Assembly: GCA_021810245.1 (NCBI GenBank)
Contig: JAJZJF010000002.1
Span: 1,594-65,593, forward strand
Origin: a bacterium
Lineage (GTDB): Bacteria > Elusimicrobiota > Elusimicrobia > UBA1565 > UBA9628
Length of the DNA: 64,000 nt
Direction of reading: 5' to 3'
How positions within the stretch are numbered: position 1 is the stretch's first letter; each line of letters opens with the position of its first letter. Both the position numbers and the translations under genes were made by a program. The notes under the pieces were generated by a model. The model did not search any database and was not told where the DNA came from. It worked only from the letters and a program-made list of their open reading frames with translations. Shown piece after piece: positions 1 through 64,000 of this stretch.

Positions 1-2635
1 AGAGAGCCAAGGCGGCGTAATGAGACTTCGGATACTGAGCCGCCAATTGATGGAAAGCCGCGGCCGCTTTCTCGAAATCCTTCAAATTAAAAGCCGAGGT
101 CCCCATGCGAAACAAAGCCGCCCTCAAACGCGGATCGTCAGGATAGTTTTCCGTAAAGCGCTGATAAGCCCTTTCCGCATCCTCATAGCGCTTAAGCGCA
201 TAATAAGATTGGGCCAAATCATACTGGGCATCGCGAATATCTTTATCCCGAGAAAGATTTGGAATCGCTTCCTCTAAATTTTGGACCGCGCTGGTATAAT
301 CTCCGGTCTCAAAAAAATAAACCCCCAGACCCAGTTCCGCTTTCGCCCCGAAGGGGCTTGAAGATTGTGAACTCGCCAGAGACTCAAGAGCCTTTAAAGC
401 CGCGTCTTTGGACTCCGGCTGATAAAGCATCTGGGTTAAATAATCCAGAACCTGTTGGCCCTCCTTGTCTCCCGGAGAATTATTTAAAACATCCTCAAAC
501 GCGGAGATGGCCTGGGGAATATTTTTGGCGTTGTAATAACTTTGGGCGATGCGAAGACGGGCATAGGAAGAAGCGGCGTCATCCGGATAGGCTTGAAGTA
601 TATGTTGATAGGCCGCCACGGCTTTGTCGTATTGAGCGGCTCTAAAATAAGTGTCGGCCGTAGCCCACGCCGCGGATTTCGCGGCTTCGGAAGAAGGATA
701 ACTCGCTTCCACTCTTTCCCAGGTTTTAACGGCGTCGCCATAATAATTGAGGCGGTAATAGCACCAACCCTCTTCTAAAGCGGCATCGGCCGCGCGCGGA
801 TCCTGGGCATAATCTTTTTCAAACCGCTCAAAGGCGTCCAAGGCGTCGGCATATTTTTTTTGATTAAAAAGAGTGACTGCCTCGGCATATTGATTGTTTA
901 AAAATAAATCCGCGCCTGGATTTTCATTGACAATAACGGTCTTAGATGGGGCAATGGGCGGCGCGCTCTTCAAAGCCTCCAATTCAACGCGCTTCTGATA
1001 GGACTGAGAAAAATGTCCTTGTTTAAAGAGACACCAACTGACCCCATCTTTAGCGACAATAGATTCCGGAGTCGCGGGATAGGAATGGATGATTTCCTGG
1101 TAAATTGGCAGAGCCTGATCATAAAGCCCTTGTCGGTAATATCCCTCCGCTATATAAAGGAGAGCGGCCGCGCGCCAAGGATCCTGGGTGGGGGCATTTT
1201 CCTTAAGGACGTATTGATAACCGGAAATCAAATGCCCGTATTCTCCGGCCTCTAAATACGAGCGGCTGAGCATGGCCAGGTCCGGATTTAAAATGAGACT
1301 TCGATAAGGATAGAGATTTGAGGCCGCCAAGTCTAGAGATTGCTGATAGGCCTGGGCCGCCTGGCGATATTTCCCCTCGCTTCCTAAGGCGTTTCCATTG
1401 AGATAAGCCGCCACTGGAACTAAGGGGTGAGATGAATATCGAACAATAAACGAATTGAGCGTGACATGCGCCTCAGGGTATTCCTGCCGCTTGTATTGGG
1501 TCCAAGCCAGCTTAAATTGAGCGGTTCCGGCCAAGCGATTGGAATAAGCGGAGGACAAATCGGAATAATCGAAGCCGGCCTTGGTATAGTTTCCTTCCTT
1601 TAAGAAAGATTCTCCCATCATGTAGAGACTCGGCTCTGCAAATTCTCCCGGCGGACTCATTTGCTCAACCGATTCAAAATCCCCCCGCGCCGCCATATAA
1701 TCTTTAAGGTTATAACTACACAAGCCCATCTTATAAGTCGCCGCTCCTCTTAAAGAACTGCGCGGATAATCCATCAGAAACTGGTTGAAAACCTGGGATG
1801 CCGAGGTGTAGTCTCTGGCCTCGAAAAAAGCCTCTCCCACCAGGTAGCGACTCATTTCAACTGCAGGGTCTTCTGGATAATCCGCGATCAGGGTCTTGAG
1901 ATTCTCAACCGCGATTAAAGGCTTCTCCAGATTCATGTTGGCTCGAGCGGAATATAAAAGCGCCAAGGGGGACTCAAGCCCGCTCAGAGACGACAGGGCG
2001 GCGGCGGGATTTCCCGTTTCAAAAAGAGCGATCCCGCGCGCTAATTTCAGCCTTGGATTATCGGCGTAAGACGGTTGTTCTTTTAAAGCCTCATCTAGCA
2101 AGTTCTCCGCCTTTGAGAACTGCTTTTGAGACATCAAGGCCTCGGCCTCAAGCAACCGGGCTTCGCCTCTCAAGGCGCCTAGAGGATAATCGGAAACTAA
2201 ACGTTCCATATCCGAAACGGCCTCATCATATTGGCCAAGGTTAAACGCCATTTCTCCGATTCGAAACCGAGCGCTCTCAGCCAGATAGTCCCCGTTTGGA
2301 GAGTCGCGGGAGACTTTCTTATAGGCTTTTTTTGCCTGCTTGAGAATTTTTGCCGCGCGCTTGGGAGACAAAGACAATTGCGCAATGCCTTCACGGTAAA
2401 GACTTTCCGCCAGCATCATTTGGGCCTCAAGATGGTCCGGTTGATCGCGGTCAAGTTTTAAGAATTCTTGGTATTGCTCGATGGCATGAGCGTAATCTTG
2501 GGTTTGGAAAAAATTTCCGGCCGAGAGGTAAAGCTGTTGGGCTTGGGTATTGGGAGTCATCTCCAGCGGAATCCGCGCGGCCTGGGCGAAACAAACCTGA
2601 TGTCCCAACAAAAACAAAGACCAAAGTAAACTCAA
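1..2635 (-). CDS. Large TPR-repeat protein with N-terminal signal peptide. The 3' end runs off the window, so it is absent from the ORF track.
   Basis: Reverse-strand reading from TTG at 2635, with GGAGG about 5 nt upstream (complement of 2641-2645), gives LSLLWSLFLLGHQVCFAQA. It continues as an uninterrupted TPR-like sequence, e.g. AQQLYLSAGNFFQTQDYAHAIEQYQEFLKLD, and near the window start DAQYDLAQSYYALKRYEDAERAYQRFTENYPDDP. All listed ORFs in 1-2700 are short. Confidence 0.75.
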   Translation of the reverse strand, partial: MSLLWSLFLLGHQVCFAQAARIPLEMTPNTQAQQLYLSAGNFFQTQDYAHAIEQYQEFLKLDRDQPDHLEAQMMLAESLYREGIAQLSLSPKRAAKILKQAKKAYKKVSRDSPNGDYLAESARFRIGEMAFNLGQYDEAVSDMERLVSDYPLGALRGEARLLEAEALMSQKQFSKAENLLDEALKEQPSYADNPRLKLARGIALFETGNPAAALSSLSGLESPLALLYSARANMNLEKPLIAVENLKTLIADYPEDPAVEMSRYLVGEAFFEARDYTSASQVFNQFLMDYPRSSLRGAATYKMGLCSYNLKDYMAARGDFESVEQMSPPGEFAEPSLYMMGESFLKEGNYTKAGFDYSDLSSAYSNRLAGTAQFKLAWTQYKRQEYPEAHVTLNSFIVRYSSHPLVPVAAYLNGNALGSEGKYRQAAQAYQQSLDLAASNLYPYRSLILNPDLAMLSRSYLEAGEYGHLISGYQYVLKENAPTQDPWRAAALLYIAEGYYRQGLYDQALPIYQEIIHSYPATPESIVAKDGVSWCLFKQGHFSQSYQKRVELEALKSAPPIAPSKTVIVNENPGADLFLNNQYAEAVTLFNQKKYADALDAFERFEKDYAQDPRAADAALEEGWCYYRLNYYGDAVKTWERVEASYPSSEAAKSAAWATADTYFRAAQYDKAVAAYQHILQAYPDDAASSYARLRIAQSYYNAKNIPQAISAFEDVLNNSPGDKEGQQVLDYLTQMLYQPESKDAALKALESLASSQSSSPFGAKAELGLGVYFFETGDYTSAVQNLEEAIPNLSRDKDIRDAQYDLAQSYYALKRYEDAERAYQRFTENYPDDPRLRAALFRMGTSAFNLKDFEKAAAAFHQLAAQYPKSHYAALAL

Positions 2636-2781
2636 GGCCCCTCCTTCTAAGCGCAAAAAAAGAATTTCTAAATTTCCGCGCTTCCTTCAAATAGTCTAGC
2701 CCCGCCCCCTCACATTGTCAAGGGTTGCGAAAAAATATTGACAAATCCCCTTAAAATTTTTCTTTAATTTATATAGAAGCT

Positions 2782-3714
2782 ATGATTGAAGCGGTTCACT
2801 TAAAGAAAAAGTTCGGGGAAAGAATGGCGGTCGACGATTTAAGTTTCAAAGTCGATCAAGGCCGCATTGTCGGCTTTCTCGGCCCCAACGGCGCTGGAAA
2901 AACGACGACCATGAGGCTTTTGACTTCCTTTTTTCCGGCAGACGGCGGAAGCGCGAAAATTCTCAATCTCGATGTTTCAGAAAACCCAATGGAAGCGCGC
3001 CGTCATTTAGGTTACTTGCCCGAAAACAATCCCCTCTACGAGGACCTAGAAGTCGCGGAAAGTTTAGAATTAGCCGCCCACTTAAGAGGAATCTCGGGGG
3101 AGAAAAAACGCGAGCGCATCGCCTACGCCGTCAAGGCTTGCGGACTCAGAGCGGCTTTGGGACGAAAAATTGGCGAACTCTCTAAAGGCTTCCGCCAGCG
3201 CGTGGGTCTGGCGCAAGCGATTCTTCACGACCCAGAAGTTCTCATCCTCGATGAACCGACCTCGGGACTGGACCCCAATCAGGTTCATGAAGTGCGCGAT
3301 CTCATACGCGAGCTTGGAAGGGAAAAGACCGTTCTTTTTTCAACCCATATTCTCTCAGAAGCAAAAGTCCTCTGCGATCGGCTCGTGATCATCAACAACG
3401 GGCGTTTGGTCGCGGAGGGGAGCTCTGAAGAGATTAGCTCCGGTGGAAAAAACTCTCAAACCCGTTTTTATGTTTCACTAAAAGGGCCGGCGCCTGAAAT
3501 TCTATCCGCTTTAAGGAAATTGCCCGGCGTTTCATCGGCGGAAGAGGCCATTCACAATCCCAAGGAACCGGGGTTTTATTTCGACGCCTCGGCCAAGACC
3601 GACGTCCGGGAAGACCTCTTCAATCTGGCCGCTGAAAAGCGTTGGCCTATTTTAGAATTAAGAAAGGACAGGCAAGACCTGGAAGAGATTTTCAGAAACC
3701 TCACTCAAAGCTAA
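2782..3714 (+). CDS. ABC transporter ATP-binding protein (ABC-2/GldA-like)
   Basis: Walker A GPNGAGKTT, ABC signature LSKGFRQR and Walker B LILDEPTSGLD. First gene of an ABC-2 permease/GldG-like/DUF4340 module. Confidence 0.9.
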   Translation: MIEAVHLKKKFGERMAVDDLSFKVDQGRIVGFLGPNGAGKTTTMRLLTSFFPADGGSAKILNLDVSENPMEARRHLGYLPENNPLYEDLEVAESLELAAHLRGISGEKKRERIAYAVKACGLRAALGRKIGELSKGFRQRVGLAQAILHDPEVLILDEPTSGLDPNQVHEVRDLIRELGREKTVLFSTHILSEAKVLCDRLVIINNGRLVAEGSSEEISSGGKNSQTRFYVSLKGPAPEILSALRKLPGVSSAEEAIHNPKEPGFYFDASAKTDVREDLFNLAAEKRWPILELRKDRQDLEEIFRNLTQS

Positions 3715-3719
3715 TCAAG

Positions 3720-4472
3720 ATGAAAACGAAAGAAGAGCCGCTGTTTCAAGTTCACGCCGTCAAAGCCTTGGCGCATAAGGGCCTTCGCGTCGCTTTGGAA
3801 TCGCCGTCGACCTATGTCGCATTGTTTGTCTTTTATCTTCTAACCGGATATTTGTTCATGGCTCCGCTTTTCCTGGTCGGACAGGCGACCATAAAAACGC
3901 TCATTGACTTTGAGCCCATTATTCTCTCTTTCTTTGTCCCGGCTTTGACGATGGGACTTCTATCGGAAGAGCTAAAATCCGGGACTTTTGAAACGCTGGC
4001 CACTTTCCCCTTGGAAGATTGGGACATCGTCCTGGGAAAATACCTCGGCTTTGCCTCTCTTTATACGCTCGTCATCGCCGCGCTTTTGTTTTTTGCCGTC
4101 TGCCTCGCGTTTTTGGTGGCCCCTCCGGCCCATCTGGATTGGGGCGAGTCCATTGGAACCCTTTGCGCGCTGACTTTTGAAGGTCTTTTAATTGGAGCGG
4201 CGGGGCTTTACACATCCTCTTTTAGCAAAAACCAAATCGTGTCTTTCATCACCGCTTTCTTAATCGGATTTAGTTTTGTCGTCATCGGGAAATTCGCCAT
4301 TTTTCTTCCCGCTGGGCTTTCGAGTATTCTCGATTTTATCGGTTTGGATTCCCATATGCAGACGATGGGAAAAGGGGTTTTGGACACCCGTGACATTCTC
4401 TATTTCGCCTCCTTTATCTTCCTCTTTCTCTATCTGACCGCGCAAAAGCTCAGTCATAGGAGAATTAGCTAA
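3720..4472 (+). CDS. ABC-2 family permease (GldF-like)
   Basis: Multi-pass hydrophobic protein directly after the ATPase. I prefer ATG 3720 (MKTKEEPLFQ), 3 nt after the ATPase stop, over the track's TTG 3642, which overlaps the ATPase. Confidence 0.75.
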   Translation: MKTKEEPLFQVHAVKALAHKGLRVALESPSTYVALFVFYLLTGYLFMAPLFLVGQATIKTLIDFEPIILSFFVPALTMGLLSEELKSGTFETLATFPLEDWDIVLGKYLGFASLYTLVIAALLFFAVCLAFLVAPPAHLDWGESIGTLCALTFEGLLIGAAGLYTSSFSKNQIVSFITAFLIGFSFVVIGKFAIFLPAGLSSILDFIGLDSHMQTMGKGVLDTRDILYFASFIFLFLYLTAQKLSHRRIS

Positions 4473-6088
4473 TGTCTCAAGAACCCAAGACTAAGATCCG
4501 ACAACTTCTGTTTTCCGGCTTAGGAACAGCGCTTCTGATTGGAACCTTGGCGGCCGTTAACGGAATTTCCTACTACGTGTATTCCCGAATGGATTTTTCG
4601 GCCGGACACATCTTTTCCATCTCCAAGGGAACCAAGCATATCCTTTCAAAGCTAACCGACAATCTGATCGTCAAGGTCTATTTTACGCCGAATCTTCCGC
4701 CGCCCTATGGGCTCAACGAGAATTATCTCCGCGATCTCTTAGGCGAATACAAATCCGCCGCTCACGGCCATATCACGGTTGAATTTTTGGATCCCAACCA
4801 ATCTCAAAAAAGGAAAGATGATGCTCAGGCTCTGGGTATTTCCCCGGTTCAGGTCAACGTGATGGCCAAAGATAAATTCGAGGTCAAAACCGCCTACATG
4901 GGAATCGCTCTCCTCTATAAAGGGCGTAGTCAGGTTATTCCCTTTTTACAAGACACCTCCGATTTGGAATATCAAATCACTAGCCGCATCAAAAAGCTCG
5001 CTGATCCGGTCCTCCCAACCGTCGGCTTTGTCATCGGGCACGGTGAAAAAAACCCGGGAGACCCCTCGGCAGCAAATCTGTTCGCTCCGCTTCGGGAAGA
5101 CCTTAATTTAAAGACCGTCGATCTGAGTTCCGCAATCCCGTCTGATGTCTCAGCTCTGTGGATTTTGGGCCCCACTCAAAAATTTAAAGACCACGACATT
5201 GAAGCCCTGAGAAATTGGTTATTCCAAGGAAAGCCCTTGGGAATTCTCTTTAACCGGCGCTCGGTTAATTTCCAAGCCTTCTATAGCGCACCGATGAGTC
5301 TGGGCCTCGGCCCGCTTCTAAAAGACTGGGGACTCGATATCCCCAATGGATTTGTCGTCGACGCTCAATCTGAAAATGTCGAATTTCAGCAAAATATCGG
5401 CCAATTTGTCGCGATGAGAATTCAGCAATATCCTTATATCCCGGTCGCCACCCATTTTAATTCTTCAAATCCCGCCGTCGAGCATCTTCAAGGCGTCACC
5501 TTGCCCTTTGTTCACCCGATTTTCGCCTCAACCGCCACGGCTAATGGCCTCAAATACGAATCCCTGGTCGACTCAAGCCCGAACAGCTGGCTAAAAAATT
5601 CCTACAACATCGGCATTGCGCAAAGTTCCGCTAATCTAGCGAAAGACCGGCGCGGGCCTTTCTCGCTGGCAGGACTGGTTTCCGGAAAATTTCCAGCGCC
5701 CGAGGGAACCCCGTCTTTAACTCCACACAAGTCCGCACGGGCCATTCTCGTCGCCACCGCCTACGTATTAGATTCTCATTTTGCCAATCGCCAGACAAGC
5801 GCGGTCTTTTTAGAAAATCTTCTTGAGTGGTCTTGCGAGGACAGCGATCTTCTTTCTATTCGCGGGAAAGGCATGACCTATCGCCCTCTCCGGCCTTTGT
5901 CCGACAAGATGCGCTTATTCGTCAAATATGGGATGATTCTTTTCCTGCCCTTTATGCTTTTGGCTTACGGTGGGTTTAGCTATCGCAGACAAATAAAGAG
6001 AAGACGCCGGATAATTTCCCTCTACGGCGGGGAAACCGTTTTATCTCAAGAAACGCCGCACCAAGAACCGACTCCCATCTCATCTTAA
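4472..6088 (+). CDS. GldG-like ABC-transporter auxiliary protein (N- and C-terminal TM anchors, large periplasmic domain)
   Basis: TAATG overlap with the permease. It has TM helices at both ends, matching the GldG-family architecture, and sits in the conserved ATPase-permease-GldG context. Confidence 0.7.
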   Translation: MSQEPKTKIRQLLFSGLGTALLIGTLAAVNGISYYVYSRMDFSAGHIFSISKGTKHILSKLTDNLIVKVYFTPNLPPPYGLNENYLRDLLGEYKSAAHGHITVEFLDPNQSQKRKDDAQALGISPVQVNVMAKDKFEVKTAYMGIALLYKGRSQVIPFLQDTSDLEYQITSRIKKLADPVLPTVGFVIGHGEKNPGDPSAANLFAPLREDLNLKTVDLSSAIPSDVSALWILGPTQKFKDHDIEALRNWLFQGKPLGILFNRRSVNFQAFYSAPMSLGLGPLLKDWGLDIPNGFVVDAQSENVEFQQNIGQFVAMRIQQYPYIPVATHFNSSNPAVEHLQGVTLPFVHPIFASTATANGLKYESLVDSSPNSWLKNSYNIGIAQSSANLAKDRRGPFSLAGLVSGKFPAPEGTPSLTPHKSARAILVATAYVLDSHFANRQTSAVFLENLLEWSCEDSDLLSIRGKGMTYRPLRPLSDKMRLFVKYGMILFLPFMLLAYGGFSYRRQIKRRRRIISLYGGETVLSQETPHQEPTPISS

Positions 6089-6093
6089 AACCC

Positions 6094-7056
6094 ATGAAAA
6101 AAATTTTAATTCTTTCCGTTCTTTTTCTCGTGACTTTCGGCGCCTTAGTCTGGATTGCCATTGACAATGCCCGCATCACGCGCGCCCCCATCCTCGAAGG
6201 AGTCAAAGCCAATCAGTTCGAGAAGCTGGATATTTCTTATCAAGGCAAATCCGTTGAGCTTGTCAAAGATAAAGGCAATTGGGAAGTTCAAAAGCCGGTA
6301 GCGGATTTGGCAGACCAAGACGCCGTGTCTCAAATTGTACAAGCTCTTCCCCAAATTATTCTTGAAGATGTCGCGACTAAGAACCCCTCCTCCTATGCGG
6401 ATTACGGGATTTCCACATCAGCGGCCCACCTAATCGTCTACGCGGCTATTAGTCCCAAGCCCATTTTAGACGGTTATTTCGGACGACAGGCCTTTGGCTG
6501 GAATTCCGCTTATTTCCGGTATTCTAATCGCCCGGAAATCTATATCACTTCCGGTCTTAACGCATCAAGACTGACCCAGGATCCGGACAATTTTAGGGAA
6601 CGGGCTTTTTTCCCGAGATCCTACGGGATTCCAAAATCAATCTCGGTCGCGCCAAAACGCGGAAAAAGCTACACTCTCTATCCCTCAAGCCCAACCTGGC
6701 CGAGCGTCTTTGGCCTGCGCGCAACAGAATTTGTCAATCAAGGTTTGCCCAAAAAAAATCCCTTTAAAAAGCCTCTTTTCGTTTTTAAGGCGCAAGACGG
6801 AAAGGAAAATATCGAATGGATTATTGGGAGCCCGCAACCCGTTAAATCCGGCAAGCCTCTTTATTATTACGCAAAATCTCTGGACCGAAACATCGTGGTT
6901 CTCGTTTCAGCCTACGAAATCGACAATCTTCTCCCTCAAAAGCCCCGGCCTAAAATTGGCGTAAAGCCGCAATTTCATCCGGCTAAAACCAAGCCCGCGA
7001 TGATTTCAGGCCCGCTCCGAAAGATTATTCCGAAAGCTCAAGTTAAGAAGCCCTAA
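6094..7056 (+). CDS. DUF4340-like membrane-anchored protein
   Basis: N-terminal TM helix (ILILSVLFLVTFGALVWIAI). It occupies the position after the GldG-like gene that DUF4340 proteins typically take. The sequence pattern KGNWEVQKPVADLADQDAVSQIV resembles that family. Confidence 0.55.
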   Translation: MKKILILSVLFLVTFGALVWIAIDNARITRAPILEGVKANQFEKLDISYQGKSVELVKDKGNWEVQKPVADLADQDAVSQIVQALPQIILEDVATKNPSSYADYGISTSAAHLIVYAAISPKPILDGYFGRQAFGWNSAYFRYSNRPEIYITSGLNASRLTQDPDNFRERAFFPRSYGIPKSISVAPKRGKSYTLYPSSPTWPSVFGLRATEFVNQGLPKKNPFKKPLFVFKAQDGKENIEWIIGSPQPVKSGKPLYYYAKSLDRNIVVLVSAYEIDNLLPQKPRPKIGVKPQFHPAKTKPAMISGPLRKIIPKAQVKKP

Positions 7057-8088
7057 TAAAACCGGCCAGACCTCTCCCACTTCCGCCCATCGGCCCGCGG
7101 TTTCTATCACCCGATGGGAGGGCCAATGAGAGTAGCCAAACCTCCAGGGCTCGCTATGACTAAAGAGTTCTACTGTTGGAATATTAAGAGAAACGCAAAG
7201 GTGCATTGGGCCCGTGTCGGCTGTCAAAACCGCTCTTGCATTGGATAATGCGGCGGCAAATTTTCTTAAAGGCATCTCTGGCAGTAAAACCGTCCCTACG
7301 GGCAAGGATACATTCTCAATTAAACGCCTTTCGGCAGGACCTATGAGAAGGGCGGTTTTTCTCCCCTGAGCGCGCAAAAGAGAGGCTATTTCCAAAAACC
7401 AGGCCAGCGGCAATCGTTTTTGATCCCGTGCGCCAATGAAAAGAGCCACGGATTCTTGATCCAGCCCCTGATTTCGCCAAAATCTTTCCCCTTCTTCTTG
7501 TTCACCCTGCCCCCAATGCCACTCAAGCCTTAAGTCCGAATCGGGCCTTAAAGGCCTCCCCGCCGCCTGGCGCACAAGGTTCGCTAAATTAACGGTCTCA
7601 TGAAATTTTTCCCGAGGGCATGGAATAGGCATATTAATAAACTTGTCAGATTCCCCGCGCTGATATCCCAGCCTCCAACGCGCCCCGGACCAAGCGGTCC
7701 ACAACGCTCCTGAAAGAGAAAAAGCATGATAAGAGGAGAAATCAAAAGCGAGATCGTAACCCAAAAAACGCAGAAATGGCCACTCTTTGGGGTTTAAAAC
7801 CCGGGAGACGCAAGGATTAAATTTTAGAGCCGCGGCATATGCTTTTGGCATCAAGATATCTGTTTGTGCCAGCGGAAAAGCCTCTTTAATTAAGCGCAGA
7901 GCCGGGGTTAAAAGGAGTATATTTCCCAAGCGCGCGTCGGAACGAACAGCCAAAATTCGAGAAACAGCTTTTACATCGACCGGAGCCTTGACCGGCGGCG
8001 AACTCGGCAAAAGACTGAGAAATTGCGACCGTAAATAGGCCTTACTCTTTTCTTCCGCCTGTTTTGCGAGCCCTTTTAAATATCCCAC
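7006..8088 (-). CDS. Glycosyltransferase family 9 (LPS heptosyltransferase-like)
   Basis: ILAVRSDARLGNILLLTPALRLIKEAFP is the typical GT9 N-terminal motif. The C-terminal LTADTGPMHLCVSLNIPTV matches the GT9 nucleotide-sugar binding region. Confidence 0.8.
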   Translation of the reverse strand: MGYLKGLAKQAEEKSKAYLRSQFLSLLPSSPPVKAPVDVKAVSRILAVRSDARLGNILLLTPALRLIKEAFPLAQTDILMPKAYAAALKFNPCVSRVLNPKEWPFLRFLGYDLAFDFSSYHAFSLSGALWTAWSGARWRLGYQRGESDKFINMPIPCPREKFHETVNLANLVRQAAGRPLRPDSDLRLEWHWGQGEQEEGERFWRNQGLDQESVALFIGARDQKRLPLAWFLEIASLLRAQGRKTALLIGPAERRLIENVSLPVGTVLLPEMPLRKFAAALSNARAVLTADTGPMHLCVSLNIPTVELFSHSEPWRFGYSHWPSHRVIETAGRWAEVGEVWPVLLGLLNLSFRNNLSERA

Positions 8089-8130
8089 TGTGGAATTTTA
8101 GCACTTTCCGAAATTTCGCCGCTTGCCTCT

Positions 8131-8174
8131 AAAATCAACCCGGAAGCGGCTTTAGCTTTAAAACCGCCTCCGGG
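8131..8174 (-). terminator. Candidate intrinsic terminator after the Spy/CpxP-like gene
   Basis: Arms 8139-8149 and 8164-8174 form an 11-bp stem with one mismatch. On the minus strand the stem is followed by TTGATTTT. Confidence 0.4.
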
Positions 8175-8186
8175 TGGCATATCAAC

Positions 8187-8636
8187 CTAAGAAGCTTTTT
8201 GGAGCTTTTTTTGCGCGCGTATTTTTTGAAATCTCTGCGAACGCGCGACGATGAGTCTTGCCCTCTGAATTGGAGTCAAGACATTGTTTTCTCCATCAAT
8301 AAACTCTTCGTTGATCTTTCTCATCCGTTCCTTGAGCTGATCAAAGGCCGCAAGCGTGGCCGCAATTTTACTCTCAGGGGCTTTGGCCTTGAGTTCTTGG
8401 GACAACTCAGCCATAATCTGCCTGCGCCGCGAAAAAAGCGGAGACAGTTTTTCCCGCCTAGTCCCTAAAACCTCCAAGAGTTTTGGGACTTGATTGGGGC
8501 TTAGGCCCAAGCCTTCCATCCAACGTCCTTTTTGAGGCGCGCTTTTGGCGCTAGCCCCCCAAGCTCCCAAGGACAGCAAGCAGACAAGAAAGGCCGCTCC
8601 AATTTGAGACCCCTTTATCGCCTTTTTTACGTTCAT
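8187..8636 (-). CDS. Periplasmic helical protein, Spy/CpxP-like (LTxxQ-type motif)
   Basis: Signal peptide (AAFLVCLLSLGAWGASA), helical K/E/R-rich body and LTPIQRARL near the C-terminus. Confidence 0.4.
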   Translation of the reverse strand: MNVKKAIKGSQIGAAFLVCLLSLGAWGASAKSAPQKGRWMEGLGLSPNQVPKLLEVLGTRREKLSPLFSRRRQIMAELSQELKAKAPESKIAATLAAFDQLKERMRKINEEFIDGENNVLTPIQRARLIVARSQRFQKIRAQKKLQKAS

Positions 8637-8718
8637 CTTTGTATCCTCCCTTTAATTTAAGTTCCCGGGGAATTCTCCGGTCTTCATTTATACGGCTAAG
8701 CCCCCAAAAAAGTTCCCC

Positions 8719-8747
8719 TTGACAGAAAAGCGGAAAGACCCTAAACT
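8719..8747 (+). promoter_or_regulatory. Candidate sigma70 promoter for the ankyrin-caspase gene
   Basis: TTGACA (8719-8724), 17-nt spacer, TAAACT (8742-8747). Confidence 0.4.
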
Positions 8748-8776
8748 ATATTCGACCCTGGCTTAAATTTAAAAAA

Positions 8777-10354
8777 ATGAACCCTCAAGTTAAAGCCCGC
8801 CGAAATATCTCTTCCGCGATTTTTTTGTTGGTTCTACTTCTCTCTTTCGCGTCCCAAGTCCGCGCCACTCCCAACGACGATTTAATCGAAGCCTCTATGC
8901 TGGGTCGCCTCAGCGCTCTTAAGCGCGCTCTCTCAAGAGGCGCCGACGTCAATTTAAGAGATGATATCGGGAGAACTCCTTTAATGTGGACCGCGATGAC
9001 CGGGCATCCCCGCATCGCCCGCTATCTCATAAAGGTCGGAGCGCGAGTCGACACCCACGATGACGGAAAATGGACCGCTCTGATGCAGGCGGCCGACTAT
9101 GGGCATGACAATGTCGTCCAGGTCCTTCTTCACGCCGGGGCCAACGTCAACGCGGAAAATAACGCCGGCTGGACCGCCTTGATGATCGCCTCCGAAGGCG
9201 GATATCCGGAAATGGCCCAGGATTTAATTGAGCACAAGGCCAATGTCAACGCGAAAAATAAGTCCGGGAAAACGGCGCTGATGATCGCCGCGCAAAACGA
9301 CAATATCGGGGTCATTAAGCCTTTAATGGACGCGGGCGCCGATATCAACGCTCGGGACAACAACGGCTGGACGGCTTTAATGTATGCCTGCCGCAGCGGA
9401 TACTCAGACGCAGTGCGTATTCTTCTTAAAGACGGCGCCGATCCCAACCTTGAAAACGCCCAAAGCGAAACGGCCGGCGATATCGCCAATGTCGCCGGAC
9501 ACGAAGACATCGTCTCCTTGATCAACTCCCAATCGGAAGAACCCCAGCCTGCCCCGCCGGCGCGAAAAATCTATTTTTCAGACGTTGACAATCCCCTTTA
9601 CCGTTTGCCGGAGCATCCCCATGACATCGCTTTGGTGATCGGAATTAACCGCTATATTCATGATTTGCCTCACGCGAAATTCGCCAATCGAGACGCCGAA
9701 GCGGTCAAGGCGCATTTAATCGCGCTTGGGTTTCCCGAATGGCAAATCAAAACTCTCATCAACGATCAAGCCACTAAAAGCGACATCTTGGGCTACATTG
9801 AGAGCTGGCTGCCCAAAAACGCAAAATCAGATGGACGGGTTTTTGTCTATTTTTCAGGCCACGGGGCGCCGGACGTAATATCCGGGCAAGCTTATCTCGT
9901 TCCGGTCGATGGGGATCCCAATTTCTTATCTCAAACCGCCATTCGCATTTCGGATTTATATAAAGATTTAAATTTGCTTAACGCCAAAAAAGTGATTGTC
10001 GTTTTAGACAGTTGCTTTTCAGGCAGCGGAGAGAGATCCGTCATCGCCGACAACGTCAAGCCTTTAGTCTCAAAAGTAGAATCCCTGACTCCTCCCGCGG
10101 GAAAACTTTTAGTCTTTGCCGCGGCAAAAGGCAATGAAACAGCCGGAGTCTTAGACAGCCAAGGCCACGGGCTTTTCACTTATTATTATCTTAGGGGAAT
10201 TGACCGCGCGGATCAAAAACATAGAAATTTAACGCCCAGGTCCTTGTTTGACTATCTCAAAATCCGTGTCCGGGGAAAGGCCGCCTCCCAGGGCCGGGAT
10301 CAGGTTCCAGTACTGGCCGGAAACACCTCGGGAACCCTGTTTACCTTCCGCTAA
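8777..10354 (+). CDS. Secreted ankyrin-repeat protein fused to a caspase-like (peptidase C14) domain
   Basis: Signal peptide ending SQVRA. At least five clear 33-residue ANK repeats (GWTALMIASEGGYPEMAQDLIEHKANVNAKNK and similar). The C-terminal domain carries the caspase His/Cys dyad contexts VYFSGHGA and VLDSCFSGSG. Confidence 0.85.
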   Translation: MNPQVKARRNISSAIFLLVLLLSFASQVRATPNDDLIEASMLGRLSALKRALSRGADVNLRDDIGRTPLMWTAMTGHPRIARYLIKVGARVDTHDDGKWTALMQAADYGHDNVVQVLLHAGANVNAENNAGWTALMIASEGGYPEMAQDLIEHKANVNAKNKSGKTALMIAAQNDNIGVIKPLMDAGADINARDNNGWTALMYACRSGYSDAVRILLKDGADPNLENAQSETAGDIANVAGHEDIVSLINSQSEEPQPAPPARKIYFSDVDNPLYRLPEHPHDIALVIGINRYIHDLPHAKFANRDAEAVKAHLIALGFPEWQIKTLINDQATKSDILGYIESWLPKNAKSDGRVFVYFSGHGAPDVISGQAYLVPVDGDPNFLSQTAIRISDLYKDLNLLNAKKVIVVLDSCFSGSGERSVIADNVKPLVSKVESLTPPAGKLLVFAAAKGNETAGVLDSQGHGLFTYYYLRGIDRADQKHRNLTPRSLFDYLKIRVRGKAASQGRDQVPVLAGNTSGTLFTFR

Positions 10355-10361
10355 GATAATT

Positions 10362-10445
10362 AAAAAGGGACTGCGTTCGCTCGCGAAGCGAGAGCGTGCC
10401 GGACCATCTTTGGGAAAGGCTTTATGGCCCGGCCAGTCCCTTTTT
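10362..10445. terminator. Nested inverted repeats between convergent genes (candidate bidirectional terminator)
   Basis: AAAAAGGGACTG (10362-10373) is the exact reverse complement of CAGTCCCTTTTT (10434-10445). Smaller internal stems lie between them. The element sits between the caspase gene stop and the feoB stop. Confidence 0.45.
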
Positions 10446-10446
10446 C

Positions 10447-12429
10447 TTAGCGCATCAAATAAGAAGTGAGATGAAAGCCGGTCCAGGACAGCGAATAGGC
10501 GACGACAAAAAAACTCGAGAATTGAATGAGCGGCCATTTCCAGCCGCCGGTTTCCCGCTGAACGACAATCAAGGTTGACAAACACTGAAGTGCAATCGCA
10601 AAGAAAATAAGGAGACTGACCGCCGTCGCCAAGCTGTAAGCCGGAAGCCCTTGGGCGTTGCGCGCGTTTCTAAGGCTGTCAATGAGGCCTCTTGACGGTT
10701 CGGTCTCTCCACTGACTGAAAAAAGAGTTCCCAAGGTGCCGACAAAAACCTCCCGCGCGCTCAAAGAAGCGATGACCGCGACGCTAATGCGCCAATCATA
10801 GCCAATGGGCTTAAATATCGGCTCAATTAATTTTCCCATCCGGCTTAAAACGCTCGACTGTAAATCAAGAGCCTGTTGCTGAAACTCAAGATCGGCTAAT
10901 TTGGCCTTTGAACTCTCGGATAAAACCCCAGCCCGCATTTTCGCGATTTCAGCCTTGATGGGAAGGCTTTGGGGATTTTTAGGAAAAGAGGCCAAGGCCC
11001 AAATCACCAGGCTAATGGTGAAAATCACTCTTCCCGCCTTGACTAAAAAATGAGAGGAGCGCACCCAGACGTAAACCCCCAATTCCCGCAAATGCGGAAA
11101 GCGGTACGGAGGCAAAACGGTCACCGGAACGGTAAAGTGGTCTTCGGCCTGTCCCAGCTTTAAAACCAAGGCGAAAAGAAGAGCCGCGACAACGCCAAAG
11201 GCGTACATTCCCGCCATTACCAGAGCCTGGGCGCTAAAGCCAAAAAAACGGAGCGAAGCCGGCACAAAGGCGGCGATGATGAGAGTATAGACCGGAATCC
11301 GGGCCGAGCAGGTCATCAGCGGGCAAAGAAAAATCGCGGCCAAGCGCTTTTTCTCATCCGCAATTGTTCGCGCCGCCATTACGCCGGGAATCGCGCAGGC
11401 AAATGAGGATAAGAAAGGAACAAAGACCTTGCCGTCCAAGCCGAAGGGCCGAAAGGCGCGGTCCAGCATCGCCCCCGCGCGGGGGAGGTATCCGCTCTGC
11501 TCTAAAAAGCCGATCAAAGCAAACAAAATCGCGATCTGAGGAATAAAGGTCGCCACCGCTGAAATTCCGGACAAGATTCCGTCGCAGACAAGACTGGAAA
11601 GAAAGCTGCCGGGAATCCAGGCGCGCAGCCACTGCGTTCCAAAGCCAAACAGGGAAGACAAAGCGTCCGACAGCGGACGCCCCAGGGAAAAGAGAGATTC
11701 AAAGACCAAAAACAATGTAGCCGCCAAAATCAAGGGACCTATGACCGGGTGAAAAAGCCGCCGATCGATCTGAATTGAACGCTCGACAGTCGAGAGAATC
11801 TCGCCTTCCGGCAGAGAAACGGCTTGGGACAAGGCCGCCTCCACGCGCGCGCGCGCGCTGTTTTCTTCCTCATCAATTGAGGAAAAACCATTTTTAATTT
11901 TCAAACTCAAATTTGATTTCTCGGGCAAAGAGGCGATAAAAGAGCGAATTTCCGCGATGCCGTCTCCATAGCGCGCCGCCGCCGGAAAGACGGGAAGCCC
12001 CAATTCCTCGGAGAGCTTCTCAACATTGATCTCAATGCCATTATGGCGGGCCTCATCCATCATGTTGATGACGACTCCAACCGAGTAGCCACGCATTTTT
12101 AAGGCCTCGGCCAAGGTAAGATCCTTGGCTAAATTCGAGGCTTCCGTTACGCAGAGAATAAAAAAATGGCCCCTAATATCCGGGTCAAGAGAAGATTCTT
12201 CTAAAAATTGAAAGGCAATCTTCTCATCTTGGGAAATGGGGCGCAGGGAATAGGTTCCGGGTAGATCGACAATTTCAATAGACTCATCGCCATCGCTTAA
12301 ATTGCCGACGGCGCGCTCAACGGTGCAGCCCGCGAAATTGGCGACCCGCTGACTGAGCCCGGTCAGAGAATTAAAAAGGGTGGTTTTGCCGGTGTTGGGA
12401 CGCCCGGCGATAGCGACGACAGTTTTCAC
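10447..12429 (-). CDS. feoB: Ferrous iron transporter FeoB
   Basis: N-terminal G-domain AGRPNTGKTTLFN, followed by a polytopic membrane domain. Preceded by feoA with a 4-nt overlap. Confidence 0.95.
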   Translation of the reverse strand: MKTVVAIAGRPNTGKTTLFNSLTGLSQRVANFAGCTVERAVGNLSDGDESIEIVDLPGTYSLRPISQDEKIAFQFLEESSLDPDIRGHFFILCVTEASNLAKDLTLAEALKMRGYSVGVVINMMDEARHNGIEINVEKLSEELGLPVFPAAARYGDGIAEIRSFIASLPEKSNLSLKIKNGFSSIDEEENSARARVEAALSQAVSLPEGEILSTVERSIQIDRRLFHPVIGPLILAATLFLVFESLFSLGRPLSDALSSLFGFGTQWLRAWIPGSFLSSLVCDGILSGISAVATFIPQIAILFALIGFLEQSGYLPRAGAMLDRAFRPFGLDGKVFVPFLSSFACAIPGVMAARTIADEKKRLAAIFLCPLMTCSARIPVYTLIIAAFVPASLRFFGFSAQALVMAGMYAFGVVAALLFALVLKLGQAEDHFTVPVTVLPPYRFPHLRELGVYVWVRSSHFLVKAGRVIFTISLVIWALASFPKNPQSLPIKAEIAKMRAGVLSESSKAKLADLEFQQQALDLQSSVLSRMGKLIEPIFKPIGYDWRISVAVIASLSAREVFVGTLGTLFSVSGETEPSRGLIDSLRNARNAQGLPAYSLATAVSLLIFFAIALQCLSTLIVVQRETGGWKWPLIQFSSFFVVAYSLSWTGFHLTSYLMR

Positions 12430-12665
12430 GGGATTTTGGAGATTTCTTTAACGCGAATATGCTTAAAGAGTCTTTTTTCAACGGCGAGAAGTTGAGAGCC
12501 AACCAGACATTCAACGGGGTCTTTGAGCGGGGTGGCCATGACCTTGGTCACCGAGACCCCCGAGCGAATTCCCATTCCCAAAAGGCAAGCTAAATCTTTT
12601 TCGTTTAATCCTTGCATATCCTCAATTCGAACCGCTCGGTTGAGCGCGACTTCCTCTAAGGTCAT
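12426..12665 (-). CDS. feoA: FeoA
   Basis: 79 aa from ATG 12665 (MTLEEVALNRAVRIEDM...). The track ORF extends to 12866 only by reading through the tRNA gene on the opposite strand. Confidence 0.85.
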   Translation of the reverse strand: MTLEEVALNRAVRIEDMQGLNEKDLACLLGMGIRSGVSVTKVMATPLKDPVECLVGSQLLAVEKRLFKHIRVKEISKIP

Positions 12666-12792
12666 AAATTTTCCCCTCTTTAACCAAGGGCACTTGGCCC
12701 CCGTCACTTTTATTATAACCTTATTGAGACTTAATTTCAATAACAAAATAGGCCGCGCTTGTCTCCGCCCCTGATATGTGATAAAATCTTTT

Positions 12793-12869
12793 TGCGGGGT
12801 AGAGCAGCCTGGTAGCTCGCAAGGCTCATAACCTTGAGGTCGCTGGTTCAAATCCAGCCCCCGCAACCA
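12793..12869 (+). tRNA. tRNA-Met (anticodon CAT), initiator-like
   Basis: Hand-folded cloverleaf: TGCGGGG-TA-GAGC-AGCCTGGTA-GCTC-G-CAAGG-CTCATAA-CCTTG-AGGTC-GCTGG-TTCAAAT-CCAGC-CCCCGCA-A-CCA (77 nt). It has A11:T24, and its D and T loops match E. coli tRNA-fMet as I recall it. The 1:72 pair is weak (T1:A72). Only two of the three initiator G:C pairs are present in the anticodon stem. Confidence 0.85.
12822..12867. repeat. attL: 46-bp direct repeat (3' half of tRNA-Met)
   Basis: AGGCTCATAACCTTGAGGTCGCTGGTTCAAATCCAGCCCCCGCAAC is identical, base by base, to 29105-29150. Confidence 0.9.
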
Positions 12870-12901
12870 TTTAGCCGCGTTTCTCGACGAGAAATCGACT
12901 C

Positions 12902-12930
12902 GCCTGGGCCCGAAAAGGCCCGGGCTTTTT
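12902..12930 (+). terminator. Intrinsic terminator downstream of tRNA-Met (island-encoded)
   Basis: GCCTGGGCC-CGAAAA-GGCCCGGGC forms a 9-bp stem with one G:T pair, followed by TTTTT (12926-12930). Confidence 0.6.
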
Positions 12931-12977
12931 GATGCCTAAAAAGCCCGCAAGGCCCCAAGGTTAGTGGAGGTCGAGAA

Positions 12978-13946
12978 ATGGCAAAAACCGCGATCAGCCG
13001 AGCCGCCGTCGGCAATGAAGTCACCTTAGCCCATGCCTCGGAGTCCTTTCAGCTCCGTTGCCAGGCACGGAACCTTTCGCCGCTCACCTGCGATTGGTAC
13101 AAGCGTCGGCTAAAAAGATTCTGGCGTTTCCTTGAAGCGCAAGGCGTCACGCTTGGGCGCGAGATCACGCCGCATCTGATCCGTCTCTACTTGGACAAGA
13201 TGCGCGCGGAAAATCTGAGTTCCGGCCTCATCGCGCGGGACTACGGCGCATTCAAGTGCTTCTTTCGCTTCCTGACGCAAGAGCGGCTCATCCCGCAAAA
13301 TCCCATCCAGCTCGTGGAGAAGCCGCGCATGGAGCAGAAGCTCGTCCGGCCGCTCTCGATGGAGCAAGTGCGGCTGTTGCTTGCCAAGGCCAATCAAAAG
13401 CGGTTTTTTGGCCAGCGGGTCTGGACAATGGCGGTCCTCATCCTCGATACCGGCCTTCGCCGCGCCGAGGTCATTGGGCTCAAGAAAGACGACATAGACT
13501 TCAACAAGGGCGTCCTGCGCGTCATGGGCAAGGGCGGCAAGGAGCGCGAGGTCCCCTTCGGCGCGACCTCAAAGCAGGCGCTCTGGAACTACCTCATGCG
13601 CCGCGGCGAATTGCCCGGCCAGGAGCTACTCTTCGTGAATCAATTTGGCGATAAGATTTGCCCGCGCTGGATGAACAAGGCCATCAGGATGCTGGGCGAG
13701 CGGGCGGGGATCAAGGGCCTGCGCGTCTCGCCCCATGCGCTGCGCCACACCTTCGCGACGCAGTATATCTTGAACGGCGGCGACGCCTTCAGCCTCCAGC
13801 AAATCCTCGGGCATTCGACGCTTGAAATGGTGAAGGTCTATGTCGGTCTGGCCAACCGAGACGTGGCGCTGCTCCACCGGCGCTTCAGCCCGATGGACCG
13901 GATGGGCTTGGTGCCGGGCGCCAAGCGGCGAGTGCTGGTGAGGTAA
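12978..13946 (+). CDS. Tyrosine recombinase/integrase (XerC/D-like), island integrase 1
   Basis: N-terminal SAM-like core-binding domain. Catalytic region has TGLRRAE, HALRHTFAT, LGHSTLEMVKVY (R..H-x-x-R..H..Y). RBS GGAGG before the ATG. Confidence 0.9.
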   Translation: MAKTAISRAAVGNEVTLAHASESFQLRCQARNLSPLTCDWYKRRLKRFWRFLEAQGVTLGREITPHLIRLYLDKMRAENLSSGLIARDYGAFKCFFRFLTQERLIPQNPIQLVEKPRMEQKLVRPLSMEQVRLLLAKANQKRFFGQRVWTMAVLILDTGLRRAEVIGLKKDDIDFNKGVLRVMGKGGKEREVPFGATSKQALWNYLMRRGELPGQELLFVNQFGDKICPRWMNKAIRMLGERAGIKGLRVSPHALRHTFATQYILNGGDAFSLQQILGHSTLEMVKVYVGLANRDVALLHRRFSPMDRMGLVPGAKRRVLVR

Positions 13947-14212
13947 AATGAACAACCCCCTTGACGACATGGAATATACGCGGTAAAACAATGGCGTAAC
14001 CATGGAGCCATCCAATGATGAGTGAAACATGTCGACTCTTTTCTACCATTACAAAGTTGGATAAAAGACAGCGCCCGCGCAAGTCTCCACAATCCTTTCT
14101 ATGAATTAGATTGGGCGTCCCACAAACCCGAAAAGATTAAGCCGCTTTAGCCTTCCTTTGACGTTCCCCATATTCTTAGGCCAATATTTTTGTTTGATAG
14201 TAAAACATTCTA

Positions 14213-14241
14213 TTGACAGATAATCGAACATCTGTTACAAT
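14213..14241 (+). promoter_or_regulatory. Sigma70 promoter with embedded palindromic operator for the HTH-Panacea/toxin operon
   Basis: TTGACA (14213-14218), 17-nt spacer, TACAAT (14236-14241). The spacer contains the inverted repeat ACAGAT (14216-14221) / ATCTGT (14230-14235). Confidence 0.6.
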
Positions 14242-14264
14242 AAAATAAACAAAAAGGAGAAAGA

Positions 14265-15047
14265 ATGAACATTGGGGAAAGGATTCGTAAAATGCGCGAG
14301 AGTTTAAGCCTTAGTCAGCAGGACTTGGCCTTGAAAATCGGCTTGCCGCGACCGGCGCTTTCACAAATTGAGAGCGGAGGGCGTAAAGTCTCGGCTGATG
14401 AACTCCTCCTTTTCTCAAAAGCCCTCAACATGACGATCGACCAACTCATGGGCCTCTCGCCAGTTCCCAGCGTTTCCATCGCCTCTCCCAGCCGAGAAAA
14501 CCGAGCCACCCCGCATCCCCAGGAAATGCGGATTAGCGTTCCGCAAAAGAAAATGCAGAAATTCCGCCAGGTGATCCTCTATTTGCTCGACAAAGTCGGC
14601 GCCAAACCCAATATCGGGGAAACCGTTCTCTATAAGCTTTTATATTTTATTGATTTCAACTATTACGAGAAATACGAAGAGCAATTGATCGGCGCGACTT
14701 ACATTAAAAACCACTATGGCCCGACTCCCGTGGAGTTCAAAAAGTTAATAGATCAAATGGTCAAGGACAAAGAAATCGAGCAGGTCAAAAGCCGCTATTT
14801 TAATTTTCCGCAGACCAAATACCTGCCGCGTTTGTCTCCGGATTTATCCCTCTTTTCAGCGCGCGAAAAAGAGGAAATTGACCGCGTAATCGAACGCCTT
14901 TCCGACATGAACGCGGCGCAGATCAGCGCTTATTCGCACAAAGACGTCCCCTGGATAACGACCGAAAAGGGCCAGCCCATCGATTACGAATCGGTTTTTT
15001 ACCGGACGCCGGATTATTCCATGAGGCCCGCCATTGAAGACATTTAA
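14265..15047 (+). CDS. XRE-HTH fused to Panacea (DUF4065/SocA-like) antitoxin domain
   Basis: N-terminal HTH IRKMRESLSLSQQDLALKIGLPRPALSQIESGGRKVS. C-terminal LYKLLYFIDFNYYEKYEEQLIGATYIKNHYGPTPVEF matches the Panacea signature (KL.YF.D......G..l....y.....GP). RBS AAGGAG. Confidence 0.8.
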   Translation: MNIGERIRKMRESLSLSQQDLALKIGLPRPALSQIESGGRKVSADELLLFSKALNMTIDQLMGLSPVPSVSIASPSRENRATPHPQEMRISVPQKKMQKFRQVILYLLDKVGAKPNIGETVLYKLLYFIDFNYYEKYEEQLIGATYIKNHYGPTPVEFKKLIDQMVKDKEIEQVKSRYFNFPQTKYLPRLSPDLSLFSAREKEEIDRVIERLSDMNAAQISAYSHKDVPWITTEKGQPIDYESVFYRTPDYSMRPAIEDI

Positions 15048-15414
15048 TGAGATTATTCAATGTCCCGAGTTTAAGAAAGACATCAAAAAGCTCTCAAAGC
15101 GCTTTCGCTCGCTTCCTGAAGACCTCGCAACCTTCATCCGCTTCCAGCTTAATTCCTATCACAACCTGGGAATCGATAACGGCGGAATTTTTCGGATTCC
15201 CGGCCTGCCCTTCATAATCCCCAGCGTATACAAAGCCAAAAAATTCGCCTGCAAGGCCCTCAAGGGACGCGGCGCGCAATCGGGAATTCGGATTATTTAC
15301 GCTCATTTCGAAAGTGAAAATCGCATTGATCTAATCGAAATCTATTTCAAAGGCGACAAAGAAAACGAAAACAAGGAACGGATAGCGCGGATGTATCCTC
15401 AGAGAAGTAGCTGA
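15034..15414 (+). CDS. RelE/ParE-superfamily toxin (partner of the Panacea antitoxin)
   Basis: Overlaps the antitoxin by 14 nt. SGIRIIYAHFESENRIDLIEIYFKGDKEN matches the RelE/ParE core strands (yRiiY...i.li.i..K). There is no in-frame ATG near the 5' end, so TTG 15034 with GAGG upstream is the likely start. Confidence 0.65.
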   Translation: MKTFNEIIQCPEFKKDIKKLSKRFRSLPEDLATFIRFQLNSYHNLGIDNGGIFRIPGLPFIIPSVYKAKKFACKALKGRGAQSGIRIIYAHFESENRIDLIEIYFKGDKENENKERIARMYPQRSS

Positions 15415-15553
15415 AATGTCTTAGAAAGTTTGTCCATGGGGATGCGGCCGAGCAATTCGCGGAGAGCCCCCCGAAAGAATATCGCGAGCACAGTGGAAAC
15501 CATCCTTAACTCTCGATGCAAAACTGCCAACAGGGAAAGGTCTTCCTGCGGCC

Positions 15554-16117
15554 TTAAACTGCTTGAGTCATAGGCCGGTCAGCATAACGCTCAAGAAGAA
15601 GATCATGTTCAATAGCGTTCTTTATTTTTGCGTAAAAACCCTTAAGACGTGGATAGTCCAATAAAAATAACGCTCCAGCGAGGGGAACCGTCAGCATGAT
15701 CACTAGCAATAAAAGAGGAGAACGAAGCGTTAAAGAGAGACTCAATATTTCCGCCGCTTTGCGCCACTCAGCTTCCAGCTTTGTTCTCAGTTTTTTATCG
15801 TCAATCCGACTCAGGATTTCAGCAATCTGATTGCGCCGTGGTTTAAGCAGAAATAACGCCGCCATAATCTTGGGAAACGTCAACGTATGACAATAACGAA
15901 TAAGGCCATTGAACACCTCGCGAATATCGCGATATTCAGCGGAATTGAAATCAAGCTCCCCATCAGCCGCCATCAAAAATATTGTATTGCGAATCTTAAA
16001 AAGCTCGTGTCGGGCAATATCTATAATCAACCGCTGCCATAACCGATAGACAAACCACGCGAGAAGACCAATTCCAATTAAAAATTCTATGCGCCCAAAG
16101 AAAATTTCTCGTGTCAT
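15554..16117 (-). CDS. Hypothetical membrane protein (TM helix at each end, helical cytoplasmic middle)
   Basis: 187 aa. TM1 IEFLIGIGLLAWFVYRLW, TM2 LLLLVIMLTVPLAGALFLL. ATGA overlap with the upstream 129-aa gene. No family recognised. Confidence 0.6.
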   Translation of the reverse strand: MTREIFFGRIEFLIGIGLLAWFVYRLWQRLIIDIARHELFKIRNTIFLMAADGELDFNSAEYRDIREVFNGLIRYCHTLTFPKIMAALFLLKPRRNQIAEILSRIDDKKLRTKLEAEWRKAAEILSLSLTLRSPLLLLVIMLTVPLAGALFLLDYPRLKGFYAKIKNAIEHDLLLERYADRPMTQAV

Positions 16118-16503
16118 AGATTGGCATCCTCCGGATTTGTTTCTCCCTTATGCGTCAACATGCTGCTTGTTCTATTCGGATCCAGCCTTTTTTCCAATTC
16201 TACAATGTGATTCTGCATGCTTGCCACTTTTTTAAGCCGCAACTGACGTTCAAGAGTAGCCCATACGAAAAAAATAATCACTAAAATCCACGGCAACCAA
16301 TGGGAACGACTCTCTCGTGTAAAATATTGAAAAAAGAAATCCGCAATTGTCGTTTTCCCCGCCAACTCTTTGATGGAAAAATACCCATATCGGCAAACAA
16401 CCCATATTGCCGCTAGCGTTACAATTTTGGATAGGAAATCAAAAATCTTTACGACAATGAGAAATCGGAACCCCATCTCCGCATCCCGCGATTCCACTGC
16501 CAT
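16114..16503 (-). CDS. Hypothetical 2-TM protein with C-terminal coiled-coil
   Basis: 129 aa. TM helices FLIVVKIFDFLSKIVTLAAIWVV and WLPWILVIIFFVWATL, then the heptad-like ERQLRLKKVASMQNHIVELEKRL. No family recognised. Confidence 0.6.
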   Translation of the reverse strand: MAVESRDAEMGFRFLIVVKIFDFLSKIVTLAAIWVVCRYGYFSIKELAGKTTIADFFFQYFTRESRSHWLPWILVIIFFVWATLERQLRLKKVASMQNHIVELEKRLDPNRTSSMLTHKGETNPEDANL

Positions 16504-16509
16504 CGTCTG

Positions 16510-16539
16510 ATACTACAATACAATGAGAACCTCATGCAA
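16510..16539 (-). promoter_or_regulatory. Candidate promoter giving a leaderless transcript for the two membrane-protein genes
   Basis: Minus strand: TTGCAT (complement of 16534-16539), 18-nt spacer, TAGTAT (complement of 16510-16515), then 6 nt and the ATG at 16503. There is no Shine-Dalgarno sequence. Confidence 0.45.
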
Positions 16540-16639
16540 AAAAATAATCGGTGAGCGCCTTCATGTTCCAGCTAAGCTCCCTCGAGCATTCGAAATGTTT
16601 ACGTAATTTCCCTGTTGACTTGCACATAGAGTATAAGCT

Positions 16640-17005
16640 ACCCTGTCGTTACGCTCCAAGCGGAGCGGCTCTTTGACAACGGGTTTAAAACTTCTTCAAC
16701 TCTAGTCGTTAAGACTAGCCTCTAGGTGCGCCGAGGGCATCGTCCCTCAAACGTATCCTCCGGAGCAGAATCTGGCTCCTAAATCACTGCCTTATCGCTC
16801 AATGTCTCGCAACATTGAAACCAAGTTCGGTGGTTTTAGTCCAGATTTAATTCGGATAACTGAGAATTAAACTATTGAGTCATCAGTTTAATTTCCTGGG
16901 ATGGATAGCAAGACTTAAACTTAGTTAAAAAGTCTTGTTTTACGGAGTCGGTGTCGCGGGTAACCGCGTCGCTCCGTGATAAAAGTGGTTCAAAGAATAA
17001 CCAAG
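16640..17005 (+). ncRNA. Hairpin-rich non-coding leader; candidate retron msr-msd ncRNA (boundaries unknown)
   Basis: No credible ORF lies in 16504-17019. Hairpins read by eye: GCTCC/GGAGC 16653-16666; CTAGTC/GACTAG 16702-16718; GAGGG/CCCTC 16733-16748; palindrome CTCCGGAG 16757-16764; CAATGT/ACATTG 16800-16817; AATTAAACT/AGTTTAATT 16865-16893; CAAGACTT/AAGTCTTG 16909-16937; ACGGAG/CTCCGT 16942-16977 enclosing CGCGG-GTAA-CCGCG. I could not find a long a1/a2 inverted repeat by eye. Confidence 0.3.
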
Positions 17006-17019
17006 GAGGTGATAAGAAA

Positions 17020-17310
17020 ATGAAAAATAAGTTGAAGAAGGAAGTGTCGTTGCCCGTTGGAGAGGCTGAACAAATGGTACGCCTGCTAAAACAGGTTGCC
17101 GAAAATCGGCCGCTCACACCTCGCATCAGACGCAAGCTGTCAGAAGCCGCAGCGGGAATACAGACCCGCGTAAGTCTACTGAAAGACGGCCAGGTCAAGG
17201 TATCCGAGAAGTTGCTGGTAGTCGCACTTCGCGGTATCTCGCTTCTGGTTCACTTCCAGAAAGAAATCAGGGAAGTGGCAAGCGTTCTAATGGGCATGAA
17301 GGACAAATAA
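17020..17310 (+). CDS. Small helical protein of unknown function, first cistron of the RT operon
   Basis: 96 aa from ATG 17020, with strong RBS AAGGAGGTG at 17003-17011. The track's longer GTG 16951 start would read through the structured leader. No family recognised. Confidence 0.6.
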   Translation: MKNKLKKEVSLPVGEAEQMVRLLKQVAENRPLTPRIRRKLSEAAAGIQTRVSLLKDGQVKVSEKLLVVALRGISLLVHFQKEIREVASVLMGMKDK

Positions 17311-17328
17311 AACACCGACTCACATTTT

Positions 17329-17616
17329 ATGATTAAATTCGGAAGGACGATCAAGACGTATCGGAAAAAAATGAGGCTAACGCAGGTGGCGTTAGCTCAA
17401 CGGGTTAATATTGAACCAACATATTTGTCAGCAATTGAGAATGGCAGGCGCGAGCCGAGCTTGACGCTTGTAAAACAAATCAGCAAGGCTGTGGCAATCC
17501 CAGCCGAAATCTTTTTCTGGGATGCCATTGAGCCAAAAGGCTCCATGTCACTTCAAGATCGGCGCGCCATAAATCTTGCAAAAAGCATCCTCCAGAATCA
17601 CTTCAAAGCGCTCTAG
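17329..17616 (+). CDS. XRE-family HTH protein
   Basis: IKTYRKKMRLTQVALAQRVNIEPTYLSAIENGRREPSLTLVKQISKAV is a classic Cro/C1-type HTH. The stop lies 9 nt before the RT start. Confidence 0.8.
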   Translation: MIKFGRTIKTYRKKMRLTQVALAQRVNIEPTYLSAIENGRREPSLTLVKQISKAVAIPAEIFFWDAIEPKGSMSLQDRRAINLAKSILQNHFKAL

Positions 17617-17625
17617 AACTCTGCA

Positions 17626-18546
17626 GTGAACTTAGCACGTTTAGACTTGGCAAATATGGAGCAACTGGGTGAGGTTGCTTCTGTCTCCAGCTCCCAACTA
17701 CTCTGCATTATTCGTAACAAAGAGTCATACTACGAAAGTTTTTTTATGAAGAAGAAGGACGGTGCACCGCGAGAAATCAATCCGCCCAAACCCGAACTCG
17801 CAGAAATCCAACTACGCTTAAAAAACTATCTCCAAAAGCGACTCAAATGGACCAACGCGGTCCATGGTGGCATTCCAAAACGCAGCATAATCACAAATGC
17901 GGAAAGGCATATGGGTAAACTCTGGGTCGCGAACCTGGATATCTCAAAATTCTTCCCCAGCACGAAGCCCGCCCAGATTGAATCAGCGCTCCAAAGGGCG
18001 GGGTGCTCAACCCCAGTGGCCAATCTTTTCGCCGAACTAACAACTTTTAGGAATGGGCTACCTCAAGGCTCTCCCACAAGCACAATCCTGAGCAACCTCG
18101 TGCTCGAACCGATGGATTCACAATTTCTGCGTTTATGTCATCGCAACTCCCTTACCTATACCCGCTATATTGACGACATCACGATATCAGGCGATATCAA
18201 CCTAAACCCATTCTATTCTGCGTTCATTAAAATAATCCAATCGTCTGGATTTGAGGTGCAGACAAAAAAAGTCCACATAACTCCTCACTCCCAGCGTCAA
18301 GTTGTTACCGGCCTAGTCGTCAATGACAGATTGAGACCAACGGGCGAGTTCCTAAGTAATCTAAAGCGAGCAATTCGTCGATGCTGGAATGGTCCAGAAG
18401 AAATTGCTATTGCGGCGGCAGAGGAAGGCCATGAGCCCAGAGAGTTCATTCGCTCACTTTGTGGAAAGGTAAATCACGTCAAGTCCGTTGACCCCAAACT
18501 TGGCCGTAAAATTCGCGCTCTGTGCACTAAAATCCCGCACTTGTAA
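17626..18546 (+). CDS. Retron-type reverse transcriptase
   Basis: 306 aa, the typical retron RT size. Motifs: PPKPELAEIQLRLKNYL; GGIPKRSIITNAERH (retron NAxxH motif); LDISKFFPS; LPQGSPTSTILSNL; YTRYIDDITISGD (YIDD at 18166-18177); RQVVTGLVVN (retron VTG motif); LCGKVNHVKSV thumb. No extra fused domain. GTG start. Confidence 0.85.
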   Translation: MNLARLDLANMEQLGEVASVSSSQLLCIIRNKESYYESFFMKKKDGAPREINPPKPELAEIQLRLKNYLQKRLKWTNAVHGGIPKRSIITNAERHMGKLWVANLDISKFFPSTKPAQIESALQRAGCSTPVANLFAELTTFRNGLPQGSPTSTILSNLVLEPMDSQFLRLCHRNSLTYTRYIDDITISGDINLNPFYSAFIKIIQSSGFEVQTKKVHITPHSQRQVVTGLVVNDRLRPTGEFLSNLKRAIRRCWNGPEEIAIAAAEEGHEPREFIRSLCGKVNHVKSVDPKLGRKIRALCTKIPHL

Positions 18547-18591
18547 TTTAAATAGGCAGAAGATTTTATAGACCATCGGCTTGCTCGGATA

Positions 18592-19770
18592 TCATGTAGC
18601 GACCGTTTTCTTAGGATAGCGTCCAACAATACGAACGGCTGTTTTCAATACATAGGCAGGCTTCTTGCCATCCAGAATTTTTGGGTTGGATACTTCGTAA
18701 TAGGCGCCACCCCAATAATGCCCTAAAGAGCAGGTCAATATTTCATCTTTAGGAAGCCTAAATACCACTTTATGAGCTTCCGTTTCGTCTACACCCGTCC
18801 CTCTACCACCCAAGGGGAGGTCCACTGTGATAAGATGAACCCCTGTTGGGTCGGAAATGAATAGTGCCTCGTCATTTGTTGGGGCAATCTGATATTCAAA
18901 ATAATCGCTCGCAGGAATTAGTCCTGATGCGGCATGCGTCGTTTTGATTTTAATGGCCATGTTAATAATAGATTCAAGCGCCCAGTGAAGAGATTCTTGG
19001 CTCCAGTTGCCTTCGTGGCTGTAATCGCCGTCCAATTCAATTTTTAGAGGAGATTCCTGTTTCCTATTCCAATGCACGACAGGGAGAATCAGGCTTAATC
19101 TTTGGAATTCATGAATGTCTAGGCCAAATTGCAACATTTTTATTTCCTGCTCGTATGAAGGAGTGGCGGAGTAGTAGCCCAAACCAACTAATCCACTGGG
19201 GTGATCAAATTCATGATCAAATAACACATATTTAACTTTTGCAAGTATCTCGACGCATTCCTGCCAAGATTCAGGCGTTCCTTTCTCCAGTTCCCGCTCA
19301 GCGCTCTTAACCATGTTCCTGATTTCTTCATCGGAAATCATGTCGGACAAGCTCAATTTTTCAAAATCCCTTTCCAGAAAAGTCGAACTTGCGTATTCAA
19401 GAAATGGTTTCACGGCTCCGATGGCTTGGGCGTGATCGGAAGGCCTTTGCAATATGCCGTAATGTTTAACGCTTACGCGCGCCCTGTTTAATTGGGATAG
19501 CTCGCGCTCATAGGGCAATTTTTTATTTTGTTCCAGTTCCTTGTTAATCGCGCCGAAGTAGCCCGAGAACGTCATTGGATCTTTCAGCTTCGCGTTGATG
19601 ACGCTGGCAATCGCTCCCAAGGCAAGTTCCACCGCATCTTGCAGGGACAAAAGTCCTTTTGAAAATTCAAATAGGTCGAGTTGATTCGCACAGGCAAGAC
19701 TCCCCTGTTGAAAGAGCCTCTTTGCCAAAACCATGCGCTCAATGACGGATTTATCAATCACCTTTGGCAT
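18592..19770 (-). CDS. Hypothetical 392-aa protein, fourth cistron of the type I R-M operon; possible HEPN/DUF4145-like N-terminal domain
   Basis: ATG 19770 is 3 nt downstream of the hsdS stop (19774-19776) on the same strand. The N-terminal helical region contains LSQLNRARVSVKHYG (R-x4-H). The C-terminal half is beta-rich and unrecognised. Confidence 0.6.
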   Translation of the reverse strand: MPKVIDKSVIERMVLAKRLFQQGSLACANQLDLFEFSKGLLSLQDAVELALGAIASVINAKLKDPMTFSGYFGAINKELEQNKKLPYERELSQLNRARVSVKHYGILQRPSDHAQAIGAVKPFLEYASSTFLERDFEKLSLSDMISDEEIRNMVKSAERELEKGTPESWQECVEILAKVKYVLFDHEFDHPSGLVGLGYYSATPSYEQEIKMLQFGLDIHEFQRLSLILPVVHWNRKQESPLKIELDGDYSHEGNWSQESLHWALESIINMAIKIKTTHAASGLIPASDYFEYQIAPTNDEALFISDPTGVHLITVDLPLGGRGTGVDETEAHKVVFRLPKDEILTCSLGHYWGGAYYEVSNPKILDGKKPAYVLKTAVRIVGRYPKKTVAT

Positions 19771-19773
19771 GGT

Positions 19774-20928
19774 TTAAATCTCCCCCTCAAACGCCCGGTG
19801 CAAAAGGGACTGAAACAACTCGTCCAATTTCTCGCGGCTCGCGGCTTGAGCGGCTTCCATGGCGCGAATTTCGGCGACGCGCGCGGCGAAGTCTTTTTGT
19901 AGCGCTATCGGTGGAAGTGGAAGCTCGATGGCCTGAAGTTCCTTGGCATTGATGTTTGCCTGCCCTACAGCGCCACGCGCCATTTCTGCAAGGCGTCGCT
20001 TCATCGAAGTCATATTCATAAAGGCAGTGAAGTGCAAAGGATGCTCAATGTTGGGTTGGAAACGAATACGAATAAAGTAGGAAGCGGCGACAGCCTTGAA
20101 TCTTCCATCCCACATCCCCGTTTTGCCGACTAACTCGCGGCTATTTGTTCTGTTAAAAAGAACATCACCTTGCTTTAACTGATGCTTTAAAATCTCGGTA
20201 TCCGTTAATTCAACCGTCTTCAAATCTTTTAAGTCTAGTTGTCCGTCCATTGTAACATTGCCCATTCGCAAAACAACGATGCCTCGATCAGCTTCATTCG
20301 CCTTCTGGCTTGTCCCATAATCACAGGATTCCATTAGAGAACCCACTCGACTTATGGGCCACCCTTTAGGATTTGTCACGGGATCCCCAAACATCTCATG
20401 AAAGAGCGCGGGGATGAGGTCGGCGGCGCGGCGGTCGGCTTGGGCGCGGAGTTTTCGCAATTCATCCGCCGCGTCCAGCAGCTTCACGATTCGCTCTTGC
20501 TCCGCCAGCGGCGGAACGGGAATCTCGGTTCTCTCAAATGGCTCTTTCGTAATGTGTTGCATCGTCGCTCCATGTGTCTTGGAGCGGAGCTCGCCCATCA
20601 CCAACTTGAGTGCATAAAAGAGGTATGTCCTCAAGACTTGAGAGGGATTAGGAACGGCGCGGAAAATGTGCTGGTTTAGAACAGCTTCCCCTCTTTCCCA
20701 AATAAATACGTCCAACGTGGCAGACCAAGAAATTAAAATGTCGCCGTTTTTTACGGCATGACGTTCGTCAATTTTACCTGCGAAGTAATTTGCGCGAGTG
20801 TTTGAGTTAGTAAGATTTTGAATTCGAATAATAGGAACACCGTCAGATGACCACTCATTTGGCTTGAAAGCTCGGCCATTTATGAAATCAGATACTTCGC
20901 CGAGCTTTTTCAGCGGCCAGCGGGTCAT
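19774..20928 (-). CDS. hsdS: Type I restriction-modification specificity subunit HsdS
   Basis: Two target-recognition halves separated by the conserved helical spacers LPPLAEQERIVKLLDAADELRKLRAQA and LPLPPIALQKDFAARVAEIRAMEAAQ. 4-nt overlap with hsdM. Confidence 0.9.
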   Translation of the reverse strand: MTRWPLKKLGEVSDFINGRAFKPNEWSSDGVPIIRIQNLTNSNTRANYFAGKIDERHAVKNGDILISWSATLDVFIWERGEAVLNQHIFRAVPNPSQVLRTYLFYALKLVMGELRSKTHGATMQHITKEPFERTEIPVPPLAEQERIVKLLDAADELRKLRAQADRRAADLIPALFHEMFGDPVTNPKGWPISRVGSLMESCDYGTSQKANEADRGIVVLRMGNVTMDGQLDLKDLKTVELTDTEILKHQLKQGDVLFNRTNSRELVGKTGMWDGRFKAVAASYFIRIRFQPNIEHPLHFTAFMNMTSMKRRLAEMARGAVGQANINAKELQAIELPLPPIALQKDFAARVAEIRAMEAAQAASREKLDELFQSLLHRAFEGEI

Positions 20929-22457
20929 TGGGGTTTGCCGATTTGATCGAGCAAGGCGTTGCCGCGACGGATGATTTCGGCTTCGAGATCGAGGACTTCG
21001 GCGAGAATTTTTTTCGGGGAGTCGTGGTTGACGGAGGAAACCGTCACGGGTTTATAGCGGCCTGCCGCGAGACTCCAGGAGTTTTCCCGGATTTTTTCGA
21101 TCGGAACGCGGTAGCTGTTGGGGCCTTCCTCTTTATTGGGCCATTTGGACAAGAGATCGGGAATATCGTTAGCCGCGATCGGCGTTCGTTTGTCATCAAG
21201 ACTGAGACCGTCAGCGGTCAAATCGTAAAACCAGACGCTTTTCGTCGGCTCGCCTTTTTGAAAGATCAGCGCGGCGGTGCCGACGCCGGAATAAGGCTTA
21301 AAAACGCCACTTGGCAAATTGATCACGGCCTGCAAATCGCATTCAGTCAAAAGCAGTTCGCGCAAGGAAGTCGCCGCGTTGCTAGAGCCAAAAAGAACGC
21401 CGTTGGGAACGATGACGCCCGCCCGGCCATTTTGCGCCAGATGATCGATGAACCATTTGAGAAACAGAAGTTCGGTTGAGCGCGTGTTGAGTTTATAATT
21501 AAGATCAGACAAAATGCTCTCGTCTTGAACTTTCCCGGCAAACGGCGGGTTGGCCAAAATCACGTCGAATTGCTTTCCGGGATACGCGCCGCTAAAACCC
21601 GTGGTCAGGGGATCCTTCATCTCGATTTGGGTTTTCTCCAATTGGTGTAGGTAGAGGTTTAAGATCGCGATTTTCACCATATTCGCGTCATTGTCAAAGC
21701 CGATGAAGGCTTGGTCTTCGAGAAATTTCCATTGAGCGGGCTTGATGAGCGCTCCGTCCGCCAAACCGCGTTTTAAGTCCGCAGGTTTTGTATTTTGGCG
21801 CAGGATGTGGTTAAAAGCCGCAATAAGAAAGCCCGCCGTGCCGCAGGCGGGGTCGCAGATGCGCTCGTTCGGCTGTGGATTAACTAAAGCGGTGATCAGG
21901 GCAATGATGTGACGCGGAGTTCGGAATTGCCCATTGGTTCCGGACGCGGACAGTTGGCTCAAGAGATACTCATACATATCTCCTTTAAGATCGTGCCCAT
22001 CATGGGCGGACAAGTCCATTTCATGAATGCCTTGGATCACGGCTCGCAGCGCAGGACGATTGTAAATTTTGAGCGTGGCGCGGCTAAAAAGCAACTTGCC
22101 TGTTTCAGAGAGACTGGGAAGCTCATGCAATCTTTCCATCGCGTCGCGAACGACGTTAAAGAGATTGTCGCCGGTCAAGGTGACGAAGTTCCCCCACGCA
22201 AAGCGCGCCCATTCCCCGGAGAAAATGCGCTTATATTTCTTGTCAAGATTTGCGAAGGCCTCGTCTTTTTCGGTGAGCAGGCGCAAAAAGAGCAGATAGG
22301 AAATCTGTTCGATTGAGTCCATCGGATTATTGACGCCACCGGCAAACAAGATGTTCATGAGTTGGTCTATCTTTTGCCGCAAACCGGAAGAAAAAAAGTT
22401 CGATTGCGGGACACCCGGCTGAGGCGTCACGGGAGCGGACTTTGTCTGCGTTTTCAT
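20925..22457 (-). CDS. hsdM: Type I R-M N6-adenine DNA methyltransferase HsdM
   Basis: HsdM_N-like N-terminus, SAM motif DPACGTAGFL and catalytic NPPF (ILANPPFAG). Confidence 0.95.
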   Translation of the reverse strand: MKTQTKSAPVTPQPGVPQSNFFSSGLRQKIDQLMNILFAGGVNNPMDSIEQISYLLFLRLLTEKDEAFANLDKKYKRIFSGEWARFAWGNFVTLTGDNLFNVVRDAMERLHELPSLSETGKLLFSRATLKIYNRPALRAVIQGIHEMDLSAHDGHDLKGDMYEYLLSQLSASGTNGQFRTPRHIIALITALVNPQPNERICDPACGTAGFLIAAFNHILRQNTKPADLKRGLADGALIKPAQWKFLEDQAFIGFDNDANMVKIAILNLYLHQLEKTQIEMKDPLTTGFSGAYPGKQFDVILANPPFAGKVQDESILSDLNYKLNTRSTELLFLKWFIDHLAQNGRAGVIVPNGVLFGSSNAATSLRELLLTECDLQAVINLPSGVFKPYSGVGTAALIFQKGEPTKSVWFYDLTADGLSLDDKRTPIAANDIPDLLSKWPNKEEGPNSYRVPIEKIRENSWSLAAGRYKPVTVSSVNHDSPKKILAEVLDLEAEIIRRGNALLDQIGKPQ

Positions 22458-24865
22458 TGATAATGGCTCGCGATCATGGATTGGCGAATCAACGGAGATT
22501 GCCTGAGAGCTTCAAAGACCTGCTCCCGATCTTCAAAACGGGCCAAGGCCGAAATGCCGCCGATTTGATTAAACTGACTCGCGTTAAAGATCGTCATGTC
22601 TTCCTCCATAAACCGTTTCAGGACTTCGGCGTCATTGGCCAGAAGCTGAGCCGTCGCGCTCAGCCATTTTTGCTGATCGTAACGCAAATTAAAGCGGGCG
22701 GCAATGGAATCCACGGTGTCACTGACAATTTCATCGCGCGTCGGCAACGGTCTTCGGCCAACGGCGTTATAGACAAAGGCCGAAGTCGTCGCTGGAACGC
22801 CGTAAGAGACAATGAGTTTATCGGGAGAATAAAACATCTCGGGGCGGTGATAGAACCTTTCGTTGACGATCGTCTCAACGCTGTCATCGTCTTCCGCTTC
22901 GACGGCGGCTTTGAGTTCCGGTGTTTTTTCGACAAATTCTTTCATGTCTTGTTCATAACCGCCGCGAAAGGTCATCACGTCCACTTTTTCGCCATTGGGG
23001 CCGACAATTTTTATTTCTTGGCTGACAAGAGTGTCGATACCTTCCCAAACCGGAATTTCAGGCTTCTCCGATAACGGCTCGGATGAATTGCCGGGGGCGT
23101 TATGAAACTCGCTGGGCTTGCCGCCGGGCGGGTGCGGCTTTGATATTGCCTGTTTATTTTCGCGCGGAACATTCAATGGTAACGAATAATCATATTCTTC
23201 CTCGAAGTATTCCGCGACGGCGCAAAAATCGAGCATAAAGAATTTTTTCTTTTCATATTCAGTATGACCTACTTTAAATGTAAATAGGCGCGTGCCACGC
23301 CCCTTGATCTGAATATATTCAGTCGGCGAGAAAATTGGCCGCATGAGGCCGATATTGAGCAAATCGCGGCAGTTGTAGCCAGTAGAAAGCATGTCCACCG
23401 ATACGGCAATGCGCTCCGAACGCTTGCCGTCGCGAAAATCCTTGGCCAAGACGGAAGCATCTTTGATTCGTGAGGTGATCGTCAACGCAACGCTCGGCTG
23501 AATTTCGTTAAAGATTTTAGTGAGACTGGTCGCATGGGTCTGATTGACGGCAAAAATAAGAGATTTGCCGATCTTCCCCTCAGGATCGCGCTGAGATTCT
23601 TTAAGAAAGGTTTCACACATAAGGCGATTGCGCGCGGGAGTGAAAATTTTGCGCTCCAAATCTTGAATCTTAAAGCTTTCTTCCTGCTCATCAACGAGAA
23701 CGGCCCAGCCGGAATCAGACAAGGCTTGAGTGGTGACCTCCGAGCGAATATCAAAAATCTTCGGCAGACAAAGAAAGGGGCCTTCAATATCCTTGACGGC
23801 GTCGAGGATATCGTAGCGAAAAGTCGGGGAACCCGGCTCGCAGCCGAAATAGCGATAGGTGTCGCGAAGCTCGCGGGCTTCCAGCGCCTTAGGATTATCC
23901 TCGGCCAATCGCTTGACGTTGACGTTTTTAAGATACGCCTTTGGCGTGGCGGTTAAACCAATGCGCGTGGCTTGAAAGAACTGGACGACTTCGCGCGCGT
24001 TGCCGTAAATCGAGCGGTGAGCCTCATCGTTGATGACCAAGTCAAAATAAAATGGAGTAAAGTCTTTGCGATAGCGGCGATCCGTCATCAGAGATTGAAT
24101 AGTGGCGACCACCACTGATGAGGCAAGAAGCTCGCCGCTGCGCCGAGCACTCTTAAAAACAACCGGCTTAAATTCCGGCAAAACGGCCTTAAAATCTTCC
24201 ATGGTTTGTTTTGCCAATTCAATACGGTCAACAATGAATAAAACTCGCTCGGCATTGCGGCTGGTGAGAAAACGGCGAATCAGCGCGGCGCAGAGAAGAG
24301 TTTTTCCGGTTCCGGTCGCCATTTCCAAAAGAAATTTTCTTTGTCCTTTCTCATCGAAAAGCCGCGCAATTTCATCTATCGCTTTAATCTGATAGCGCCT
24401 CAGCACAAAATCCTTCTTGAGCCCTTGGAGATAATCAGGCTTGATGATTTCACTTTGAAGAGGATTCGGCGGCTGGAGATTTTTGAGGCGAAGGCGCTCC
24501 ATATCCCGCCTTGAGGGCAGCCGCTCGATGCGATAAGCGTCGCGCTGATCGGCCCGCTCGTAGTTCCAAAACCAGTGCTCGCGGCCATTGGAAAGAATAA
24601 TGAAAGGAGCTTTTAGATTTTCCGCGTAACCGCGCGCCTGTTCTTTAGCGTCATAGGGATCCAAATCTTCACGTTTGGCTTCTAAAACACAAAGCGCGCG
24701 GCCTAGGCTATCTTTGAGAATGTAGTCGGCGCGGCCATTCTGGGTATGAAGCTCAAACTGGACTTGCTTGGAATCGAGCAAATCCCAATCGCTGTCTTGA
24801 AGAGCGCGATCGATAAGAATCCGCGAAAAGGCCTCCGGCTGGTTAGGCACGGGCAGTCTCAACAT
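22454..24865 (-). CDS. hsdR: Type I restriction enzyme R subunit HsdR
   Basis: N-terminal nuclease-like domain (ADYILKD...LEAKR), helicase motif I MATGTGKT and motif II VINDEAHRS. ATGA overlap with hsdM. Confidence 0.9.
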   Translation of the reverse strand: MLRLPVPNQPEAFSRILIDRALQDSDWDLLDSKQVQFELHTQNGRADYILKDSLGRALCVLEAKREDLDPYDAKEQARGYAENLKAPFIILSNGREHWFWNYERADQRDAYRIERLPSRRDMERLRLKNLQPPNPLQSEIIKPDYLQGLKKDFVLRRYQIKAIDEIARLFDEKGQRKFLLEMATGTGKTLLCAALIRRFLTSRNAERVLFIVDRIELAKQTMEDFKAVLPEFKPVVFKSARRSGELLASSVVVATIQSLMTDRRYRKDFTPFYFDLVINDEAHRSIYGNAREVVQFFQATRIGLTATPKAYLKNVNVKRLAEDNPKALEARELRDTYRYFGCEPGSPTFRYDILDAVKDIEGPFLCLPKIFDIRSEVTTQALSDSGWAVLVDEQEESFKIQDLERKIFTPARNRLMCETFLKESQRDPEGKIGKSLIFAVNQTHATSLTKIFNEIQPSVALTITSRIKDASVLAKDFRDGKRSERIAVSVDMLSTGYNCRDLLNIGLMRPIFSPTEYIQIKGRGTRLFTFKVGHTEYEKKKFFMLDFCAVAEYFEEEYDYSLPLNVPRENKQAISKPHPPGGKPSEFHNAPGNSSEPLSEKPEIPVWEGIDTLVSQEIKIVGPNGEKVDVMTFRGGYEQDMKEFVEKTPELKAAVEAEDDDSVETIVNERFYHRPEMFYSPDKLIVSYGVPATTSAFVYNAVGRRPLPTRDEIVSDTVDSIAARFNLRYDQQKWLSATAQLLANDAEVLKRFMEEDMTIFNASQFNQIGGISALARFEDREQVFEALRQSPLIRQSMIASHYQ

Positions 24866-25160
24866 CGCTGGGAATCACAGTCCGACTCTTGCGCGGCCGC
24901 CCTGGAATCGGCCGGGATTCAAGGCCGTCCATTCCCTCCTGAGCGAAACGATAGCGCCATTTTTTCACGGTGTTGCGGCTGATCCCGAGTTCTTTGGCGA
25001 TCCTGTAATTGGTCTGGCCGCGGGCGGCCCGCGAGACGATGTCGGCCCGCAGCGCTTCCTGGTGCGACCAGCTGACGCCCTTGTTCCATCGGCCCAGGAG
25101 CATTTTTTCCTGGTTCGAGAGCCGGATTTCGATCGATTTTTTCCTGGGCATACGCAACAA
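24843..25160 (-). pseudogene. IS630-family transposase remnant (N-terminal HTH part only)
   Basis: GQTNYRIAKELGISRNTVKKWRYRFAQEGMDGLESRPIPGRPRK is the IS630/Tc1-type N-terminal HTH. The reading frame ends inside the hsdR start region and no DDE domain follows. Confidence 0.6.
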
Positions 25161-25233
25161 TGTTTAGTATAGCAATATGGTCACATATTTTCAATTTTTT
25201 CGATGGAGCGCGTGCCGATATGCGCCCCGCGCC

Positions 25234-25374
25234 CGAATAGGAAGTGAGGGGATCCTCTACCCGGAAACCGCGAAACTTGGAAGAGAAAATAGTGGAAAAA
25301 CTCAGCCATCGGGCAGATGGAGAAACAAAATAATGGGCGGATTTGGAGGGGTGCGGCGAATAGGAAGTGAGGGG
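25234..25374. repeat. Two copies of an 18-bp direct repeat, CGAATAGGAAGTGAGGGG
   Basis: Exact copies at 25234-25251 and 25357-25374, with starts 123 bp apart, in non-coding DNA between the IS remnant and the replication-relaxation gene. Confidence 0.8.
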
Positions 25375-25572
25375 CGCTTGGGAATGAAACGCTCCGGAAA
25401 TGTGCGGAATTGACTGGCTCAAACGATTAGTATTTGTGGGGAGTTTTAAGCGAAAGGGCGTCTAACGCCCCCTCCAACAAAACAGACGTATGGATTTTGA
25501 GTGGTGAAGATGAAAAAACATGGAAATTGCGGCACAATATCGCCCGCCTCGCGTCGGGCGGGGCCCTTCGCG

Positions 25573-25636
25573 TTTCCTGACCACACCCCCTCAACCATAT
25601 GAATTCGTGGTATCGGGAGGTGGTGTGGTCAGGAAA
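25573..25636. repeat. 15-bp perfect inverted repeat (hairpin/operator) upstream of the replication-relaxation gene
   Basis: TTTCCTGACCACACC (25573-25587) and GGTGTGGTCAGGAAA (25622-25636), about 35 nt before the ATG at 25671. Confidence 0.8.
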
Positions 25637-25670
25637 TCGGCGGGCTAATGAATGGCAATTGGGAGGGTGA

Positions 25671-26507
25671 ATGTCCGAGTTTTGGGAGAGGTTAAGCGGG
25701 AATTTTAGGCTGGAGGAAAGGGATATTTTGGTTCTCTTGGCTCTGGAGAAATGGGGCGTTCTGGGGTTGGGACAGTTGGATGGGATGTTGTTCCGGAGGA
25801 AGGCGGAAGAGATGGAAAGGGTGCGGCTTTTTTTCAACGAGATTGAGCGGAAGGACTATTGGCGGATGGGGTACAAGCGGCTTCGGAGTCTGGAAAAAAG
25901 AGGCTTCATCCGGCAGGAGGTCTATGTCGGCCAGAGGAAAGTCTTTCTTCTGACGGCGCGGGGTTATCGAGTTTTGCGCGAACTGGGGCGGGCTCGGCTC
26001 AAGCGGCCTTTGTTGTCTTTGTCCGAGTGGTGGGTCAGGCACGAGCTCACGGTGAGCGCGGCGGGGCTCATCATTTCGGAGCTCCTGGGCCGTAAAGTCA
26101 CGACCGCGCGCGAGCGGTTTCAAGGCAGCCGTTTCGAGGTCCGGACCTCGCTTCGATCCGCCGAGATGCCGGATCTTTGGGTGATGAACGACGGGGGACC
26201 GCGTCCCGTTGAGATCGAGCTTCAACCCAAGAGCAAATCCCGCTACAAGGAATTGTGGAACAGCTACCGGCGGAGGTTCCCGGAGGGGACGGCGGTGCTC
26301 TACCTGACTGGCTGGCCGCGCGGCGAGGAGTGGATTTTCCACCTCGCGAGGAAATTGGGGCAGGCTTATTTCATCTACGCGGCGTCATTAGATGAGTTCC
26401 GCCGGACCCGCGGCCAAATCCCGTTCGCCAGCGGCGATGAGATTCGGAGCCGCGATTTCATCTCGCTTAAAATTTCCGAAGGGAAGGAGGCGGCCAATGG
26501 AGCTTGA
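25671..26507 (+). CDS. Replication-relaxation family protein (winged-helix N-terminus)
   Basis: LEERDILVLLALEKWGVLGLGQLDGMLF...YKRLRSLEKRGFIRQ...FLLTARGYRVL...HELTVS fits the Replic_Relax pattern as I remember it. RBS GGGAGGG. Followed by an integrase with an 11-nt overlap. Confidence 0.6.
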   Translation: MSEFWERLSGNFRLEERDILVLLALEKWGVLGLGQLDGMLFRRKAEEMERVRLFFNEIERKDYWRMGYKRLRSLEKRGFIRQEVYVGQRKVFLLTARGYRVLRELGRARLKRPLLSLSEWWVRHELTVSAAGLIISELLGRKVTTARERFQGSRFEVRTSLRSAEMPDLWVMNDGGPRPVEIELQPKSKSRYKELWNSYRRRFPEGTAVLYLTGWPRGEEWIFHLARKLGQAYFIYAASLDEFRRTRGQIPFASGDEIRSRDFISLKISEGKEAANGA

Positions 26508-27450
26508 AGAAGCATCGAAGGCATTTCTATCGCGCTGCGGGGCGCTCAATCTCGCGGATGGAACGCTCGCCTGGTACGGCCACATCCTCCGGGACCTGAC
26601 GGCCTTTCTGGCCGCGAAAGGAATCCTCCGATTGGGCGCCGTGACGCCCGCGCTGCTGCGGGACTTCCTCGCTTCGCTCAGGCAAAAAGGCCACGCCTCG
26701 GAAACGATCGCGCGAACCTACGGAGCCATCCGCTGTCTGTTTCAGTTCTGGACGAGGGAGGGCTTCCTGGAGAAAAACCCCATGGAATTGGTCGAACGGC
26801 CCAGGCGCGAGCGGGTCCTCATCCGCCCCATGAGCCCCGAGCAGGCCGCGCGGCTTCTGGATCAGCCGGATGGCCGCTCCGTTCACGGCCTCCGGGATCG
26901 CGCGCTCATGATGCTGATGCTGGATTCGGGCCTGCGCGTTTCCGAGGCCCTGTCCTTGGAGGCGAACCGAATCGATTGGATGAACTGCGTCCTGACCGTC
27001 ATGGGCAAGGGTAGGAAGGAGCGCTCGGTCCCGTTTTCGACGCGGACTTGCCAGGCCCTTCTGGAATACGCCCGCGAGCGCGGGAAAAGCTCCGCCAAGT
27101 CTCCGCAATTCTTCCTTGGGCGGACGGGAAAGCCTCTTGATCGCTGCAAGGTTCGCCAGCGCATGAAGCGTTGCGCCCGCCAGGCGGGCATCGAAGGCGT
27201 GCGGGTTTCCCCGCATACTTTGCGCCACACCTTCGCCGTCATGTATGTCCGCAACGGCGGCGACGCCTTCAGCCTCCAGCAAATCCTCGGGCACTCGACG
27301 CTTGAGATGACCCGCCGCTACGTCAACTTCGCCCGCCAGGACGTGGCCGCGCAGCATAGGAAGTTTTCTCCAATGGAAAGCTTGATGGGAAAACCGGTTG
27401 AGGCGATCAGTCCGATGCATTTCGAGTCTGTCCTGGAGGGCGCGCGCTGA
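26497..27450 (+). CDS. Tyrosine recombinase/integrase, island integrase 2 (paralogue of 12978-13946)
   Basis: Start at ATG 26497 (MELEEASKAFL) behind AAGGAGG. The track's 26392 start lies in the upstream gene. Catalytic SGLRVSE, HTLRHTFAV, LGHSTLEMTRRY. Confidence 0.9.
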   Translation: MELEEASKAFLSRCGALNLADGTLAWYGHILRDLTAFLAAKGILRLGAVTPALLRDFLASLRQKGHASETIARTYGAIRCLFQFWTREGFLEKNPMELVERPRRERVLIRPMSPEQAARLLDQPDGRSVHGLRDRALMMLMLDSGLRVSEALSLEANRIDWMNCVLTVMGKGRKERSVPFSTRTCQALLEYARERGKSSAKSPQFFLGRTGKPLDRCKVRQRMKRCARQAGIEGVRVSPHTLRHTFAVMYVRNGGDAFSLQQILGHSTLEMTRRYVNFARQDVAAQHRKFSPMESLMGKPVEAISPMHFESVLEGAR

Positions 27451-27537
27451 CCTTAGCTTCTGCGATTCATGCGCGGGATAAATTGATTTTACCGCGTTTT
27501 CTGTGTACAATACCTCAAGAAAGTTGAGGATATATAC

Positions 27538-28152
27538 ATGGGCAAGTATAACGCCGCTTACGACCGCCTCTATGAGACCGCCGCGGACCAACAGGGCTAC
27601 TTTACCACGAAGCAGGCCATCGCCGCCGGCTACGCCGACAACGTGCACTCGTTTCACGTCAAGGCTGGCAACTGGATTCGGGAGCACAGAGGCATCTATC
27701 GGCTGGCGAAATACCCGCTAGGAGATCATCCCGATATGATGCAGTGGTATCTCTGGTCCCGCGATCGAAACGATGCGCCCCAAGGCGTCTACTCGCACGA
27801 GACGGCGCTCAGCTTCCATGATCTCTCGGATATCAACCCTCCAAAACTGCACATGACCGTGCCGCCGCGATTCCGTCGCGCCGGCGAAATACCAAGGATT
27901 CTCGTTCTCCATCGCGGACTCCTTCACCAGGACGACATCGAGAACGTGCAGGGCTTCAGGATCACCAAACCCCTGCGGACGCTTGCCGATCTTCTTATCG
28001 CCCGGACCATGCAGATGGATCACATGGCGCAAGGGGTAAAGCAGGCATTTCAACGCGGACTCGTTACGCGCTCGCAGCTTGAGAGGGCCGCTCAAATTCC
28101 CGATCCTATCAAGCGGGAGATCGAACAACTAAGGGATCAGCGCCGTGGATAA
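27538..28152 (+). CDS. AbiEi-family antitoxin/transcriptional regulator
   Basis: N-terminal YFTTKQAIAAGYADNVHSFHVKAGNWIREHRGIYRL is the AbiEi_4-type winged helix. Overlaps the downstream AbiEii gene by 8 nt. Confidence 0.75.
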   Translation: MGKYNAAYDRLYETAADQQGYFTTKQAIAAGYADNVHSFHVKAGNWIREHRGIYRLAKYPLGDHPDMMQWYLWSRDRNDAPQGVYSHETALSFHDLSDINPPKLHMTVPPRFRRAGEIPRILVLHRGLLHQDDIENVQGFRITKPLRTLADLLIARTMQMDHMAQGVKQAFQRGLVTRSQLERAAQIPDPIKREIEQLRDQRRG

Positions 28153-29008
28153 GCCAAAAAAATATGCCACCGCCACCGCGTTTCGCCGCGCTCTTGAAGA
28201 CCGGCTTAAACTCATCTCCGGCAAGGAGCGCTTGGCAATTGAACGCGTTCGCCGCGAGGCGGCATTCGATCGGCTGTTGGCGCGGCTCTTTGCCCGCGCC
28301 GACGCGCCATGGGTCCTCAAGGGCGGCTACGCTTTGGAGTTGCGAATGAAGGAAGCTCGCGCCACGCGAGATATTGATTTGGCTCTCCGGCATACTTTGG
28401 GAAAGACAAAAGGCGCCGACCTCAATGACGCGATTCGCAAAACATTGCAGGAGGCGGCTCGTATGGACCTGGGCGACTTCTTCGTGTTTGAATTCGGCGA
28501 GATCACGCAGGACCTTGACGCCGCGCCCTATGGAGGCGCGCGCTTTCCCGTTTTGGCGTCGATGGACGAGCGGATATTCAGCAAGTTCCATCTCGATGTG
28601 GGCGCCGGAGATGTCGTCATGACTCCTCTCGATACGACTCGGGGGCGGGACTGGCTTGGTTTTGCGGGAATCGCCGCGCCGGAATTTCCCACGGTCTCGC
28701 CGGAACAGCATTTCGCCGAGAAAGTCCACGCTTATACGCTCCCTCGTCCATCGCAAAACTCCCGCGTCCGCGACCTTATTGACATGATCCTCTTGATCGA
28801 CTCAAACAAGCTTGATCGGAGAAGGGTCAGCGAGGCGCTGCGGGCGACCTTTGAGCGCCGCCGGACTCACCCGCCGCCATCCTCGTTGGAGCGGCCGCCT
28901 CAATCGTGGAAAGATCCGTTCGCCGCCTTGGCGCGGGAGTGCGGCTGGCCTGTCGAAATCAACGATGCCTTCGACAAAGTCGCGGCGTTTTATGCCGCGT
29001 TGCCCTAG
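28145..29008 (+). CDS. AbiEii/AbiGii-family nucleotidyltransferase toxin
   Basis: WVLKGGYALELRMKEARATRDIDL is the NTase core typical of AbiEii. Size and pairing with AbiEi fit. GTG start. Confidence 0.75.
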   Translation: MDKPKKYATATAFRRALEDRLKLISGKERLAIERVRREAAFDRLLARLFARADAPWVLKGGYALELRMKEARATRDIDLALRHTLGKTKGADLNDAIRKTLQEAARMDLGDFFVFEFGEITQDLDAAPYGGARFPVLASMDERIFSKFHLDVGAGDVVMTPLDTTRGRDWLGFAGIAAPEFPTVSPEQHFAEKVHAYTLPRPSQNSRVRDLIDMILLIDSNKLDRRRVSEALRATFERRRTHPPPSSLERPPQSWKDPFAALARECGWPVEINDAFDKVAAFYAALP

Positions 29009-29104
29009 CATTTGCTATACTATTTTTGGGCCCTAAGGTTAGTCGAACATCTTGGGGTTTCGCGGAAGCTGGACTCGACTGAGAGGTTTTGCTCCTTGAA
29101 TTTG

Positions 29105-29150
29105 AGGCTCATAACCTTGAGGTCGCTGGTTCAAATCCAGCCCCCGCAAC
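29105..29150. repeat. attR: orphan 46-bp copy of the tRNA-Met 3' half
   Basis: Identical to 12822-12867. There is no 5' half of a tRNA upstream. It is followed by G rather than the CA that completes the encoded CCA end at the left copy. Confidence 0.9.
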
Positions 29151-29178
29151 GTTTTTGAAAAGCTCCTCCCTAAAAAAG

Positions 29179-30459
29179 TCAAACCTTTAAAATTTCTTCC
29201 GCCGCGCGAAGGCCGCTATAAAAGGCTCCGGCGACGGTAGAGGCCTCGCCGGAAATGTCGGTCGCTTCTCCGGCGAAAAAAAGGGTTTTTTCGACCGGAC
29301 GCGCCAGTTCTTTCCGGGATGACATCCCACCCACTCCGCAGTAACTATAAGCTCCGCGAGAAAGAGGGTCTAAGCTCCAATCGTGAAAATAAGCCTTAAG
29401 GAGTTTTGATTTTAAAGATTTTGTGTCCAGGCCGAAAACGCCACTTAAACTCTCAAGCCCACGATGAATGAACTCATTTCGGCTTCCGATAGAAAGGGCC
29501 TCTAAACCGCCTAGCCACCCCGTTAGGGTCGGAGAATCTTTCGAAAGCCCGGTCCACCAGATCGGAATATCTGCCCCTTCGAGTTGAAAAAAGCCGGAGA
29601 GATTTCTTGGCGATACATTTCTCCAAAAAGGCTGATTAAAAACAAAAGAAATCCGCGCGGCAAAACCCATCTCTAGTTTTTTTAAGGCTGTTTCCTTGGC
29701 TCTAAGAGGGGGGTAAAAAACAAGAGATCCCGGGGATTTCAAAACTCCCAGCGGCACGGTGATAAGAACGCGTTTGGCCTTAAAGCGCGCTTTTTGAGTC
29801 ACAATCTCGGCCTGAGCCCGAGACCAGCGAATTTGAAGCGCCCTCTGTTTGAGCTGAATTGTTTGCGGAGAAAATGCGGCCGCCAGATTCTCAAGCAAAG
29901 CCCCATAACCTTTCGGCAAGCGATATCCCATCATCCCGGATTCTCCCGCCGCTTCTTGTTGAAACGCCAAATCATTGGCGCTGATTTTATGGATCTCCGA
30001 AGCGTGATAACTGCTCACAAAATGCTCGGCCGCTTCTCTAATCTTGGCGGAAATTTTCATTTCCGCCAAAGCCTGGGCAAAAGAACGGTCTTTTCTTTGA
30101 ACCCTCAGTTGAGAGAGCGCTTGGGAGAGTTCCTTCCATGAGTCCAAATCTCGTTTGAAACCGCCTTGACTCAGGCGCCAGCGAGAGCTTAAAACCGGAA
30201 CGGCTTTCATCCGAAAACGCTTGAGGAGTTCCAAGGTCACGCGGGGCCGTCCATGAATAAATTCCGCGCCGAGTTCAACGGGGGAAGAATTCTCATGCAT
30301 AACGGTCTGAATCCGACCGCCGATTCGAGCGCGGGCTTCGAGGATCAGGCATTTCTTCCCCGCTCGGAGTAAGGTGTCTGCGGCCATAAGCCCCGCCGCG
30401 CCGGCGCCGACAATGATAATTTCCTGTTCGTTATTTAAAGACATTATAGAAAGAGTCAA
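29179..30459 (-). CDS. FAD-dependent amine oxidase-family oxidoreductase
   Basis: Dinucleotide fold IIIVGAGAAGLMAADTL...LEARARIGGR. C-terminal FFAGEAT motif of flavin amine oxidases. Confidence 0.8.
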   Translation of the reverse strand: MTLSIMSLNNEQEIIIVGAGAAGLMAADTLLRAGKKCLILEARARIGGRIQTVMHENSSPVELGAEFIHGRPRVTLELLKRFRMKAVPVLSSRWRLSQGGFKRDLDSWKELSQALSQLRVQRKDRSFAQALAEMKISAKIREAAEHFVSSYHASEIHKISANDLAFQQEAAGESGMMGYRLPKGYGALLENLAAAFSPQTIQLKQRALQIRWSRAQAEIVTQKARFKAKRVLITVPLGVLKSPGSLVFYPPLRAKETALKKLEMGFAARISFVFNQPFWRNVSPRNLSGFFQLEGADIPIWWTGLSKDSPTLTGWLGGLEALSIGSRNEFIHRGLESLSGVFGLDTKSLKSKLLKAYFHDWSLDPLSRGAYSYCGVGGMSSRKELARPVEKTLFFAGEATDISGEASTVAGAFYSGLRAAEEILKV

Positions 30460-31589
30460 ACCCCGCTATCGTCTGACAGAACCAGCAAGGTCAATTCGGC
30501 GGGGACGGCAAAACGCTGGGCCGGCCCCCAATAACCGGTGCCGCAATTGACATAAATCCACAAGTCTCCGTAACGATTGAGCCCGCGATAGAAACGATGG
30601 AAAAAGCCTATCAACAAACTCCATGGAAAAAATTGCCCTCCATGCGTATGCCCCGACAATTGGAGATGAAACCCCGCCGCTTTCGCCTCCGCGTAAACTC
30701 CCGGGCGATGGGCCAATAAAATTTTAAATAAATCCGCCTCTTGGCTAAAGGCGGCTTTTTCAAAGTCCGGGGTATCGGTCTTGTCGAAAAAACGGCTCAT
30801 TTCATCGGGAACTCCGGCGATGAGAAATTGTCCGCCTTTGAAAGAAAGAACGCGATTTTCATTGACCAGAGGGGTCATCCCGTATTCCGCCGCTTTTTGA
30901 ATCCATATCGCCGCGCCCCAAAAATATTCATGGTTTCCAGTGACGTAGAAAACTCCTAAAGGAGCGCGCAATCGATGCAGCGGCTCTAAATGGACAGACA
31001 AAGTCTCCACAGCGCCGTCAAAAATATCGCCAGTCAAGGCTATCAAATCAGGATCAAGGCTTAAAGCCCTTGAGACCGTCTTTTCCACATAGGATCTTCG
31101 AATCGTGGCTCCAACATGCAAATCGCTGATTTGTAAAATCTTAAGACCCTTCAAGAAACCCGGCAAACCCTTGATGGGAATCAAAACGCGGCGAATGTAA
31201 GGCCCCATTAAGGCCTGCCAACTGCCGATTCCGGCGATGACAACCGATGCGGCCAAGAGGCTTAAAATGACTCGGGGCCAGGCAATTTCGGGCAAAAACC
31301 TCCGCGGCAAGGCTAAAATCACGGCGTCTTTGAGCGCGGCAAAGAAAAGAAACGTCACCCAAACGCCGATGCCGATATTAGCCGCCCACGCAAGAAAAAG
31401 GGCCGCGCGAGATTCTGAAAAGAAAGAAAGGCGGTAACTCCACTGCCAGGCAATAAACAAAAAGACGACAAAAAAAGAAACCCCCATCGCCATCCAGGGA
31501 TGCGCCGGAAGAATTTCCGCTAGGTTAACGCCGACATAAAAGGCGATTAAAAAGGCGATAGCGATGATTAAAAAAAATCGTTTTCTCAA
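30456..31589 (-). CDS. Membrane-anchored metallophosphoesterase (YkuE-like)
   Basis: N-terminal TM helices, then ISDLHVG, LTGDIFDG, GNHEYF, GHTHGGQ. Confidence 0.85.
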   Translation of the reverse strand: MRKRFFLIIAIAFLIAFYVGVNLAEILPAHPWMAMGVSFFVVFLFIAWQWSYRLSFFSESRAALFLAWAANIGIGVWVTFLFFAALKDAVILALPRRFLPEIAWPRVILSLLAASVVIAGIGSWQALMGPYIRRVLIPIKGLPGFLKGLKILQISDLHVGATIRRSYVEKTVSRALSLDPDLIALTGDIFDGAVETLSVHLEPLHRLRAPLGVFYVTGNHEYFWGAAIWIQKAAEYGMTPLVNENRVLSFKGGQFLIAGVPDEMSRFFDKTDTPDFEKAAFSQEADLFKILLAHRPGVYAEAKAAGFHLQLSGHTHGGQFFPWSLLIGFFHRFYRGLNRYGDLWIYVNCGTGYWGPAQRFAVPAELTLLVLSDDSGV

Positions 31590-31614
31590 GGCGTTTAAAG
31601 GCCAAAGTTGGCGT

Positions 31615-32247
31615 CTATTTCCGGCGCAAAAGGACCACGTAAATCTTGGCTTGGCGGGGGCCCGCTAAAACTCCATCCCGAAAGTCGAGGAAATCAAAAT
31701 CTTTTGAGAAAACGCTCTCGATTTCTTCGCGGGTAAAGCGATGGGGCCCGGGCCCAGGCGGCTCTTTTTCGGAAAAAGTTCTTAAAAACAGGTGTCCGCC
31801 GTGAATAAGCACTTCTGAAATTTTCCGGGCGTAATCCTCGCGGTCTTCTTTATCCAGAACCTCAAAACAAACGCGGTCGTTGACGAAAGTCGCCGTCCCT
31901 CCGGGAGAAGAAAGCTTAAGCGCGCTCTCAACACGGTAATCGATAGCGACCTCAACCCCCGCTTTTTTGGCGTTTGTCTTGGCTAGTTCTACGGCGGCAG
32001 GAGCGATGTCCAAGGCCAAAACTTTAAATCCCTTTTTCGCTAAAAAAATAGCGTCATGCCCGGGGCCCGTCCCAATATCAATGGCGCGGCCAACCGGAAT
32101 CGTTTGGGATTCGATGAGGCGAACCAGCTCGGGATCCGGTTGCCCCGCATTCCACGGAAGTTCTGATGGCGGAGTTTTCCGGTATACCTCATCCCAACTT
32201 CCATATTTGTCAATGAGGCGAGGCGTCTCTGTTTTTTTAGGGGGCAT
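31615..32247 (-). CDS. Class I SAM-dependent methyltransferase
   Basis: Motif I AIDIGTGPGHDAIFLAKKGFKVLALD. Confidence 0.8.
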   Translation of the reverse strand: MPPKKTETPRLIDKYGSWDEVYRKTPPSELPWNAGQPDPELVRLIESQTIPVGRAIDIGTGPGHDAIFLAKKGFKVLALDIAPAAVELAKTNAKKAGVEVAIDYRVESALKLSSPGGTATFVNDRVCFEVLDKEDREDYARKISEVLIHGGHLFLRTFSEKEPPGPGPHRFTREEIESVFSKDFDFLDFRDGVLAGPRQAKIYVVLLRRK

Positions 32248-32290
32248 ATATCTCTATTTTAGCGAAATAGAAAGCGGAATCAAAAAATTT

Positions 32291-32842
32291 CTAAACAAAT
32301 CTCCACTCTCCCGGCGTTAAACCCGACAAGCGGTAATCCCCCACGCGTACGCGCACCAGGCGCAGGGTTGGATGTCCCACGCTCGCAGTCATTCTCCTCA
32401 CTTGGCGGTTGCGGCCTTCGGTCAAGGTGATTTCAAGCCAGGAAGTTGGAATATGGCGGCGAAAGCGAATCGGGGGGTTTCTTGGCGGCAAATCGGGATC
32501 CGGGATTATCCGAACCGAGGCGGGTTTGGTCTTTCTCTCTTGAAGCAAAACTCCTTTTCTTAGGCGCTCAAGACTTTCTTCGGAAGGGATATTTTCGACT
32601 TGAACCCAGTAAGCGCGGGGATGTTCAAAACGCGGGTCGGTCAAGCGGTGTTGAAATTCGCCGTTGTTGGTCAAAACCAAAAGCCCTTCGCTGTCTAAAT
32701 CAAGCCGCCCCGCCGGATAAACCCCCTTGGGCAGCCCAAAACCGGAGAGACAAGCATGGCCGTCTTCCGGAGTAAACTGGGAAAGAACCCCATATGGTTT
32801 ATAAAACAAAATCGTCTTATCCCTGCGCGAAGAAGATTTCAC
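32291..32842 (-). CDS. RsuA/RluE-family rRNA pseudouridine synthase
   Basis: [10 protein letters not shown] and catalytic [17 protein letters not shown]. Confidence 0.85.
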
Positions 32843-33420
32843 CCTAGGGCCTTTAATATCGCGGCCCTTAAAGCCGCGATCCCGTCTTTATTTTTTGAAT
32901 TAACCCAAAACATTTCTTCCGCCGATATTTGAAAAAATTTAGCGACAGCTTTTTTCTGCGCGAGAGATTGGGAGGGTTTGACTTTGTCGATCTTAGAGGC
33001 CGTAACGCAAAAATCGATCTCTTGGGAGTTGAGCCAAAGAGCCATTTGAGAATCAAGAGGCGTCGGGCCCACCTTGGCGTCAACGACCATCACCACCATT
33101 TGAAGACTGGCTCGGGAGGCGAGATAGCCCTCAATCATGGGCCCCCAGCGTAAAATCTCATCCAAGGGACCCTTGGCAAAGCCGTATCCCGGCAAATCGA
33201 CCAAAAAGCGTCCTTGTCCCGCGTCAAAAATATTAATGCAACGAGTGCGGCCCGGATTTCCAGACACATAAGCGATATCGCGTCCGCACAAGGCGTTAAT
33301 TAAACTGCTTTTCCCCACGTTTGAGCGGCCAACGAAAGCCACCTCGGAAACCGCTTCCACAACGCGCTCAGGCTTAGTTTCGCTGGCCAGATAGCGGCAT
33401 TGAGATAGAGAAGTGAGCAT
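32839..33420 (-). CDS. engB: Ribosome biogenesis GTPase YihA/EngB
   Basis: [22 protein letters not shown] and TKIDK G-motifs, about 190 aa. Confidence 0.9.
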
Positions 33421-33487
33421 TCTTTCATCATAGCACGCCGCGCTTAAATTTCAAAGCCCGGCGGCCCTAGATTGTTATAATGGATTG

Positions 33488-36301
33488 ATGAATCGCCGAC
33501 TGAAAATACTTCTCACTCTCGCCGCTTTGGCCGCGACTGGGTTTTTGGTCGCCTCAGTTCTGATCGCCTACTTTTTTCCTTACGCGAAATTTCGCGCCGC
33601 TCTTATCGATGAGGCCCAAAACCAGTTTCACCGGCAAATCAAGGTTGGAAAAATCTCCTGGTCATTGGTCAAAGGCCTCACGGTTGATGATTTCGCGATC
33701 TCGGAATCTCCCGATTTTTCCCGCGGAACTTTCGCCCGGCTTCAAAATTCCAACCTACAATTGTCTTGGAAAGAGCTTCTTAATAAAAAAATCGTGGTCT
33801 CGGGAATCACCGTTAAAGCCCTCAGCTTATCCATCAAAAAAACAGGCCCCTCAAGCTATAATTTTTCCGATTTATGGACTTCGTCAAATACGGCCGTTGC
33901 ATCCCCCAATTCTCAGCCCCAAGCTTCCCATGCCGCCCAATGGAAAAGCAGATTTAGGATTCAACAAGTTAAGGTCCTCAACGGGAATGTCAGCTATGAC
34001 GACCCGCTTAATCGCGCGCGGATTATTTTTTCCAATGCCAGTATTTCCGCCTCTCATATTCAAATAAGCCGCCCCTTTTTCTTGTCGCTTAAATCTGATT
34101 TTTCCGCGAAGGCCTCAAGCCAAGCCCAAGAAATTGCCGGAAATTTTGAGTATTCAGGAAGCGTCGAAATTGGAAGCGGGGAGAAAAATTTGCTGGGCCT
34201 TAATTTCACACATTTTGAGCTTCAGAGCGGTTCCTATACCGCCTCTTTATCGGGAAAAATCACGGGCGGAAAAGAAGAGCTGATCTCCGATATCCAAGGC
34301 CATTTGGCTTATTTAAAGCGTTCTATTCTTTTGGCGCATTGGAAAGGAACCGTCCGCGCGCCCTGGAGCTTAGATCAAATTAGCGCAAACGGAAAATTTT
34401 CCCTCAAAACTCCCGCCCTTAAGCCCGAGGAAACTCCCTGGCCTAAAATTCCAGTTTCTAAAATTTCTCCCATCGATATTTCCGGAGACCTTCGCGTTAA
34501 AAACGGAGCAGTTTCAACAACAGAAACCTTGGTTCTATTTTCTTCCTCAAGCCTCAAACTCTCCGGAACTGTCGATCATTTTTCGACCAGCCCCCAGCCG
34601 CATCTAAAGCTTATCTGCTCTATTCAAACTCCTAAACTGACCGGCCAAGACATTTTCTTTGCCTCTCTTCCTCCGAGTCTTCCCATCCCGGCGCTCAAAA
34701 TCGAAGCTCAGGCATCGCTGAACCGCCAGACTCTCCAACTGAGTTCTTCAACCTTTCGCTCCGCTCCGGGAGATGTCGCAATCAAGGGAACCATCGAAAA
34801 TGTTTTTTCAAAAACTCCTCTTCCCAATCTGGATATAACGACGGATCTAAAATTTCCGCGCTTAAGATCCAAAGAGATTACCTGGGCCAAACTTTCAAAA
34901 GAATTAGTCATTCCCGCGACTCATATCGAGACAAAACTCAATCTCACGAAAAACCTGCTCACTTTTTATCAAGCAAAAGTCTCAACTCATTACGGAACCC
35001 TGAGCTTTTCCGGTCCGGTCTCAAATTTCGCCTCGCCAAAGCCCCAGCCGCATCTCATGATTAGCGCCGCCATCAACCTGCCCGCCTTTGAATCCTCGGA
35101 TTTGCCGTTTCATCAATTGCCGCCCGGAATTCGCTTTCCCTCCTCGCGCTGGGACGGAAGCTTTTATCTTGGGCAAAAAAACATACGCGTTAAAGAACTC
35201 GCCGTATCCTTTAAGCGCAACGCCATAGAGCTTTCAAAAAGCGAATTTCTAGGCATCCAAAGCTCTCACCCCACTTTAAAAATTCTAGTCAAGTGCCCCT
35301 CCTTTGACCTTCCGGAATTAACCCCCATTTTCCCAAGCACCCGCAAGCTCAAGCTGATCGGCCATGGTTTCTTTGCCGTAGCGGCCTCTGGGCCAATTAA
35401 AAACCCGATTCTCGAAGGAAAGCTCAAATTTGAAAATTTGGGGATGGGCGACTTAGGTTTTGACCTGTCTCATTTTTCTGGAATTGTATCCTTTAACGAA
35501 GATAGAATTGATGCCCCTGATATCTACGGCACCTTTGACGGTTCCAAAACCCATATAGACCTCACCATCAAAAATTATGCCCAACGCCCCTTTATTGACG
35601 CGGAAATCGATCTTTCCAAATTCAATCTCGATCATTTTTTCGCGGCCAGAGACCGCTTTATCAAAACCATGTCTTCTCTTAAGGAATCTTCAAGCCCGCC
35701 TAAAATCTCTTTAGCGGCGCATAAAAACCCTCGGAGCTCTTCCGCGGTCGATTCCAAGGGAATATTAAACATCGACCAGATGACTCATCCCAAATTTCGC
35801 GCCGACGGCGTCCGCGTCACTTGGAACGTCCAAGGAATTACTCCGGACTTAAAAACCATGACCGGGCATGCTCATATCTTGGCCAATCACGGAAAAATGA
35901 AGGATTTGGGAACCATGGTGGATAAATCCATTTTGATCAAAATATTGGCGTCTCCGCTGATCGCCATCCAAAAAATCACTAGTCTTGGCGGGATCCGGCT
36001 TTTCCCCAATTTCAACAATATCACCTTTCAGGGATTGTCCGGAGATTACAATTTTGCCAATGGCATCATGCTGGTCAATGAAAGCCACGTCTACAGCGAC
36101 GCGGCCAATGTCAGCGCGAAAGGGAAAATCGATATTCCCAGGCAAAACCTAGACATGCATATCATCGCTCAAGTCGCCAACATAGCGCCAATGAAAATTT
36201 CAGTCCAAGGGAAATTCGACAAGCCTAAGGTTCACGTTGATTTAGCGGATCTTTTGCTCGGGCCGGCCAAGGGCCTCATCAACGGAATATTCGGCAAGTA
36301 A
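33488..36301 (+). CDS. AsmA-family outer-membrane biogenesis protein
   Basis: Single N-terminal TM anchor, followed by about 900 aa of repetitive beta-rich sequence. The N-terminal region (KVGKISWSLVKGLTVDDFAISE) resembles AsmA. Confidence 0.6.
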   Translation: MNRRLKILLTLAALAATGFLVASVLIAYFFPYAKFRAALIDEAQNQFHRQIKVGKISWSLVKGLTVDDFAISESPDFSRGTFARLQNSNLQLSWKELLNKKIVVSGITVKALSLSIKKTGPSSYNFSDLWTSSNTAVASPNSQPQASHAAQWKSRFRIQQVKVLNGNVSYDDPLNRARIIFSNASISASHIQISRPFFLSLKSDFSAKASSQAQEIAGNFEYSGSVEIGSGEKNLLGLNFTHFELQSGSYTASLSGKITGGKEELISDIQGHLAYLKRSILLAHWKGTVRAPWSLDQISANGKFSLKTPALKPEETPWPKIPVSKISPIDISGDLRVKNGAVSTTETLVLFSSSSLKLSGTVDHFSTSPQPHLKLICSIQTPKLTGQDIFFASLPPSLPIPALKIEAQASLNRQTLQLSSSTFRSAPGDVAIKGTIENVFSKTPLPNLDITTDLKFPRLRSKEITWAKLSKELVIPATHIETKLNLTKNLLTFYQAKVSTHYGTLSFSGPVSNFASPKPQPHLMISAAINLPAFESSDLPFHQLPPGIRFPSSRWDGSFYLGQKNIRVKELAVSFKRNAIELSKSEFLGIQSSHPTLKILVKCPSFDLPELTPIFPSTRKLKLIGHGFFAVAASGPIKNPILEGKLKFENLGMGDLGFDLSHFSGIVSFNEDRIDAPDIYGTFDGSKTHIDLTIKNYAQRPFIDAEIDLSKFNLDHFFAARDRFIKTMSSLKESSSPPKISLAAHKNPRSSSAVDSKGILNIDQMTHPKFRADGVRVTWNVQGITPDLKTMTGHAHILANHGKMKDLGTMVDKSILIKILASPLIAIQKITSLGGIRLFPNFNNITFQGLSGDYNFANGIMLVNESHVYSDAANVSAKGKIDIPRQNLDMHIIAQVANIAPMKISVQGKFDKPKVHVDLADLLLGPAKGLINGIFGK

Positions 36302-37351
36302 TTAGATATTCTCGAAATAAGCCGCGATGGCGTCGTGAATTTTCTTTGACACCTTTCTGGACAGAGAAATCTCCGAGCGATTGACCGCGTCGGAATGGCT
36401 AATGGAAGAGGCTTGGCGGTCTTGGGATTCAAATTGGGCGAATATGGCCTTTGAACGCGCGTTTTCTATCGATATAATCGCCTGGGATTTTCCCCATTTC
36501 CACGGAGGCGGCAACTGCGTAATTTTTTCCGATGTGACCTTTCCCTCAATGAGAATATCGGGGGTTTGTGTCGAATAATCGACCACAGCCGACATTCCCA
36601 GACCATTGAGGCCTTCAACGACGCCGGTTTCGACGATGCCCCCGTCTTTGCCGGAAATATGAACGGAAATGACAAGAGCCGATAAGGCCTTTTCAACCTG
36701 GGCCTTGGCTTTCGATTCGTCAATGGGACAGGCGGGAGTCTGACCAGTCGCGGAAATCACTTGAAGTTCTTGGGCCAAATGCTCCCGCGCTTTTAAAAGG
36801 GCCAAGACCTTCATCGCCGCGCGCGCGCGCCCAAACTTTTCTTTGGAACTGTTGAGGGTCTCTGCCCAATTTTTGAGTTCATGATCGATTCGTGAAATCT
36901 TGTCATTAAGAGAAATAGAGGCCTTTTGCCGGTCCATGACAGCCAGGGCGTAGTAGTTTTTGGTCAAGGGGTTTTCCCAATATTTCACGACCCGAACGCC
37001 TCTTAAAACCTCTTGGGAAGCCACCGCAACCGCTTGAGAAACCGATTGCGAGAAAGTATTTTTTGATTTCCCATTGGCCATCTGGGTTCCTTCGGCTTCC
37101 GAGACATTATCATGAACCGTCACGCGACTGCTGATAATTTTAGCGATCTCAGCCCTGGCGGAATTTCCAGCAGAGGCATGGCTGCCCCCCGAACCGACTC
37201 CGGTCAAATAAAAGGTGTTGGGATAATGGTCATCGCTCCCATTAATCCAAGACGGCCTTTGAACGGTAAAAGAACTTCTCGTTTGAAAAGAGGCGCAAGC
37301 GCTCAGCGAAAAACCCAAGAAAACAAGGGGAATTATTTTGCGCATCATCAT
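36302..37351 (-). CDS. Lipoprotein with LPP20-like N-terminal domain
   Basis: Lipobox FSLSAC. LTGVGSGGSHASAGNSARAEIAKIISSRV...YYALAVMD matches the LPP20 pattern. Confidence 0.55.
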   Translation of the reverse strand: MMMRKIIPLVFLGFSLSACASFQTRSSFTVQRPSWINGSDDHYPNTFYLTGVGSGGSHASAGNSARAEIAKIISSRVTVHDNVSEAEGTQMANGKSKNTFSQSVSQAVAVASQEVLRGVRVVKYWENPLTKNYYALAVMDRQKASISLNDKISRIDHELKNWAETLNSSKEKFGRARAAMKVLALLKAREHLAQELQVISATGQTPACPIDESKAKAQVEKALSALVISVHISGKDGGIVETGVVEGLNGLGMSAVVDYSTQTPDILIEGKVTSEKITQLPPPWKWGKSQAIISIENARSKAIFAQFESQDRQASSISHSDAVNRSEISLSRKVSKKIHDAIAAYFENI

Positions 37352-37358
37352 TTCCTCC

Positions 37359-38723
37359 TCACAAGGCCGTTCGGAAAGCGAGATAGCTCCGGGTAAATTT
37401 TTTAATTCTCACGCCCGGAAAAACATGAGACTCGATGACATATCCTGCTTGATCTTTAAAATCAACCCGCACGGTATGAATTCCAGGAGGAACTTTTATC
37501 CGCGCCATGCGAATCTGAGATGGAAGGGTCGTCCAACTCCTGGTGTCGGCCACTTCGGTCGCCGCGGCGATAATGTTTGTGCCCACCTGCGTTAAAAGCC
37601 CCCAGCCTTGGCCAAATTGCTTGCCAACAGCTTGGCTGGCCGCATGGGCCAAAATATATTTAATGGCCGCGCGAGCGATAGCCCGCGCCATAATCATATC
37701 CATGCGATTTTTCAAATTCTTAAAGGCGATAGCGCTCACATCTTCCATTAAAATCGTCTCGCCAGCCGGCTTTGAATCCACAAACACCTCGGAAGAAGCG
37801 ATACGGTATCGCGGCTGAACGTATTGCGGATAGGCCACCGTAATCGCGTTTCCGACAAATCCGGCCACTAAAGCGTTTTTTGCGCGCTGAGCGTCACGGC
37901 TGGTATCATTACTTTCCTGGACCGCTAAGACAGCTTGGTTCCACGCAACTTGAATTGTCTTTGAAATCTTAATTGGAGCGACGCCGTTATAATGAATGAA
38001 AACAAGTTCTCCATCCCCATCCTTACGCGCATTTTTTGGAAAATGAAATTCCGGCTGCGGAGTATTATAATAGGACGCGTACCAAAGATAGGCTCTCTTG
38101 GCCGCCTCAAGGGATATCCGGGCGTCGTTGAGATCTCCGATATCGGCGTAAAGCATCGCGTCGAGATAACGGACAAAAGCGTCGTCTTTGTAGCCTAATT
38201 TGTCGCCGTAATGATCGTGGAGTTGCTGGAGAAAAAATTCCGCTTTATTGGCTTCGACTGCCGCGCCATGGGGATGGCCCATAAAAATCCAGTTCATCGC
38301 GCGAAAGACGTGAAGAAGCACCCGTTCAAACGGCTCGCCGGCATAATCCATCGTCGTATCGTTGAGAAGGAGCATCCCGCCTGCCTGAAGAATGCTCTTG
38401 GTATAGAGGTCCTGCATTGTGTGCTCGGCCTCGGCGAACTTTTGGTCGCTTTCCTTGTACTGATTGCCGTTGTTGAGAATAGTTCCTTCGTCTAAATGAT
38501 AAAGGACAACGCTTTTGGAACCGTATTCGCTGTCTTTATGGTCTTGGACGTCTTTAAGAGCGGCAGGATACTCTCGAAGCGCGATGAGGTGATTGAGCTG
38601 ATCCCGATAAGCGGTGGTCGGTTCGGTCGAGCAAGCGGAAAAAAGAACGATCATCCCTAGAACCGATGCCGCAATCCAAGACTGAGGCCAGTCTCTCCAT
38701 CTGCGGCTAGGAAAAGATCTCAT
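37359..38723 (-). CDS. Large conserved lipoprotein of unknown function
   Basis: Lipobox LFSAC. 454 aa with a helical, TPR-like N-terminal half. Sits between LPP20-like and LpoB-like genes. Confidence 0.5.
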   Translation of the reverse strand: MRSFPSRRWRDWPQSWIAASVLGMIVLFSACSTEPTTAYRDQLNHLIALREYPAALKDVQDHKDSEYGSKSVVLYHLDEGTILNNGNQYKESDQKFAEAEHTMQDLYTKSILQAGGMLLLNDTTMDYAGEPFERVLLHVFRAMNWIFMGHPHGAAVEANKAEFFLQQLHDHYGDKLGYKDDAFVRYLDAMLYADIGDLNDARISLEAAKRAYLWYASYYNTPQPEFHFPKNARKDGDGELVFIHYNGVAPIKISKTIQVAWNQAVLAVQESNDTSRDAQRAKNALVAGFVGNAITVAYPQYVQPRYRIASSEVFVDSKPAGETILMEDVSAIAFKNLKNRMDMIMARAIARAAIKYILAHAASQAVGKQFGQGWGLLTQVGTNIIAAATEVADTRSWTTLPSQIRMARIKVPPGIHTVRVDFKDQAGYVIESHVFPGVRIKKFTRSYLAFRTAL

Positions 38724-38753
38724 TGGAGCGGGCGGAGAGGCGCGTCTCCAATC

Positions 38754-39350
38754 CTAGAGAGTCCAACCGGGCCGAGAAATATATTTCTTGATCTTCTTCT
38801 GCCCAATCCAAGCGATATCGTTTGTCTCAATATTGATGAGCTGAAGGTTGACCTGATAATACATCACTTCACGCCCACCCTCTTGGGTCTTGATAGCGTC
38901 CAGGGTTCCTTCAAGCATATAATCCGCCCCTAATTCCTTGCCCATGGCCTTGCGCGTGGCAGCGGAAGCGTTAACGTCCTGATCTAAGCGCTCTTGCCGC
39001 AACTGCGCTCGCTGCTTATCATCGGCGACAAACTTAACTTTGCCGGAATTAATGAGCTCGCTTTCGATATCCTGGATAAAGATATCGGTGTTAATGTGCT
39101 CGAAGCTCTTATTGTAAATATCTCCGACAATAACGACCGGCTGACGGTCGTATTTTTGCTGGAAATTCGACAGCCAGGGCCGGGACAAACAGTCGGAGAT
39201 CATCTTTTCTGCGGTCAGACGCGCATCGGTCGAATCCCAACGCCCATTGAGGTCAACAACGGCGTTAGTGTTTAATCGCTGAACGCTGGGCCCGCATGCG
39301 GAGAGAGAAAGAAAAGCTACCACCCAAAACGCGCTCTTTGGCATACGCAT
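38754..39350 (-). CDS. LpoB/FlgO-like lipoprotein (PBP-activator LpoB fold family)
   Basis: Lipobox LSLSAC. PVVIVGDIYNKS...ELINSGKVKFV...LGADYMLEGTL pattern. Confidence 0.6.
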   Translation of the reverse strand: MRMPKSAFWVVAFLSLSACGPSVQRLNTNAVVDLNGRWDSTDARLTAEKMISDCLSRPWLSNFQQKYDRQPVVIVGDIYNKSFEHINTDIFIQDIESELINSGKVKFVADDKQRAQLRQERLDQDVNASAATRKAMGKELGADYMLEGTLDAIKTQEGGREVMYYQVNLQLINIETNDIAWIGQKKIKKYISRPGWTL

Positions 39351-39377
39351 ATACTAAACCTTGCCTATTTCTTCGGC

Positions 39378-39980
39378 TCAAAGCCCGCCGGAAATGGCGC
39401 CGGTGGAGTGCTCTTTCTCGTTTTTGCTCAGGTCGCTAAAGGCCTTCTGAGCGTCCTTGCGGACAAAATCGCGAACCTGGCTGCTAAGCTGATTGGCCTG
39501 ATCGAGATTTTTCAAGAAGCCGTTTAGGTCCATCTTGCAAAGAGCATAGATCGTCCCGCCGGAACTCTTCCAGTAATCAACCACATGCGCCCCGGTCAAG
39601 GTAAACTGGGTAAAGGTCTTCTGGGTTTGGCTGACAAACTGCTCATCGGCAGTCTTACTCTGATTTCCCGCGGTCGTCGCCGACATATAATCTTTGTCCA
39701 AGATTGCGACGTAGCGATTCATGGTCTGCGCGATCTGGGCGCAAGCGCGGTCACCCGCGGCCTGGCGAGCTAAAATTGGGTTTTGGCTTCCTTTAAAGCC
39801 GCTTACCCCGTAAAAAACGCCTTGTCCTTGAGAGTCCTTAAAAGCCCCGCTGCCTTTATTGACCCAAGCCGGAGCATTGGAAGAGACCAAAGGCGCATAA
39901 TGCGCGCACCCGGCAATACCCACGACCGCCCCTAAAATGGCGGCGGAAACAACGGAGTTAAAACTCTTGAAGCGTTTCAT
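39378..39980 (-). CDS. LPP20-family lipoprotein
   Basis: Lipobox GIAGC. PAWVNKGSGAF...GVSGFKGSQNPILARQAAGDRACAQIAQ pattern. Confidence 0.6.
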   Translation of the reverse strand: MKRFKSFNSVVSAAILGAVVGIAGCAHYAPLVSSNAPAWVNKGSGAFKDSQGQGVFYGVSGFKGSQNPILARQAAGDRACAQIAQTMNRYVAILDKDYMSATTAGNQSKTADEQFVSQTQKTFTQFTLTGAHVVDYWKSSGGTIYALCKMDLNGFLKNLDQANQLSSQVRDFVRKDAQKAFSDLSKNEKEHSTGAISGGL

Positions 39981-40046
39981 AATGTTCTCCTTTAATCAGC
40001 AGACCTAATAACCTCACACCCGCAAGTCTAGCAGAGAAATATTTCA

Positions 40047-40075
40047 TTGTCAAGTCCTAAAACTTTAGATATGAT
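40047..40075 (+). promoter_or_regulatory. Candidate sigma70 promoter for orn
   Basis: TTGTCA (40047-40052), 17-nt spacer, TATGAT (40070-40075). Confidence 0.45.
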
Positions 40076-40087
40076 AACACTTAACCT

Positions 40088-40627
40088 ATGCAAAATGAGA
40101 TGAATCTCGCCTGGCTGGATTTGGAAATGACTGGATTAGATCCGGAGAAAGACATCATTTTAGAAATCGCGACTATCGTCACCGACAGTGAACTCAATCT
40201 CATCGCGGAAGGCCCGGTCATCGCCATCCGGCAAAGCGAACACGCCTTAGCTTTGATGGATTCTTGGTGCCGGGAAACTCACACAAAATCAGGTCTCATC
40301 GACCGCGTCCGTAATTCCACAATCGAGGTCTTAGAAGCCCAAGCGCGAACGCTTGAATTTATCGCCAAATATTGCCCGCGAAGAAAGGTCCCTCTCTGTG
40401 GAAACACAATCGGGCAAGACCGAAGATTCTTGGCTAGATACATGCCGATTTTAAATGATTTCTTCCATTACCGCTCGGTGGATGTCAGCACGGTCAAGGA
40501 ACTGGTCGCCCGCTGGTATCCGGACAAAAAATACGAACACCAGAAAAATAAAAAGCATCAGGCCCTGGAAGACATCCGGGGATCGATCTCAGAGCTTGCC
40601 TATTACCGGAAAACGATATTTCGGTGA
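40088..40627 (+). CDS. orn: Oligoribonuclease
   Basis: DEDDh exonuclease motifs WLDLEMTGLD, NTIGQDRRFL, HQALEDI; 179 aa. Confidence 0.9.
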   Translation: MQNEMNLAWLDLEMTGLDPEKDIILEIATIVTDSELNLIAEGPVIAIRQSEHALALMDSWCRETHTKSGLIDRVRNSTIEVLEAQARTLEFIAKYCPRRKVPLCGNTIGQDRRFLARYMPILNDFFHYRSVDVSTVKELVARWYPDKKYEHQKNKKHQALEDIRGSISELAYYRKTIFR

Positions 40628-40634
40628 TCTTTCG

Positions 40635-41621
40635 TTATTTGCGGGTCAAGGAAGAGGACCGGACGATTTGATCCAGCTCGTAAGGAAGAGAAAAATGCAT
40701 ATTTTCTTCCACCGTTTCAAATTCCTCAACTTGATTGACCCCAAAGTGCTCTCTGACATATTTGACCACTTCCTGGACCAATATCTCGGGAGCGGAAGCC
40801 CCGGCAGTCAGACCCAAGATGCGCACGTTTTTTAGCCAATCTTTTCTAATGTCGGATGCGCGCTCGATTAAATAAGAGCGAAGTCCCTTGGCCTTGGCCA
40901 CTTCGCACAGGCGAATGGAATTGGAGCTATTCGGCGCGCCCAAAACCAGCAAAAGGTCCATATGCGGAACCATCGCCTTAACCGCATTTTGGCGATTTTG
41001 AGTCGCGTAACAAATATCGTCTTTGGAAGGAGCGTGAAGATTCGGGAATCGGCGTTTTAAAACCGCGACGATTTCGCGGGTATCATCTAAGGAGAGAGTT
41101 GTCTGCGTTAAATAGGCGACGCGATTGGGATCGGGAACAGAAACCTTTTCGGCTTCCAGCGCGCTCCCAATGACCCGGATATGTTCCGGCGCTTCCCCCA
41201 TAGTTCCAATGGTCTCGACGTGATCGGCGTGCCCGATGAGGAGAATGGAATAGCCTTTTTTAGCCAAGGCCTTGGCCTCTAAATGGACCTTGGTCACCAA
41301 TGGGCAGGTAGCGTCAATCGCTTTAAGTTTGCGGTCCTTGGCTTCTTGAACCACCGCCGGAGACACTCCGTGAGCGGAAAAAATCAGCCACGACCCAGGC
41401 GGGACCTCGGAGAGATCTTCAACGAAAATAGCCCCTTTGGCCCTTAAACCGTCTACCACATAGCGGTTATGGATAATTTCATGCCGCACATACACCGGAC
41501 GCCCGCAAACTTCAAGAGCCTTCTCAACGACATCAATGGCGCGAACGACTCCGGCGCAAAATCCGCGCAGGCGAGCCAAAATGAGCTTTTCGATCTTAAT
41601 GTCTTGATCTTCTTGTTGCAT
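40635..41621 (-). CDS. ispH: 4-hydroxy-3-methylbut-2-enyl diphosphate reductase
   Basis: GFCAGVVRAI, HEIIHN, ATCPLVTKVH (Fe-S cysteines). Confidence 0.95.
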   Translation of the reverse strand: MQQEDQDIKIEKLILARLRGFCAGVVRAIDVVEKALEVCGRPVYVRHEIIHNRYVVDGLRAKGAIFVEDLSEVPPGSWLIFSAHGVSPAVVQEAKDRKLKAIDATCPLVTKVHLEAKALAKKGYSILLIGHADHVETIGTMGEAPEHIRVIGSALEAEKVSVPDPNRVAYLTQTTLSLDDTREIVAVLKRRFPNLHAPSKDDICYATQNRQNAVKAMVPHMDLLLVLGAPNSSNSIRLCEVAKAKGLRSYLIERASDIRKDWLKNVRILGLTAGASAPEILVQEVVKYVREHFGVNQVEEFETVEENMHFSLPYELDQIVRSSSLTRK

Positions 41622-43591
41622 TATGCCCCCTTACTCGCGGCGAACTCAACTCCGTTGGCCGAACGGCCCTTCATCCACTCAGCCACTCGTTCGGCGATCT
41701 TGGGAGCTGAAAGGCCGACATGATCGTAAAGAAGAGCCGGCGCCCCATGTTCGACAAAGCGATCCGGAATTCCGATTCTCAAGACCGAAGCCGAAGCGTC
41801 TCCCAGCGCTTCTAAAACCGCGCTGCCAAAGCCGCCCTGCAAAACATTGTCTTCCACTGTCACCAAATGTGGGCTGATTCGCAGACATTCTTTGATCATT
41901 TCCACGTCCAAGGGCTTGACAAAGCGCATATTGACGACACCAGCGGAAATTCCGCGCTCTTCCAGCGTTTTGGCGGCTTCAAGAGACGGGTGAACGCGGT
42001 TTCCAATCGCCAATATCGTCAGATCTCGCCCTTCCCGCAGACGCACGGCCTTCCCAATAGGGAGCAGCTTTGCCTCCGCGTCCATCTCCACCCCTTGCCC
42101 AGCGCCGCGCGGATAACGAATGCTGACCGGGGCATTGAGGTTTAAGGCGGTTTTAAGCATATGCTGAAGCTCGTTTTCATCGGCTGGAGCCATGACCGTC
42201 ATCCCGGGGATTATCCGGAGATAGCTATAGTCGAAAACCCCATGATGAGTCGGGCCATCTTCTCCGACTAACCCCGCGCGGTCAAGACAAAAGACCACCG
42301 GCAGATTTTGAAGGCAAATATCATGCTCGATTTGGTCAAAAGCGCGCTGAAGGAAAGTTGAATAAATCGCGACCACTGGCTTTTGCCCCGCAGCAGCCAA
42401 GCCCCCGGCAAAAGTCACCGCATGCTCTTCGGCCAAGCCGACATCGAAATAGCGTTTTGGAAATTTATCCCTAAAAGCGTCCATTCCCGTTCCCTCAGGC
42501 ATGGCTGCGGTAATGCCGACAATTTTAGGATCAACCTCGGCCTCCTTGACAATGGCCTTGGAAAAGACCGCGGTATAAGAAGGAGGAGTTTTGGCGGTTG
42601 ATTTAATCATCGTTCCCGTTTGGGGGTCGAATTTTCCGGGACCGTGCCAAGTAATCGCATCCGCTTCCGCCGGGGCGTAACCTTTTCCTTTTTGGGTGAT
42701 GCAGTGAATCAGAACCGGACCTTTAAGTTCCTTAACATGCCGAAAGACCTCGACTAAGGACTTCACATCGTGACCGTCCACGGGCCCAAAATAGGAAAAT
42801 CCCATTTCTTCAAAAAGCATCCCTGGGAACAAAAGAACCCGAGCGCGCTTGGCGATGCGCATGATGCTTGCGCCCCAAAACTTAAAACGCGCCAAGAATT
42901 TTTCCACCTGCTTATGCGCGCCTTGAACCGCGCCCCAAGTCAAAAGCCGGGTCAAAAACACCCCCAAGGCTCCAACACGATGAGAGATAAACATCTGATT
43001 GTCGTTGAGAACGACGATAATATCGCTCTGCAATTGTCCCGCGTTTTGAAGGCCCTCGTAGGATTCCCCACCGGTCATGCAACCATCGGAGACAATCGCG
43101 ACGACCTTGTTTTTCTCGCCTTGGATATCTCGGGCCGCGGCCATTCCCAAAGCGGATGAAATCGCAGTCGAGGCGTGTCCCGCGCCGAAAGAATCGTAAG
43201 GAGATTCCGTCCGTTTTAAAAAGCCGGAAATTTCGCCGAAGTGGCGAATTTTTTTCAAGGAATCCCGCCGTCCGGTCAAGACCTTATGGCCGTAGGTTTG
43301 ATGCCCGGTATCCCAAACCAACTTATCTTTCGGAGTGTTAAAAACATAGTGCAGGGCCACCGCGATATCGGCCGCGCCTAGGCTTGAGCCGAAATGTCCT
43401 CCGATTTGAGACACCGTGTGGATTAAGTATTGGCGCAATTCTAATGAGACCTGAGGCAATTTTTCAATGGAAATTTTTCTCAGATCCACCGGATCGTTAA
43501 TGGAGGTTAAAAGCGGCCACTTTGATTTTTCCGCCTCCGCTGAAGCGGTTTTCCCGTTTTCTAAAGACGCGCGCGAATTTTCTTCTGACAT
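41621..43591 (-). CDS. dxs: 1-deoxy-D-xylulose-5-phosphate synthase
   Basis: GGHFGSSLGAADIAVALHYVFNTPKDKLVWDTGHQTYGHKVLTGR, and the TPP-binding region with DG...N (SDGCMTGGESYEGLQNA). Confidence 0.95.
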   Translation of the reverse strand: MSEENSRASLENGKTASAEAEKSKWPLLTSINDPVDLRKISIEKLPQVSLELRQYLIHTVSQIGGHFGSSLGAADIAVALHYVFNTPKDKLVWDTGHQTYGHKVLTGRRDSLKKIRHFGEISGFLKRTESPYDSFGAGHASTAISSALGMAAARDIQGEKNKVVAIVSDGCMTGGESYEGLQNAGQLQSDIIVVLNDNQMFISHRVGALGVFLTRLLTWGAVQGAHKQVEKFLARFKFWGASIMRIAKRARVLLFPGMLFEEMGFSYFGPVDGHDVKSLVEVFRHVKELKGPVLIHCITQKGKGYAPAEADAITWHGPGKFDPQTGTMIKSTAKTPPSYTAVFSKAIVKEAEVDPKIVGITAAMPEGTGMDAFRDKFPKRYFDVGLAEEHAVTFAGGLAAAGQKPVVAIYSTFLQRAFDQIEHDICLQNLPVVFCLDRAGLVGEDGPTHHGVFDYSYLRIIPGMTVMAPADENELQHMLKTALNLNAPVSIRYPRGAGQGVEMDAEAKLLPIGKAVRLREGRDLTILAIGNRVHPSLEAAKTLEERGISAGVVNMRFVKPLDVEMIKECLRISPHLVTVEDNVLQGGFGSAVLEALGDASASVLRIGIPDRFVEHGAPALLYDHVGLSAPKIAERVAEWMKGRSANGVEFAASKGA

Positions 43592-44529
43592 TATTTATCC
43601 CTCTCAATAGTATAGTCTGCAATCCGTTTAAGCCACTGATTTCTTTGCGCTGAAAAAACGTCCAAGGCCGCCTTGGCCCTTAAAGCTTCCTTCCGAGCCA
43701 TCGCGCGAGCCTTTTCAACTCCGTAAAGAGAAACATAGGTTAGTTTATTGTTGGCGGCGTCAGAACCCGTTTTCCCCATCTTCTTTTTGTCTCCAACCGC
43801 GTCCAAAACATCATCGGCAATCTGAAAGGCAAGACCCAAGGAACGGCCATAACTTGACAGAGATTGAATCTGGGCTTCTGTGGCCCGCGCCAAAACAGCT
43901 CCCGCTTCCAAACTGGCCACAATCAAAGAAGCCGTTTTGTGAAGATGGATATACTCTAAATGGCGAGCAGGATTAAATCCGTGATTTTTATTTTTCCAGT
44001 TTTCCGCTTCCAAATCAGCGGCTTGACCTCCAACCATTCCGGAAGCTCCGGCGCCGCGGGCAATGGCCTGAATCAGGGCCGCCGCGCGCTTTCCGTCCAG
44101 GTTTAAATCCGCGCTATTTTCGGCCGCGACTTCAAAGGCGTAGGTTAAAAGCCCATCTCCTGCCAAAATCGCTAAAGCCTCTCCAAAAACTTTATGATTG
44201 GTTGGGCGTCCGCGCCTTAAATCATCATCGTCCATTGCTGGCAAATCGTCATGGATAAGCGAATAGGTATGAATCATTTCAAGAGCCGCCGCGGTTTTAA
44301 GCGCGTCATCCGCTTTTCCGCCGCAACATTCATGCGCCGCCAAAACTAAAATCGGCCTCAAGCGCTTGCCACCGGCAAAAATTGAATAGCTCATCGCCTT
44401 ATTAACCGAAACCGGCTCATCTTTATGCCGGACAAAAAGCTTCTTTAAGACGGAGTCAACCTTCTTTGAATAAACAGAAAGATATTCGTCCAAAGAGACT
44501 TTCTTATCTTCGGTCAAAGTCTTTCTCAT
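43591..44529 (-). CDS. ispA: (E)-polyprenyl (farnesyl/geranylgeranyl) diphosphate synthase
   Basis: FARM LIHDDLPAMDDDDLRRG and SARM FQIADDVLD. Confidence 0.9.
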   Translation of the reverse strand: MRKTLTEDKKVSLDEYLSVYSKKVDSVLKKLFVRHKDEPVSVNKAMSYSIFAGGKRLRPILVLAAHECCGGKADDALKTAAALEMIHTYSLIHDDLPAMDDDDLRRGRPTNHKVFGEALAILAGDGLLTYAFEVAAENSADLNLDGKRAAALIQAIARGAGASGMVGGQAADLEAENWKNKNHGFNPARHLEYIHLHKTASLIVASLEAGAVLARATEAQIQSLSSYGRSLGLAFQIADDVLDAVGDKKKMGKTGSDAANNKLTYVSLYGVEKARAMARKEALRAKAALDVFSAQRNQWLKRIADYTIERDK

Positions 44530-45263
44530 TTTAAATCTCCCGAATCGTCTAAAAGCCTTCGCAAAAAATCAACCAAAATTTTTGACGCGCGCCGCTGTTT
44601 TAAATAAAGCTTGCCAAAATTGGCCCAAGACCGGGGCTGCGAGATAAAATACCAAATGAAAGAAAGCGTTTTCTCGTTTTGAGGCGTTTGGGCGGGCAAG
44701 GAATCCTCTAAGGAATCTAAAACCACGCGAATTGAAGCAAACTCGCAATCCGGATTTTTTTCCTTGGCCCAAAACTTTAAAGGAGATGACTCCATATCCA
44801 CCACCAAAGCCCCGGTTTTATCCGCGAAAGATTTTTTTAGTTTTGGAGAATAAAGCGCTTCTTCGGCATGAGCGAGCGGAGAAAAATAAACCTTGAGACC
44901 TAGAGAATTCTTGATTATTTCCGCTTTCGCGGACAAAACCTCGGGCAAACCATCGCAGATAATGTCTCCCGTAGACAGTTCGGGTTTCAAAGCTCCGCAA
45001 AAACCCGTTGAAATCACCCGCGAAAAAACGCCCCCTTCAGGCAATTGTGAAAGCCGCTTTTTTAAAGCCGCTTCGCCCATTCCGGTTTTGATCAAAAGAA
45101 TCGAGCGTCCGCCAAACTTGCCGAAAAAAGAATCCGAAGAGGCGGCCTTAAGATGAAGGGCTTGAGCAATTGGAAAAGCCTCCCAAGAAGTGGCCGCGCA
45201 GATTAAGGTCGGAAAAAATCGCGAAGTCTCTTCTTTTTTAGAAACGCGAGAGAAATCGCTCAT
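44526..45263 (-). CDS. hpnG: Hopanoid-associated phosphorylase/nucleosidase (HpnG-like, PNP_UDP family)
   Basis: Context between hpnA and the prenyl synthase, with an MTA/SAH-nucleosidase-like pattern (GMGEAA, VVDMES). I chose ATG 45263 because of its ATGA overlap with the hpnA stop; ATG 45272 is an alternative. Confidence 0.6.
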   Translation of the reverse strand: MSDFSRVSKKEETSRFFPTLICAATSWEAFPIAQALHLKAASSDSFFGKFGGRSILLIKTGMGEAALKKRLSQLPEGGVFSRVISTGFCGALKPELSTGDIICDGLPEVLSAKAEIIKNSLGLKVYFSPLAHAEEALYSPKLKKSFADKTGALVVDMESSPLKFWAKEKNPDCEFASIRVVLDSLEDSLPAQTPQNEKTLSFIWYFISQPRSWANFGKLYLKQRRASKILVDFLRRLLDDSGDLK

Positions 45264-46288
45264 GACAGGCATACTTTCATCCGCTCCTCGGCCTTTTTGG
45301 AGACATATCCATTTTCCACAAACCAATTAACGGCGCTTTTTAAAGCTTCGCGCGCGGAAGCGGGATGATACCCCCATTCTTTTTCGGCTTTCGATGAATC
45401 AAACCACATATAATGTTTAGCCATTTTAACGGCGTCTAACGGCGCCAAGGGTTCCCCACCGGTCAAACGCGCGCGCGCGGAATCAAGAGCGGCAAAAGCA
45501 TAAGCGATCAAATAAGGCGTCTTAAACCGCGGCGCGGAAAGCCCGCTAAGATCAGCTAAAATCTCCAGCATCGCCTTAAAGGTGATGTTTTCTCCTCCTA
45601 AAATATAACGCTGGCCCACTCGTCCTTTTTCAGCCGCCAACCAATGCCCCAAGGCCACATCGCGGGCAAAGACAATGTTAAGCCCGGTCTCTATGTAAGA
45701 AGGAATGCGCCCGTTGAGAAAATCAACGATGATCTTTCCGGTCGGAGTGGGCTTAATGTCATAGCCTCCAATAGGCGCGGCGGGGTTGACGACCACGACC
45801 GGAGACCCGTTTTGAGCCAGTTTCAGAGCCTCTTTCTCGGCGAGATACTTTGACTTTTTATAATGGCTTACAATTTCAGATTCAGAGGCGTATTCCGAGG
45901 TTTCATCCGCCGGACGATGATCCGGGCGCGGCTTAATGGCCGCGACCGAGGAACAGTGGACAATTTTTTCGCATCCCGCGCGGGTCGCCGATTCTATGAC
46001 GCGGATAGTTCCCTTGACATTAGACTCATACATGGCTTGCGGATTTTTCACCCACAGGCGGTAATCCGCCGCGCAGTGAAAGGCGTAGCGCGCGCCCGCG
46101 CAACCCGCTTTTAAAGCCGCCTCGTCAAGCAAATCGCCTTCGATAATATCGACCGAAAGGCCTTCGAGATTCTTGCGGTTTGAACCGCGCCGGGCCAACG
46201 CCCGGACATGAAAGCCCTTATCGACTAAAAGCCTCGCCAGATTCGCGCCGACAAAGCCCGTCCCTCCGGTGAGAAAGCAGGTGTCCAT
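45260..46288 (-). CDS. hpnA: Hopanoid-associated NAD-dependent sugar epimerase (HpnA-like)
   Basis: Rossmann LTGGTGFVGANL, and SDR Y-x3-K (YKKSK). Confidence 0.75.
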   Translation of the reverse strand: MDTCFLTGGTGFVGANLARLLVDKGFHVRALARRGSNRKNLEGLSVDIIEGDLLDEAALKAGCAGARYAFHCAADYRLWVKNPQAMYESNVKGTIRVIESATRAGCEKIVHCSSVAAIKPRPDHRPADETSEYASESEIVSHYKKSKYLAEKEALKLAQNGSPVVVVNPAAPIGGYDIKPTPTGKIIVDFLNGRIPSYIETGLNIVFARDVALGHWLAAEKGRVGQRYILGGENITFKAMLEILADLSGLSAPRFKTPYLIAYAFAALDSARARLTGGEPLAPLDAVKMAKHYMWFDSSKAEKEWGYHPASAREALKSAVNWFVENGYVSKKAEERMKVCLS

Positions 46289-47394
46289 TAATGAGCGGAA
46301 GAATCCTTGCCGACTGGAACTAGTTTTTCCTCTGTTTCTACCTTTCTTGGATAAGCGTTTTGAGCTTTTTTAGGCCCCTTGATCGTCGCGAAATCAATGA
46401 CCATTTCCATGAAGCGCGGCAGGCTTGAAAAACCTTCGACGACGGCCGAAGGCTCAAAACCGACATGAACCATGCAATTGGCGCACTTGGGATTTTTAGA
46501 GGCATGGCCGTATTGAGACCAGTCGGTCGTTTCCAGGAGTTCCTTATAAGTTTTCGCGTAACCGCCGTCGGCCATCAAGTAGCAGGGCTTCTGCCAGCCG
46601 AAAATATTGCGCAGGGGATTTCCCCATGGGGTGCAGTCATAATCGCGTTTGCCTTCCAAAAAGTCAAGATAGAACGGACTGTGATTAAAATCCCACCCCA
46701 TCTTTCTCCAGTCTTTAAGCGTCTCTTTAAACCAAGCCTTGGTCTGCTCGTTTTTAAGAAAGAGGCTCTGCTCCGGCGCTTTCTCATAGGCATATCCCGG
46801 AGAAATCATCATGCCGTCAACCCCAAGGGCCATGGTTTCATCAAAGAAGCGGCGAAACTCCTCAGAGGATTCTCCTTGGAAAATGGTCGAGTTGGTCATG
46901 ACGTTAAAGCCTTTTGACTTGGCCAATTTTATCGCGGAAACCGCGGTCTTATGGACCCCCTCGCGGCAAACCATCCGATCATGGGTTTTTTCAACCCCAT
47001 CTAAGTGGATGGAAAAAATAAGTTTAGGTGAAGGCTTGAAGCGGTGGAGATTTTTCTCCAGCAAAATAGCATTGGAGCAGAGATAAATATATTTCCCGCG
47101 GGCAATCAATCCCTCGACAATGGTGTCAATCTGCGGGTGAACCAAGGGCTCGCCGCCCGCGATAGAAACCACCGGAGCGCCGCACTCTTCAGCCGATTCC
47201 CAGCACTCCTCGGGACTTAAGCGTTTGCGCAAGATATCAGTCGGATACTGAATTTTGCCGCAACCGGCGCATTCCAGGTTGCAGGCAAATAAGGGCTCTA
47301 ACATCATGACGAGAGGATATTTTTTGTTGCCTTTAATCTTCTGCGCTAGGATGTGTTTAAGGACCGACAACTGCATCGACATGGGTGATGGCAT
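46288..47394 (-). CDS. hpnH: Adenosylhopane synthase, radical SAM (HpnH)
   Basis: CNLECAGCGK radical-SAM cluster near the N-terminus. Position directly after shc. Confidence 0.85.
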   Translation of the reverse strand: MPSPMSMQLSVLKHILAQKIKGNKKYPLVMMLEPLFACNLECAGCGKIQYPTDILRKRLSPEECWESAEECGAPVVSIAGGEPLVHPQIDTIVEGLIARGKYIYLCSNAILLEKNLHRFKPSPKLIFSIHLDGVEKTHDRMVCREGVHKTAVSAIKLAKSKGFNVMTNSTIFQGESSEEFRRFFDETMALGVDGMMISPGYAYEKAPEQSLFLKNEQTKAWFKETLKDWRKMGWDFNHSPFYLDFLEGKRDYDCTPWGNPLRNIFGWQKPCYLMADGGYAKTYKELLETTDWSQYGHASKNPKCANCMVHVGFEPSAVVEGFSSLPRFMEMVIDFATIKGPKKAQNAYPRKVETEEKLVPVGKDSSAH

Positions 47395-47408
47395 GGTATT
47401 ACCTCAAT

Positions 47409-49490
47409 TTATACGGGTTCAGCGACCGACGACATTTTTTTATTCGACGCGAAAATTCTCAAGTAATTTCCTAAAGCCTGAAGCGGAAAATATTGGCGGT
47501 ACATCGTGTATTCCAAATAATAAACCTTGGGAAACCCGGTACCCGTGCACTCATTTTCATCCCAGGTTCCATCAATTTTTTGAGTCCGAATCAGATAATC
47601 GACAGCGCGGCGGACAGACTCGCTTTCCCCCTCTCCCGCCGCCAGAAGGCCCATAAGTCCCCAGGCGGTTTGAGAAGGCGTCGAAGGTCCCTTCCCCTTA
47701 AGACTTGGATCATTATAAGTGTCGCAACGCTCGCCCCAGCCGCCGTCATCCATTTGAACTGATTTAAGCCAATCCACCGCTCGCCGGATATAGGGCTGAT
47801 TCATATCTTCCCCAATCGCGGCTAAACCTCTGAGCGCCTGCCAAGTTCCGTAAATATAATTGACTCCCCAACGCCCAAACCAAGAACCGTCTTTTTCCTG
47901 CTCCTGACGCAAGAAATCAACCGCCTTTTTGATTCGAGGGTAACTGAGATCATAGCCGACATAGCCCATGAATTCCAAAACCCGGGCCGTGACATCCGCC
48001 GTCGGCGGGTCAATCATCGCATTATGGTCGGCAAAAGGAATTTTAGTCAAAATCGCCCTCGTATTGTCCTTGTCGAAAGCCGCCCAGCCGCCAGAGCGGG
48101 ACTGCATGCCCCAAAGCCAGTTGATGCCGCGTAAACATGAGCGCTCCCTAGCTTTTCCCAAAGATTCATCCATCTCGACATGCCGAAGGGCCAGCATTAC
48201 CATCGCAGTGTCGTCAATATCGGGATAGTAAGTATTGTTAAACTCAAAATACCAACCGCCAATCGGAGCTAAGGGGTTGGTCGCCCGCCAATCTCCCGCA
48301 ACACGTATTTCTTTTGAAATCAGCCAGTGAGCGCCGGCAATGAGATCCGGATGATTTCTCTCCAGGCCCGATTCCGCCAGAGCGATAATCGAAATTGCCG
48401 TGTCCCAAATAGGGGAATGGCAAGGCTGATACTGGAGCGTCTCGCCCTCATCAAGCTCTAAATTTTCTAGAACTTTTATTTGTTGAACAAAACGCGGGTC
48501 GGTCTCCGGGCAGCCTAGACACTTCATCGCCATAATCGTATTAATGATTCCAGGGTAAATCGCCCCCAACCCATCGGAACCTTCCAAACGCTGAAGAATC
48601 CAATCCTCGGCCAGGCGCAACGCCCATTGGCGAATCCAATGGCCCCCGTGACCCTCTAATTTTTTCAAGCCTTGATCCCACAGCAAAAAGAAATTAGTCC
48701 ATGAAAAAAATCCGTGAGGCGGCATTGTGTCTTTAAGCGGCACGTATCGCCGGGAATCCGGAAACAGCTCGTCTAAAACGGCGTTGGGCGGGCATGAAAT
48801 TTTGGGAGGCTTGGCCCAAACAATGGACAGCGGAATAACGATAGCCCGCGTCCAGGAGCTCATCGCATAAATACTGAAATAAAACCATCTTGGAAATAGC
48901 ATCAACTCCGGCAAAATCGTGGGGACGCCATTCCAATCATACTGGCCGAAAATAGCCATGTAAAATTTTGTGTAGGTGTTGACCTTGTGAACGCCGCCCA
49001 GCTCTTGAATCCTTCTGCGAGCGGCTTGCATTCTCGCGTCTTGAGGAGAATAGCCGGCGAATTTTAAAGCCCAATACGCCTTGAGCGTGGCGGAGACATC
49101 CGACGGCCCATTTTTATAAATCGGCCAGCCGCCGTCTGGCAACTGTTCGCGCAGAATATGGGCGGCCATTTTTTGGACCTTAGGATCCTGGCCCCGCCCC
49201 AAAAAATTAAACAGCATGACGGAATCAGACACGATGGTCGTGTCTGACTTAAGGGGCCCACACCAAAAACCCTCTTTCCGGTTTTGCATTCTCAACAAGG
49301 CTTCCTGGGCTTTGAGAATGGTATTTTTCAACAGATATGGAACGTGCTCGTGATCGGAGAGCGCGGAGTTTGGGCGCAAATTATCAGCCCAATCCTTAGG
49401 CTTGTGATAATAGCGCTCTGGAAACGGCATCCACTTCGAAACAAGATCCCCAATCATCCCGCATCTCCCAAACAAAAAGGCCGCCTGCAA
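47409..49490 (-). CDS. shc: Squalene-hopene cyclase
   Basis: DIDDTA catalytic motif and several QW repeats (QEKDGSWFGRWG, QMDDGGWGE, QKIDGTWDE). The exact start is uncertain; ATG at codon 12 is an alternative. Confidence 0.95.
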   Translation of the reverse strand: MQAAFLFGRCGMIGDLVSKWMPFPERYYHKPKDWADNLRPNSALSDHEHVPYLLKNTILKAQEALLRMQNRKEGFWCGPLKSDTTIVSDSVMLFNFLGRGQDPKVQKMAAHILREQLPDGGWPIYKNGPSDVSATLKAYWALKFAGYSPQDARMQAARRRIQELGGVHKVNTYTKFYMAIFGQYDWNGVPTILPELMLFPRWFYFSIYAMSSWTRAIVIPLSIVWAKPPKISCPPNAVLDELFPDSRRYVPLKDTMPPHGFFSWTNFFLLWDQGLKKLEGHGGHWIRQWALRLAEDWILQRLEGSDGLGAIYPGIINTIMAMKCLGCPETDPRFVQQIKVLENLELDEGETLQYQPCHSPIWDTAISIIALAESGLERNHPDLIAGAHWLISKEIRVAGDWRATNPLAPIGGWYFEFNNTYYPDIDDTAMVMLALRHVEMDESLGKARERSCLRGINWLWGMQSRSGGWAAFDKDNTRAILTKIPFADHNAMIDPPTADVTARVLEFMGYVGYDLSYPRIKKAVDFLRQEQEKDGSWFGRWGVNYIYGTWQALRGLAAIGEDMNQPYIRRAVDWLKSVQMDDGGWGERCDTYNDPSLKGKGPSTPSQTAWGLMGLLAAGEGESESVRRAVDYLIRTQKIDGTWDENECTGTGFPKVYYLEYTMYRQYFPLQALGNYLRIFASNKKMSSVAEPV

Positions 49491-49586
49491 AAGCGGAAGG
49501 AGATTTGAGGTTTCCGACTAAAGACGACGGGCTTGCGCTCAATCATATAATAATTTATTATTATACCTTAAAATAGGCTAAACTCT

Positions 49587-50213
49587 ATGGGTTTTCATAT
49601 CACGATCAAAGAAGTCTTAATCTCGGGTGGGGCGCCGCTGGCCTTTCTCATCCTATTGTCGGTTTACTCTCTGGCCCTGGTTTGGGAGCGCTGGCAGTTC
49701 TTTAAAAATTCTTTTTCCGGCATGGATACTTTCTTAAATAAAATTAGGAAAAACATAGAAGAAGAAAATCTTTCCCAAGCCCTGACGATTAGCAAAAGCT
49801 ACAAAGGACTTGCCTCTTCCGTCGTAACGGCGAGTTTAGTCGGCTCTTCCAACCGGCAGGAAAGAAAACGCCAAGCCGATCGCGCCGCCTCAAGAGCGGC
49901 GGCTCTTCTTGAAAAAAGGCTCAATTTTCTCGCCACCATCGCCTCCACCGCTCCTTTTATCGGACTTTTTGGAACCGTGGTCGGGGTTATTCGAGCCTTC
50001 CAAGATTTAGCCGGAGCCGCAGGAGCGGGGCCGGGAATTGTCGCTGTCGGAATATCGGAAGCTCTGGTCTGCACCGCCACGGGGCTTTTAGTGGCCATTC
50101 CCGCCGTCTGGGCCTACAACTATTTCACCAACAAGACCGGACAATTTTTAGATGAAATGAACTGGATATCGGAAGAAATCATTGAGCACTTGTCCGGAAA
50201 AGCCTCTTCATGA
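49587..50213 (+). CDS. exbB: MotA/TolQ/ExbB proton-channel protein
   Basis: Three TM helices and the conserved LATIASTAPFIGLFGTVVGVI segment. Confidence 0.85.
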   Translation: MGFHITIKEVLISGGAPLAFLILLSVYSLALVWERWQFFKNSFSGMDTFLNKIRKNIEEENLSQALTISKSYKGLASSVVTASLVGSSNRQERKRQADRAASRAAALLEKRLNFLATIASTAPFIGLFGTVVGVIRAFQDLAGAAGAGPGIVAVGISEALVCTATGLLVAIPAVWAYNYFTNKTGQFLDEMNWISEEIIEHLSGKASS

Positions 50214-50623
50214 GCGCCCCCCGAAAAAATCGTCGCGCGCTGTTTGCGGAGCCCAACATGATTCCGCTCATTGATGTATCCTTAATTTTAGTCATTATCT
50301 TCATGGTCTTAACCCCGATGCTAGTTCGCTCGGAATTGAGCGTTAAGCTTCCCAAATCAAAATCGTCTGTTCCCGTTTCCAACTCAAACGCGCTCACCGT
50401 CCAAATCACCTCCTCGGGCGCCCTGTTAATTGACGGAAACGCCGTCTCTTGGAGCAATCTCAAGAACGAATTGATTCTCAAATTGCCCCATGCCGCCCGG
50501 AAAACGATTTTAGTCGAGGCCGATCATTCGGTCCCGATAGAAAAAGTGGTCTATGTCATGGACGTCGCCAAACGCCTTGGAGTTGGCAAACTAGGCGTCG
50601 GAGTCGCGCAGACGCCCCGCTAA
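50210..50623 (+). CDS. exbD: ExbD/TolR biopolymer transport protein
   Basis: EPNMIPLIDVSLILVIIFMV TM with the conserved Asp. 4-nt overlap with exbB. Confidence 0.85.
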   Translation: MSAPRKNRRALFAEPNMIPLIDVSLILVIIFMVLTPMLVRSELSVKLPKSKSSVPVSNSNALTVQITSSGALLIDGNAVSWSNLKNELILKLPHAARKTILVEADHSVPIEKVVYVMDVAKRLGVGKLGVGVAQTPR

Positions 50624-50651
50624 TAACGGAGAGATTCTCATTTCTAATCAA

Positions 50652-51332
50652 TTGCGGCTTTGGAGTTCTGATCTCTCGCCTTATATTGTTGGCTCTTTTC
50701 TGGCGCACTCGCTTCTTGCGCTCGCTTTTATCCTAATTGCCGGGAGATATTCCTCCCAAACGCCTCATTTTTACACTATTGATTTCGTCGGCCCTAGCGC
50801 GGTCAAAATCCAGGGCACCCAGGCGCCATCCCAAAATTCTTCCGTCAAAAGCGCTACGGCCTCAGCCAATCAAAACAAAGAGGTTTCGCTCTCCCCCAAA
50901 ACCCGGCATTTTGTCTTACCCAAACCCAGCCTTCTTTCTTCCGGCTCAGAGTCTATCAACCGGACAAAACCCCACGTTAAATCTAACGTGGTTTCGGTCA
51001 AACAAAACGGCGCAGCGGGACCCGCGGCCAGCGCCAACATCTCGGCAGACTTGCCAAACTTCCCCTACCCTTGGTATATTAGCGAATTGCGCGCCGCGCT
51101 CTGGGATCAGTGGTCGAAAAATCTCCCGTCGTTTTCCGGGAAATGCGAGGTTGTTTTTGAAATTATGCCAGACGGAAGAATCGTGGATCTAAAAACGGAG
51201 TCAAGCTCCGGCGACTCGGATTTTGACTTGACAGCCCTCTCCTCTGTCCAAGACGCTTCGCCTTTTCCGCCGCTGCCGCAAGATTTCCATCAGCACTTTT
51301 TAAAAATTCATTTGACGCTCACGTCCAATTAA
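50652..51332 (+). CDS. TonB-family energy transducer (TonB_C domain)
   Basis: N-terminal TM, S/P-rich linker and a C-terminal YPWYISELR...CEVVFEIMPDGRIVDLKTESSSGDSDFD...PFPPLP domain. TTG start is uncertain. Confidence 0.65.
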   Translation: MRLWSSDLSPYIVGSFLAHSLLALAFILIAGRYSSQTPHFYTIDFVGPSAVKIQGTQAPSQNSSVKSATASANQNKEVSLSPKTRHFVLPKPSLLSSGSESINRTKPHVKSNVVSVKQNGAAGPAASANISADLPNFPYPWYISELRAALWDQWSKNLPSFSGKCEVVFEIMPDGRIVDLKTESSSGDSDFDLTALSSVQDASPFPPLPQDFHQHFLKIHLTLTSN

Positions 51333-51337
51333 AAACT

Positions 51338-51733
51338 ATGCTAACCCTTCTACGCCTGATTATCTACGCCGTCGCGGGATACTTATTTTTCCTGTTCCAC
51401 TTTCCCCAATGGCACGCCCATGGGTATCATCTGGCCCAGTTTTCGTTAATTCTGCTTTCGGCCATCGCGGTCTTTATCGCCATCAAGCTCATTGATATCG
51501 GCTCCAAAGTCGTTAAGCTCGCCGTCGAGGCCGGATTCGCGGTCCTTGTCTTTCTGTATCTTGGAGCCTCGCTTCCAAAAATTCCGCAGGGCAATCCAGA
51601 GCAAGAGGCTCACAGCTGGCTCAAAGACCACGCGCCCACCCGCAAGGACGTCTCGGATTATCTCGACAAGGCGGGAATCAAGCCGGATTCTTCCGCCGGA
51701 AAAGAGATTCTCTCTCACTGGCCGGAAAATTAA
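51338..51733 (+). CDS. Hypothetical membrane protein
   Basis: Three predicted TM helices. No family recognised. Confidence 0.4.
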   Translation: MLTLLRLIIYAVAGYLFFLFHFPQWHAHGYHLAQFSLILLSAIAVFIAIKLIDIGSKVVKLAVEAGFAVLVFLYLGASLPKIPQGNPEQEAHSWLKDHAPTRKDVSDYLDKAGIKPDSSAGKEILSHWPEN

Positions 51734-51746
51734 AGCTTTTATTTAT

Positions 51747-52013
51747 TTACCGCCACCACATCCAAACGCCCATGGCGATACAAAGAACGGCGGCCGTTCT
51801 CCTTAAAACAAGCTCGGGGAGATAACGCCCGGCGATATCGGCGAAAACCACCGCTAAAAGAAGCGCCAAGGCTAATCCCGCCAAGGCTCCGACAAAAACC
51901 GACCAGGGCTTATGCGTTGACGCCGCCAAGGCCAAGGCGGCAAACTGAGTTCTGTCTCCCATCTCGGCCAGAAACAGGGTAAAAAAGGCGCTGAGCATCA
52001 GCTTTGTATCCAT
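51747..52013 (-). CDS. UPF0016/GDT1(TMEM165)-family half-size membrane protein
   Basis: 88 aa from ATG 52013, in a TAATG overlap with the upstream permease stop. Carries one copy of the signature E-x-G-D-[KR]-[TS] (LAEMGDRTQ). Confidence 0.7.
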   Translation of the reverse strand: MDTKLMLSAFFTLFLAEMGDRTQFAALALAASTHKPWSVFVGALAGLALALLLAVVFADIAGRYLPELVLRRTAAVLCIAMGVWMWWR

Positions 52014-53668
52014 TATTTCCACAGCCCCAGCCAAACGCTCCCGCCAGTCACAAGAGCCGTAATCAGCGAAGCCGCGACCCCGGTCAGCCAAAATGATTTT
52101 CTCTCGGACATTCCGTTTCGGCTCAGATTTTCCCGCCACACCACCATCGCGAAATAAAAGGCAAGACCAATTAAAAGCCAGACAAAAAAACGGACCCAGG
52201 TCACCTTAGGCAAATAAACCATCAGCAAAAAACACGAGATGATTCCGGCGGGCGCCGTCAGCCAAACTAAAGGCGCGCGAAAATCCCGCGGGCGCTCGGG
52301 GTCAGTCACGCGCAAAATCAAAACCCCGCCGCAGACCAAGATAAAGGCAAAAAGGGTCCCGATATTGGTCAAGTCCACGATTTCATCAATCGGGAAAAAG
52401 GCGGCGCAAACCGCGACGGCTACGCCCGTCAGCACGGTCGTGACGACCGGCGTCTTGTATTTGGGATGAATCTTCGCGCACCACGACGGCAAGAGACCAT
52501 CCCGCGACATTGAGAAGAAAATTCTCGGCTGACCGATCTGATAGACCAAAAGAGCCGCTGTATTGGCGACTACCGATCCCACCGAAACCAAAAAAGCGCA
52601 AAAAGGAATCCACAGCCCGCCTGAACCCGCCGCATGCCGCTCGATGGCCGAGGCCAAGGGCTCGGCGTTGTTTAAGCTCGCGTAGGGCGCCATGCCGGTC
52701 AAGGCCGCGGCGACGACGATATAGATGACGGTGCAGGCGATTAAAGATCCGATGATGCCGATGGGAATATCGCGTTTGGGATTTTTGCTTTCTTCTGACG
52801 CTGTTGAAACCGCGTCAAAGCCGATATAGGCAAAAAAGACAATTGCCGCACCGGAAAAAATTCCGCCCCAGCCGTTTGGCGCAAAGCCCTTCCAGGCCGA
52901 AACTGATCCCGCCGGAATCCAATGGTCCATTTTAAAAAGGCTCACTCCCACGGCGGTAAAAAACAAAAGAATCACGAGTTTAATGAGGACCATGATCACG
53001 TTAAAGCGGCTAGATTCCTTAATGCCGATGACCGTAATCCAGGTAATGCCCGCCATGATGAGAACCGCGAACAAATTAAAGACGATCGGAATCCCGAACA
53101 GATGCGGAGCCGCCGCGAAGACCGCCTCTGGAGTTCCCCGCGGGCACATGCTCAGCCAAACCGGCACTCCCCAATTCCAGCCGGGGCGGCCCAAAGATGC
53201 GCCGATTAAAAGCCCGGCGTTATGGACCATCTCGTTAAAATAGCCCGCCCAGGAAATGGCGACGGCCACGTTTGAGGCGGCATATTCCAAAAGGAGATCC
53301 CAGCCGATAATCCACGCAAGCAGTTCCCCCATCGTCGCGTAGGCGTAGGTATAGGCCGATCCGGAAATGGGAATCATCGAGGCCATTTCGGCATAACAGA
53401 TGGCGGCAAAGCCGCAGACAACGGCGGTCACGACAAAGGAAAGAATAATCGCGGGCCCCGCGCCCAAGCGCACGATATGCCCAGCGGCGTCGGTTTGACC
53501 GGCGGCGGCCGTTCCTATCGTAGAAAAAATTCCCGCGCCGATAACGGCTCCGATTCCGAGGAAGATGAGATCCATAGGCCCCAGGGAACGCGAAAGACCG
53601 TGTGGGTCCTCCGCTTCGGCCGACAGCTCACTAAGCCCTTTTCGCTTCCAAAGCCGGGACAAATCCAT
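52013..53668 (-). CDS. APC-superfamily amino acid permease
   Basis: About 12 TM helices. N-terminal IFLGIGAVIGAGIFSTIG and GSAYTYAYATMGELLAWIIGW motifs. Confidence 0.85.
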   Translation of the reverse strand: MDLSRLWKRKGLSELSAEAEDPHGLSRSLGPMDLIFLGIGAVIGAGIFSTIGTAAAGQTDAAGHIVRLGAGPAIILSFVVTAVVCGFAAICYAEMASMIPISGSAYTYAYATMGELLAWIIGWDLLLEYAASNVAVAISWAGYFNEMVHNAGLLIGASLGRPGWNWGVPVWLSMCPRGTPEAVFAAAPHLFGIPIVFNLFAVLIMAGITWITVIGIKESSRFNVIMVLIKLVILLFFTAVGVSLFKMDHWIPAGSVSAWKGFAPNGWGGIFSGAAIVFFAYIGFDAVSTASEESKNPKRDIPIGIIGSLIACTVIYIVVAAALTGMAPYASLNNAEPLASAIERHAAGSGGLWIPFCAFLVSVGSVVANTAALLVYQIGQPRIFFSMSRDGLLPSWCAKIHPKYKTPVVTTVLTGVAVAVCAAFFPIDEIVDLTNIGTLFAFILVCGGVLILRVTDPERPRDFRAPLVWLTAPAGIISCFLLMVYLPKVTWVRFFVWLLIGLAFYFAMVVWRENLSRNGMSERKSFWLTGVAASLITALVTGGSVWLGLWK

Positions 53669-53676
53669 CAGTAAGG

Positions 53677-55194
53677 TTACGCGGGATCCTGACGCACGGC
53701 AATGCGGCGCCTTTCCTCGGCCAGGACGCTATTGTGGCGGCTGTAGAAGAAATAAATCACCAGACCAATCAAAAGCCAAATAATCAGCCGCCACCAATTC
53801 TCCGCCGGGAGAGAAAACATCAAAAGAAGGCAAGTCGCGATTCCTAAAATAGGAACTGTCGGAACCATCGGGCAAACAAATGGGCGCGCCGCGTGGGGAT
53901 GGGTTTTTCGCATGATCAAGACGGCGGCGCAGACGATGACAAAAGCGAGCAATGTCCCGATATTGACGAGTTCGGCCAAAATGCGAAGCGGAATCAAGGC
54001 CGACATGACCGCGACAACGATGCCGGTGAGTATCGTCGCTTTGTAGGGAGTCTGGAATCGGTCGTGGATGGCCGCGAAAAATTTTCTCGGCAAAAGGCCG
54101 TCGCGAGCCATCGCCAAAAATACCCGCGGCTGGCTGAGCATCATGACCAGCAAAACGGAGGTAATTCCAGCCAAAGCGCCCAAGGAAATAATTCCCTGGG
54201 CCCAAGGAAGCCCGACTTGTTTAAAGGCTTCTGAAATCGGAGCATCGATATTGATTTGTTTATAGGGAATCATGCCGGTCAAGACCGCTGTCACCGCTAT
54301 GTAAAGGAAGGTGCAGACAATCAAGGAGGTGATAATTCCAAAGGGCACGCTTGTCTGGGGCTCAATGGCCTCTTCCGCCTGGGTTGAGACCGCGTCAAAG
54401 CCGATATAGGCGAAAAAAATCATCGCCGCGCCCGCAAAAACCCCCAACGGCTCGCCCGCGGGTCCGGTTTGCCCCCAAATAGTCTTTCCAAAAAAGCTAA
54501 TCCCGGTATATCCATATGGAGCGAAGGGGATCCAGTTCCTTGGATGGATGTAAAACGCGCCGACAACGATCACGAATAAAACCACCGCTAATTTAACGAA
54601 CACCATCGCGGCGTTAAAAGAAGCGCTTTCTTGAACCCCCACGATCAAAATTCCCATGACAATAAAGGTGATGACGATGGCCGGAAAATCACAAACCGTT
54701 CCGGTGGCGAGGAGTTTCCCCAAAACGGGGCTGTAATCGAAAGGAGCGTTGGTTAAAATATGCGGAATCGAAATCCCAAAGATGCCGATAAAATCTTGAA
54801 AATAATGAGACCACCCATGCGCGATGGCGGCAGAAGCGACGGTGTATTCCAAGATTAAATCCCAGCCGATAATCCAAGCAAAAAGTTCCCCCAAGGTCGC
54901 GTAAGCGTAGGTGTAGGCCGAACCCGCAACGGGGACCATCGCCGCGAACTCCGCGTAGCACAGGGCGGCGAAAATACAGGCAACTCCGGCAAGGACAAAA
55001 GATAAAATCAAGGCGGGGCCGGCTTTATCATGGGCGGCCACTCCCGTCAAAACAAAAATCCCCGTGCCAATAATTCCGCCGATTCCCAATCCCGCCAACT
55101 GCCAGCGGCCCAACACGCGGTTTAAGCGCTTGCCGGTTTTCATTTCCTCCATGATCAAAGACAGAGGCTTAGCCGCGAAGAGATTTTTAAACAT
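53677..55194 (-). CDS. APC-superfamily amino acid permease (paralogue of the downstream gene)
   Basis: GIGGIIGTGIFVLTG and GSAYTYAYATLGELFAWIIGW, highly similar to the neighbouring permease. Confidence 0.85.
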   Translation of the reverse strand: MFKNLFAAKPLSLIMEEMKTGKRLNRVLGRWQLAGLGIGGIIGTGIFVLTGVAAHDKAGPALILSFVLAGVACIFAALCYAEFAAMVPVAGSAYTYAYATLGELFAWIIGWDLILEYTVASAAIAHGWSHYFQDFIGIFGISIPHILTNAPFDYSPVLGKLLATGTVCDFPAIVITFIVMGILIVGVQESASFNAAMVFVKLAVVLFVIVVGAFYIHPRNWIPFAPYGYTGISFFGKTIWGQTGPAGEPLGVFAGAAMIFFAYIGFDAVSTQAEEAIEPQTSVPFGIITSLIVCTFLYIAVTAVLTGMIPYKQINIDAPISEAFKQVGLPWAQGIISLGALAGITSVLLVMMLSQPRVFLAMARDGLLPRKFFAAIHDRFQTPYKATILTGIVVAVMSALIPLRILAELVNIGTLLAFVIVCAAVLIMRKTHPHAARPFVCPMVPTVPILGIATCLLLMFSLPAENWWRLIIWLLIGLVIYFFYSRHNSVLAEERRRIAVRQDPA

Positions 55195-55286
55195 AGAGTG
55201 ATTATACCTAATCTCCAGGCCGCGATGTGCTAAAATGGAGCAAGAAAGGCGTTGCCATAGCGCGCTAAAATCATTTTGGAGGATTT

Positions 55287-56042
55287 ATGGGTGGACACTC
55301 GCATTGGGCCGGAATCAAGCATAAAAAAGCCATTATTGACGCAAAGCGCGGCAAGGTTTGGACCAAAATCAGCCGCGAAATCACGATTGCCGCGAAAATG
55401 GGTGGAGGAGACCCCGCCGGAAATCCTAGGCTGCGTAAGGCAATTGACGATGGACGCGCGGCCAATATGCCTTTAGATACCATCAAGCGCGCCATTCAAA
55501 AAGGGACCGGCGAAATTCCCGGCGCGGTTTATGAAGAATTGACCTACGAGGGATATGGCCCCGGCGGCATCGCGATATTAGTCGAAGTCACGACCGACAA
55601 CCGCAATCGCACTGGTTCGGAAATCGCCACCATCTTCACCAAAAACGGCGGAAACAAGGGCGAGGCGGGCTGTGTTGCCTGGATGTTTAAACCCCAAGGT
55701 CTTATCCGCGTCAAAAAAGCCTCTGTCAAGGATGAAGACGCTTTTATGTCCCAGGCCCTTGACGCGGGCGCCGAGGATATCGCGACCGATGATTCCGAAT
55801 TTTTTGAAGTGATTACAACGCCTCTCAATACCGATAAAGCGAAAGAGGCCTTGGTCAAGGCGGGATATGAAGTCGAATCGGCCTCTTCCATTATGAAGCC
55901 GGACAACACTATCACCTTGGATGAGGCGACAGCCGCAAAAGTTTTGGCTCTCGTGGACGCTTTAGAAGAACACGATGACGTGAAAAATGTCCACGCTAAT
56001 TTTGACATCCCAGATGAGATACTCGCCAAGCTCGAAGCCTAA
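55287..56042 (+). CDS. yebC: YebC/PmpR-family DNA-binding regulator
   Basis: Hallmark N-terminus MGGHSHWAGIKHKKA. RBS GGAGG. Confidence 0.95.
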   Translation: MGGHSHWAGIKHKKAIIDAKRGKVWTKISREITIAAKMGGGDPAGNPRLRKAIDDGRAANMPLDTIKRAIQKGTGEIPGAVYEELTYEGYGPGGIAILVEVTTDNRNRTGSEIATIFTKNGGNKGEAGCVAWMFKPQGLIRVKKASVKDEDAFMSQALDAGAEDIATDDSEFFEVITTPLNTDKAKEALVKAGYEVESASSIMKPDNTITLDEATAAKVLALVDALEEHDDVKNVHANFDIPDEILAKLEA

Positions 56043-56614
56043 TGATCACCTTAGGCATTGATCCCGGCGTTTCCGAGACAGGCTGGGCTGTTTTAAACGG
56101 GGAGGAGGCGTCTTCTCCCAAACTCATCGCCTCCGGTCTTATCCGGACATTTCCCGCTCAAGCCTTGCCGGAACGGCTCGTTTACATCCACCATGAACTC
56201 AAGCGCGTCATTAGAGAACACGCGCCGGACGCCATTGCCATCGAAGAAATGTTTTTTTTGAAAGCCGCCCACACCGTGCGCGCCACTCTTCAAGCCCGCG
56301 GGGTTATTTTGTTGGCCGCGGCTTTAGCCGAGAAACCCGTTAAAGAATACAATCCGCGCACGGTTAAATTGACCTTAACCGGCAGCGGGACGGCGATTAA
56401 ATCTCAAATGCAATGGGCCATTCAGAGGGCTCTGGGCCTTAAAGAAACTCTTCACCCCGCCGATGTCGCCGATGCCGCCGCGATAGCCCTTTGTCATCTG
56501 AAATCAAGCCGGAATTCGCGCTTAAAGGTCGTTGAAAAATTTGGAAATTCAAACAAGATTCGCAACAATAAGGAGAATTTAAATGCCGCTTCATATCGAC
56601 ACGCCTCTTCTTGA
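56042..56614 (+). CDS. ruvC: Holliday junction resolvase RuvC
   Basis: ITLGIDPGVSETGWAV, AIEEMFF, ADAAAIALCH. TAATG overlap with yebC. Has a longer than usual basic C-terminal tail. Confidence 0.9.
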   Translation: MITLGIDPGVSETGWAVLNGEEASSPKLIASGLIRTFPAQALPERLVYIHHELKRVIREHAPDAIAIEEMFFLKAAHTVRATLQARGVILLAAALAEKPVKEYNPRTVKLTLTGSGTAIKSQMQWAIQRALGLKETLHPADVADAAAIALCHLKSSRNSRLKVVEKFGNSNKIRNNKENLNAASYRHASS

Positions 56615-57518
56615 GTCTCTTCCCATCAGCCGCATCGTCCATAAGCCGGTCTATCTCAAGATGGACGCATTGCAGCCTTCGGGTTCGTTTAAAATCCGCG
56701 GAATTGGCCACCTCTGCGAACAACTGGCGAAAATGGGGAAGACGCGCTTTGTCTCATCCTCCGGCGGAAACGCGGGGCTTGCCGCCGCTTACGCTGGACG
56801 GAAACTGGGAATCAAGACGACCGTCATCGTCCCGGAGACAACTCCGACCATGATGAGAGAAAGAATCGCGCTAGAAGGAGCGGAGGTTCGGGTTTTCGGA
56901 AAGGTTTGGGATGACGCGCATCAAGAGGCCTCGCGTTTGGCGCAAGACCCTAAGGTGGGGTATGTTCACCCCTTTGACAACCCCCTCATCTGGGAAGGCC
57001 ACGCAAGTCTGATCGATGAAATCGTCAAAGAAGGAATTAAACCGGGGGCTATCGCCGTCGCGGTCGGCGGTGGCGGGCTTCTCTGCGGAATTTTACAAGG
57101 CCTCCACAAACACGGGATGAAAGATATTCCCGTCATTGCCTGCGAGGTCAAAGGAGCGGCGACACTCAAGGCTTCCTTGGAAGCCGGGAAACTGGTCTCG
57201 CTAGACAAAGTTCAAACCATCGCGACTAGCCTTGGAACCAAAATCATAACTCCCGAAGCTTTAAACTGGACCCAAAAGCACCGCGTCATCGATGAGGTCG
57301 TCTCTGATAGCGACACGGTCGAGGCCTGTCTTAAATTCGCCGATGATCACCGCGTCTTGGTTGAACCCGCCTGCGGCGCGGCGCTGGCGCCGCTTTATCA
57401 TAACGCGCCCATCCTTAAGGAATTTTCATCTCTTCTCGCCATCGTCTGCGGCGGCGTCGGCGTCAGTCTCAATCAACTTGAGATATGGAGAAAGCAATTC
57501 AACAAGGTTCCAGCCTGA
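56583..57518 (+). CDS. PLP-dependent serine/threonine dehydratase
   Basis: PLP-lysine motif QPSGSFKIRG and glycine loop SSSGGNAG. RBS AAGGAG. Confidence 0.85.
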   Translation: MPLHIDTPLLESLPISRIVHKPVYLKMDALQPSGSFKIRGIGHLCEQLAKMGKTRFVSSSGGNAGLAAAYAGRKLGIKTTVIVPETTPTMMRERIALEGAEVRVFGKVWDDAHQEASRLAQDPKVGYVHPFDNPLIWEGHASLIDEIVKEGIKPGAIAVAVGGGGLLCGILQGLHKHGMKDIPVIACEVKGAATLKASLEAGKLVSLDKVQTIATSLGTKIITPEALNWTQKHRVIDEVVSDSDTVEACLKFADDHRVLVEPACGAALAPLYHNAPILKEFSSLLAIVCGGVGVSLNQLEIWRKQFNKVPA

Positions 57519-57553
57519 GTTCGCCCAAGCTGCTATAATAATTAATTGAATTT

Positions 57554-57640
57554 GGAGAGGTGGCCGAGCGGTTTAAGGCGCCGGTCTTGAAAACCGGTAG
57601 GGGTTCACGCCCCTCGTGGGTTCGAATCCCACCCTCTCCG
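57554..57640 (+). tRNA. tRNA-Ser (anticodon TGA)
   Basis: GGAGAGG acceptor stem, anticodon loop CTTGAAA, long variable arm (GTAGGGGTTCACGCCCCTCGT), T-arm GGGTTCGAATCCC. CCA is not encoded. Confidence 0.9.
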
Positions 57641-57851
57641 TTTTATATAGGAAGGATTCGAAGCTGATGGTAAGTGCTGGGGCGATTTTTTCCAAATCCT
57701 CATTCCACAACACTCTCGCGAAATAGTCAAAATCTCTTCTCATTTCAACGCGCAGCCCTGCGGCTTGTTTTGAAGAAACGCGGCCTTCGCTTCCTGCGTT
57801 GCATTAGCACCTTGAATTCACCTGACGGAGATTTATTGAAAAAATTCCCCC

Positions 57852-57880
57852 TTGCAAATTTTCCGGGGGCCTGCTATAGT
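57852..57880 (+). promoter_or_regulatory. Near-consensus sigma70 promoter giving a leaderless transcript
   Basis: TTGCAA (57852-57857), 17-nt spacer, TATAGT (57875-57880). The ATG at 57888 lies only 7 nt downstream and there is no Shine-Dalgarno sequence. Confidence 0.55.
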
Positions 57881-57887
57881 TTAAGAG

Positions 57888-58244
57888 ATGGCTTTTATGA
57901 AAGGTCGGCTTTGGCAGGGCGCTTTGCGCGGCTTAAGCGCATTGTTTCTCATCACAGCCCTGATCCCCCTCCCGTTGCCCCTCTGCGCCTCGATGCCTTG
58001 CTGCGCGGCTAAATCCTGCCCCGCAAAACCCTGTCATAACGCCAAAACCTGCCATATTCAAAAGACGCCCTTCTTTCGCGTCTCCGCGCAATCTTCGCGC
58101 CCGCAAAAAACAAATCCAATCTTTGTCTCTTTTCTTTTATCGCCCCCCCAAGCGTTTGTTTCTTTAACTCTTGATCGGCTTCCATTGACACACTCCCCGC
58201 CCGGATATTTCCTCTCTCTCGGACGTTCCCCGCCCCTGGCCTAG
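57888..58244 (+). CDS. Small exported Cys/His-rich protein upstream of the cus-like operon
   Basis: Signal-like N-terminus, then CASMPCCAAKSCPAKPCHNAKTCH (7 Cys and 2 His in 24 residues). Its position before the heavy-metal RND operon suggests a metal-related role. Confidence 0.45.
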   Translation: MAFMKGRLWQGALRGLSALFLITALIPLPLPLCASMPCCAAKSCPAKPCHNAKTCHIQKTPFFRVSAQSSRPQKTNPIFVSFLLSPPQAFVSLTLDRLPLTHSPPGYFLSLGRSPPLA

Positions 58245-58298
58245 AAATCTCTCGGCCTTCTGTCTTCCGCTTAATCAATATCTTCTAAAGGAGAAAAA

Positions 58299-59543
58299 GT
58301 GTTTAAAATTTTAATCTTGATATTTTCAGCCTCTTCAGTCTGGGGAAGCGAGATTCCTAGCCACAACCTAGATTCTCTCATTCATCTCGCTCTCAAGAAT
58401 AATCCCTCCATACTCGAGGCCAAGGAACATTGGAAATCATTAATGGCACAAGTGCCGGCGGCGGCGACGTGGGAAGACCCCCAGATCGGCTTTGAGCGCA
58501 TGAATTATCAGGGCGGAGCCGGCGGAAACTATTGGTCCGTGGCCCAAAACGTGCCCTTCCCGGGAAAACTTTCCCAAGCCGCCAAGATGAAGCGCCATGA
58601 GGCGATGATCGCCTATCAAAAGTACCGCGCCGCCGAGCTTGATATCGCATCCCAAGTCGCCGTCGAATACTACCGCATTTTCTGGCTGAGAGAAACGTCT
58701 TCGATCCTCAAAAAGGACTCCGATCTCCTGCGCGGAATCGCCCAAGTGGCCCAAGCCTCCGTCGCCTCGGGGCGCGCAAGCTCAGATGAAGCGCTGTCGG
58801 CAAGAGCGGCATTTCTCAAAGTCAAAGACGCGGCGATGGAAAGAGAAAACGAAAGCCTCATCGAAGAAGAATCCTTAAACGCCCTTTTATCCCGCCCCGC
58901 TGGAACGAGGTGGATTCTCGCTAGGCCCGAAGACCCGCGCCCGGTTGAAGCGACTCCCCAGGAACTGGATCAACTCGCCAAGGAAATGAGTCCCGATTAT
59001 GCCTTAGCTCTTCATGAAATCATGCATGCCAAAGCGATGGTCGCTTTAGGCCGCCTAGGATTTCTCCCTGATTTTCAATTCTCGATGACTCAGGAAGCGC
59101 GGCCCTACGTCGCGACGATGGAAGACAGCGCCTACGGAGTCAATCTCTCCATTCCCATTTGGTTTTGGAAGCAGAATTCTCTCCTCAAGGCCGCCAAGGC
59201 CCACAAAAAAGAAGCCGAGGCCTCATCACAAGAAGCCGTCAACGAAACGCTCAGGCAAGTTCATTCCGAACTCATTGAAGTAAACTTAAGAAGCGCTTTA
59301 GCCTTGAGTTACAAGCGAGAAATTATCCCGCTTGCGCAAAGCGCGTTCAAAATAACGGAAAAAAACTATGAAACAGGCCGTGCCAATTTTTCCAAACTCT
59401 CGGACAGCGTCCGCGCGCTTCTGGACGCCGAGCTCAAATATCCCGAGGAAGTCAATCTTTACGGAGAGCATCTGGCGAAACTCGAACGCGCCGTTGGCGG
59501 AAGCGTTCCATTCTCGACTAAAAAAGGAGAATCCAACCCATGA
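58299..59543 (+). CDS. TolC-family outer membrane efflux protein (CusC-like)
   Basis: Signal peptide and two OEP-type helical repeats. First gene of the OMF-MFP-RND operon. GTG start behind AAGGAG. Confidence 0.8.
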
Positions 59544-60661
59544 AAATCAAAAAAATATTTTTTCTCGGATCCGCTTTTTTTCTCATCGGAGTTTCCGCCG
59601 TTTATTTTAAGCGGATAAATTCAGGAGAAGCCGCCGCTGAAAAAAGACCTCCTCAAAAAACCCTCTACCAATGCCCCATGCACCCTCAAATTATCCGCGA
59701 CCGGCCCGGACAATGCCCCATCTGCGGAATGGATCTAAGGCCCATGGATAAAATAAAAGAGAAAACCGACGGCGTTCTGGGAAGGGCCCCCGTCGCTCTA
59801 TCGCCCCAACGCCTGCAGCTTATCGGCGTGACTTACGGTAAGGCCAAAATACGCTCTTTAACCAGACGCATACAAGCCCCCGGGCGCATCGCTTATGACC
59901 CGCAGCTCTATGAGGCCCTTGAAGAATACCGCCAAGCTCTCAAGGCTCTAAACTCGGCTCAAGGGAGCCCTCAAGGCTCGGACCTTTCTTGGGCGCGATC
60001 AATGAAAAAAGCGACGATCTTAAAGCTAAAACTCCTCGGCCTTTCCCCGGCGCAGGTTTCAGCCTGGGCCAAGGACCCAAGCCTGGATCAAGGGCTTTTG
60101 CTTGGAAAGCGCGGACAAGCGGTTTGGGTTTACGCGGATATTTATGAATATGATTTGCCGTTCGTGCGTCCGGGAATGTCCCTGCAGGTCAAATCGGAAA
60201 CTCTCCCCGGAAAATCATGGATGACGAAGGTTCTCTCGATAGACCCCGTGATCAATCCCAAAACCCGCACCGCGCGCCTTAGGGCGCGCCTCGATGACGT
60301 TCTCGGCCTTTTAAAGCCGGGAACTTACGTGGATGTCGCTATTGATTCGCCGCTGGGAAATCATCTGAGCGTGCCGGAAAGCGCGGTGTTAGACACCGGA
60401 GACCGCCAATACGTGTTTATCGTCAAGGAAGACGGAACTCTTAAGCCTCAAGCGGTGGAATTGGGAAACAAAGCCGAGGGCTATGACGAAATTCTATCGG
60501 GCCTCAATCCCGGAGAAACGGTGTCCACCTCGGCTAATTTTTTGATTGACGCGGAATCTCAATTTCAGTCCGCCATCGAGTCTTTCGCGAAACCAGGCCA
60601 AGACTCCAAAAACGCCGCACCCTCGGACTCAATGGGCTCCATGCCCGGGATGAAGATGTGA
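59540..60661 (+). CDS. Membrane fusion (periplasmic adaptor) protein, CusB-like, with N-terminal CxxC metal-binding domain
   Basis: [24 protein letters not shown] heavy-metal-binding module, then an HlyD/MFP barrel-sandwich. ATGA overlap with the OMF gene. Confidence 0.85.
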
Positions 60662-60685
60662 TGACGAATTTCACGGTAAAAAAAG

Positions 60686-60709
60686 AAGGCCTCGGAAAAC
60701 CGAGGCCTT
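60686..60709 (+). promoter_or_regulatory. Perfect 10-bp intercistronic hairpin between MFP and RND genes
   Basis: AAGGCCTCGG-AAAA-CCGAGGCCTT. An A-tract precedes it, but no T-tract follows it on the + strand. Confidence 0.6.
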
Positions 60710-60781
60710 GGATAGTTCAACGATTGGCGTCTCTCACTTTTTATTATAGCGCCGATATTTCGATTGCAAAGGAGAGCGCTT

Positions 60782-63700
60782 ATGATCTCTAAAATCATCT
60801 CGTTTTCGGCGCGCAATAAATTTCTGGTCATTCTTTTGACTCTCTCGGCCCTGGCATATGCCTCTTATACGGTCAGAAGAATGCCGCTTGACGCGCTGCC
60901 GGATTTATCGGACACTCAAGTGATCATCGCCTCAAAATGGGATCAATCTCCCGAAGTTTTAGAAGATCAGGTGACTTATCCGATCGTCTCGGCTCTTTTG
61001 GGCGCGCCCAAAGTTAAGGCAATTCGCGCGACCAATGAATTTGGAGTGTCTTTAGTTTACGTGATTTTTGAAGACGGAACCGACCTCTATTGGGCGCGCT
61101 CGCGCGTTTTGGAATATCTTTCTAAAATCATCCCGGATCTTCCCAAGGGAGTCAAAACCGCATTGGGACCGGACGCGACAAGTCTTGGCTGGGTCTATCA
61201 GTACGCGCTGGTGGATGATTCCAAAGCGCTGGATTTGTCCCAGCTTCGCGCGCTTCAAGACTGGCATATCCGCTACCAGCTTCAAAGCGTCCCCGGCGTC
61301 TCTGAAGTGGCGTCCATCGGCGGATATGAAAAAGAATATCAGGTCAAAATCAATCCCCGCGCTCTCTGGAGCTACCATATTTCTCTCACCAGGGTTCTCA
61401 AAGCCGTTTCAGAATCAAATAGCGAAGCCGGCGGCGGCACGATCGAATTTTCCGGGCGAGAATTCATGATTTTAGGGCGCGGTTATCTCAAAGGAATTCG
61501 CGATATCGAGCAAACATCGGTCGGGCGCGACCCCGAAACGGGAACGCCTGTTTTGGTTAAAGATATCTCGACAGTCAGCCTGGGACCCGCGCGAAGGCGC
61601 GGCGTCGGAGAATTCAACGGCCTTGGCGACGCCGTCAGCGGAGTCGTCATCATGCGAAGCGGCGTCAACGCGTTAAACGTGATTGATCGCGTCAAAGAAA
61701 AAATAAAAGAGATTTCTCCCTCTTTGCCGCCCGGGGTTCGCATCATCCCCGTTTATGACCGATCGGGCCTCATCCACCGGGCTATTGGGACTCTCAAGAA
61801 AACGCTGTTTGAGGAAATGTTGATCGTCAGCTTGGTGATTCTTTTGTTTTTATGGCATCCGCCTTCGGCCCTAGTTCCGATTCTGACAATTCCGGTTTCC
61901 GTTTTCTTGGCTTTTATCCCGATGGCGGCTTTGGGGCTGACTACCAACATCATGTCTCTTTCCGGCATCGCGATCTCAATTGGAATTCTCGTTGACGGCG
62001 CGATTGTCGAGGTCGAAAACGCCTACAAGCGTCTTGAGGAATGGCAAGCGGCCGGACGGAAGGGAGATTTTCATGAGGTGAGACTCAAAGCCCTGATGGA
62101 AGTCGGTCCCTCGGTTTTTTTCTCGCTTCTGGTGATCGCCGCGGCTTTTCTGCCAATCTTTGCCTTGACCGGCCAAGAAGGCCGATTGTTTAAGCCTCTT
62201 GCCTATTCAAAGACATTCGCCATGGCGATCGCGGCGATTTTAGCCGTGACTTTAGATCCCGCGGTCCGAATGCTTTTTACCAGAATGAATGAATTCCAGA
62301 TAAATCCGCGCTGGCTTAAGTCAACCCTCAACGCCCTTTTTGTCGGTCATTATTATCCGGAAGAGAAACACCCCATCAGCCGCCGGCTTTTTAAAATTTA
62401 TTCGCCGGCGGTCAATTGGGTCTTGGAAAATCCCCGCCTGACAATTCTCGCCTCCCTGGGAATTTTTATTTCGACATTGCCGCTTTTATGGCGATTGGGA
62501 TCTGAATTTATGCCTCCGCTCAATGAGGGGACCATCCTTTATATGCCGACCACTCTTCCAGGAATCTCGATCACCGAAGCCCGGCGCGTCCTTCAAATTC
62601 AAGATGAAATCCTCAAATCATTCCCCGAGGTTAAAACGGTTTACGGCAAGGCGGGCCGCGCCGAAACCGCGACCGATCCCGCGCCCTTGTCCATGATGGA
62701 AACGACCGTCGTTTTAAAGCCCAGAAAATTTTGGCCCACAACGCCTTGTTTCGGCGGGATATGGAAATGCCGCCTAAGCTATCAGCAACTAATCTCTCAA
62801 ATGGATCAAAAATTAAAAATTCCGGGGTTCCCCAACATTTGGACGCAGCCCATTCGGAACCGCATCGACATGCTCTCAACGGGAATGAGAACGCCCGTTG
62901 GAATCAAAATTTTCGGCCCGGATTTATCCGTCATTCAAAATATCGGAACTCAAATTGAGGGCGCGCTGAACGCAATTCCTGAAACAAGGCACGCCGTGGC
63001 AGAAAGGTCCGCTCAAGGCTATTACGCCGACATCATTTTAAAGCGACGGGCTTTGGCGCGCTACGGGCTTTCGGTTGATGACGCCAATTCGATGATCGCC
63101 GCGGCCTTGGGAGGCGAGCGCGTGACGACGACTATCGAGGGCCGCGATCGTTTTCCGGTGAGCGTGCGCTACGCTCCGGACTTTAGAAACAATTTGAGAA
63201 AAATCGGGGAAGTTTTGGTCCCCGTATCAAAAAACGAGCAAATTCCATTAGCCGAGATCGCCGAAATCCGGATGCGCCAGGGTCCCGACATGATTCGGGA
63301 TGAAAACGGGGAACTTTCGGGATACGTCTACGTGGACCTTAAAACCTCCGACATCGGGGGCTACGTCAAAAAAGCGCGAGCCGCGATTAAAAAATCGGTC
63401 TCTTTCCCCCCGGGATACCGCTATGAGTTCAGCGGGCAATACAAACAAATGAAAAAGGCCGAGAAAAAACTTCTCGTCGTCGGCCCGCTCGCTCTTTTTC
63501 TGATTGTATTGCTTCTCTACTTTAACACCGGTTCATGGATGGAAGCGGCCATGGTCCTCGCCGCCGTGCCCTTTTCCGCCGTCGGAGCGATTTGGCTGTT
63601 GTGGATTTTGGGATATCACCTCTCCATAGCTGTCTGGGTCGGCTTTATCGCTCTTTTAGGTCTTGATGCCGAAACTGGCATCTTCATGCTTCTCTATCTC

Positions 63701-63991
63701 AATCTCGAAAGACGCGCGCGCGCCGCTGCCGGGCGTCTTAACACGATGGCCGATCTTAAAGAAGCGATTCATGACGGCGCGGCCAAACGCCTGCGCCCAA
63801 AAATGATGACGGTCTCTTGCGCCTTTCTGGGACTTCTTCCGGCTCTATGGTCTAATGGCGCAGGCTCTGATATGATGAAGCGAATCGCCGCCCCCATGGT
63901 CGGCGGGCTTTTTACCTCATTTATCCTGGAACTTCTCGTCTATCCCGCGATCTACCTTTTGTGGCATGGGCGGGAAATTACCGAGCAATAA
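60782..63991 (+). CDS. Heavy-metal efflux RND pump, CusA/CzcA family
   Basis: MISKIISFSARNKFLV is the typical HME-RND N-terminus. 12-TM RND architecture. ATG 60782 behind AAGGAGAG is preferred over the track's TTG 60764. Confidence 0.9.
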   Translation: MISKIISFSARNKFLVILLTLSALAYASYTVRRMPLDALPDLSDTQVIIASKWDQSPEVLEDQVTYPIVSALLGAPKVKAIRATNEFGVSLVYVIFEDGTDLYWARSRVLEYLSKIIPDLPKGVKTALGPDATSLGWVYQYALVDDSKALDLSQLRALQDWHIRYQLQSVPGVSEVASIGGYEKEYQVKINPRALWSYHISLTRVLKAVSESNSEAGGGTIEFSGREFMILGRGYLKGIRDIEQTSVGRDPETGTPVLVKDISTVSLGPARRRGVGEFNGLGDAVSGVVIMRSGVNALNVIDRVKEKIKEISPSLPPGVRIIPVYDRSGLIHRAIGTLKKTLFEEMLIVSLVILLFLWHPPSALVPILTIPVSVFLAFIPMAALGLTTNIMSLSGIAISIGILVDGAIVEVENAYKRLEEWQAAGRKGDFHEVRLKALMEVGPSVFFSLLVIAAAFLPIFALTGQEGRLFKPLAYSKTFAMAIAAILAVTLDPAVRMLFTRMNEFQINPRWLKSTLNALFVGHYYPEEKHPISRRLFKIYSPAVNWVLENPRLTILASLGIFISTLPLLWRLGSEFMPPLNEGTILYMPTTLPGISITEARRVLQIQDEILKSFPEVKTVYGKAGRAETATDPAPLSMMETTVVLKPRKFWPTTPCFGGIWKCRLSYQQLISQMDQKLKIPGFPNIWTQPIRNRIDMLSTGMRTPVGIKIFGPDLSVIQNIGTQIEGALNAIPETRHAVAERSAQGYYADIILKRRALARYGLSVDDANSMIAAALGGERVTTTIEGRDRFPVSVRYAPDFRNNLRKIGEVLVPVSKNEQIPLAEIAEIRMRQGPDMIRDENGELSGYVYVDLKTSDIGGYVKKARAAIKKSVSFPPGYRYEFSGQYKQMKKAEKKLLVVGPLALFLIVLLLYFNTGSWMEAAMVLAAVPFSAVGAIWLLWILGYHLSIAVWVGFIALLGLDAETGIFMLLYLNLERRARAAAGRLNTMADLKEAIHDGAAKRLRPKMMTVSCAFLGLLPALWSNGAGSDMMKRIAAPMVGGLFTSFILELLVYPAIYLLWHGREITEQ

Positions 63992-64000
63992 AATTCTGCG

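Follow-up and report, generated by a model that had tools for sequence, protein, structure and literature searches.

The segment at 16504–18546 of the window (the whole 64,000-nt stretch of DNA that was analysed) is probably a Type VI retron, an anti-phage system that acts by abortive infection and in which translation of a small protein (SP) would be gated by a hybrid RNA, as analogy with characterised relatives suggests. It is a divergent copy, in an uncultured lineage, of a described system. The preliminary description had called the locus a new architecture, but a non-coding RNA (ncRNA) followed by genes for an SP, a helix-turn-helix (HTH) protein and a reverse transcriptase (RT) is the known layout of Type VI retrons. 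As a preprint summarises (bioRxiv 10.64898/2026.04.27.721009), Mestre et al. 2020 had already catalogued the SP-HTH-RT order with a preceding ncRNA; Type VI RTs are a monophyletic clade, Mestre RT-clade 3. Type VI has been characterised in two preprints, on Retron-Vpa2 (10.1101/2025.10.22.683967) and Retron-Sen3 (10.64898/2026.04.27.721009), and the named Type VI SP clusters are cl2075, cl2760, cl3272 and cl3897.

A tight operon of three ORFs, all on the + strand, stands behind a structured leader. The first encodes the SP candidate (17020–17310, 96 aa, ATG start), the second an XRE/Cro-C1-type HTH protein (17329–17616, 95 aa), and the third a retron-type RT (17626–18546, 306 aa, GTG start with an alternative ATG at 17656) that has only an RT domain. 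The ORF coordinates and the gaps, 18 nt between SP and HTH and 9 nt between HTH and RT, confirm the gene placements and the compact operon reported earlier. The 516-bp gap upstream of the operon (16504–17019) is real, and comparison of related loci shows that only ~16613–17019 is conserved, not the first ~110 bp. The whole retron locus lies within a 16-kb island whose integration site is a tRNA-Met gene. As in Type VI retrons, the HTH gene is immediately upstream of the RT gene and is preceded by the gene for a small helical SP. Sequence comparison finds the Type VI features in the RNA as well – an ncRNA contiguous with the SP gene, a sequestered ribosome-binding site (RBS), and an inverted repeat with its arms on either side of the SP gene.

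The HTH protein matches Pfam HTH_3 (E 1.5e-13). Its top PADLOC model is HTH_VI (E 6.7e-21, profile positions 2–86 of 92), which is better by ten orders of magnitude than the runner-up family (E 3.3e-11). The gene has no obvious Shine-Dalgarno sequence, and the 18-nt spacer that precedes it is invariant. Mutations in the HTH gene were sought in other metagenome copies of the locus, but these do not differ from one another, and what looked like variation came from gene calling.

No match to the SP was found in Pfam, PADLOC or NCBIfam, which agrees with the earlier remark that the 96-aa protein belongs to no recognised family. In its AF2 model (pLDDT 71) most of the protein is helical, and a search of the PDB with this model gave no match with E below 0.4. 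Codon-position conservation indicates that the ORF is coding, with third positions the lowest (0.67, compared to 0.81 and 0.86), and its position and length are kept in all loci of the family. Some 40 HTH-RT loci carry an ORF of 68–98 aa in the SP position, every related HTH-RT locus with sufficient upstream DNA has a small ORF there, and profile searches connect the SP to small ORFs in 16 loci that are more distant. The family is rare: one search returned 6 homologues, and another 12 cluster representatives among 1.84 billion. The gene had been regarded as an extra one; it occupies the position of the known Type VI SP toxin and so is not extra. The SP is a candidate toxic effector, its toxicity being suggested by Vpa2 and Sen3.

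Conservation across the related loci starts abruptly at the −35 hexamer of a sigma-70-like promoter (16615–16644, + strand), in which TTGACT (16615–16620) and TACCCT (16639–16644) are separated by an 18-nt spacer; upstream of the −35 hexamer, conservation is at background (0.48). This promoter was revealed by the comparative alignment. A consensus promoter scan did not pick it up because the −10 hexamer of the window fits at only 3/6 positions, while the −10 hexamers of the relatives, at the same spacing, are better (TAGAAT, TATGAT, TATTAT). Transcription probably starts near 16651. Between the −35 and −10 hexamers is a palindrome, CTTGCAC-N5-GTATAAG (16619–16637, no strand assigned), the half-sites of which co-vary in the relatives: CTTGTAC/GTACAAG, ATACAC/GTGTAT and CTTATAC/GTATAAG. 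Among its paired alignment columns, 168/184 has UA nine times and AU twice, and 170/182 has GC five times, AU four times and GU twice. The palindrome lies upstream of the likely start site and is therefore read as a DNA palindrome, a candidate operator to which a dimer of the HTH protein would bind. Such an operator in the promoter suggests that the HTH protein also autoregulates transcription.

From this one conserved promoter, a continuous hyRNA-like transcript of ~670 nt (16651–17321, + strand) appears to run through the leader and SP gene and to continue into the HTH and RT genes. The region 16560–17330 has a folding energy of −259 kcal/mol, compared to −213 ± 6 for shuffled sequences (z = −7.35). 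Covariation was assessed with 64 named pairs in 11 related loci. In these, 95% of cells are paired, compared to 37–46% when the partners are slid, and 21 pairs have changed on both sides, a result that none of 500 shuffles matched. The structured ncRNA that had been proposed upstream of the operon is thus well supported by both the fold and the covariation. Conservation is higher in the non-coding 5’ domain (0.84) than in the SP coding sequence (0.77), and the most conserved segment is the spacer between the SP and HTH genes (0.90).

The RNA elements are all on the + strand. The first stem-loop, SL1 (CGCUCC-AAGC-GGAGCG, 16652–16667), has compensatory double changes in 5 of its 6 pairs with all cells paired, and a hairpin in the SL1 position is also present in more distant loci. 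It is followed by a near-invariant motif, GCUCUUUGACAACGGG(U) (16668–16684), which may be a 5’ repeat arm and a region where the RT is recruited or primed. In more distant loci (L009, L013, L014, L018, L022, L089, L090 and L092) the motif recurs as GCTCTTTGAnAAC, and its distance upstream of the SP gene is 320–500 nt. Within it, 16670–16676 can pair with UCAAAGA at 16990–16996 (7 bp, 100% paired), and these are candidate repeat arms; because both arms are invariant, the helix has no covariation. An alternative pairing of the motif is with the 3’ end of the SP gene (17288–17295).

Next is an anti-Shine-Dalgarno arm, CCUCUAGGU (16719–16727), which is also a candidate repeat arm. It pairs with the SP ribosome-binding region ACCAAGGAGG (17000–17008), which contains the Shine-Dalgarno sequence AGGAGG (17003–17008). 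The 9 pairs of this helix are 96% paired, and 3 have compensatory double changes (for example, UA in seven and CG in four). The first codons of the SP gene also pair with the 5’ domain. The SL2 hairpin (GAGGGCA-UCG-UCCCUC, 16733–16748) is 97% paired and almost invariant, and it is therefore uninformative on covariation either way.

The domain between 16753–16907 is variable. It has the lowest conservation (0.62), and its length differs among the loci, two of which (L005 and L006) have an insertion of 93 nt. In all 11 homologues it folds as a long hairpin (here ~16759–16856) and then a second hairpin, which in the window is A+U-rich. The long hairpin is a candidate for the msd template stem, by comparison with the variable SL3 of Sen3 and the msd stem of Vpa2. 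Downstream of this domain, the hairpin CAAGACUU...AAGUCUUG (16909–16937) has compensatory double changes in 6 of 8 pairs, with 91% of cells paired.

The last hairpin before the SP gene is two-tiered (16940–16979). It had been described as a stem with a GTAA loop at 16942–16977, and while its two stems are conserved (outer 100% and inner 96% paired, with compensatory changes), the loop varies, with other sequences of 4–6 nt in its place. A GNRA tetraloop was rejected as a feature because the loop is not conserved in relatives. The 5’ internal loop of the hairpin bears IR1 (16945–16953), which pairs across the SP gene with IR2, CACCGACUC (17313–17321), in the SP-HTH spacer. This pairing of 9 bp is present in 11 of 11 loci, with compensatory double changes at 5 positions, and occurs in four sequence versions: GAGUCGGUG, GGACAGGUG, GGACUGGUG and GAGUCCGUG. 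A search for inverted repeats found 16945–16954 and 17312–17321 to be complementary at 10/10 positions, and distant loci have SP-bracketing repeats of unrelated sequence at the equivalent place. As IR1-IR2 joins a hairpin upstream of the SP gene to the spacer downstream of it, the entire SP gene is enclosed in RNA structure.

The preliminary description noted no long a1/a2 inverted repeat and overlooked the IR1-IR2 pairing. Neither a branching G nor canonical a1/a2 repeats could be assigned in the leader; long-range pairings across the SP gene account for the missing a1/a2. Alignment of homologous loci, suggested earlier as a way to find covariation and a conserved branching G, gave strong covariation and no G that could be assigned. 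The suggested scan with retron ncRNA covariance models gave nothing in this region: a permissive Rfam scan of 14000–20000 had a chance match to Yfr1 alone (E 5.1) and none to a retron msr. Conserved direct repeats of at least 6 nt, of the kind proposed for Vpa2, were sought in the leader and none were found.

These features suggest how the system may work. The single promoter (~16615–16644) would drive a long hybrid RNA consisting of the structured 5’ ncRNA, the SP gene, and then the HTH and RT genes. By analogy with Vpa2 and Sen3, the SP would be a toxin, the HTH protein would repress the promoter via the palindromic operator and restrain the RT and/or neutralise the SP, and the RT would reverse-transcribe the leader’s variable long hairpin to give single-stranded DNA. 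Infection – for example, phage inhibition of RecBCD, or phage recombination proteins – would cause this DNA to build up. The accumulated DNA would then remodel the RNA, which would allow translation of the SP and bring growth of the infected cell to a halt.

Among the closest known systems is the Vibrio parahaemolyticus Retron-Vpa2 (Zhang et al. 2025; 10.1101/2025.10.22.683967), compared here by description. The hybrid RNA (hyRNA) of Vpa2 consists of the msr-msd and the SP sequence, the RBS is sequestered, the SP is toxic, the HTH protein represses reverse transcription, and SP translation needs msDNA. The locus in the window has the same order of structured RNA, SP, HTH and RT and an RT with no fused effector, and it appears likewise to have the template region and SP coding sequence on a single transcript. 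In both, the RBS and start region of the SP gene lie within helices, and the RNA’s 3’ end forms pairs with its upstream part. The RNA is longer here (~670 nt, compared to ~470 nt in Vpa2), as is the SP (96 compared to 55 aa). For Vpa2, conserved direct repeats of 7 nt were proposed, and none were found in the leader here. The palindromic promoter operator evident here has no mention in the available part of the Vpa2 report. All functional data are for Vpa2. The published 153-nt Vpa2 ncRNA was not found in collections of plasmids, phages and viral contigs.

The other characterised lineage, Sen3/cl2075 (Garcia-Rodriguez et al. 2026; 10.64898/2026.04.27.721009), was also compared by description. 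It too has the SP-HTH-RT order, an internal stem that is long and variable, a stem-loop on the upstream side of the 5’ repeat, the SP RBS in a basal stem, IR1 upstream of the SP gene, and IR2 just past its stop codon. From start site to SP gene the leader is ~370 nt here and ~280 nt in Sen3, and the SP is 96 aa here and 79 aa in Sen3. Sen3/cl2075 is found in Beta- and Gammaproteobacteria, while the present lineage is of uncultured bacteria, the nearest genome relatives of which are probably Planctomycetota. Covariation of IR1-IR2 is statistically insignificant in cl2075, while here 5 of 9 pairs have compensatory changes.

In Sen3, the SP is the toxin and the HTH protein its antitoxin, and the action of this module depends on neither the RT nor the ncRNA. 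A Type VI retron could be controlled that way here as well: the SP would be made constitutively and neutralised by the HTH protein through protein-to-protein contact, single-stranded DNA would also be constitutive, sensing of RecBCD inhibition would free the SP post-translationally, and the RNA would serve RT templating and stoichiometry rather than translational gating. The adjacency of the SP and HTH genes, the invariant 18-nt spacer, and the lack of an obvious Shine-Dalgarno sequence for the HTH gene all fit coupled toxin-antitoxin synthesis. However, the SP Shine-Dalgarno helix covaries and the first SP codons are paired, as translational repression predicts. The Sen3 lineage also sequesters its RBS, as is reported for Vpa2 too, so this helix discriminates only weakly between the two modes, and Sen3-like control is considered rather unlikely.

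A leader that is merely a cis-regulatory 5’ UTR – a riboregulator or attenuator of an SP/HTH toxin-antitoxin operon, with the RT acting on another substrate or in a non-templating role – is very unlikely. It would account for the absence of an a1/a2 with a branching G and of an Rfam msr match, and six Type VI retrons had no detectable msDNA in a census. Against it, the hypervariable long hairpin between conserved domains resembles retron msd stems, the RT is strictly co-inherited with the leader RNA, and in Vpa2 and Sen3 the leader region did eventually yield RT-dependent single-stranded DNA. Canonical retrons such as Ec86/Eco1 have in common with the locus an RT of the retron clade that bears the NAxxH and VTG motifs, a structured ncRNA beside the RT, and a long variable stem that probably serves as template. 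However, they have terminal a1/a2 repeats, while here a terminal a1/a2 with a branching G could not be assigned, the region has no Rfam match, and two genes separate the ncRNA from the RT, with the effector gene inside the RNA. The msDNA of canonical retrons acts as antitoxin, while in the characterised Type VI systems the DNA activates the toxin rather than restraining it.

The SP-HTH-RT triad recurs with the same spacing in differing genomic contexts. The upstream neighbours in related loci are RES-domain genes, an integrase, a methyltransferase or DnaB-like genes, and since the flanking genes vary among loci, the divergent membrane pair upstream of the operon (15554–16503, minus strand) is not part of the system. 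The preliminary description had included this pair, and its reading – the pair as effector, with the 96-aa protein as an additional new component of a new architecture – is extremely unlikely. The pair is adjacent and divergent, and two-transmembrane effectors occur in other retron types. However, none of the related loci has the pair, the genes upstream of them are unrelated, its sole PADLOC match is insignificant (E 0.0019), and conservation is at background upstream of the −35 hexamer. As an effector, the pair was rejected because it is not conserved and is absent from all related loci. In a sister subclade, a DEDD (RNase T-like) exonuclease is encoded by a fourth gene that overlaps the RT stop.

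NAxxH and VTG motifs are diagnostic of retron RTs. The RT has NAERH, RYIDD and QVVTGLVVN, and A92, H95, D183, D184, Q225, T228, L230 and N233 are invariant in an alignment of 34 sequences, so the earlier identification of a retron-type RT from its NAxxH, VTG and YIDD motifs holds. RVT_1 (E 2e-17) is the sole Pfam domain in its 306 aa; as stated before, there is no fused effector domain. The comparison with group II intron and DRT enzymes came out clearly, with NCBIfam retron models at 174–197 bits, the group II intron RT model at 46, and Drt2/3a/4 at 22–44. There is next to no probability that the RT is of group II intron, DGR, Abi or DRT lineage: nothing beyond the generic RVT_1 match speaks for it, while retron models across both collections score 174–227 bits, no member of the family departs from the NAxxH and VTG motifs, there is neither a maturase nor an endonuclease domain, and DGR template/variable repeats were not found.

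Which retron type the RT belongs to is ambiguous from profile scores and the tree. PADLOC retron RT models score 143–227 bits, the top ones being III-A (227), XI (224) and XII (223), with RT_VI lower at 216 bits over profile positions 6–277 of 279; close relatives have the same ambiguity. The NCBIfam scores of the RT are below the cut-offs of the St85, Ec67 and TIR subfamilies, so it belongs to none of these, and tblastn against plasmids found solely distant retron RTs of other types (27–36% identity). A neighbour-joining tree of 153 RTs places it in a 57-member clade that contains 48 of the 49 RTs with an upstream HTH gene, but the bootstrap of this clade is only 16–19%. RT_VI is the top-scoring PADLOC model for four of its members (L013, L075, L132 and L135). 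Types III-A, XI and XII differ from the present locus in their effectors, which in III-A are encoded by a separate partner gene and in XI and XII are a protease or TIR domain fused to the RT: here the RT has no fused protease, TIR or other domain, PADLOC found no effector of these types among the neighbours within 14265–19770, and the HTH protein fits the Type VI partner model.

Beyond its classification as a Type VI retron, the lineage may show the riboregulator of this type in an unusually legible form, in which reverse transcription would start beside the SP RBS and copy the IR1 hairpin, and the sister subclade with the DEDD exonuclease may be an undescribed subtype. This is a speculative proposal, and doubtful. 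If it were true, copying or removing the IR1 hairpin would break the anti-Shine-Dalgarno helix and the IR1-IR2 clamp together, and loss of both would switch on the SP and alter HTH translation in a single step. The subtype with the DEDD exonuclease would build turnover of single-stranded DNA into a Type VI system.

No new kind of system is revealed by this locus. Type VI is the least understood type of retron, and its two characterised examples differ over how the toxin is released. The locus adds a distant lineage, probably associated with Planctomycetota, with a rare SP family, and its clamp, RBS helix and operator are concrete targets for mutagenesis. The covarying helix at the SP RBS is comparative support for sequestration of the ribosome-binding site, and the clear compensatory changes in IR1-IR2 support this long-range repeat as a clamp on the SP gene, a pairing that was statistically unsupported in the Sen3 study.

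The operon consists of three ORFs on the plus strand, at the positions assigned to them in the preliminary description: a small protein of 96 aa (SP, 17020–17310), an HTH_3/XRE protein of 95 aa (17329–17616) and a reverse transcriptase of 306 aa (RT, 17626–18546). The gaps are 18 nt between SP and HTH and 9 nt between HTH and RT. The RT matches Pfam RVT_1 and has no further Pfam domain, so the reported lack of a fused effector domain holds. The motifs NAERH, YIDD and QVVTGLVVN are all present, and an alignment of 34 relatives shows no variation at their key residues. Scores were 143–227 bits against the PADLOC retron RT models and 174–197 bits against the NCBIfam retron models, versus 46 bits for the group II intron maturase model and 22–44 bits for Drt2, Drt3a and Drt4 (NCBIfam), as expected of a retron-type enzyme. 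The RT did not reach the curated cut-off of any NCBIfam retron family, which places it outside the named subfamilies. The top PADLOC model for the HTH protein was HTH_VI, the Type VI retron partner, aligned over the whole profile (E 6.7e-21; runner-up family 3.3e-11). SP, described earlier as belonging to no recognised family, had no match in Pfam, PADLOC or NCBIfam.

Two Type VI retrons have been characterised in preprints. In Vpa2, a hybrid RNA of ~470 nt is described that combines the msr-msd template with the coding sequence of the toxic SP. Stems enclose both the start codon and the ribosome-binding site of SP, and the RNA folds back so that its 3’ end pairs with the first arm. HTH represses reverse transcription, and msDNA, which builds up on infection, is required for SP translation (Zhang et al. 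2025, 10.1101/2025.10.22.683967). Sen3 is described with the order SP-HTH-RT, SP being the toxin and HTH the antitoxin, a conserved stem-loop before the 5’ repeat, a long variable internal stem, and an inverted repeat pair, IR1-IR2, flanking the SP gene (Garcia-Rodriguez et al. 2026, 10.64898/2026.04.27.721009). By these published descriptions, the operon in the window has exactly the Type VI composition and order. The locus is probably a divergent new Type VI retron – the earlier reading as a retron stands, but the architecture is one already known. The 96-aa gene, previously taken as an extra component, occupies the place of SP. Two overlapping minus-strand ORFs of 129 and 187 aa (15554–16503), described earlier as divergent membrane proteins and considered as a further part of the system, have no family match and are not found beside related retrons, whose flanks differ; they occur only in copies of the window’s own contig and so are not part of the retron.

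Retrieval with an RT profile gave 167 loci, 47 of which have a homologous HTH gene just 5’ of the RT. In all HTH-RT loci with sufficient upstream DNA, an ORF of 68–98 aa ends 19–75 nt before the HTH gene. A neighbour-joining tree of 153 RTs includes 49 with an upstream HTH; 48 of these, the window RT among them, fall in a single clade of 57, and five of the nine HTH-less members of that clade are at contig ends. Bootstrap support is 100% for the family of 10 to which the window RT belongs but only 16–19% for the clade of 57. RT_VI is the top PADLOC model for four members of the clade (L013, L075, L132 and L135), while for four others (L008, L088, L090 and L034) XI, III-A or XIII ranks first, with RT_VI 4–38 bits lower. 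Given this low bootstrap and mixed typing, membership of the window RT in the Type VI clade, as judged from PADLOC profiles and our tree, is no more than likely. Its closest genome relatives are Planctomycetota metagenome-assembled genomes. All recovered loci of the SP family have SP-HTH-RT with identical spacing, and their flanks vary: a RES-domain pair, a 619-aa protein of unknown function with HsdM, HTH_17 with DnaB_C, an integrase, or a methyltransferase.

In a sister subclade, SP-HTH-RT is followed by a fourth gene, encoding an RNase_T/DEDD 3’-5’ exonuclease of 191–194 aa (L008 2172–2744, L170 2452–3027, L172 2665–3246, L174 1973–2557 and L021 506–1078). In L170–L174 it overlaps the RT stop by ~17 nt. 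This gene is absent from the window’s subclade and is not known to be mentioned in either Type VI preprint.

The codon-position pattern and the preserved ORF show SP to be a real gene. Conservation is lowest at the third codon position (0.67, vs 0.81 and 0.86 at the others), and the length and position of the ORF are kept across related loci. A word-seeded search of 5.8 billion proteins found six homologues, and a full HMM search of 1.84 billion found 12 cluster representatives. By HMM and jackhmmer searches, the small ORFs at 16 more distant loci are also linked to this family, indicating that SP diverges together with the RT, as the published descriptions already report for Type VI retrons. 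In an AlphaFold model from seven input sequences (pLDDT 71), SP forms three helices, of which the last is long, plus two short strands; the model has no significant neighbour in the PDB.

The 516-bp gap upstream of the operon is real, and the leader is structured, as first described: 16560–17330 folds at -259 kcal/mol, vs -213 ± 6 for shuffled sequences (z = -7.35). The leader, SP gene and spacer were aligned across 11 distinct family loci, the comparison for covariation proposed earlier. The 64 named pairs were intact in 95% of cells, vs 37–46% with slid partners. Double changes occurred in 21 of the pairs, and the observed values were reached in none of 500 shuffles.

Conserved RNA elements, all on the plus strand, run from ~16651. 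SL1, a stem-loop at 16652–16667 (5 of 6 pairs compensated), is followed by a near-invariant motif, GCUCUUUGACAACGGG (16668–16684), also found in more distant loci. An anti-Shine-Dalgarno arm at 16719–16727 base-pairs with the Shine-Dalgarno region of SP (17000–17008; three compensated pairs). A second conserved stem-loop, SL2, lies between this arm and a variable domain, whose long hairpin (~16759–16856) differs in length among loci, with a 93-nt insertion in one lineage. Beyond it are a hairpin at 16909–16937 (6 of 8 pairs compensated) and a conserved two-tier hairpin at 16940–16979; the hairpin originally noted at 16942–16977 exists. SP codons 7–13 also pair with the 5’ domain (16678–16684 with 17052–17058 and 16690–16696 with 17039–17045; four pairs compensated). 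A 7-bp helix between the 5’ motif and UCAAAGA at 16990–16996 is the strongest candidate for a basal stem resembling a1/a2. It is paired in all loci, and the two motifs are found together in distant loci; because both arms are invariant, covariation is silent on it either way.

The preliminary description found no long a1/a2 inverted repeat, yet complementary arms bracket the SP gene. IR1 (16945–16953, plus strand) lies in the internal loop of the two-tier hairpin immediately 5’ of the SP ribosome-binding site, and IR2 (17313–17321, plus strand) is in the SP-HTH spacer. All nine pairs are intact in 11 of 11 loci, with compensatory double changes at five positions and four sequence versions. Within the locus, conservation peaks in the 18-nt spacer (0.90, vs 0.84 for the non-coding 5’ domain and 0.77 for SP coding sequence). 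More distant SP-HTH-RT loci have repeats of 8–12 bp in the same two places, of unrelated sequence (for example AGGGTCGGT/ACCGACCCT and CCTAGACCACTT/AAGTGGTCTAGG). The Sen3 pair likewise flanks SP, though as described its pairing is without significant covariation, while that of the window lineage is compensated at five positions. No Shine-Dalgarno sequence is recognisable ahead of the HTH gene (17311–17328), where its usual place is taken by the invariant IR2 arm. Translation of HTH may therefore be governed by the IR1-IR2 pairing state or be coupled to that of SP.

Conservation across the 11 loci begins abruptly at a -35 element, TTGACT (16615–16620, plus strand), followed after 17–18 nt by a -10 element, TACCCT (TAnnnT; 16639–16644, plus strand). 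Between them is a palindrome, CTTGCAC-N5-GTATAAG (16619–16637), whose half-sites co-vary among relatives (alignment columns 167–185), and which is read as a candidate operator for an HTH dimer.

The retron is part of an integrated island of ~16 kb. A perfect 46-bp direct repeat (12822–12867 and 29105–29150) duplicates the 3’ part of a tRNA-Met gene (12793–12869); these repeats are the att sites. The island also encodes two tyrosine integrases (12978–13946 and 26392–27450) and, at 14265–15414, an HTH + SocA/Panacea-domain antitoxin (260 aa) with an overlapping 126-aa ORF of no family match, probably a Panacea-type toxin/antitoxin pair. A minus-strand type I restriction-modification operon within the island (18592–24865) comprises hsdR (22454–24865), hsdM (20925–22457), hsdS (19774–20928) and, beginning 4 nt after hsdS and convergent with the RT gene, a 392-aa ORF (18592–19770) with no Pfam, PADLOC or NCBIfam match. 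Type I restriction-modification genes adjoin the retron in L004 and L174 also. Just outside the island, near feoB (10447–12429), is a 525-aa fusion of ankyrin repeats and a caspase-like Peptidase_C14 domain (8777–10354).

The locus has a conserved promoter with a palindrome, co-inherited parts, and covarying helices that enclose the SP start and bracket the gene. By analogy with Vpa2 and Sen3, SP would act as a toxin that HTH represses or neutralises, the RT would make single-stranded DNA from the variable hairpin region, and infection would lead through SP action to growth arrest. SP may be controlled by msDNA-gated translation or, in the other published mode, by HTH as a post-translational antitoxin of SP. 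The compensated anti-Shine-Dalgarno helix (16719–16727/17000–17008) favours a translational component. The value of the locus is comparative: covariation is clear in both the anti-Shine-Dalgarno helix and the repeat that clamps SP, a candidate operator is present, and a sister subclade carries an additional exonuclease gene.

Follow-up and report, generated by a model that had tools for sequence, protein, structure and literature searches.

A putative HEPN ribonuclease of an uncatalogued family encoded behind a type I restriction-modification operon

Does the gene that follows hsdR, hsdM and hsdS in this bacterial locus encode a nuclease that the restriction enzyme keeps in check, or a defence protein that works on its own? 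HEPN RNases embedded in restriction-modification (R-M) operons were predicted in 2013 to form a widespread second line of defence (PMC3710099), and very few such enzymes (PrrC and, of late, ApeA and HepS) have been put to the test. The gene considered here, which encodes 392 amino acids and lies in a 64,000-nucleotide stretch of DNA (the window), makes a compact candidate for study: a single gene with an obvious pair of residues to mutate (R98 and H103) and with a putative, as yet unexplored sensor module. On balance, its predicted structure and the distribution of its relatives lead us to favour, with modest confidence, a self-contained, single-polypeptide abortive-infection RNase of the HEPN type that belongs to a large uncatalogued family.

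The gene behind hsdS and its family

The gene occupies positions 18592 to 19770 of the reverse strand, downstream of a complete type I R-M operon on the same strand (19774 to 24865, identified with both Pfam and PADLOC), whose hsdR (22454 to 24865), hsdM (20925 to 22457) and hsdS (19774 to 20928) overlap by 4 nt at both the hsdR/hsdM and the hsdM/hsdS junctions. As the initial annotation had it, the open reading frame of this fourth cistron begins three nucleotides past hsdS: the TAA stop codon of hsdS (19774 to 19776) is followed by ACC (19771 to 19773, reverse strand) and then by the ATG at 19770, and a Shine-Dalgarno-like GGGGGAG run falls within the last hsdS codons, ahead of that ATG. From this spacing, the gene would be co-transcribed with the hsd operon; a scan of the locus for promoters and terminators gave no signal above chance.

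Because dN/dS against three relatives is 0.13 to 0.19, and because homologues exist (five of them close, and about 1,900 distant clusters), the reading frame is not a chance one. The gene is real, conserved and under purifying selection, which is strongest on the HEPN domain (dN/dS of 0.04 over residues 1 to 135 vs. 0.13 over the whole gene).

No family had been recognised in the protein at the outset, and the reference collections bear this out: it has no match among the sequence models of Pfam, PADLOC, NCBIfam or PDB. Fifty family members likewise had no match in Pfam, and PADLOC assigned no family, ApeA included, to the protein or to its relatives P0012 and P0016. In PHROGs there was a single match, to phrog_37995 of unknown function, over residues 7 to 161. 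An exhaustive search, by comparison, recovered 1,908 representatives of homologue clusters (clustered at 50% identity), against the five or six matches returned by a word-indexed search, which therefore badly under-reports the family. Its members come mostly from uncultured bacteria, CPR lineages included. The close clade (alignment A1), to which the homologue in locus L001 belongs, was found neither in 185,579 species genomes nor in IMG/VR; a further alignment (A4) recovered only five MAG loci and one viral locus. Searches with tblastn found no match to the family in phages and only weak, partial matches in plasmids, among them a decayed copy in Paraburkholderia. The family is thus large and uncatalogued, without a model in Pfam, PADLOC or NCBIfam, and some 1,900 clusters that are invisible to these resources are missed by current annotation of defence systems.

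An N-terminal HEPN domain and two C-terminal domains

The initial annotation had pointed to an R-x4-H motif with the spacing of the HEPN RNase motif. Residues 91 to 105, LSQLNRARVSVKHYG, contain this putative catalytic motif (R98-V-S-V-K-H103, encoded by CGC GTA AGC GTT AAA CAT at 19462 to 19479 of the reverse strand), and of all columns in an alignment of 50 diverse homologues at 19 to 80% identity, just those of R98 and H103 never vary, with D45, N95, K102 and G105 kept in at least 90% of the sequences. The extended pattern N-x2-R-x3-K-H-x-G occurs in 139 of the 162 sequences retrieved, often in the canonical form R-N-x3-H.

Structure prediction agrees with this reading of the motif. In the full-length AF2 model, which was built from six sequences and has a pLDDT of 76, residues 1 to 135 (19366 to 19770, reverse strand) form a four-helix up-down bundle of two alpha-hairpins, composed of helix-1 (7 to 29), helix-2 (33 to 57), helix-3 (88 to 104) and helix-4 (110 to 132), with an insert helix (68 to 78) between the second and the third. 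The R98-x4-H103 motif falls at the C terminus of helix-3, ahead of G105, and D45 lies in helix-2. In the census of HEPN proteins (PMC3710099), helix-3 ends in the motif, helix-2 carries an acidic residue and a variable insert separates helices 2 and 3; the model therefore supports a HEPN topology. The compact best Foldseek matches to this region are nine or more different HEPN structures (2hsb, 1wol, 1ufb, 1o3u, 5yep, 8xeh, 8xdj, 3o10 and 1ylm), with probabilities of 0.82 to 1.0 and, for the first six of these, probabilities of 0.9 to 1.0 and TM-scores of 0.6 to 0.7 on the target; their E-values are weak in themselves (0.2 to 1.5), and the assignment rests on the probabilities, the consistent ranking and the motif. 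According to the model, then, the N-terminal domain has the HEPN fold and carries a genuine HEPN R-x4-H motif, and the protein and its family are probably RNA-cutting defence proteins of the HEPN type.

Some HEPN families are non-catalytic binders (PMC3710099), and the domain might instead regulate by binding a ligand or a protein, or pair with neighbouring effectors in the manner of an antitoxin. Two features would fit such a role: the variable, effector-like neighbours of the relatives (TIR, HNH, MBL), and the residue directly after the catalytic arginine, where a polar N, D or H is usual and many family members have Asn (RNNIKH), but the window and its close clade have Val (RVSVKH). However, families of non-catalytic binders typically lose Rx4-6H (PMC3710099), whereas R98 and H103 are the sole universally invariant residues here, and we consider this explanation very unlikely.

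The resemblance that the motif had suggested to DUF4145 (PF13643) did not extend to the level of profile models, to which neither the protein (E<=1) nor the 50 relatives (E<=0.01) had a match. DUF4145 domains share the R-(N)-x3-H motif and are often attached to R-M components, and fusions to SH3 domains are on record in Firmicutes (PMC3710099), but the K-H-x-G element and the middle domain described below are specific to the present family.

The remainder of the protein differs from its first description, as a helical N-terminal third followed by beta-rich, novel sequence. The N-terminal part is indeed helical, but it reaches to about residue 188, close to half of the protein, since the model adds a helical hairpin (residues 136 to 190; 19201 to 19365, reverse strand) with helices at 148 to 163 and 166 to 183 and with S140, L141, A157 and E158 conserved. 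What follows is not beta-rich or novel throughout: it is predicted to be alpha/beta at about 205 to 280 and to form a probable SH3-like beta-barrel at about 290 to 386. The first of these, the 'GNW' domain (residues ~191 to 280; 18931 to 19200, reverse strand), was delimited from alignments and the model (pLDDT of 82), and is marked by conserved G216, P230, H252, N255 and W256; Foldseek gave it no convincing match to a known fold, and the profile of 50 sequences, which otherwise matched nothing in PDB, had a lone, weak match to this region (3nym, E = 0.12). The C-terminal domain (residues ~281 to 392; 18595 to 18930, reverse strand) resembles the bacterial SH3-like domain 9ovi_A (Foldseek probability 0.99, TM-score 0.72 on the target, rmsd 2.9, E = 0.08) and the SH3b modules of endolysins (4krt, 9kz1 and 5d76); a search of BFVD returned endolysins as well. 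The E-values are weak throughout (0.08 to 1), and Pfam finds no SH3 domain in the protein.

These features set the family beside several known systems. Anantharaman et al. (2013) listed at least 16 HEPN clades linked to R-M operons, e.g., AbiU2, AbiJ solos, ApeA, EC042_2821 and pEK499_p136, and proposed a second-line, RNA-targeting role for the class (PMC3710099). Like them, the present protein has a conserved Rx4H, and its gene adjoins an R-M operon within a defence locus that is mobile; unlike them, the protein joins an N-terminal HEPN domain to a GNW domain and an SH3-like barrel, and it matches none of their sequence models. HepS (PMC13043305) and ApeA (bioRxiv 10.64898/2026.01.26.701840) are single-protein HEPN abortive-infection nucleases that cut tRNA anticodons, are oligomeric and have built-in sensors. 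The catalytic pair of HepS (R100/H105) sits at nearly the same position as R98/H103, but HepS is a single domain of about 205 amino acids, the sensor domains of both differ from those of the 392-residue protein, and both are absent from its best 50 fold matches as well as from its sequence matches in PDB and PADLOC. The best structural matches over residues ~1 to 135 are the minimal toxins of HEPN-MNT modules (2hsb, 1o3u, 5yep and 8xeh), whereas the present protein has three times their size and domains that they lack, and its gene has no MNT partner. What is new here is the family and its GNW/SH3-like architecture; R-M-linked HEPN defence RNases are a kind already known.

Linkage to restriction genes across the family

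The model first offered for this gene was that of PrrC: a HEPN nuclease bound and silenced by HsdRMS, and freed once this complex is put out of action by an anti-restriction protein of a phage. PrrC, which depends on both R and H of its motif (PMC3710099), is indeed a HEPN RNase whose gene sits within a type I hsd locus, and the census proposes guarding of this sort for the R-M-linked clades that it lists (PMC3710099). The placement of our gene as a fourth cistron, with its Shine-Dalgarno-like run inside hsdS, speaks for the same arrangement, and the homologues of L001 and L002, and probably that of L009, are also adjacent to hsdS, at a distance of 4 nt in L001. However, this linkage is confined to the closest clade and accounts for two or three of the ~17 homologue loci whose context we examined, a small sample biased towards long contigs. 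In L001, moreover, the homologue and the gene that follows it are bracketed by duplicated hsdS 3' ends, indicating an inserted cassette and thus a secondary insertion, and hsdS of L001 is only 35% identical to that of the window, as against 56 to 58% for the HEPN protein, so that no co-evolving interface is evident. The proteins differ as well: in PrrC and RloC, an ABC-ATPase at the N terminus is fused to a HEPN domain at the C terminus, whereas here HEPN is N-terminal and no ABC/SbcC-like ATPase domain was detected by Pfam, NCBIfam or PADLOC; and the gene for PrrC lies between hsd genes, not after hsdS as an inserted cassette. A guard of the PrrC type therefore seems to us rather unlikely.

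Across the family as a whole, the relatives do occur in defence islands, but without consistent hsd linkage, and many are without any R-M neighbour. They adjoin type I, IIG or III R-M, TIR, HNH_5, MBL or DUF4145 genes (two of the last in the case of P0010) and are found in integrase islands, a Mu-like phage and plasmids; several stand alone, with neither R-M genes nor a partner nearby. A common adaptor domain among the partners was considered and rejected, because no homology was seen between the partners that accompany different relatives. The gene was brought in on a mobile cassette and shows no particular tie to the restriction enzyme.

A lost partner gene and a retron in its place

The two closest relatives for which sequence is available downstream are L001 and L009; in both, the homologue is followed by a 440-residue partner gene whose start overlaps its stop codon, an instance of translational coupling on which the initial annotation was silent. 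The partner contains RSRRNLYVH, an R-N-x3-H motif; because it has no match in Pfam, PADLOC or PDB, and hhalign finds no relationship between it and the present family, its HEPN status is a motif-level lead. A tblastn search of the window revealed no remnant of it, and its slot is filled by a type VI retron module (16504 to 18546, forward strand; PADLOC, tblastn and RNA folding), which has replaced it. This module comprises, all on the forward strand, a structured non-coding region (~16600 to 16960; folding z = -4.1), a small open reading frame (17020 to 17310), an HTH gene (17329 to 17616; PADLOC HTH_VI, 6.7e-21) and the reverse transcriptase (RT; 17626 to 18546; PADLOC RT_VI, 1.3e-64, with other RT models scoring similarly); Rfam detected no retron msr or other RNA between 14 and 20 kb. 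Homology to the closest relative, L009, ends in blastn at 18607, 15 nt before the stop codon of the gene, and the C-terminal tail of the protein differs from those of P0001-P0003. Position 18607 marks the recombination junction at which the retron module begins, and the segment from 18547 to 18607 holds the last 15 nt of the gene and a 45-bp convergent spacer.

Because the partner is coupled in both of the closest relatives, the protein may not be self-sufficient, and the copy in the window could have been orphaned and disabled: one member of a two-gene system, reduced by the retron swap to non-functional or partly functional cargo. The partner's own R-N-x3-H motif, its disappearance from the window together with the break in homology, and P0016, which likewise overlaps an HNH_5 gene, are all consistent with such an origin. 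Yet the window copy is full length, has every conserved residue and shows a dN/dS of 0.13, partners vary or are missing across the family, and the HEPN nature of this partner comes from its motif, with no support from Pfam, PADLOC, PDB or hhalign. We regard orphanhood, too, as rather unlikely.

The solo relatives, the mutually unrelated partners and the persistence of an intact gene despite the loss of its clade-specific partner argue instead for autonomy, for which the single-protein enzymes HepS and ApeA are precedents, and we infer the RNase activity, trigger and toxicity of a self-contained abortive-infection RNase as follows. Expressed from the hsd operon along with HsdRMS, the protein would remain inactive, with the GNW and SH3-like domains as a sensor or regulatory module. 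Upon phage infection, these C-terminal domains might free the HEPN active sites, which HEPN enzymes build from both subunits of a dimer, or change their orientation. Cellular or phage RNA could then be cut without a metal ion, with tRNA anticodon loops as the precedent, and the resulting arrest of translation would bring about abortive infection, which would stand as a second defence behind restriction. Its site behind hsdS would then reflect insertion of a cassette into a hot spot of defence genes, with shared expression but no obligatory partnership with the R-M enzyme.

To a bolder generalisation we attach little credence: that there is an unrecognised, modular class of defence systems in which this family provides the unvarying, RNA-cleaving core, translationally coupled to interchangeable effectors (the HEPN-like 440-residue protein, HNH, TIR or an MBL nuclease), and that in the type I-linked clade this core also serves as a PrrC-like back-up that reads Hsd failure through its GNW/SH3-like sensor domains. 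If it were so, the 3' end of hsdS would be a dedicated recombination hot spot at which back-up cassettes and retrons are exchanged.

The convergent orientation of the gene and the RT, 45 bp apart, had been remarked upon from the start and is as described. It raises the prospect that infection is sensed by the type VI retron and answered by the HEPN protein, and a HEPN-containing retron, type IX, has been described (bioRxiv 10.64898/2026.07.14.737667). But the gene lies on the strand opposite to the retron, which already has its own type VI HTH partner and, judged against L001 and L009, was inserted as a replacement, and no RT occurs in any of the ~17 homologue contexts. Given the orientation and this want of co-occurrence, we rejected the retron-effector explanation as highly improbable.

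Both the gene and the retron belong to an integrated island of about 16.3 kb (12822 to 29155), bounded by 51-nt direct repeats of the 3' end of tRNA-Met (12822 to 12872 and 29105 to 29155) that are 96% identical, and containing two integrases, a Panacea TA with its HTH-Panacea gene, AbiEi/AbiEii, the type I R-M operon, the type VI retron and the present gene, which thus sits in a defence and mobile context. On the far side of the retron are two small membrane-protein genes (187 and 129 amino acids; 15554 to 16503, reverse strand), which are syntenic with genes downstream of the L001 cassette and are 76% and 62% identical to its 128- and 186-residue genes. The locus offers a clean natural case in which cassettes have succeeded one another at the hsdS 3' end, a HEPN pair having been swapped for a retron.

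The gene behind hsdS and its family

The unannotated 392-aa gene (18592..19770, minus strand) follows hsdR (22454..24865), hsdM (20925..22457) and hsdS (19774..20928), each identified with Pfam and PADLOC models, on one shared strand. Adjacent genes overlap by 4 nt at the R/M and M/S junctions, 3 nt separate the hsdS stop codon from the ATG of the gene, and a GGGGGAG run precedes this ATG within the final hsdS codons. The place of the gene behind hsdS, like the retron reverse transcriptase (RT) on the opposite strand (17626..18546, +) that ends 45 bp from the gene's stop codon, is as the initial annotation described it. Because a promoter and terminator scan gave no signal above chance, it is from spacing alone that we infer co-transcription with hsdS. 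The dN/dS ratios against the three closest relatives (0.13, 0.13 and 0.19; 0.04 over the N-terminal 135 residues) show that the ORF is a genuine gene.

Sequence searches of Pfam, PADLOC, NCBIfam and PDB returned no match, in keeping with the initial impression that the protein belongs to no recognized family, and its sole match in PHROGs was to a family of unknown function (residues 7–161). Five homologues were recovered by a word-indexed search with the protein, and an exhaustive profile search extended the family to 1,908 cluster representatives (E≤1e-3; 916 of these also at E≤1e-10), including many full-length proteins of 380–410 aa; 0 of 50 sampled members matched a Pfam family. What is new is the family itself, which is large, occurs mainly in uncultured bacteria and is missing from domain and defence-system libraries. 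Across the collections searched, the one match from a cultured proteobacterium is a fragmented copy (209 + 130 aa) adjoining a DDE transposase on a Paraburkholderia caribensis megaplasmid (locus L031, 8983–9979).

Domain architecture and predicted activity

In an alignment of 50 members with 19–80% identity to the window protein, R98 and H103 are the sole invariant columns; at least 90% of the sequences share K17, D32, D45, Y71, L94, N95, K102, G105, G216, P230, N255 and W256. The motif region (residues 91–105, LSQLNRARVSVKHYG) carries a signature, N-x2-R-x3-K-H-x-G, present in 139 of 162 retrieved sequences, where it frequently reads R-N-N-I-K-H, the canonical HEPN R-N-x3-H. The single departure from the HEPN pattern is in the window clade, where the residue after the catalytic-motif Arg is Val, not polar.

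A full-length AlphaFold2 model (built from six sequences, pLDDT 76) places helices at residues 7–29, 33–57, 68–78, 88–104 and 110–132. Its best compact Foldseek matches are HEPN structures (2hsb, 1wol, 1ufb, 1o3u, 5yep, 8xeh, 8xdj, 3o10, the sacsin HEPN, and 1ylm, YutE), with probabilities of 0.82–1.0 and TM scores of 0.6–0.7 on the target, but with weak E-values of 0.2–1.5. The HEPN census of Anantharaman et al. (2013, PMC3710099) places the Rx4-6H motif at the end of helix-3, a conserved acidic residue in helix-2, and inserts between helices 2 and 3. Since the model shows all three features (helix 88–104 ends with R98...H103-x-G105, D45 lies within helix 33–57, and helix 68–78 forms the insert), the assignment of the N-terminal domain to HEPN is well supported. 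The initial annotation had noted that an R-x4-H string has the spacing of the HEPN motif, a reading that a lack of conservation of these residues among homologues would have refuted; their invariance, the fold matches and the position of the motif all agree with that reading.

The C-terminal two thirds of the protein had been described as beta-rich and novel, which is partly right, as one sub-domain is novel. In a separate model of residues 186–392 (28 sequences, pLDDT 82, pTM 0.71), the last ~100 residues form a barrel, probably of a common fold, with the bacterial SH3-like domain 9ovi_A as top Foldseek match (probability 0.99, TM 0.72 on target, rmsd 2.9, E 0.08), followed by the endolysin SH3b modules 4krt, 9kz1 and 5d76; a viral structure library likewise returned endolysins. 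HEPN+SH3 fusions are on record for DUF4145 (PMC3710099). The middle alpha/beta 'GNW' domain (~205–280; conserved G216, P230, H252 and N255-W256) had no convincing Foldseek match, the only hint being a weak sequence match to the uncharacterised 3nym (E 0.12); this domain is family-specific and novel.

The best-supported reading is that the window protein is an autonomous, abortive-infection-type HEPN RNase, in which the N-terminal domain would supply the R/H catalytic site and the GNW and SH3-like domains would regulate it or sense a trigger. Functional analogues would be HepS (PMC13043305) and ApeA (bioRxiv 10.64898/2026.01.26.701840), Abi systems in which a single HEPN protein is both sensor and killer and cleaves tRNA anticodon loops; no relationship of either to the window protein was detectable in PADLOC, PDB sequence or Foldseek searches.

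Cassette exchange at the hsdS 3' end and the surrounding island

In the nearest relatives with flanking sequence, P0003 (loci L001/L002) and P0001 (locus L009, where this is probable), the gene also lies directly behind an hsdS stop codon. In L001 and L009 it is translationally coupled to a ~440-aa partner (L001 2669–3991; L009 1193–2509), whose start overlaps the stop codon of the HEPN gene and which is missing from the window. The partner has no Pfam, PADLOC or PDB match, and a profile comparison showed no resemblance to the target family, so that 'RSRRNLYVH' (R-N-x3-H) toward its C-terminus is a motif-level lead that it may represent a second novel HEPN family. If the two genes form one system, the window copy would be its orphaned half; this is a serious alternative, against which stand an intact ORF and the presence of all conserved residues.

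In L001 the terminal ~135 bp of hsdS are present on either side of the pair (~1325–1460 and 4008–4140), each copy ending at a stop codon. This duplication is the trace left by insertion of a cassette behind hsdS, and it suggests that defence cassettes recombine or insert preferentially at the hsdS 3' end. The second copy is followed by 128-aa and 186-aa genes; their orthologues in the window (76% and 62% identical) are two overlapping small membrane-protein genes of 129 and 187 aa on the far side of the retron (15554–16503, minus strand), possibly ancestral cargo downstream of hsdS. Only the 187-aa protein has any family match, a faint one to PADLOC '1TM-TIR' (E 0.002). Homology between window and L009 DNA ends at 18607, 15 nt before the target stop, and hence a retron module (~16504–18606) fills the place that the partner gene and second hsdS fragment hold in the closest kin. 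This exchange of a HEPN pair for a retron is also new. Because the cassette landed directly behind hsdS, the predicted RNase would be expressed in common with the type I R-M operon.

The RT is recognized by PADLOC RT_VI and by several further retron RT models, and the HTH gene before it (+) matches HTH_VI (6.7e-21), which classifies the retron as type VI. That the HEPN protein serves as its effector is unlikely, since the two are on opposite strands, the retron already has its own HTH partner, and no RT occurs in any relative's locus examined. Within a probable retron ncRNA region (16504–17328; no Rfam match), 16600–16960 folds much more stably than its shuffled versions (z = -4.1), and a promoter-like TTGACT...TATAAG pair lies at ~16615–16645. 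A 96-aa ORF with an AAGGAGG ribosome-binding site (17020–17310; no family match) precedes the HTH_VI gene.

The 3' 51 nt of a tRNA-Met gene (12793–12869) recur at 29105–29155 with 96% identity, and these repeats (12822–12872 and 29105–29155), as attL and attR, delimit an integrated island of ~16.3 kb. It is a typical defence island, containing a tyrosine recombinase, an HTH-SocA/Panacea gene, the two membrane-protein genes, the retron, the HEPN gene, hsdSMR, a second integrase and AbiEi/AbiEii. Because its two tyrosine recombinases (12978–13946 and 26392–27450) share DNA segments 82–84% identical, it may comprise two tandem or composite elements. The antitoxin-like HTH-SocA/Panacea gene with an unassigned 126-aa gene downstream (14265–15414, +) and the AbiEi/AbiEii pair (27538–29008, +) are two more toxin-antitoxin/Abi modules.

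Contexts of distant relatives

HEPN toxin genes within R-M operons are an established category, with at least 16 clades for which an analogy to PrrC has been proposed (PMC3710099), and the initial annotation envisaged, on the precedent of PrrC, a latent nuclease guarded by the type I R-M complex. Among ~17 contexts (a small sample, biased toward long contigs), hsd genes occur in the closest clade only, and about half have an R-M or methyltransferase gene within ~6 kb. P0005 lies behind a TIR gene, an MmeI/Eco57I-type IIG enzyme and a Schlafen/AlbA_2 gene; P0002 behind an MBL-fold gene like RTasMBL/LmuA; and P0010 behind two DUF4145 genes. P0016 overlaps an HNH_5 gene near a ResIII/N6_N4_Mtase pair, and P0012 sits amid ORF6N, UDG, Trypsin_2 and a type III-like pair. 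P0004 and P0027 are in integrase islands, Saccharibacteria MAG loci have methyltransferase fusions nearby, Streptomycetaceae copies are on plasmids, and P0031 and P0028 are essentially solo amid housekeeping genes. The guard model keeps a low probability for this clade but has no specific support: many relatives lack R-M genes, the window protein has no ATPase domain and a domain order different from that of PrrC, the gene is of cassette origin, and hsdS is divergent (35% identity) beside conserved HEPN genes (56–58%).

No homology was found among the neighbouring 'partners' of different relatives. R-x4-6-H strings occur in two further neighbours without family matches, 'HRTLGDAVH' in a 271-aa protein (L003 11229–12044) and 'RCSLLH' in a 198-aa protein (L018 3016–3612), and may reflect recurrent HEPN-HEPN pairing. 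A 307-aa relative lies on a Mu-like phage contig that also encodes a fusion between a Mu F-like head morphogenesis protein and a CdiA_C toxin domain (L027 4208–5497).
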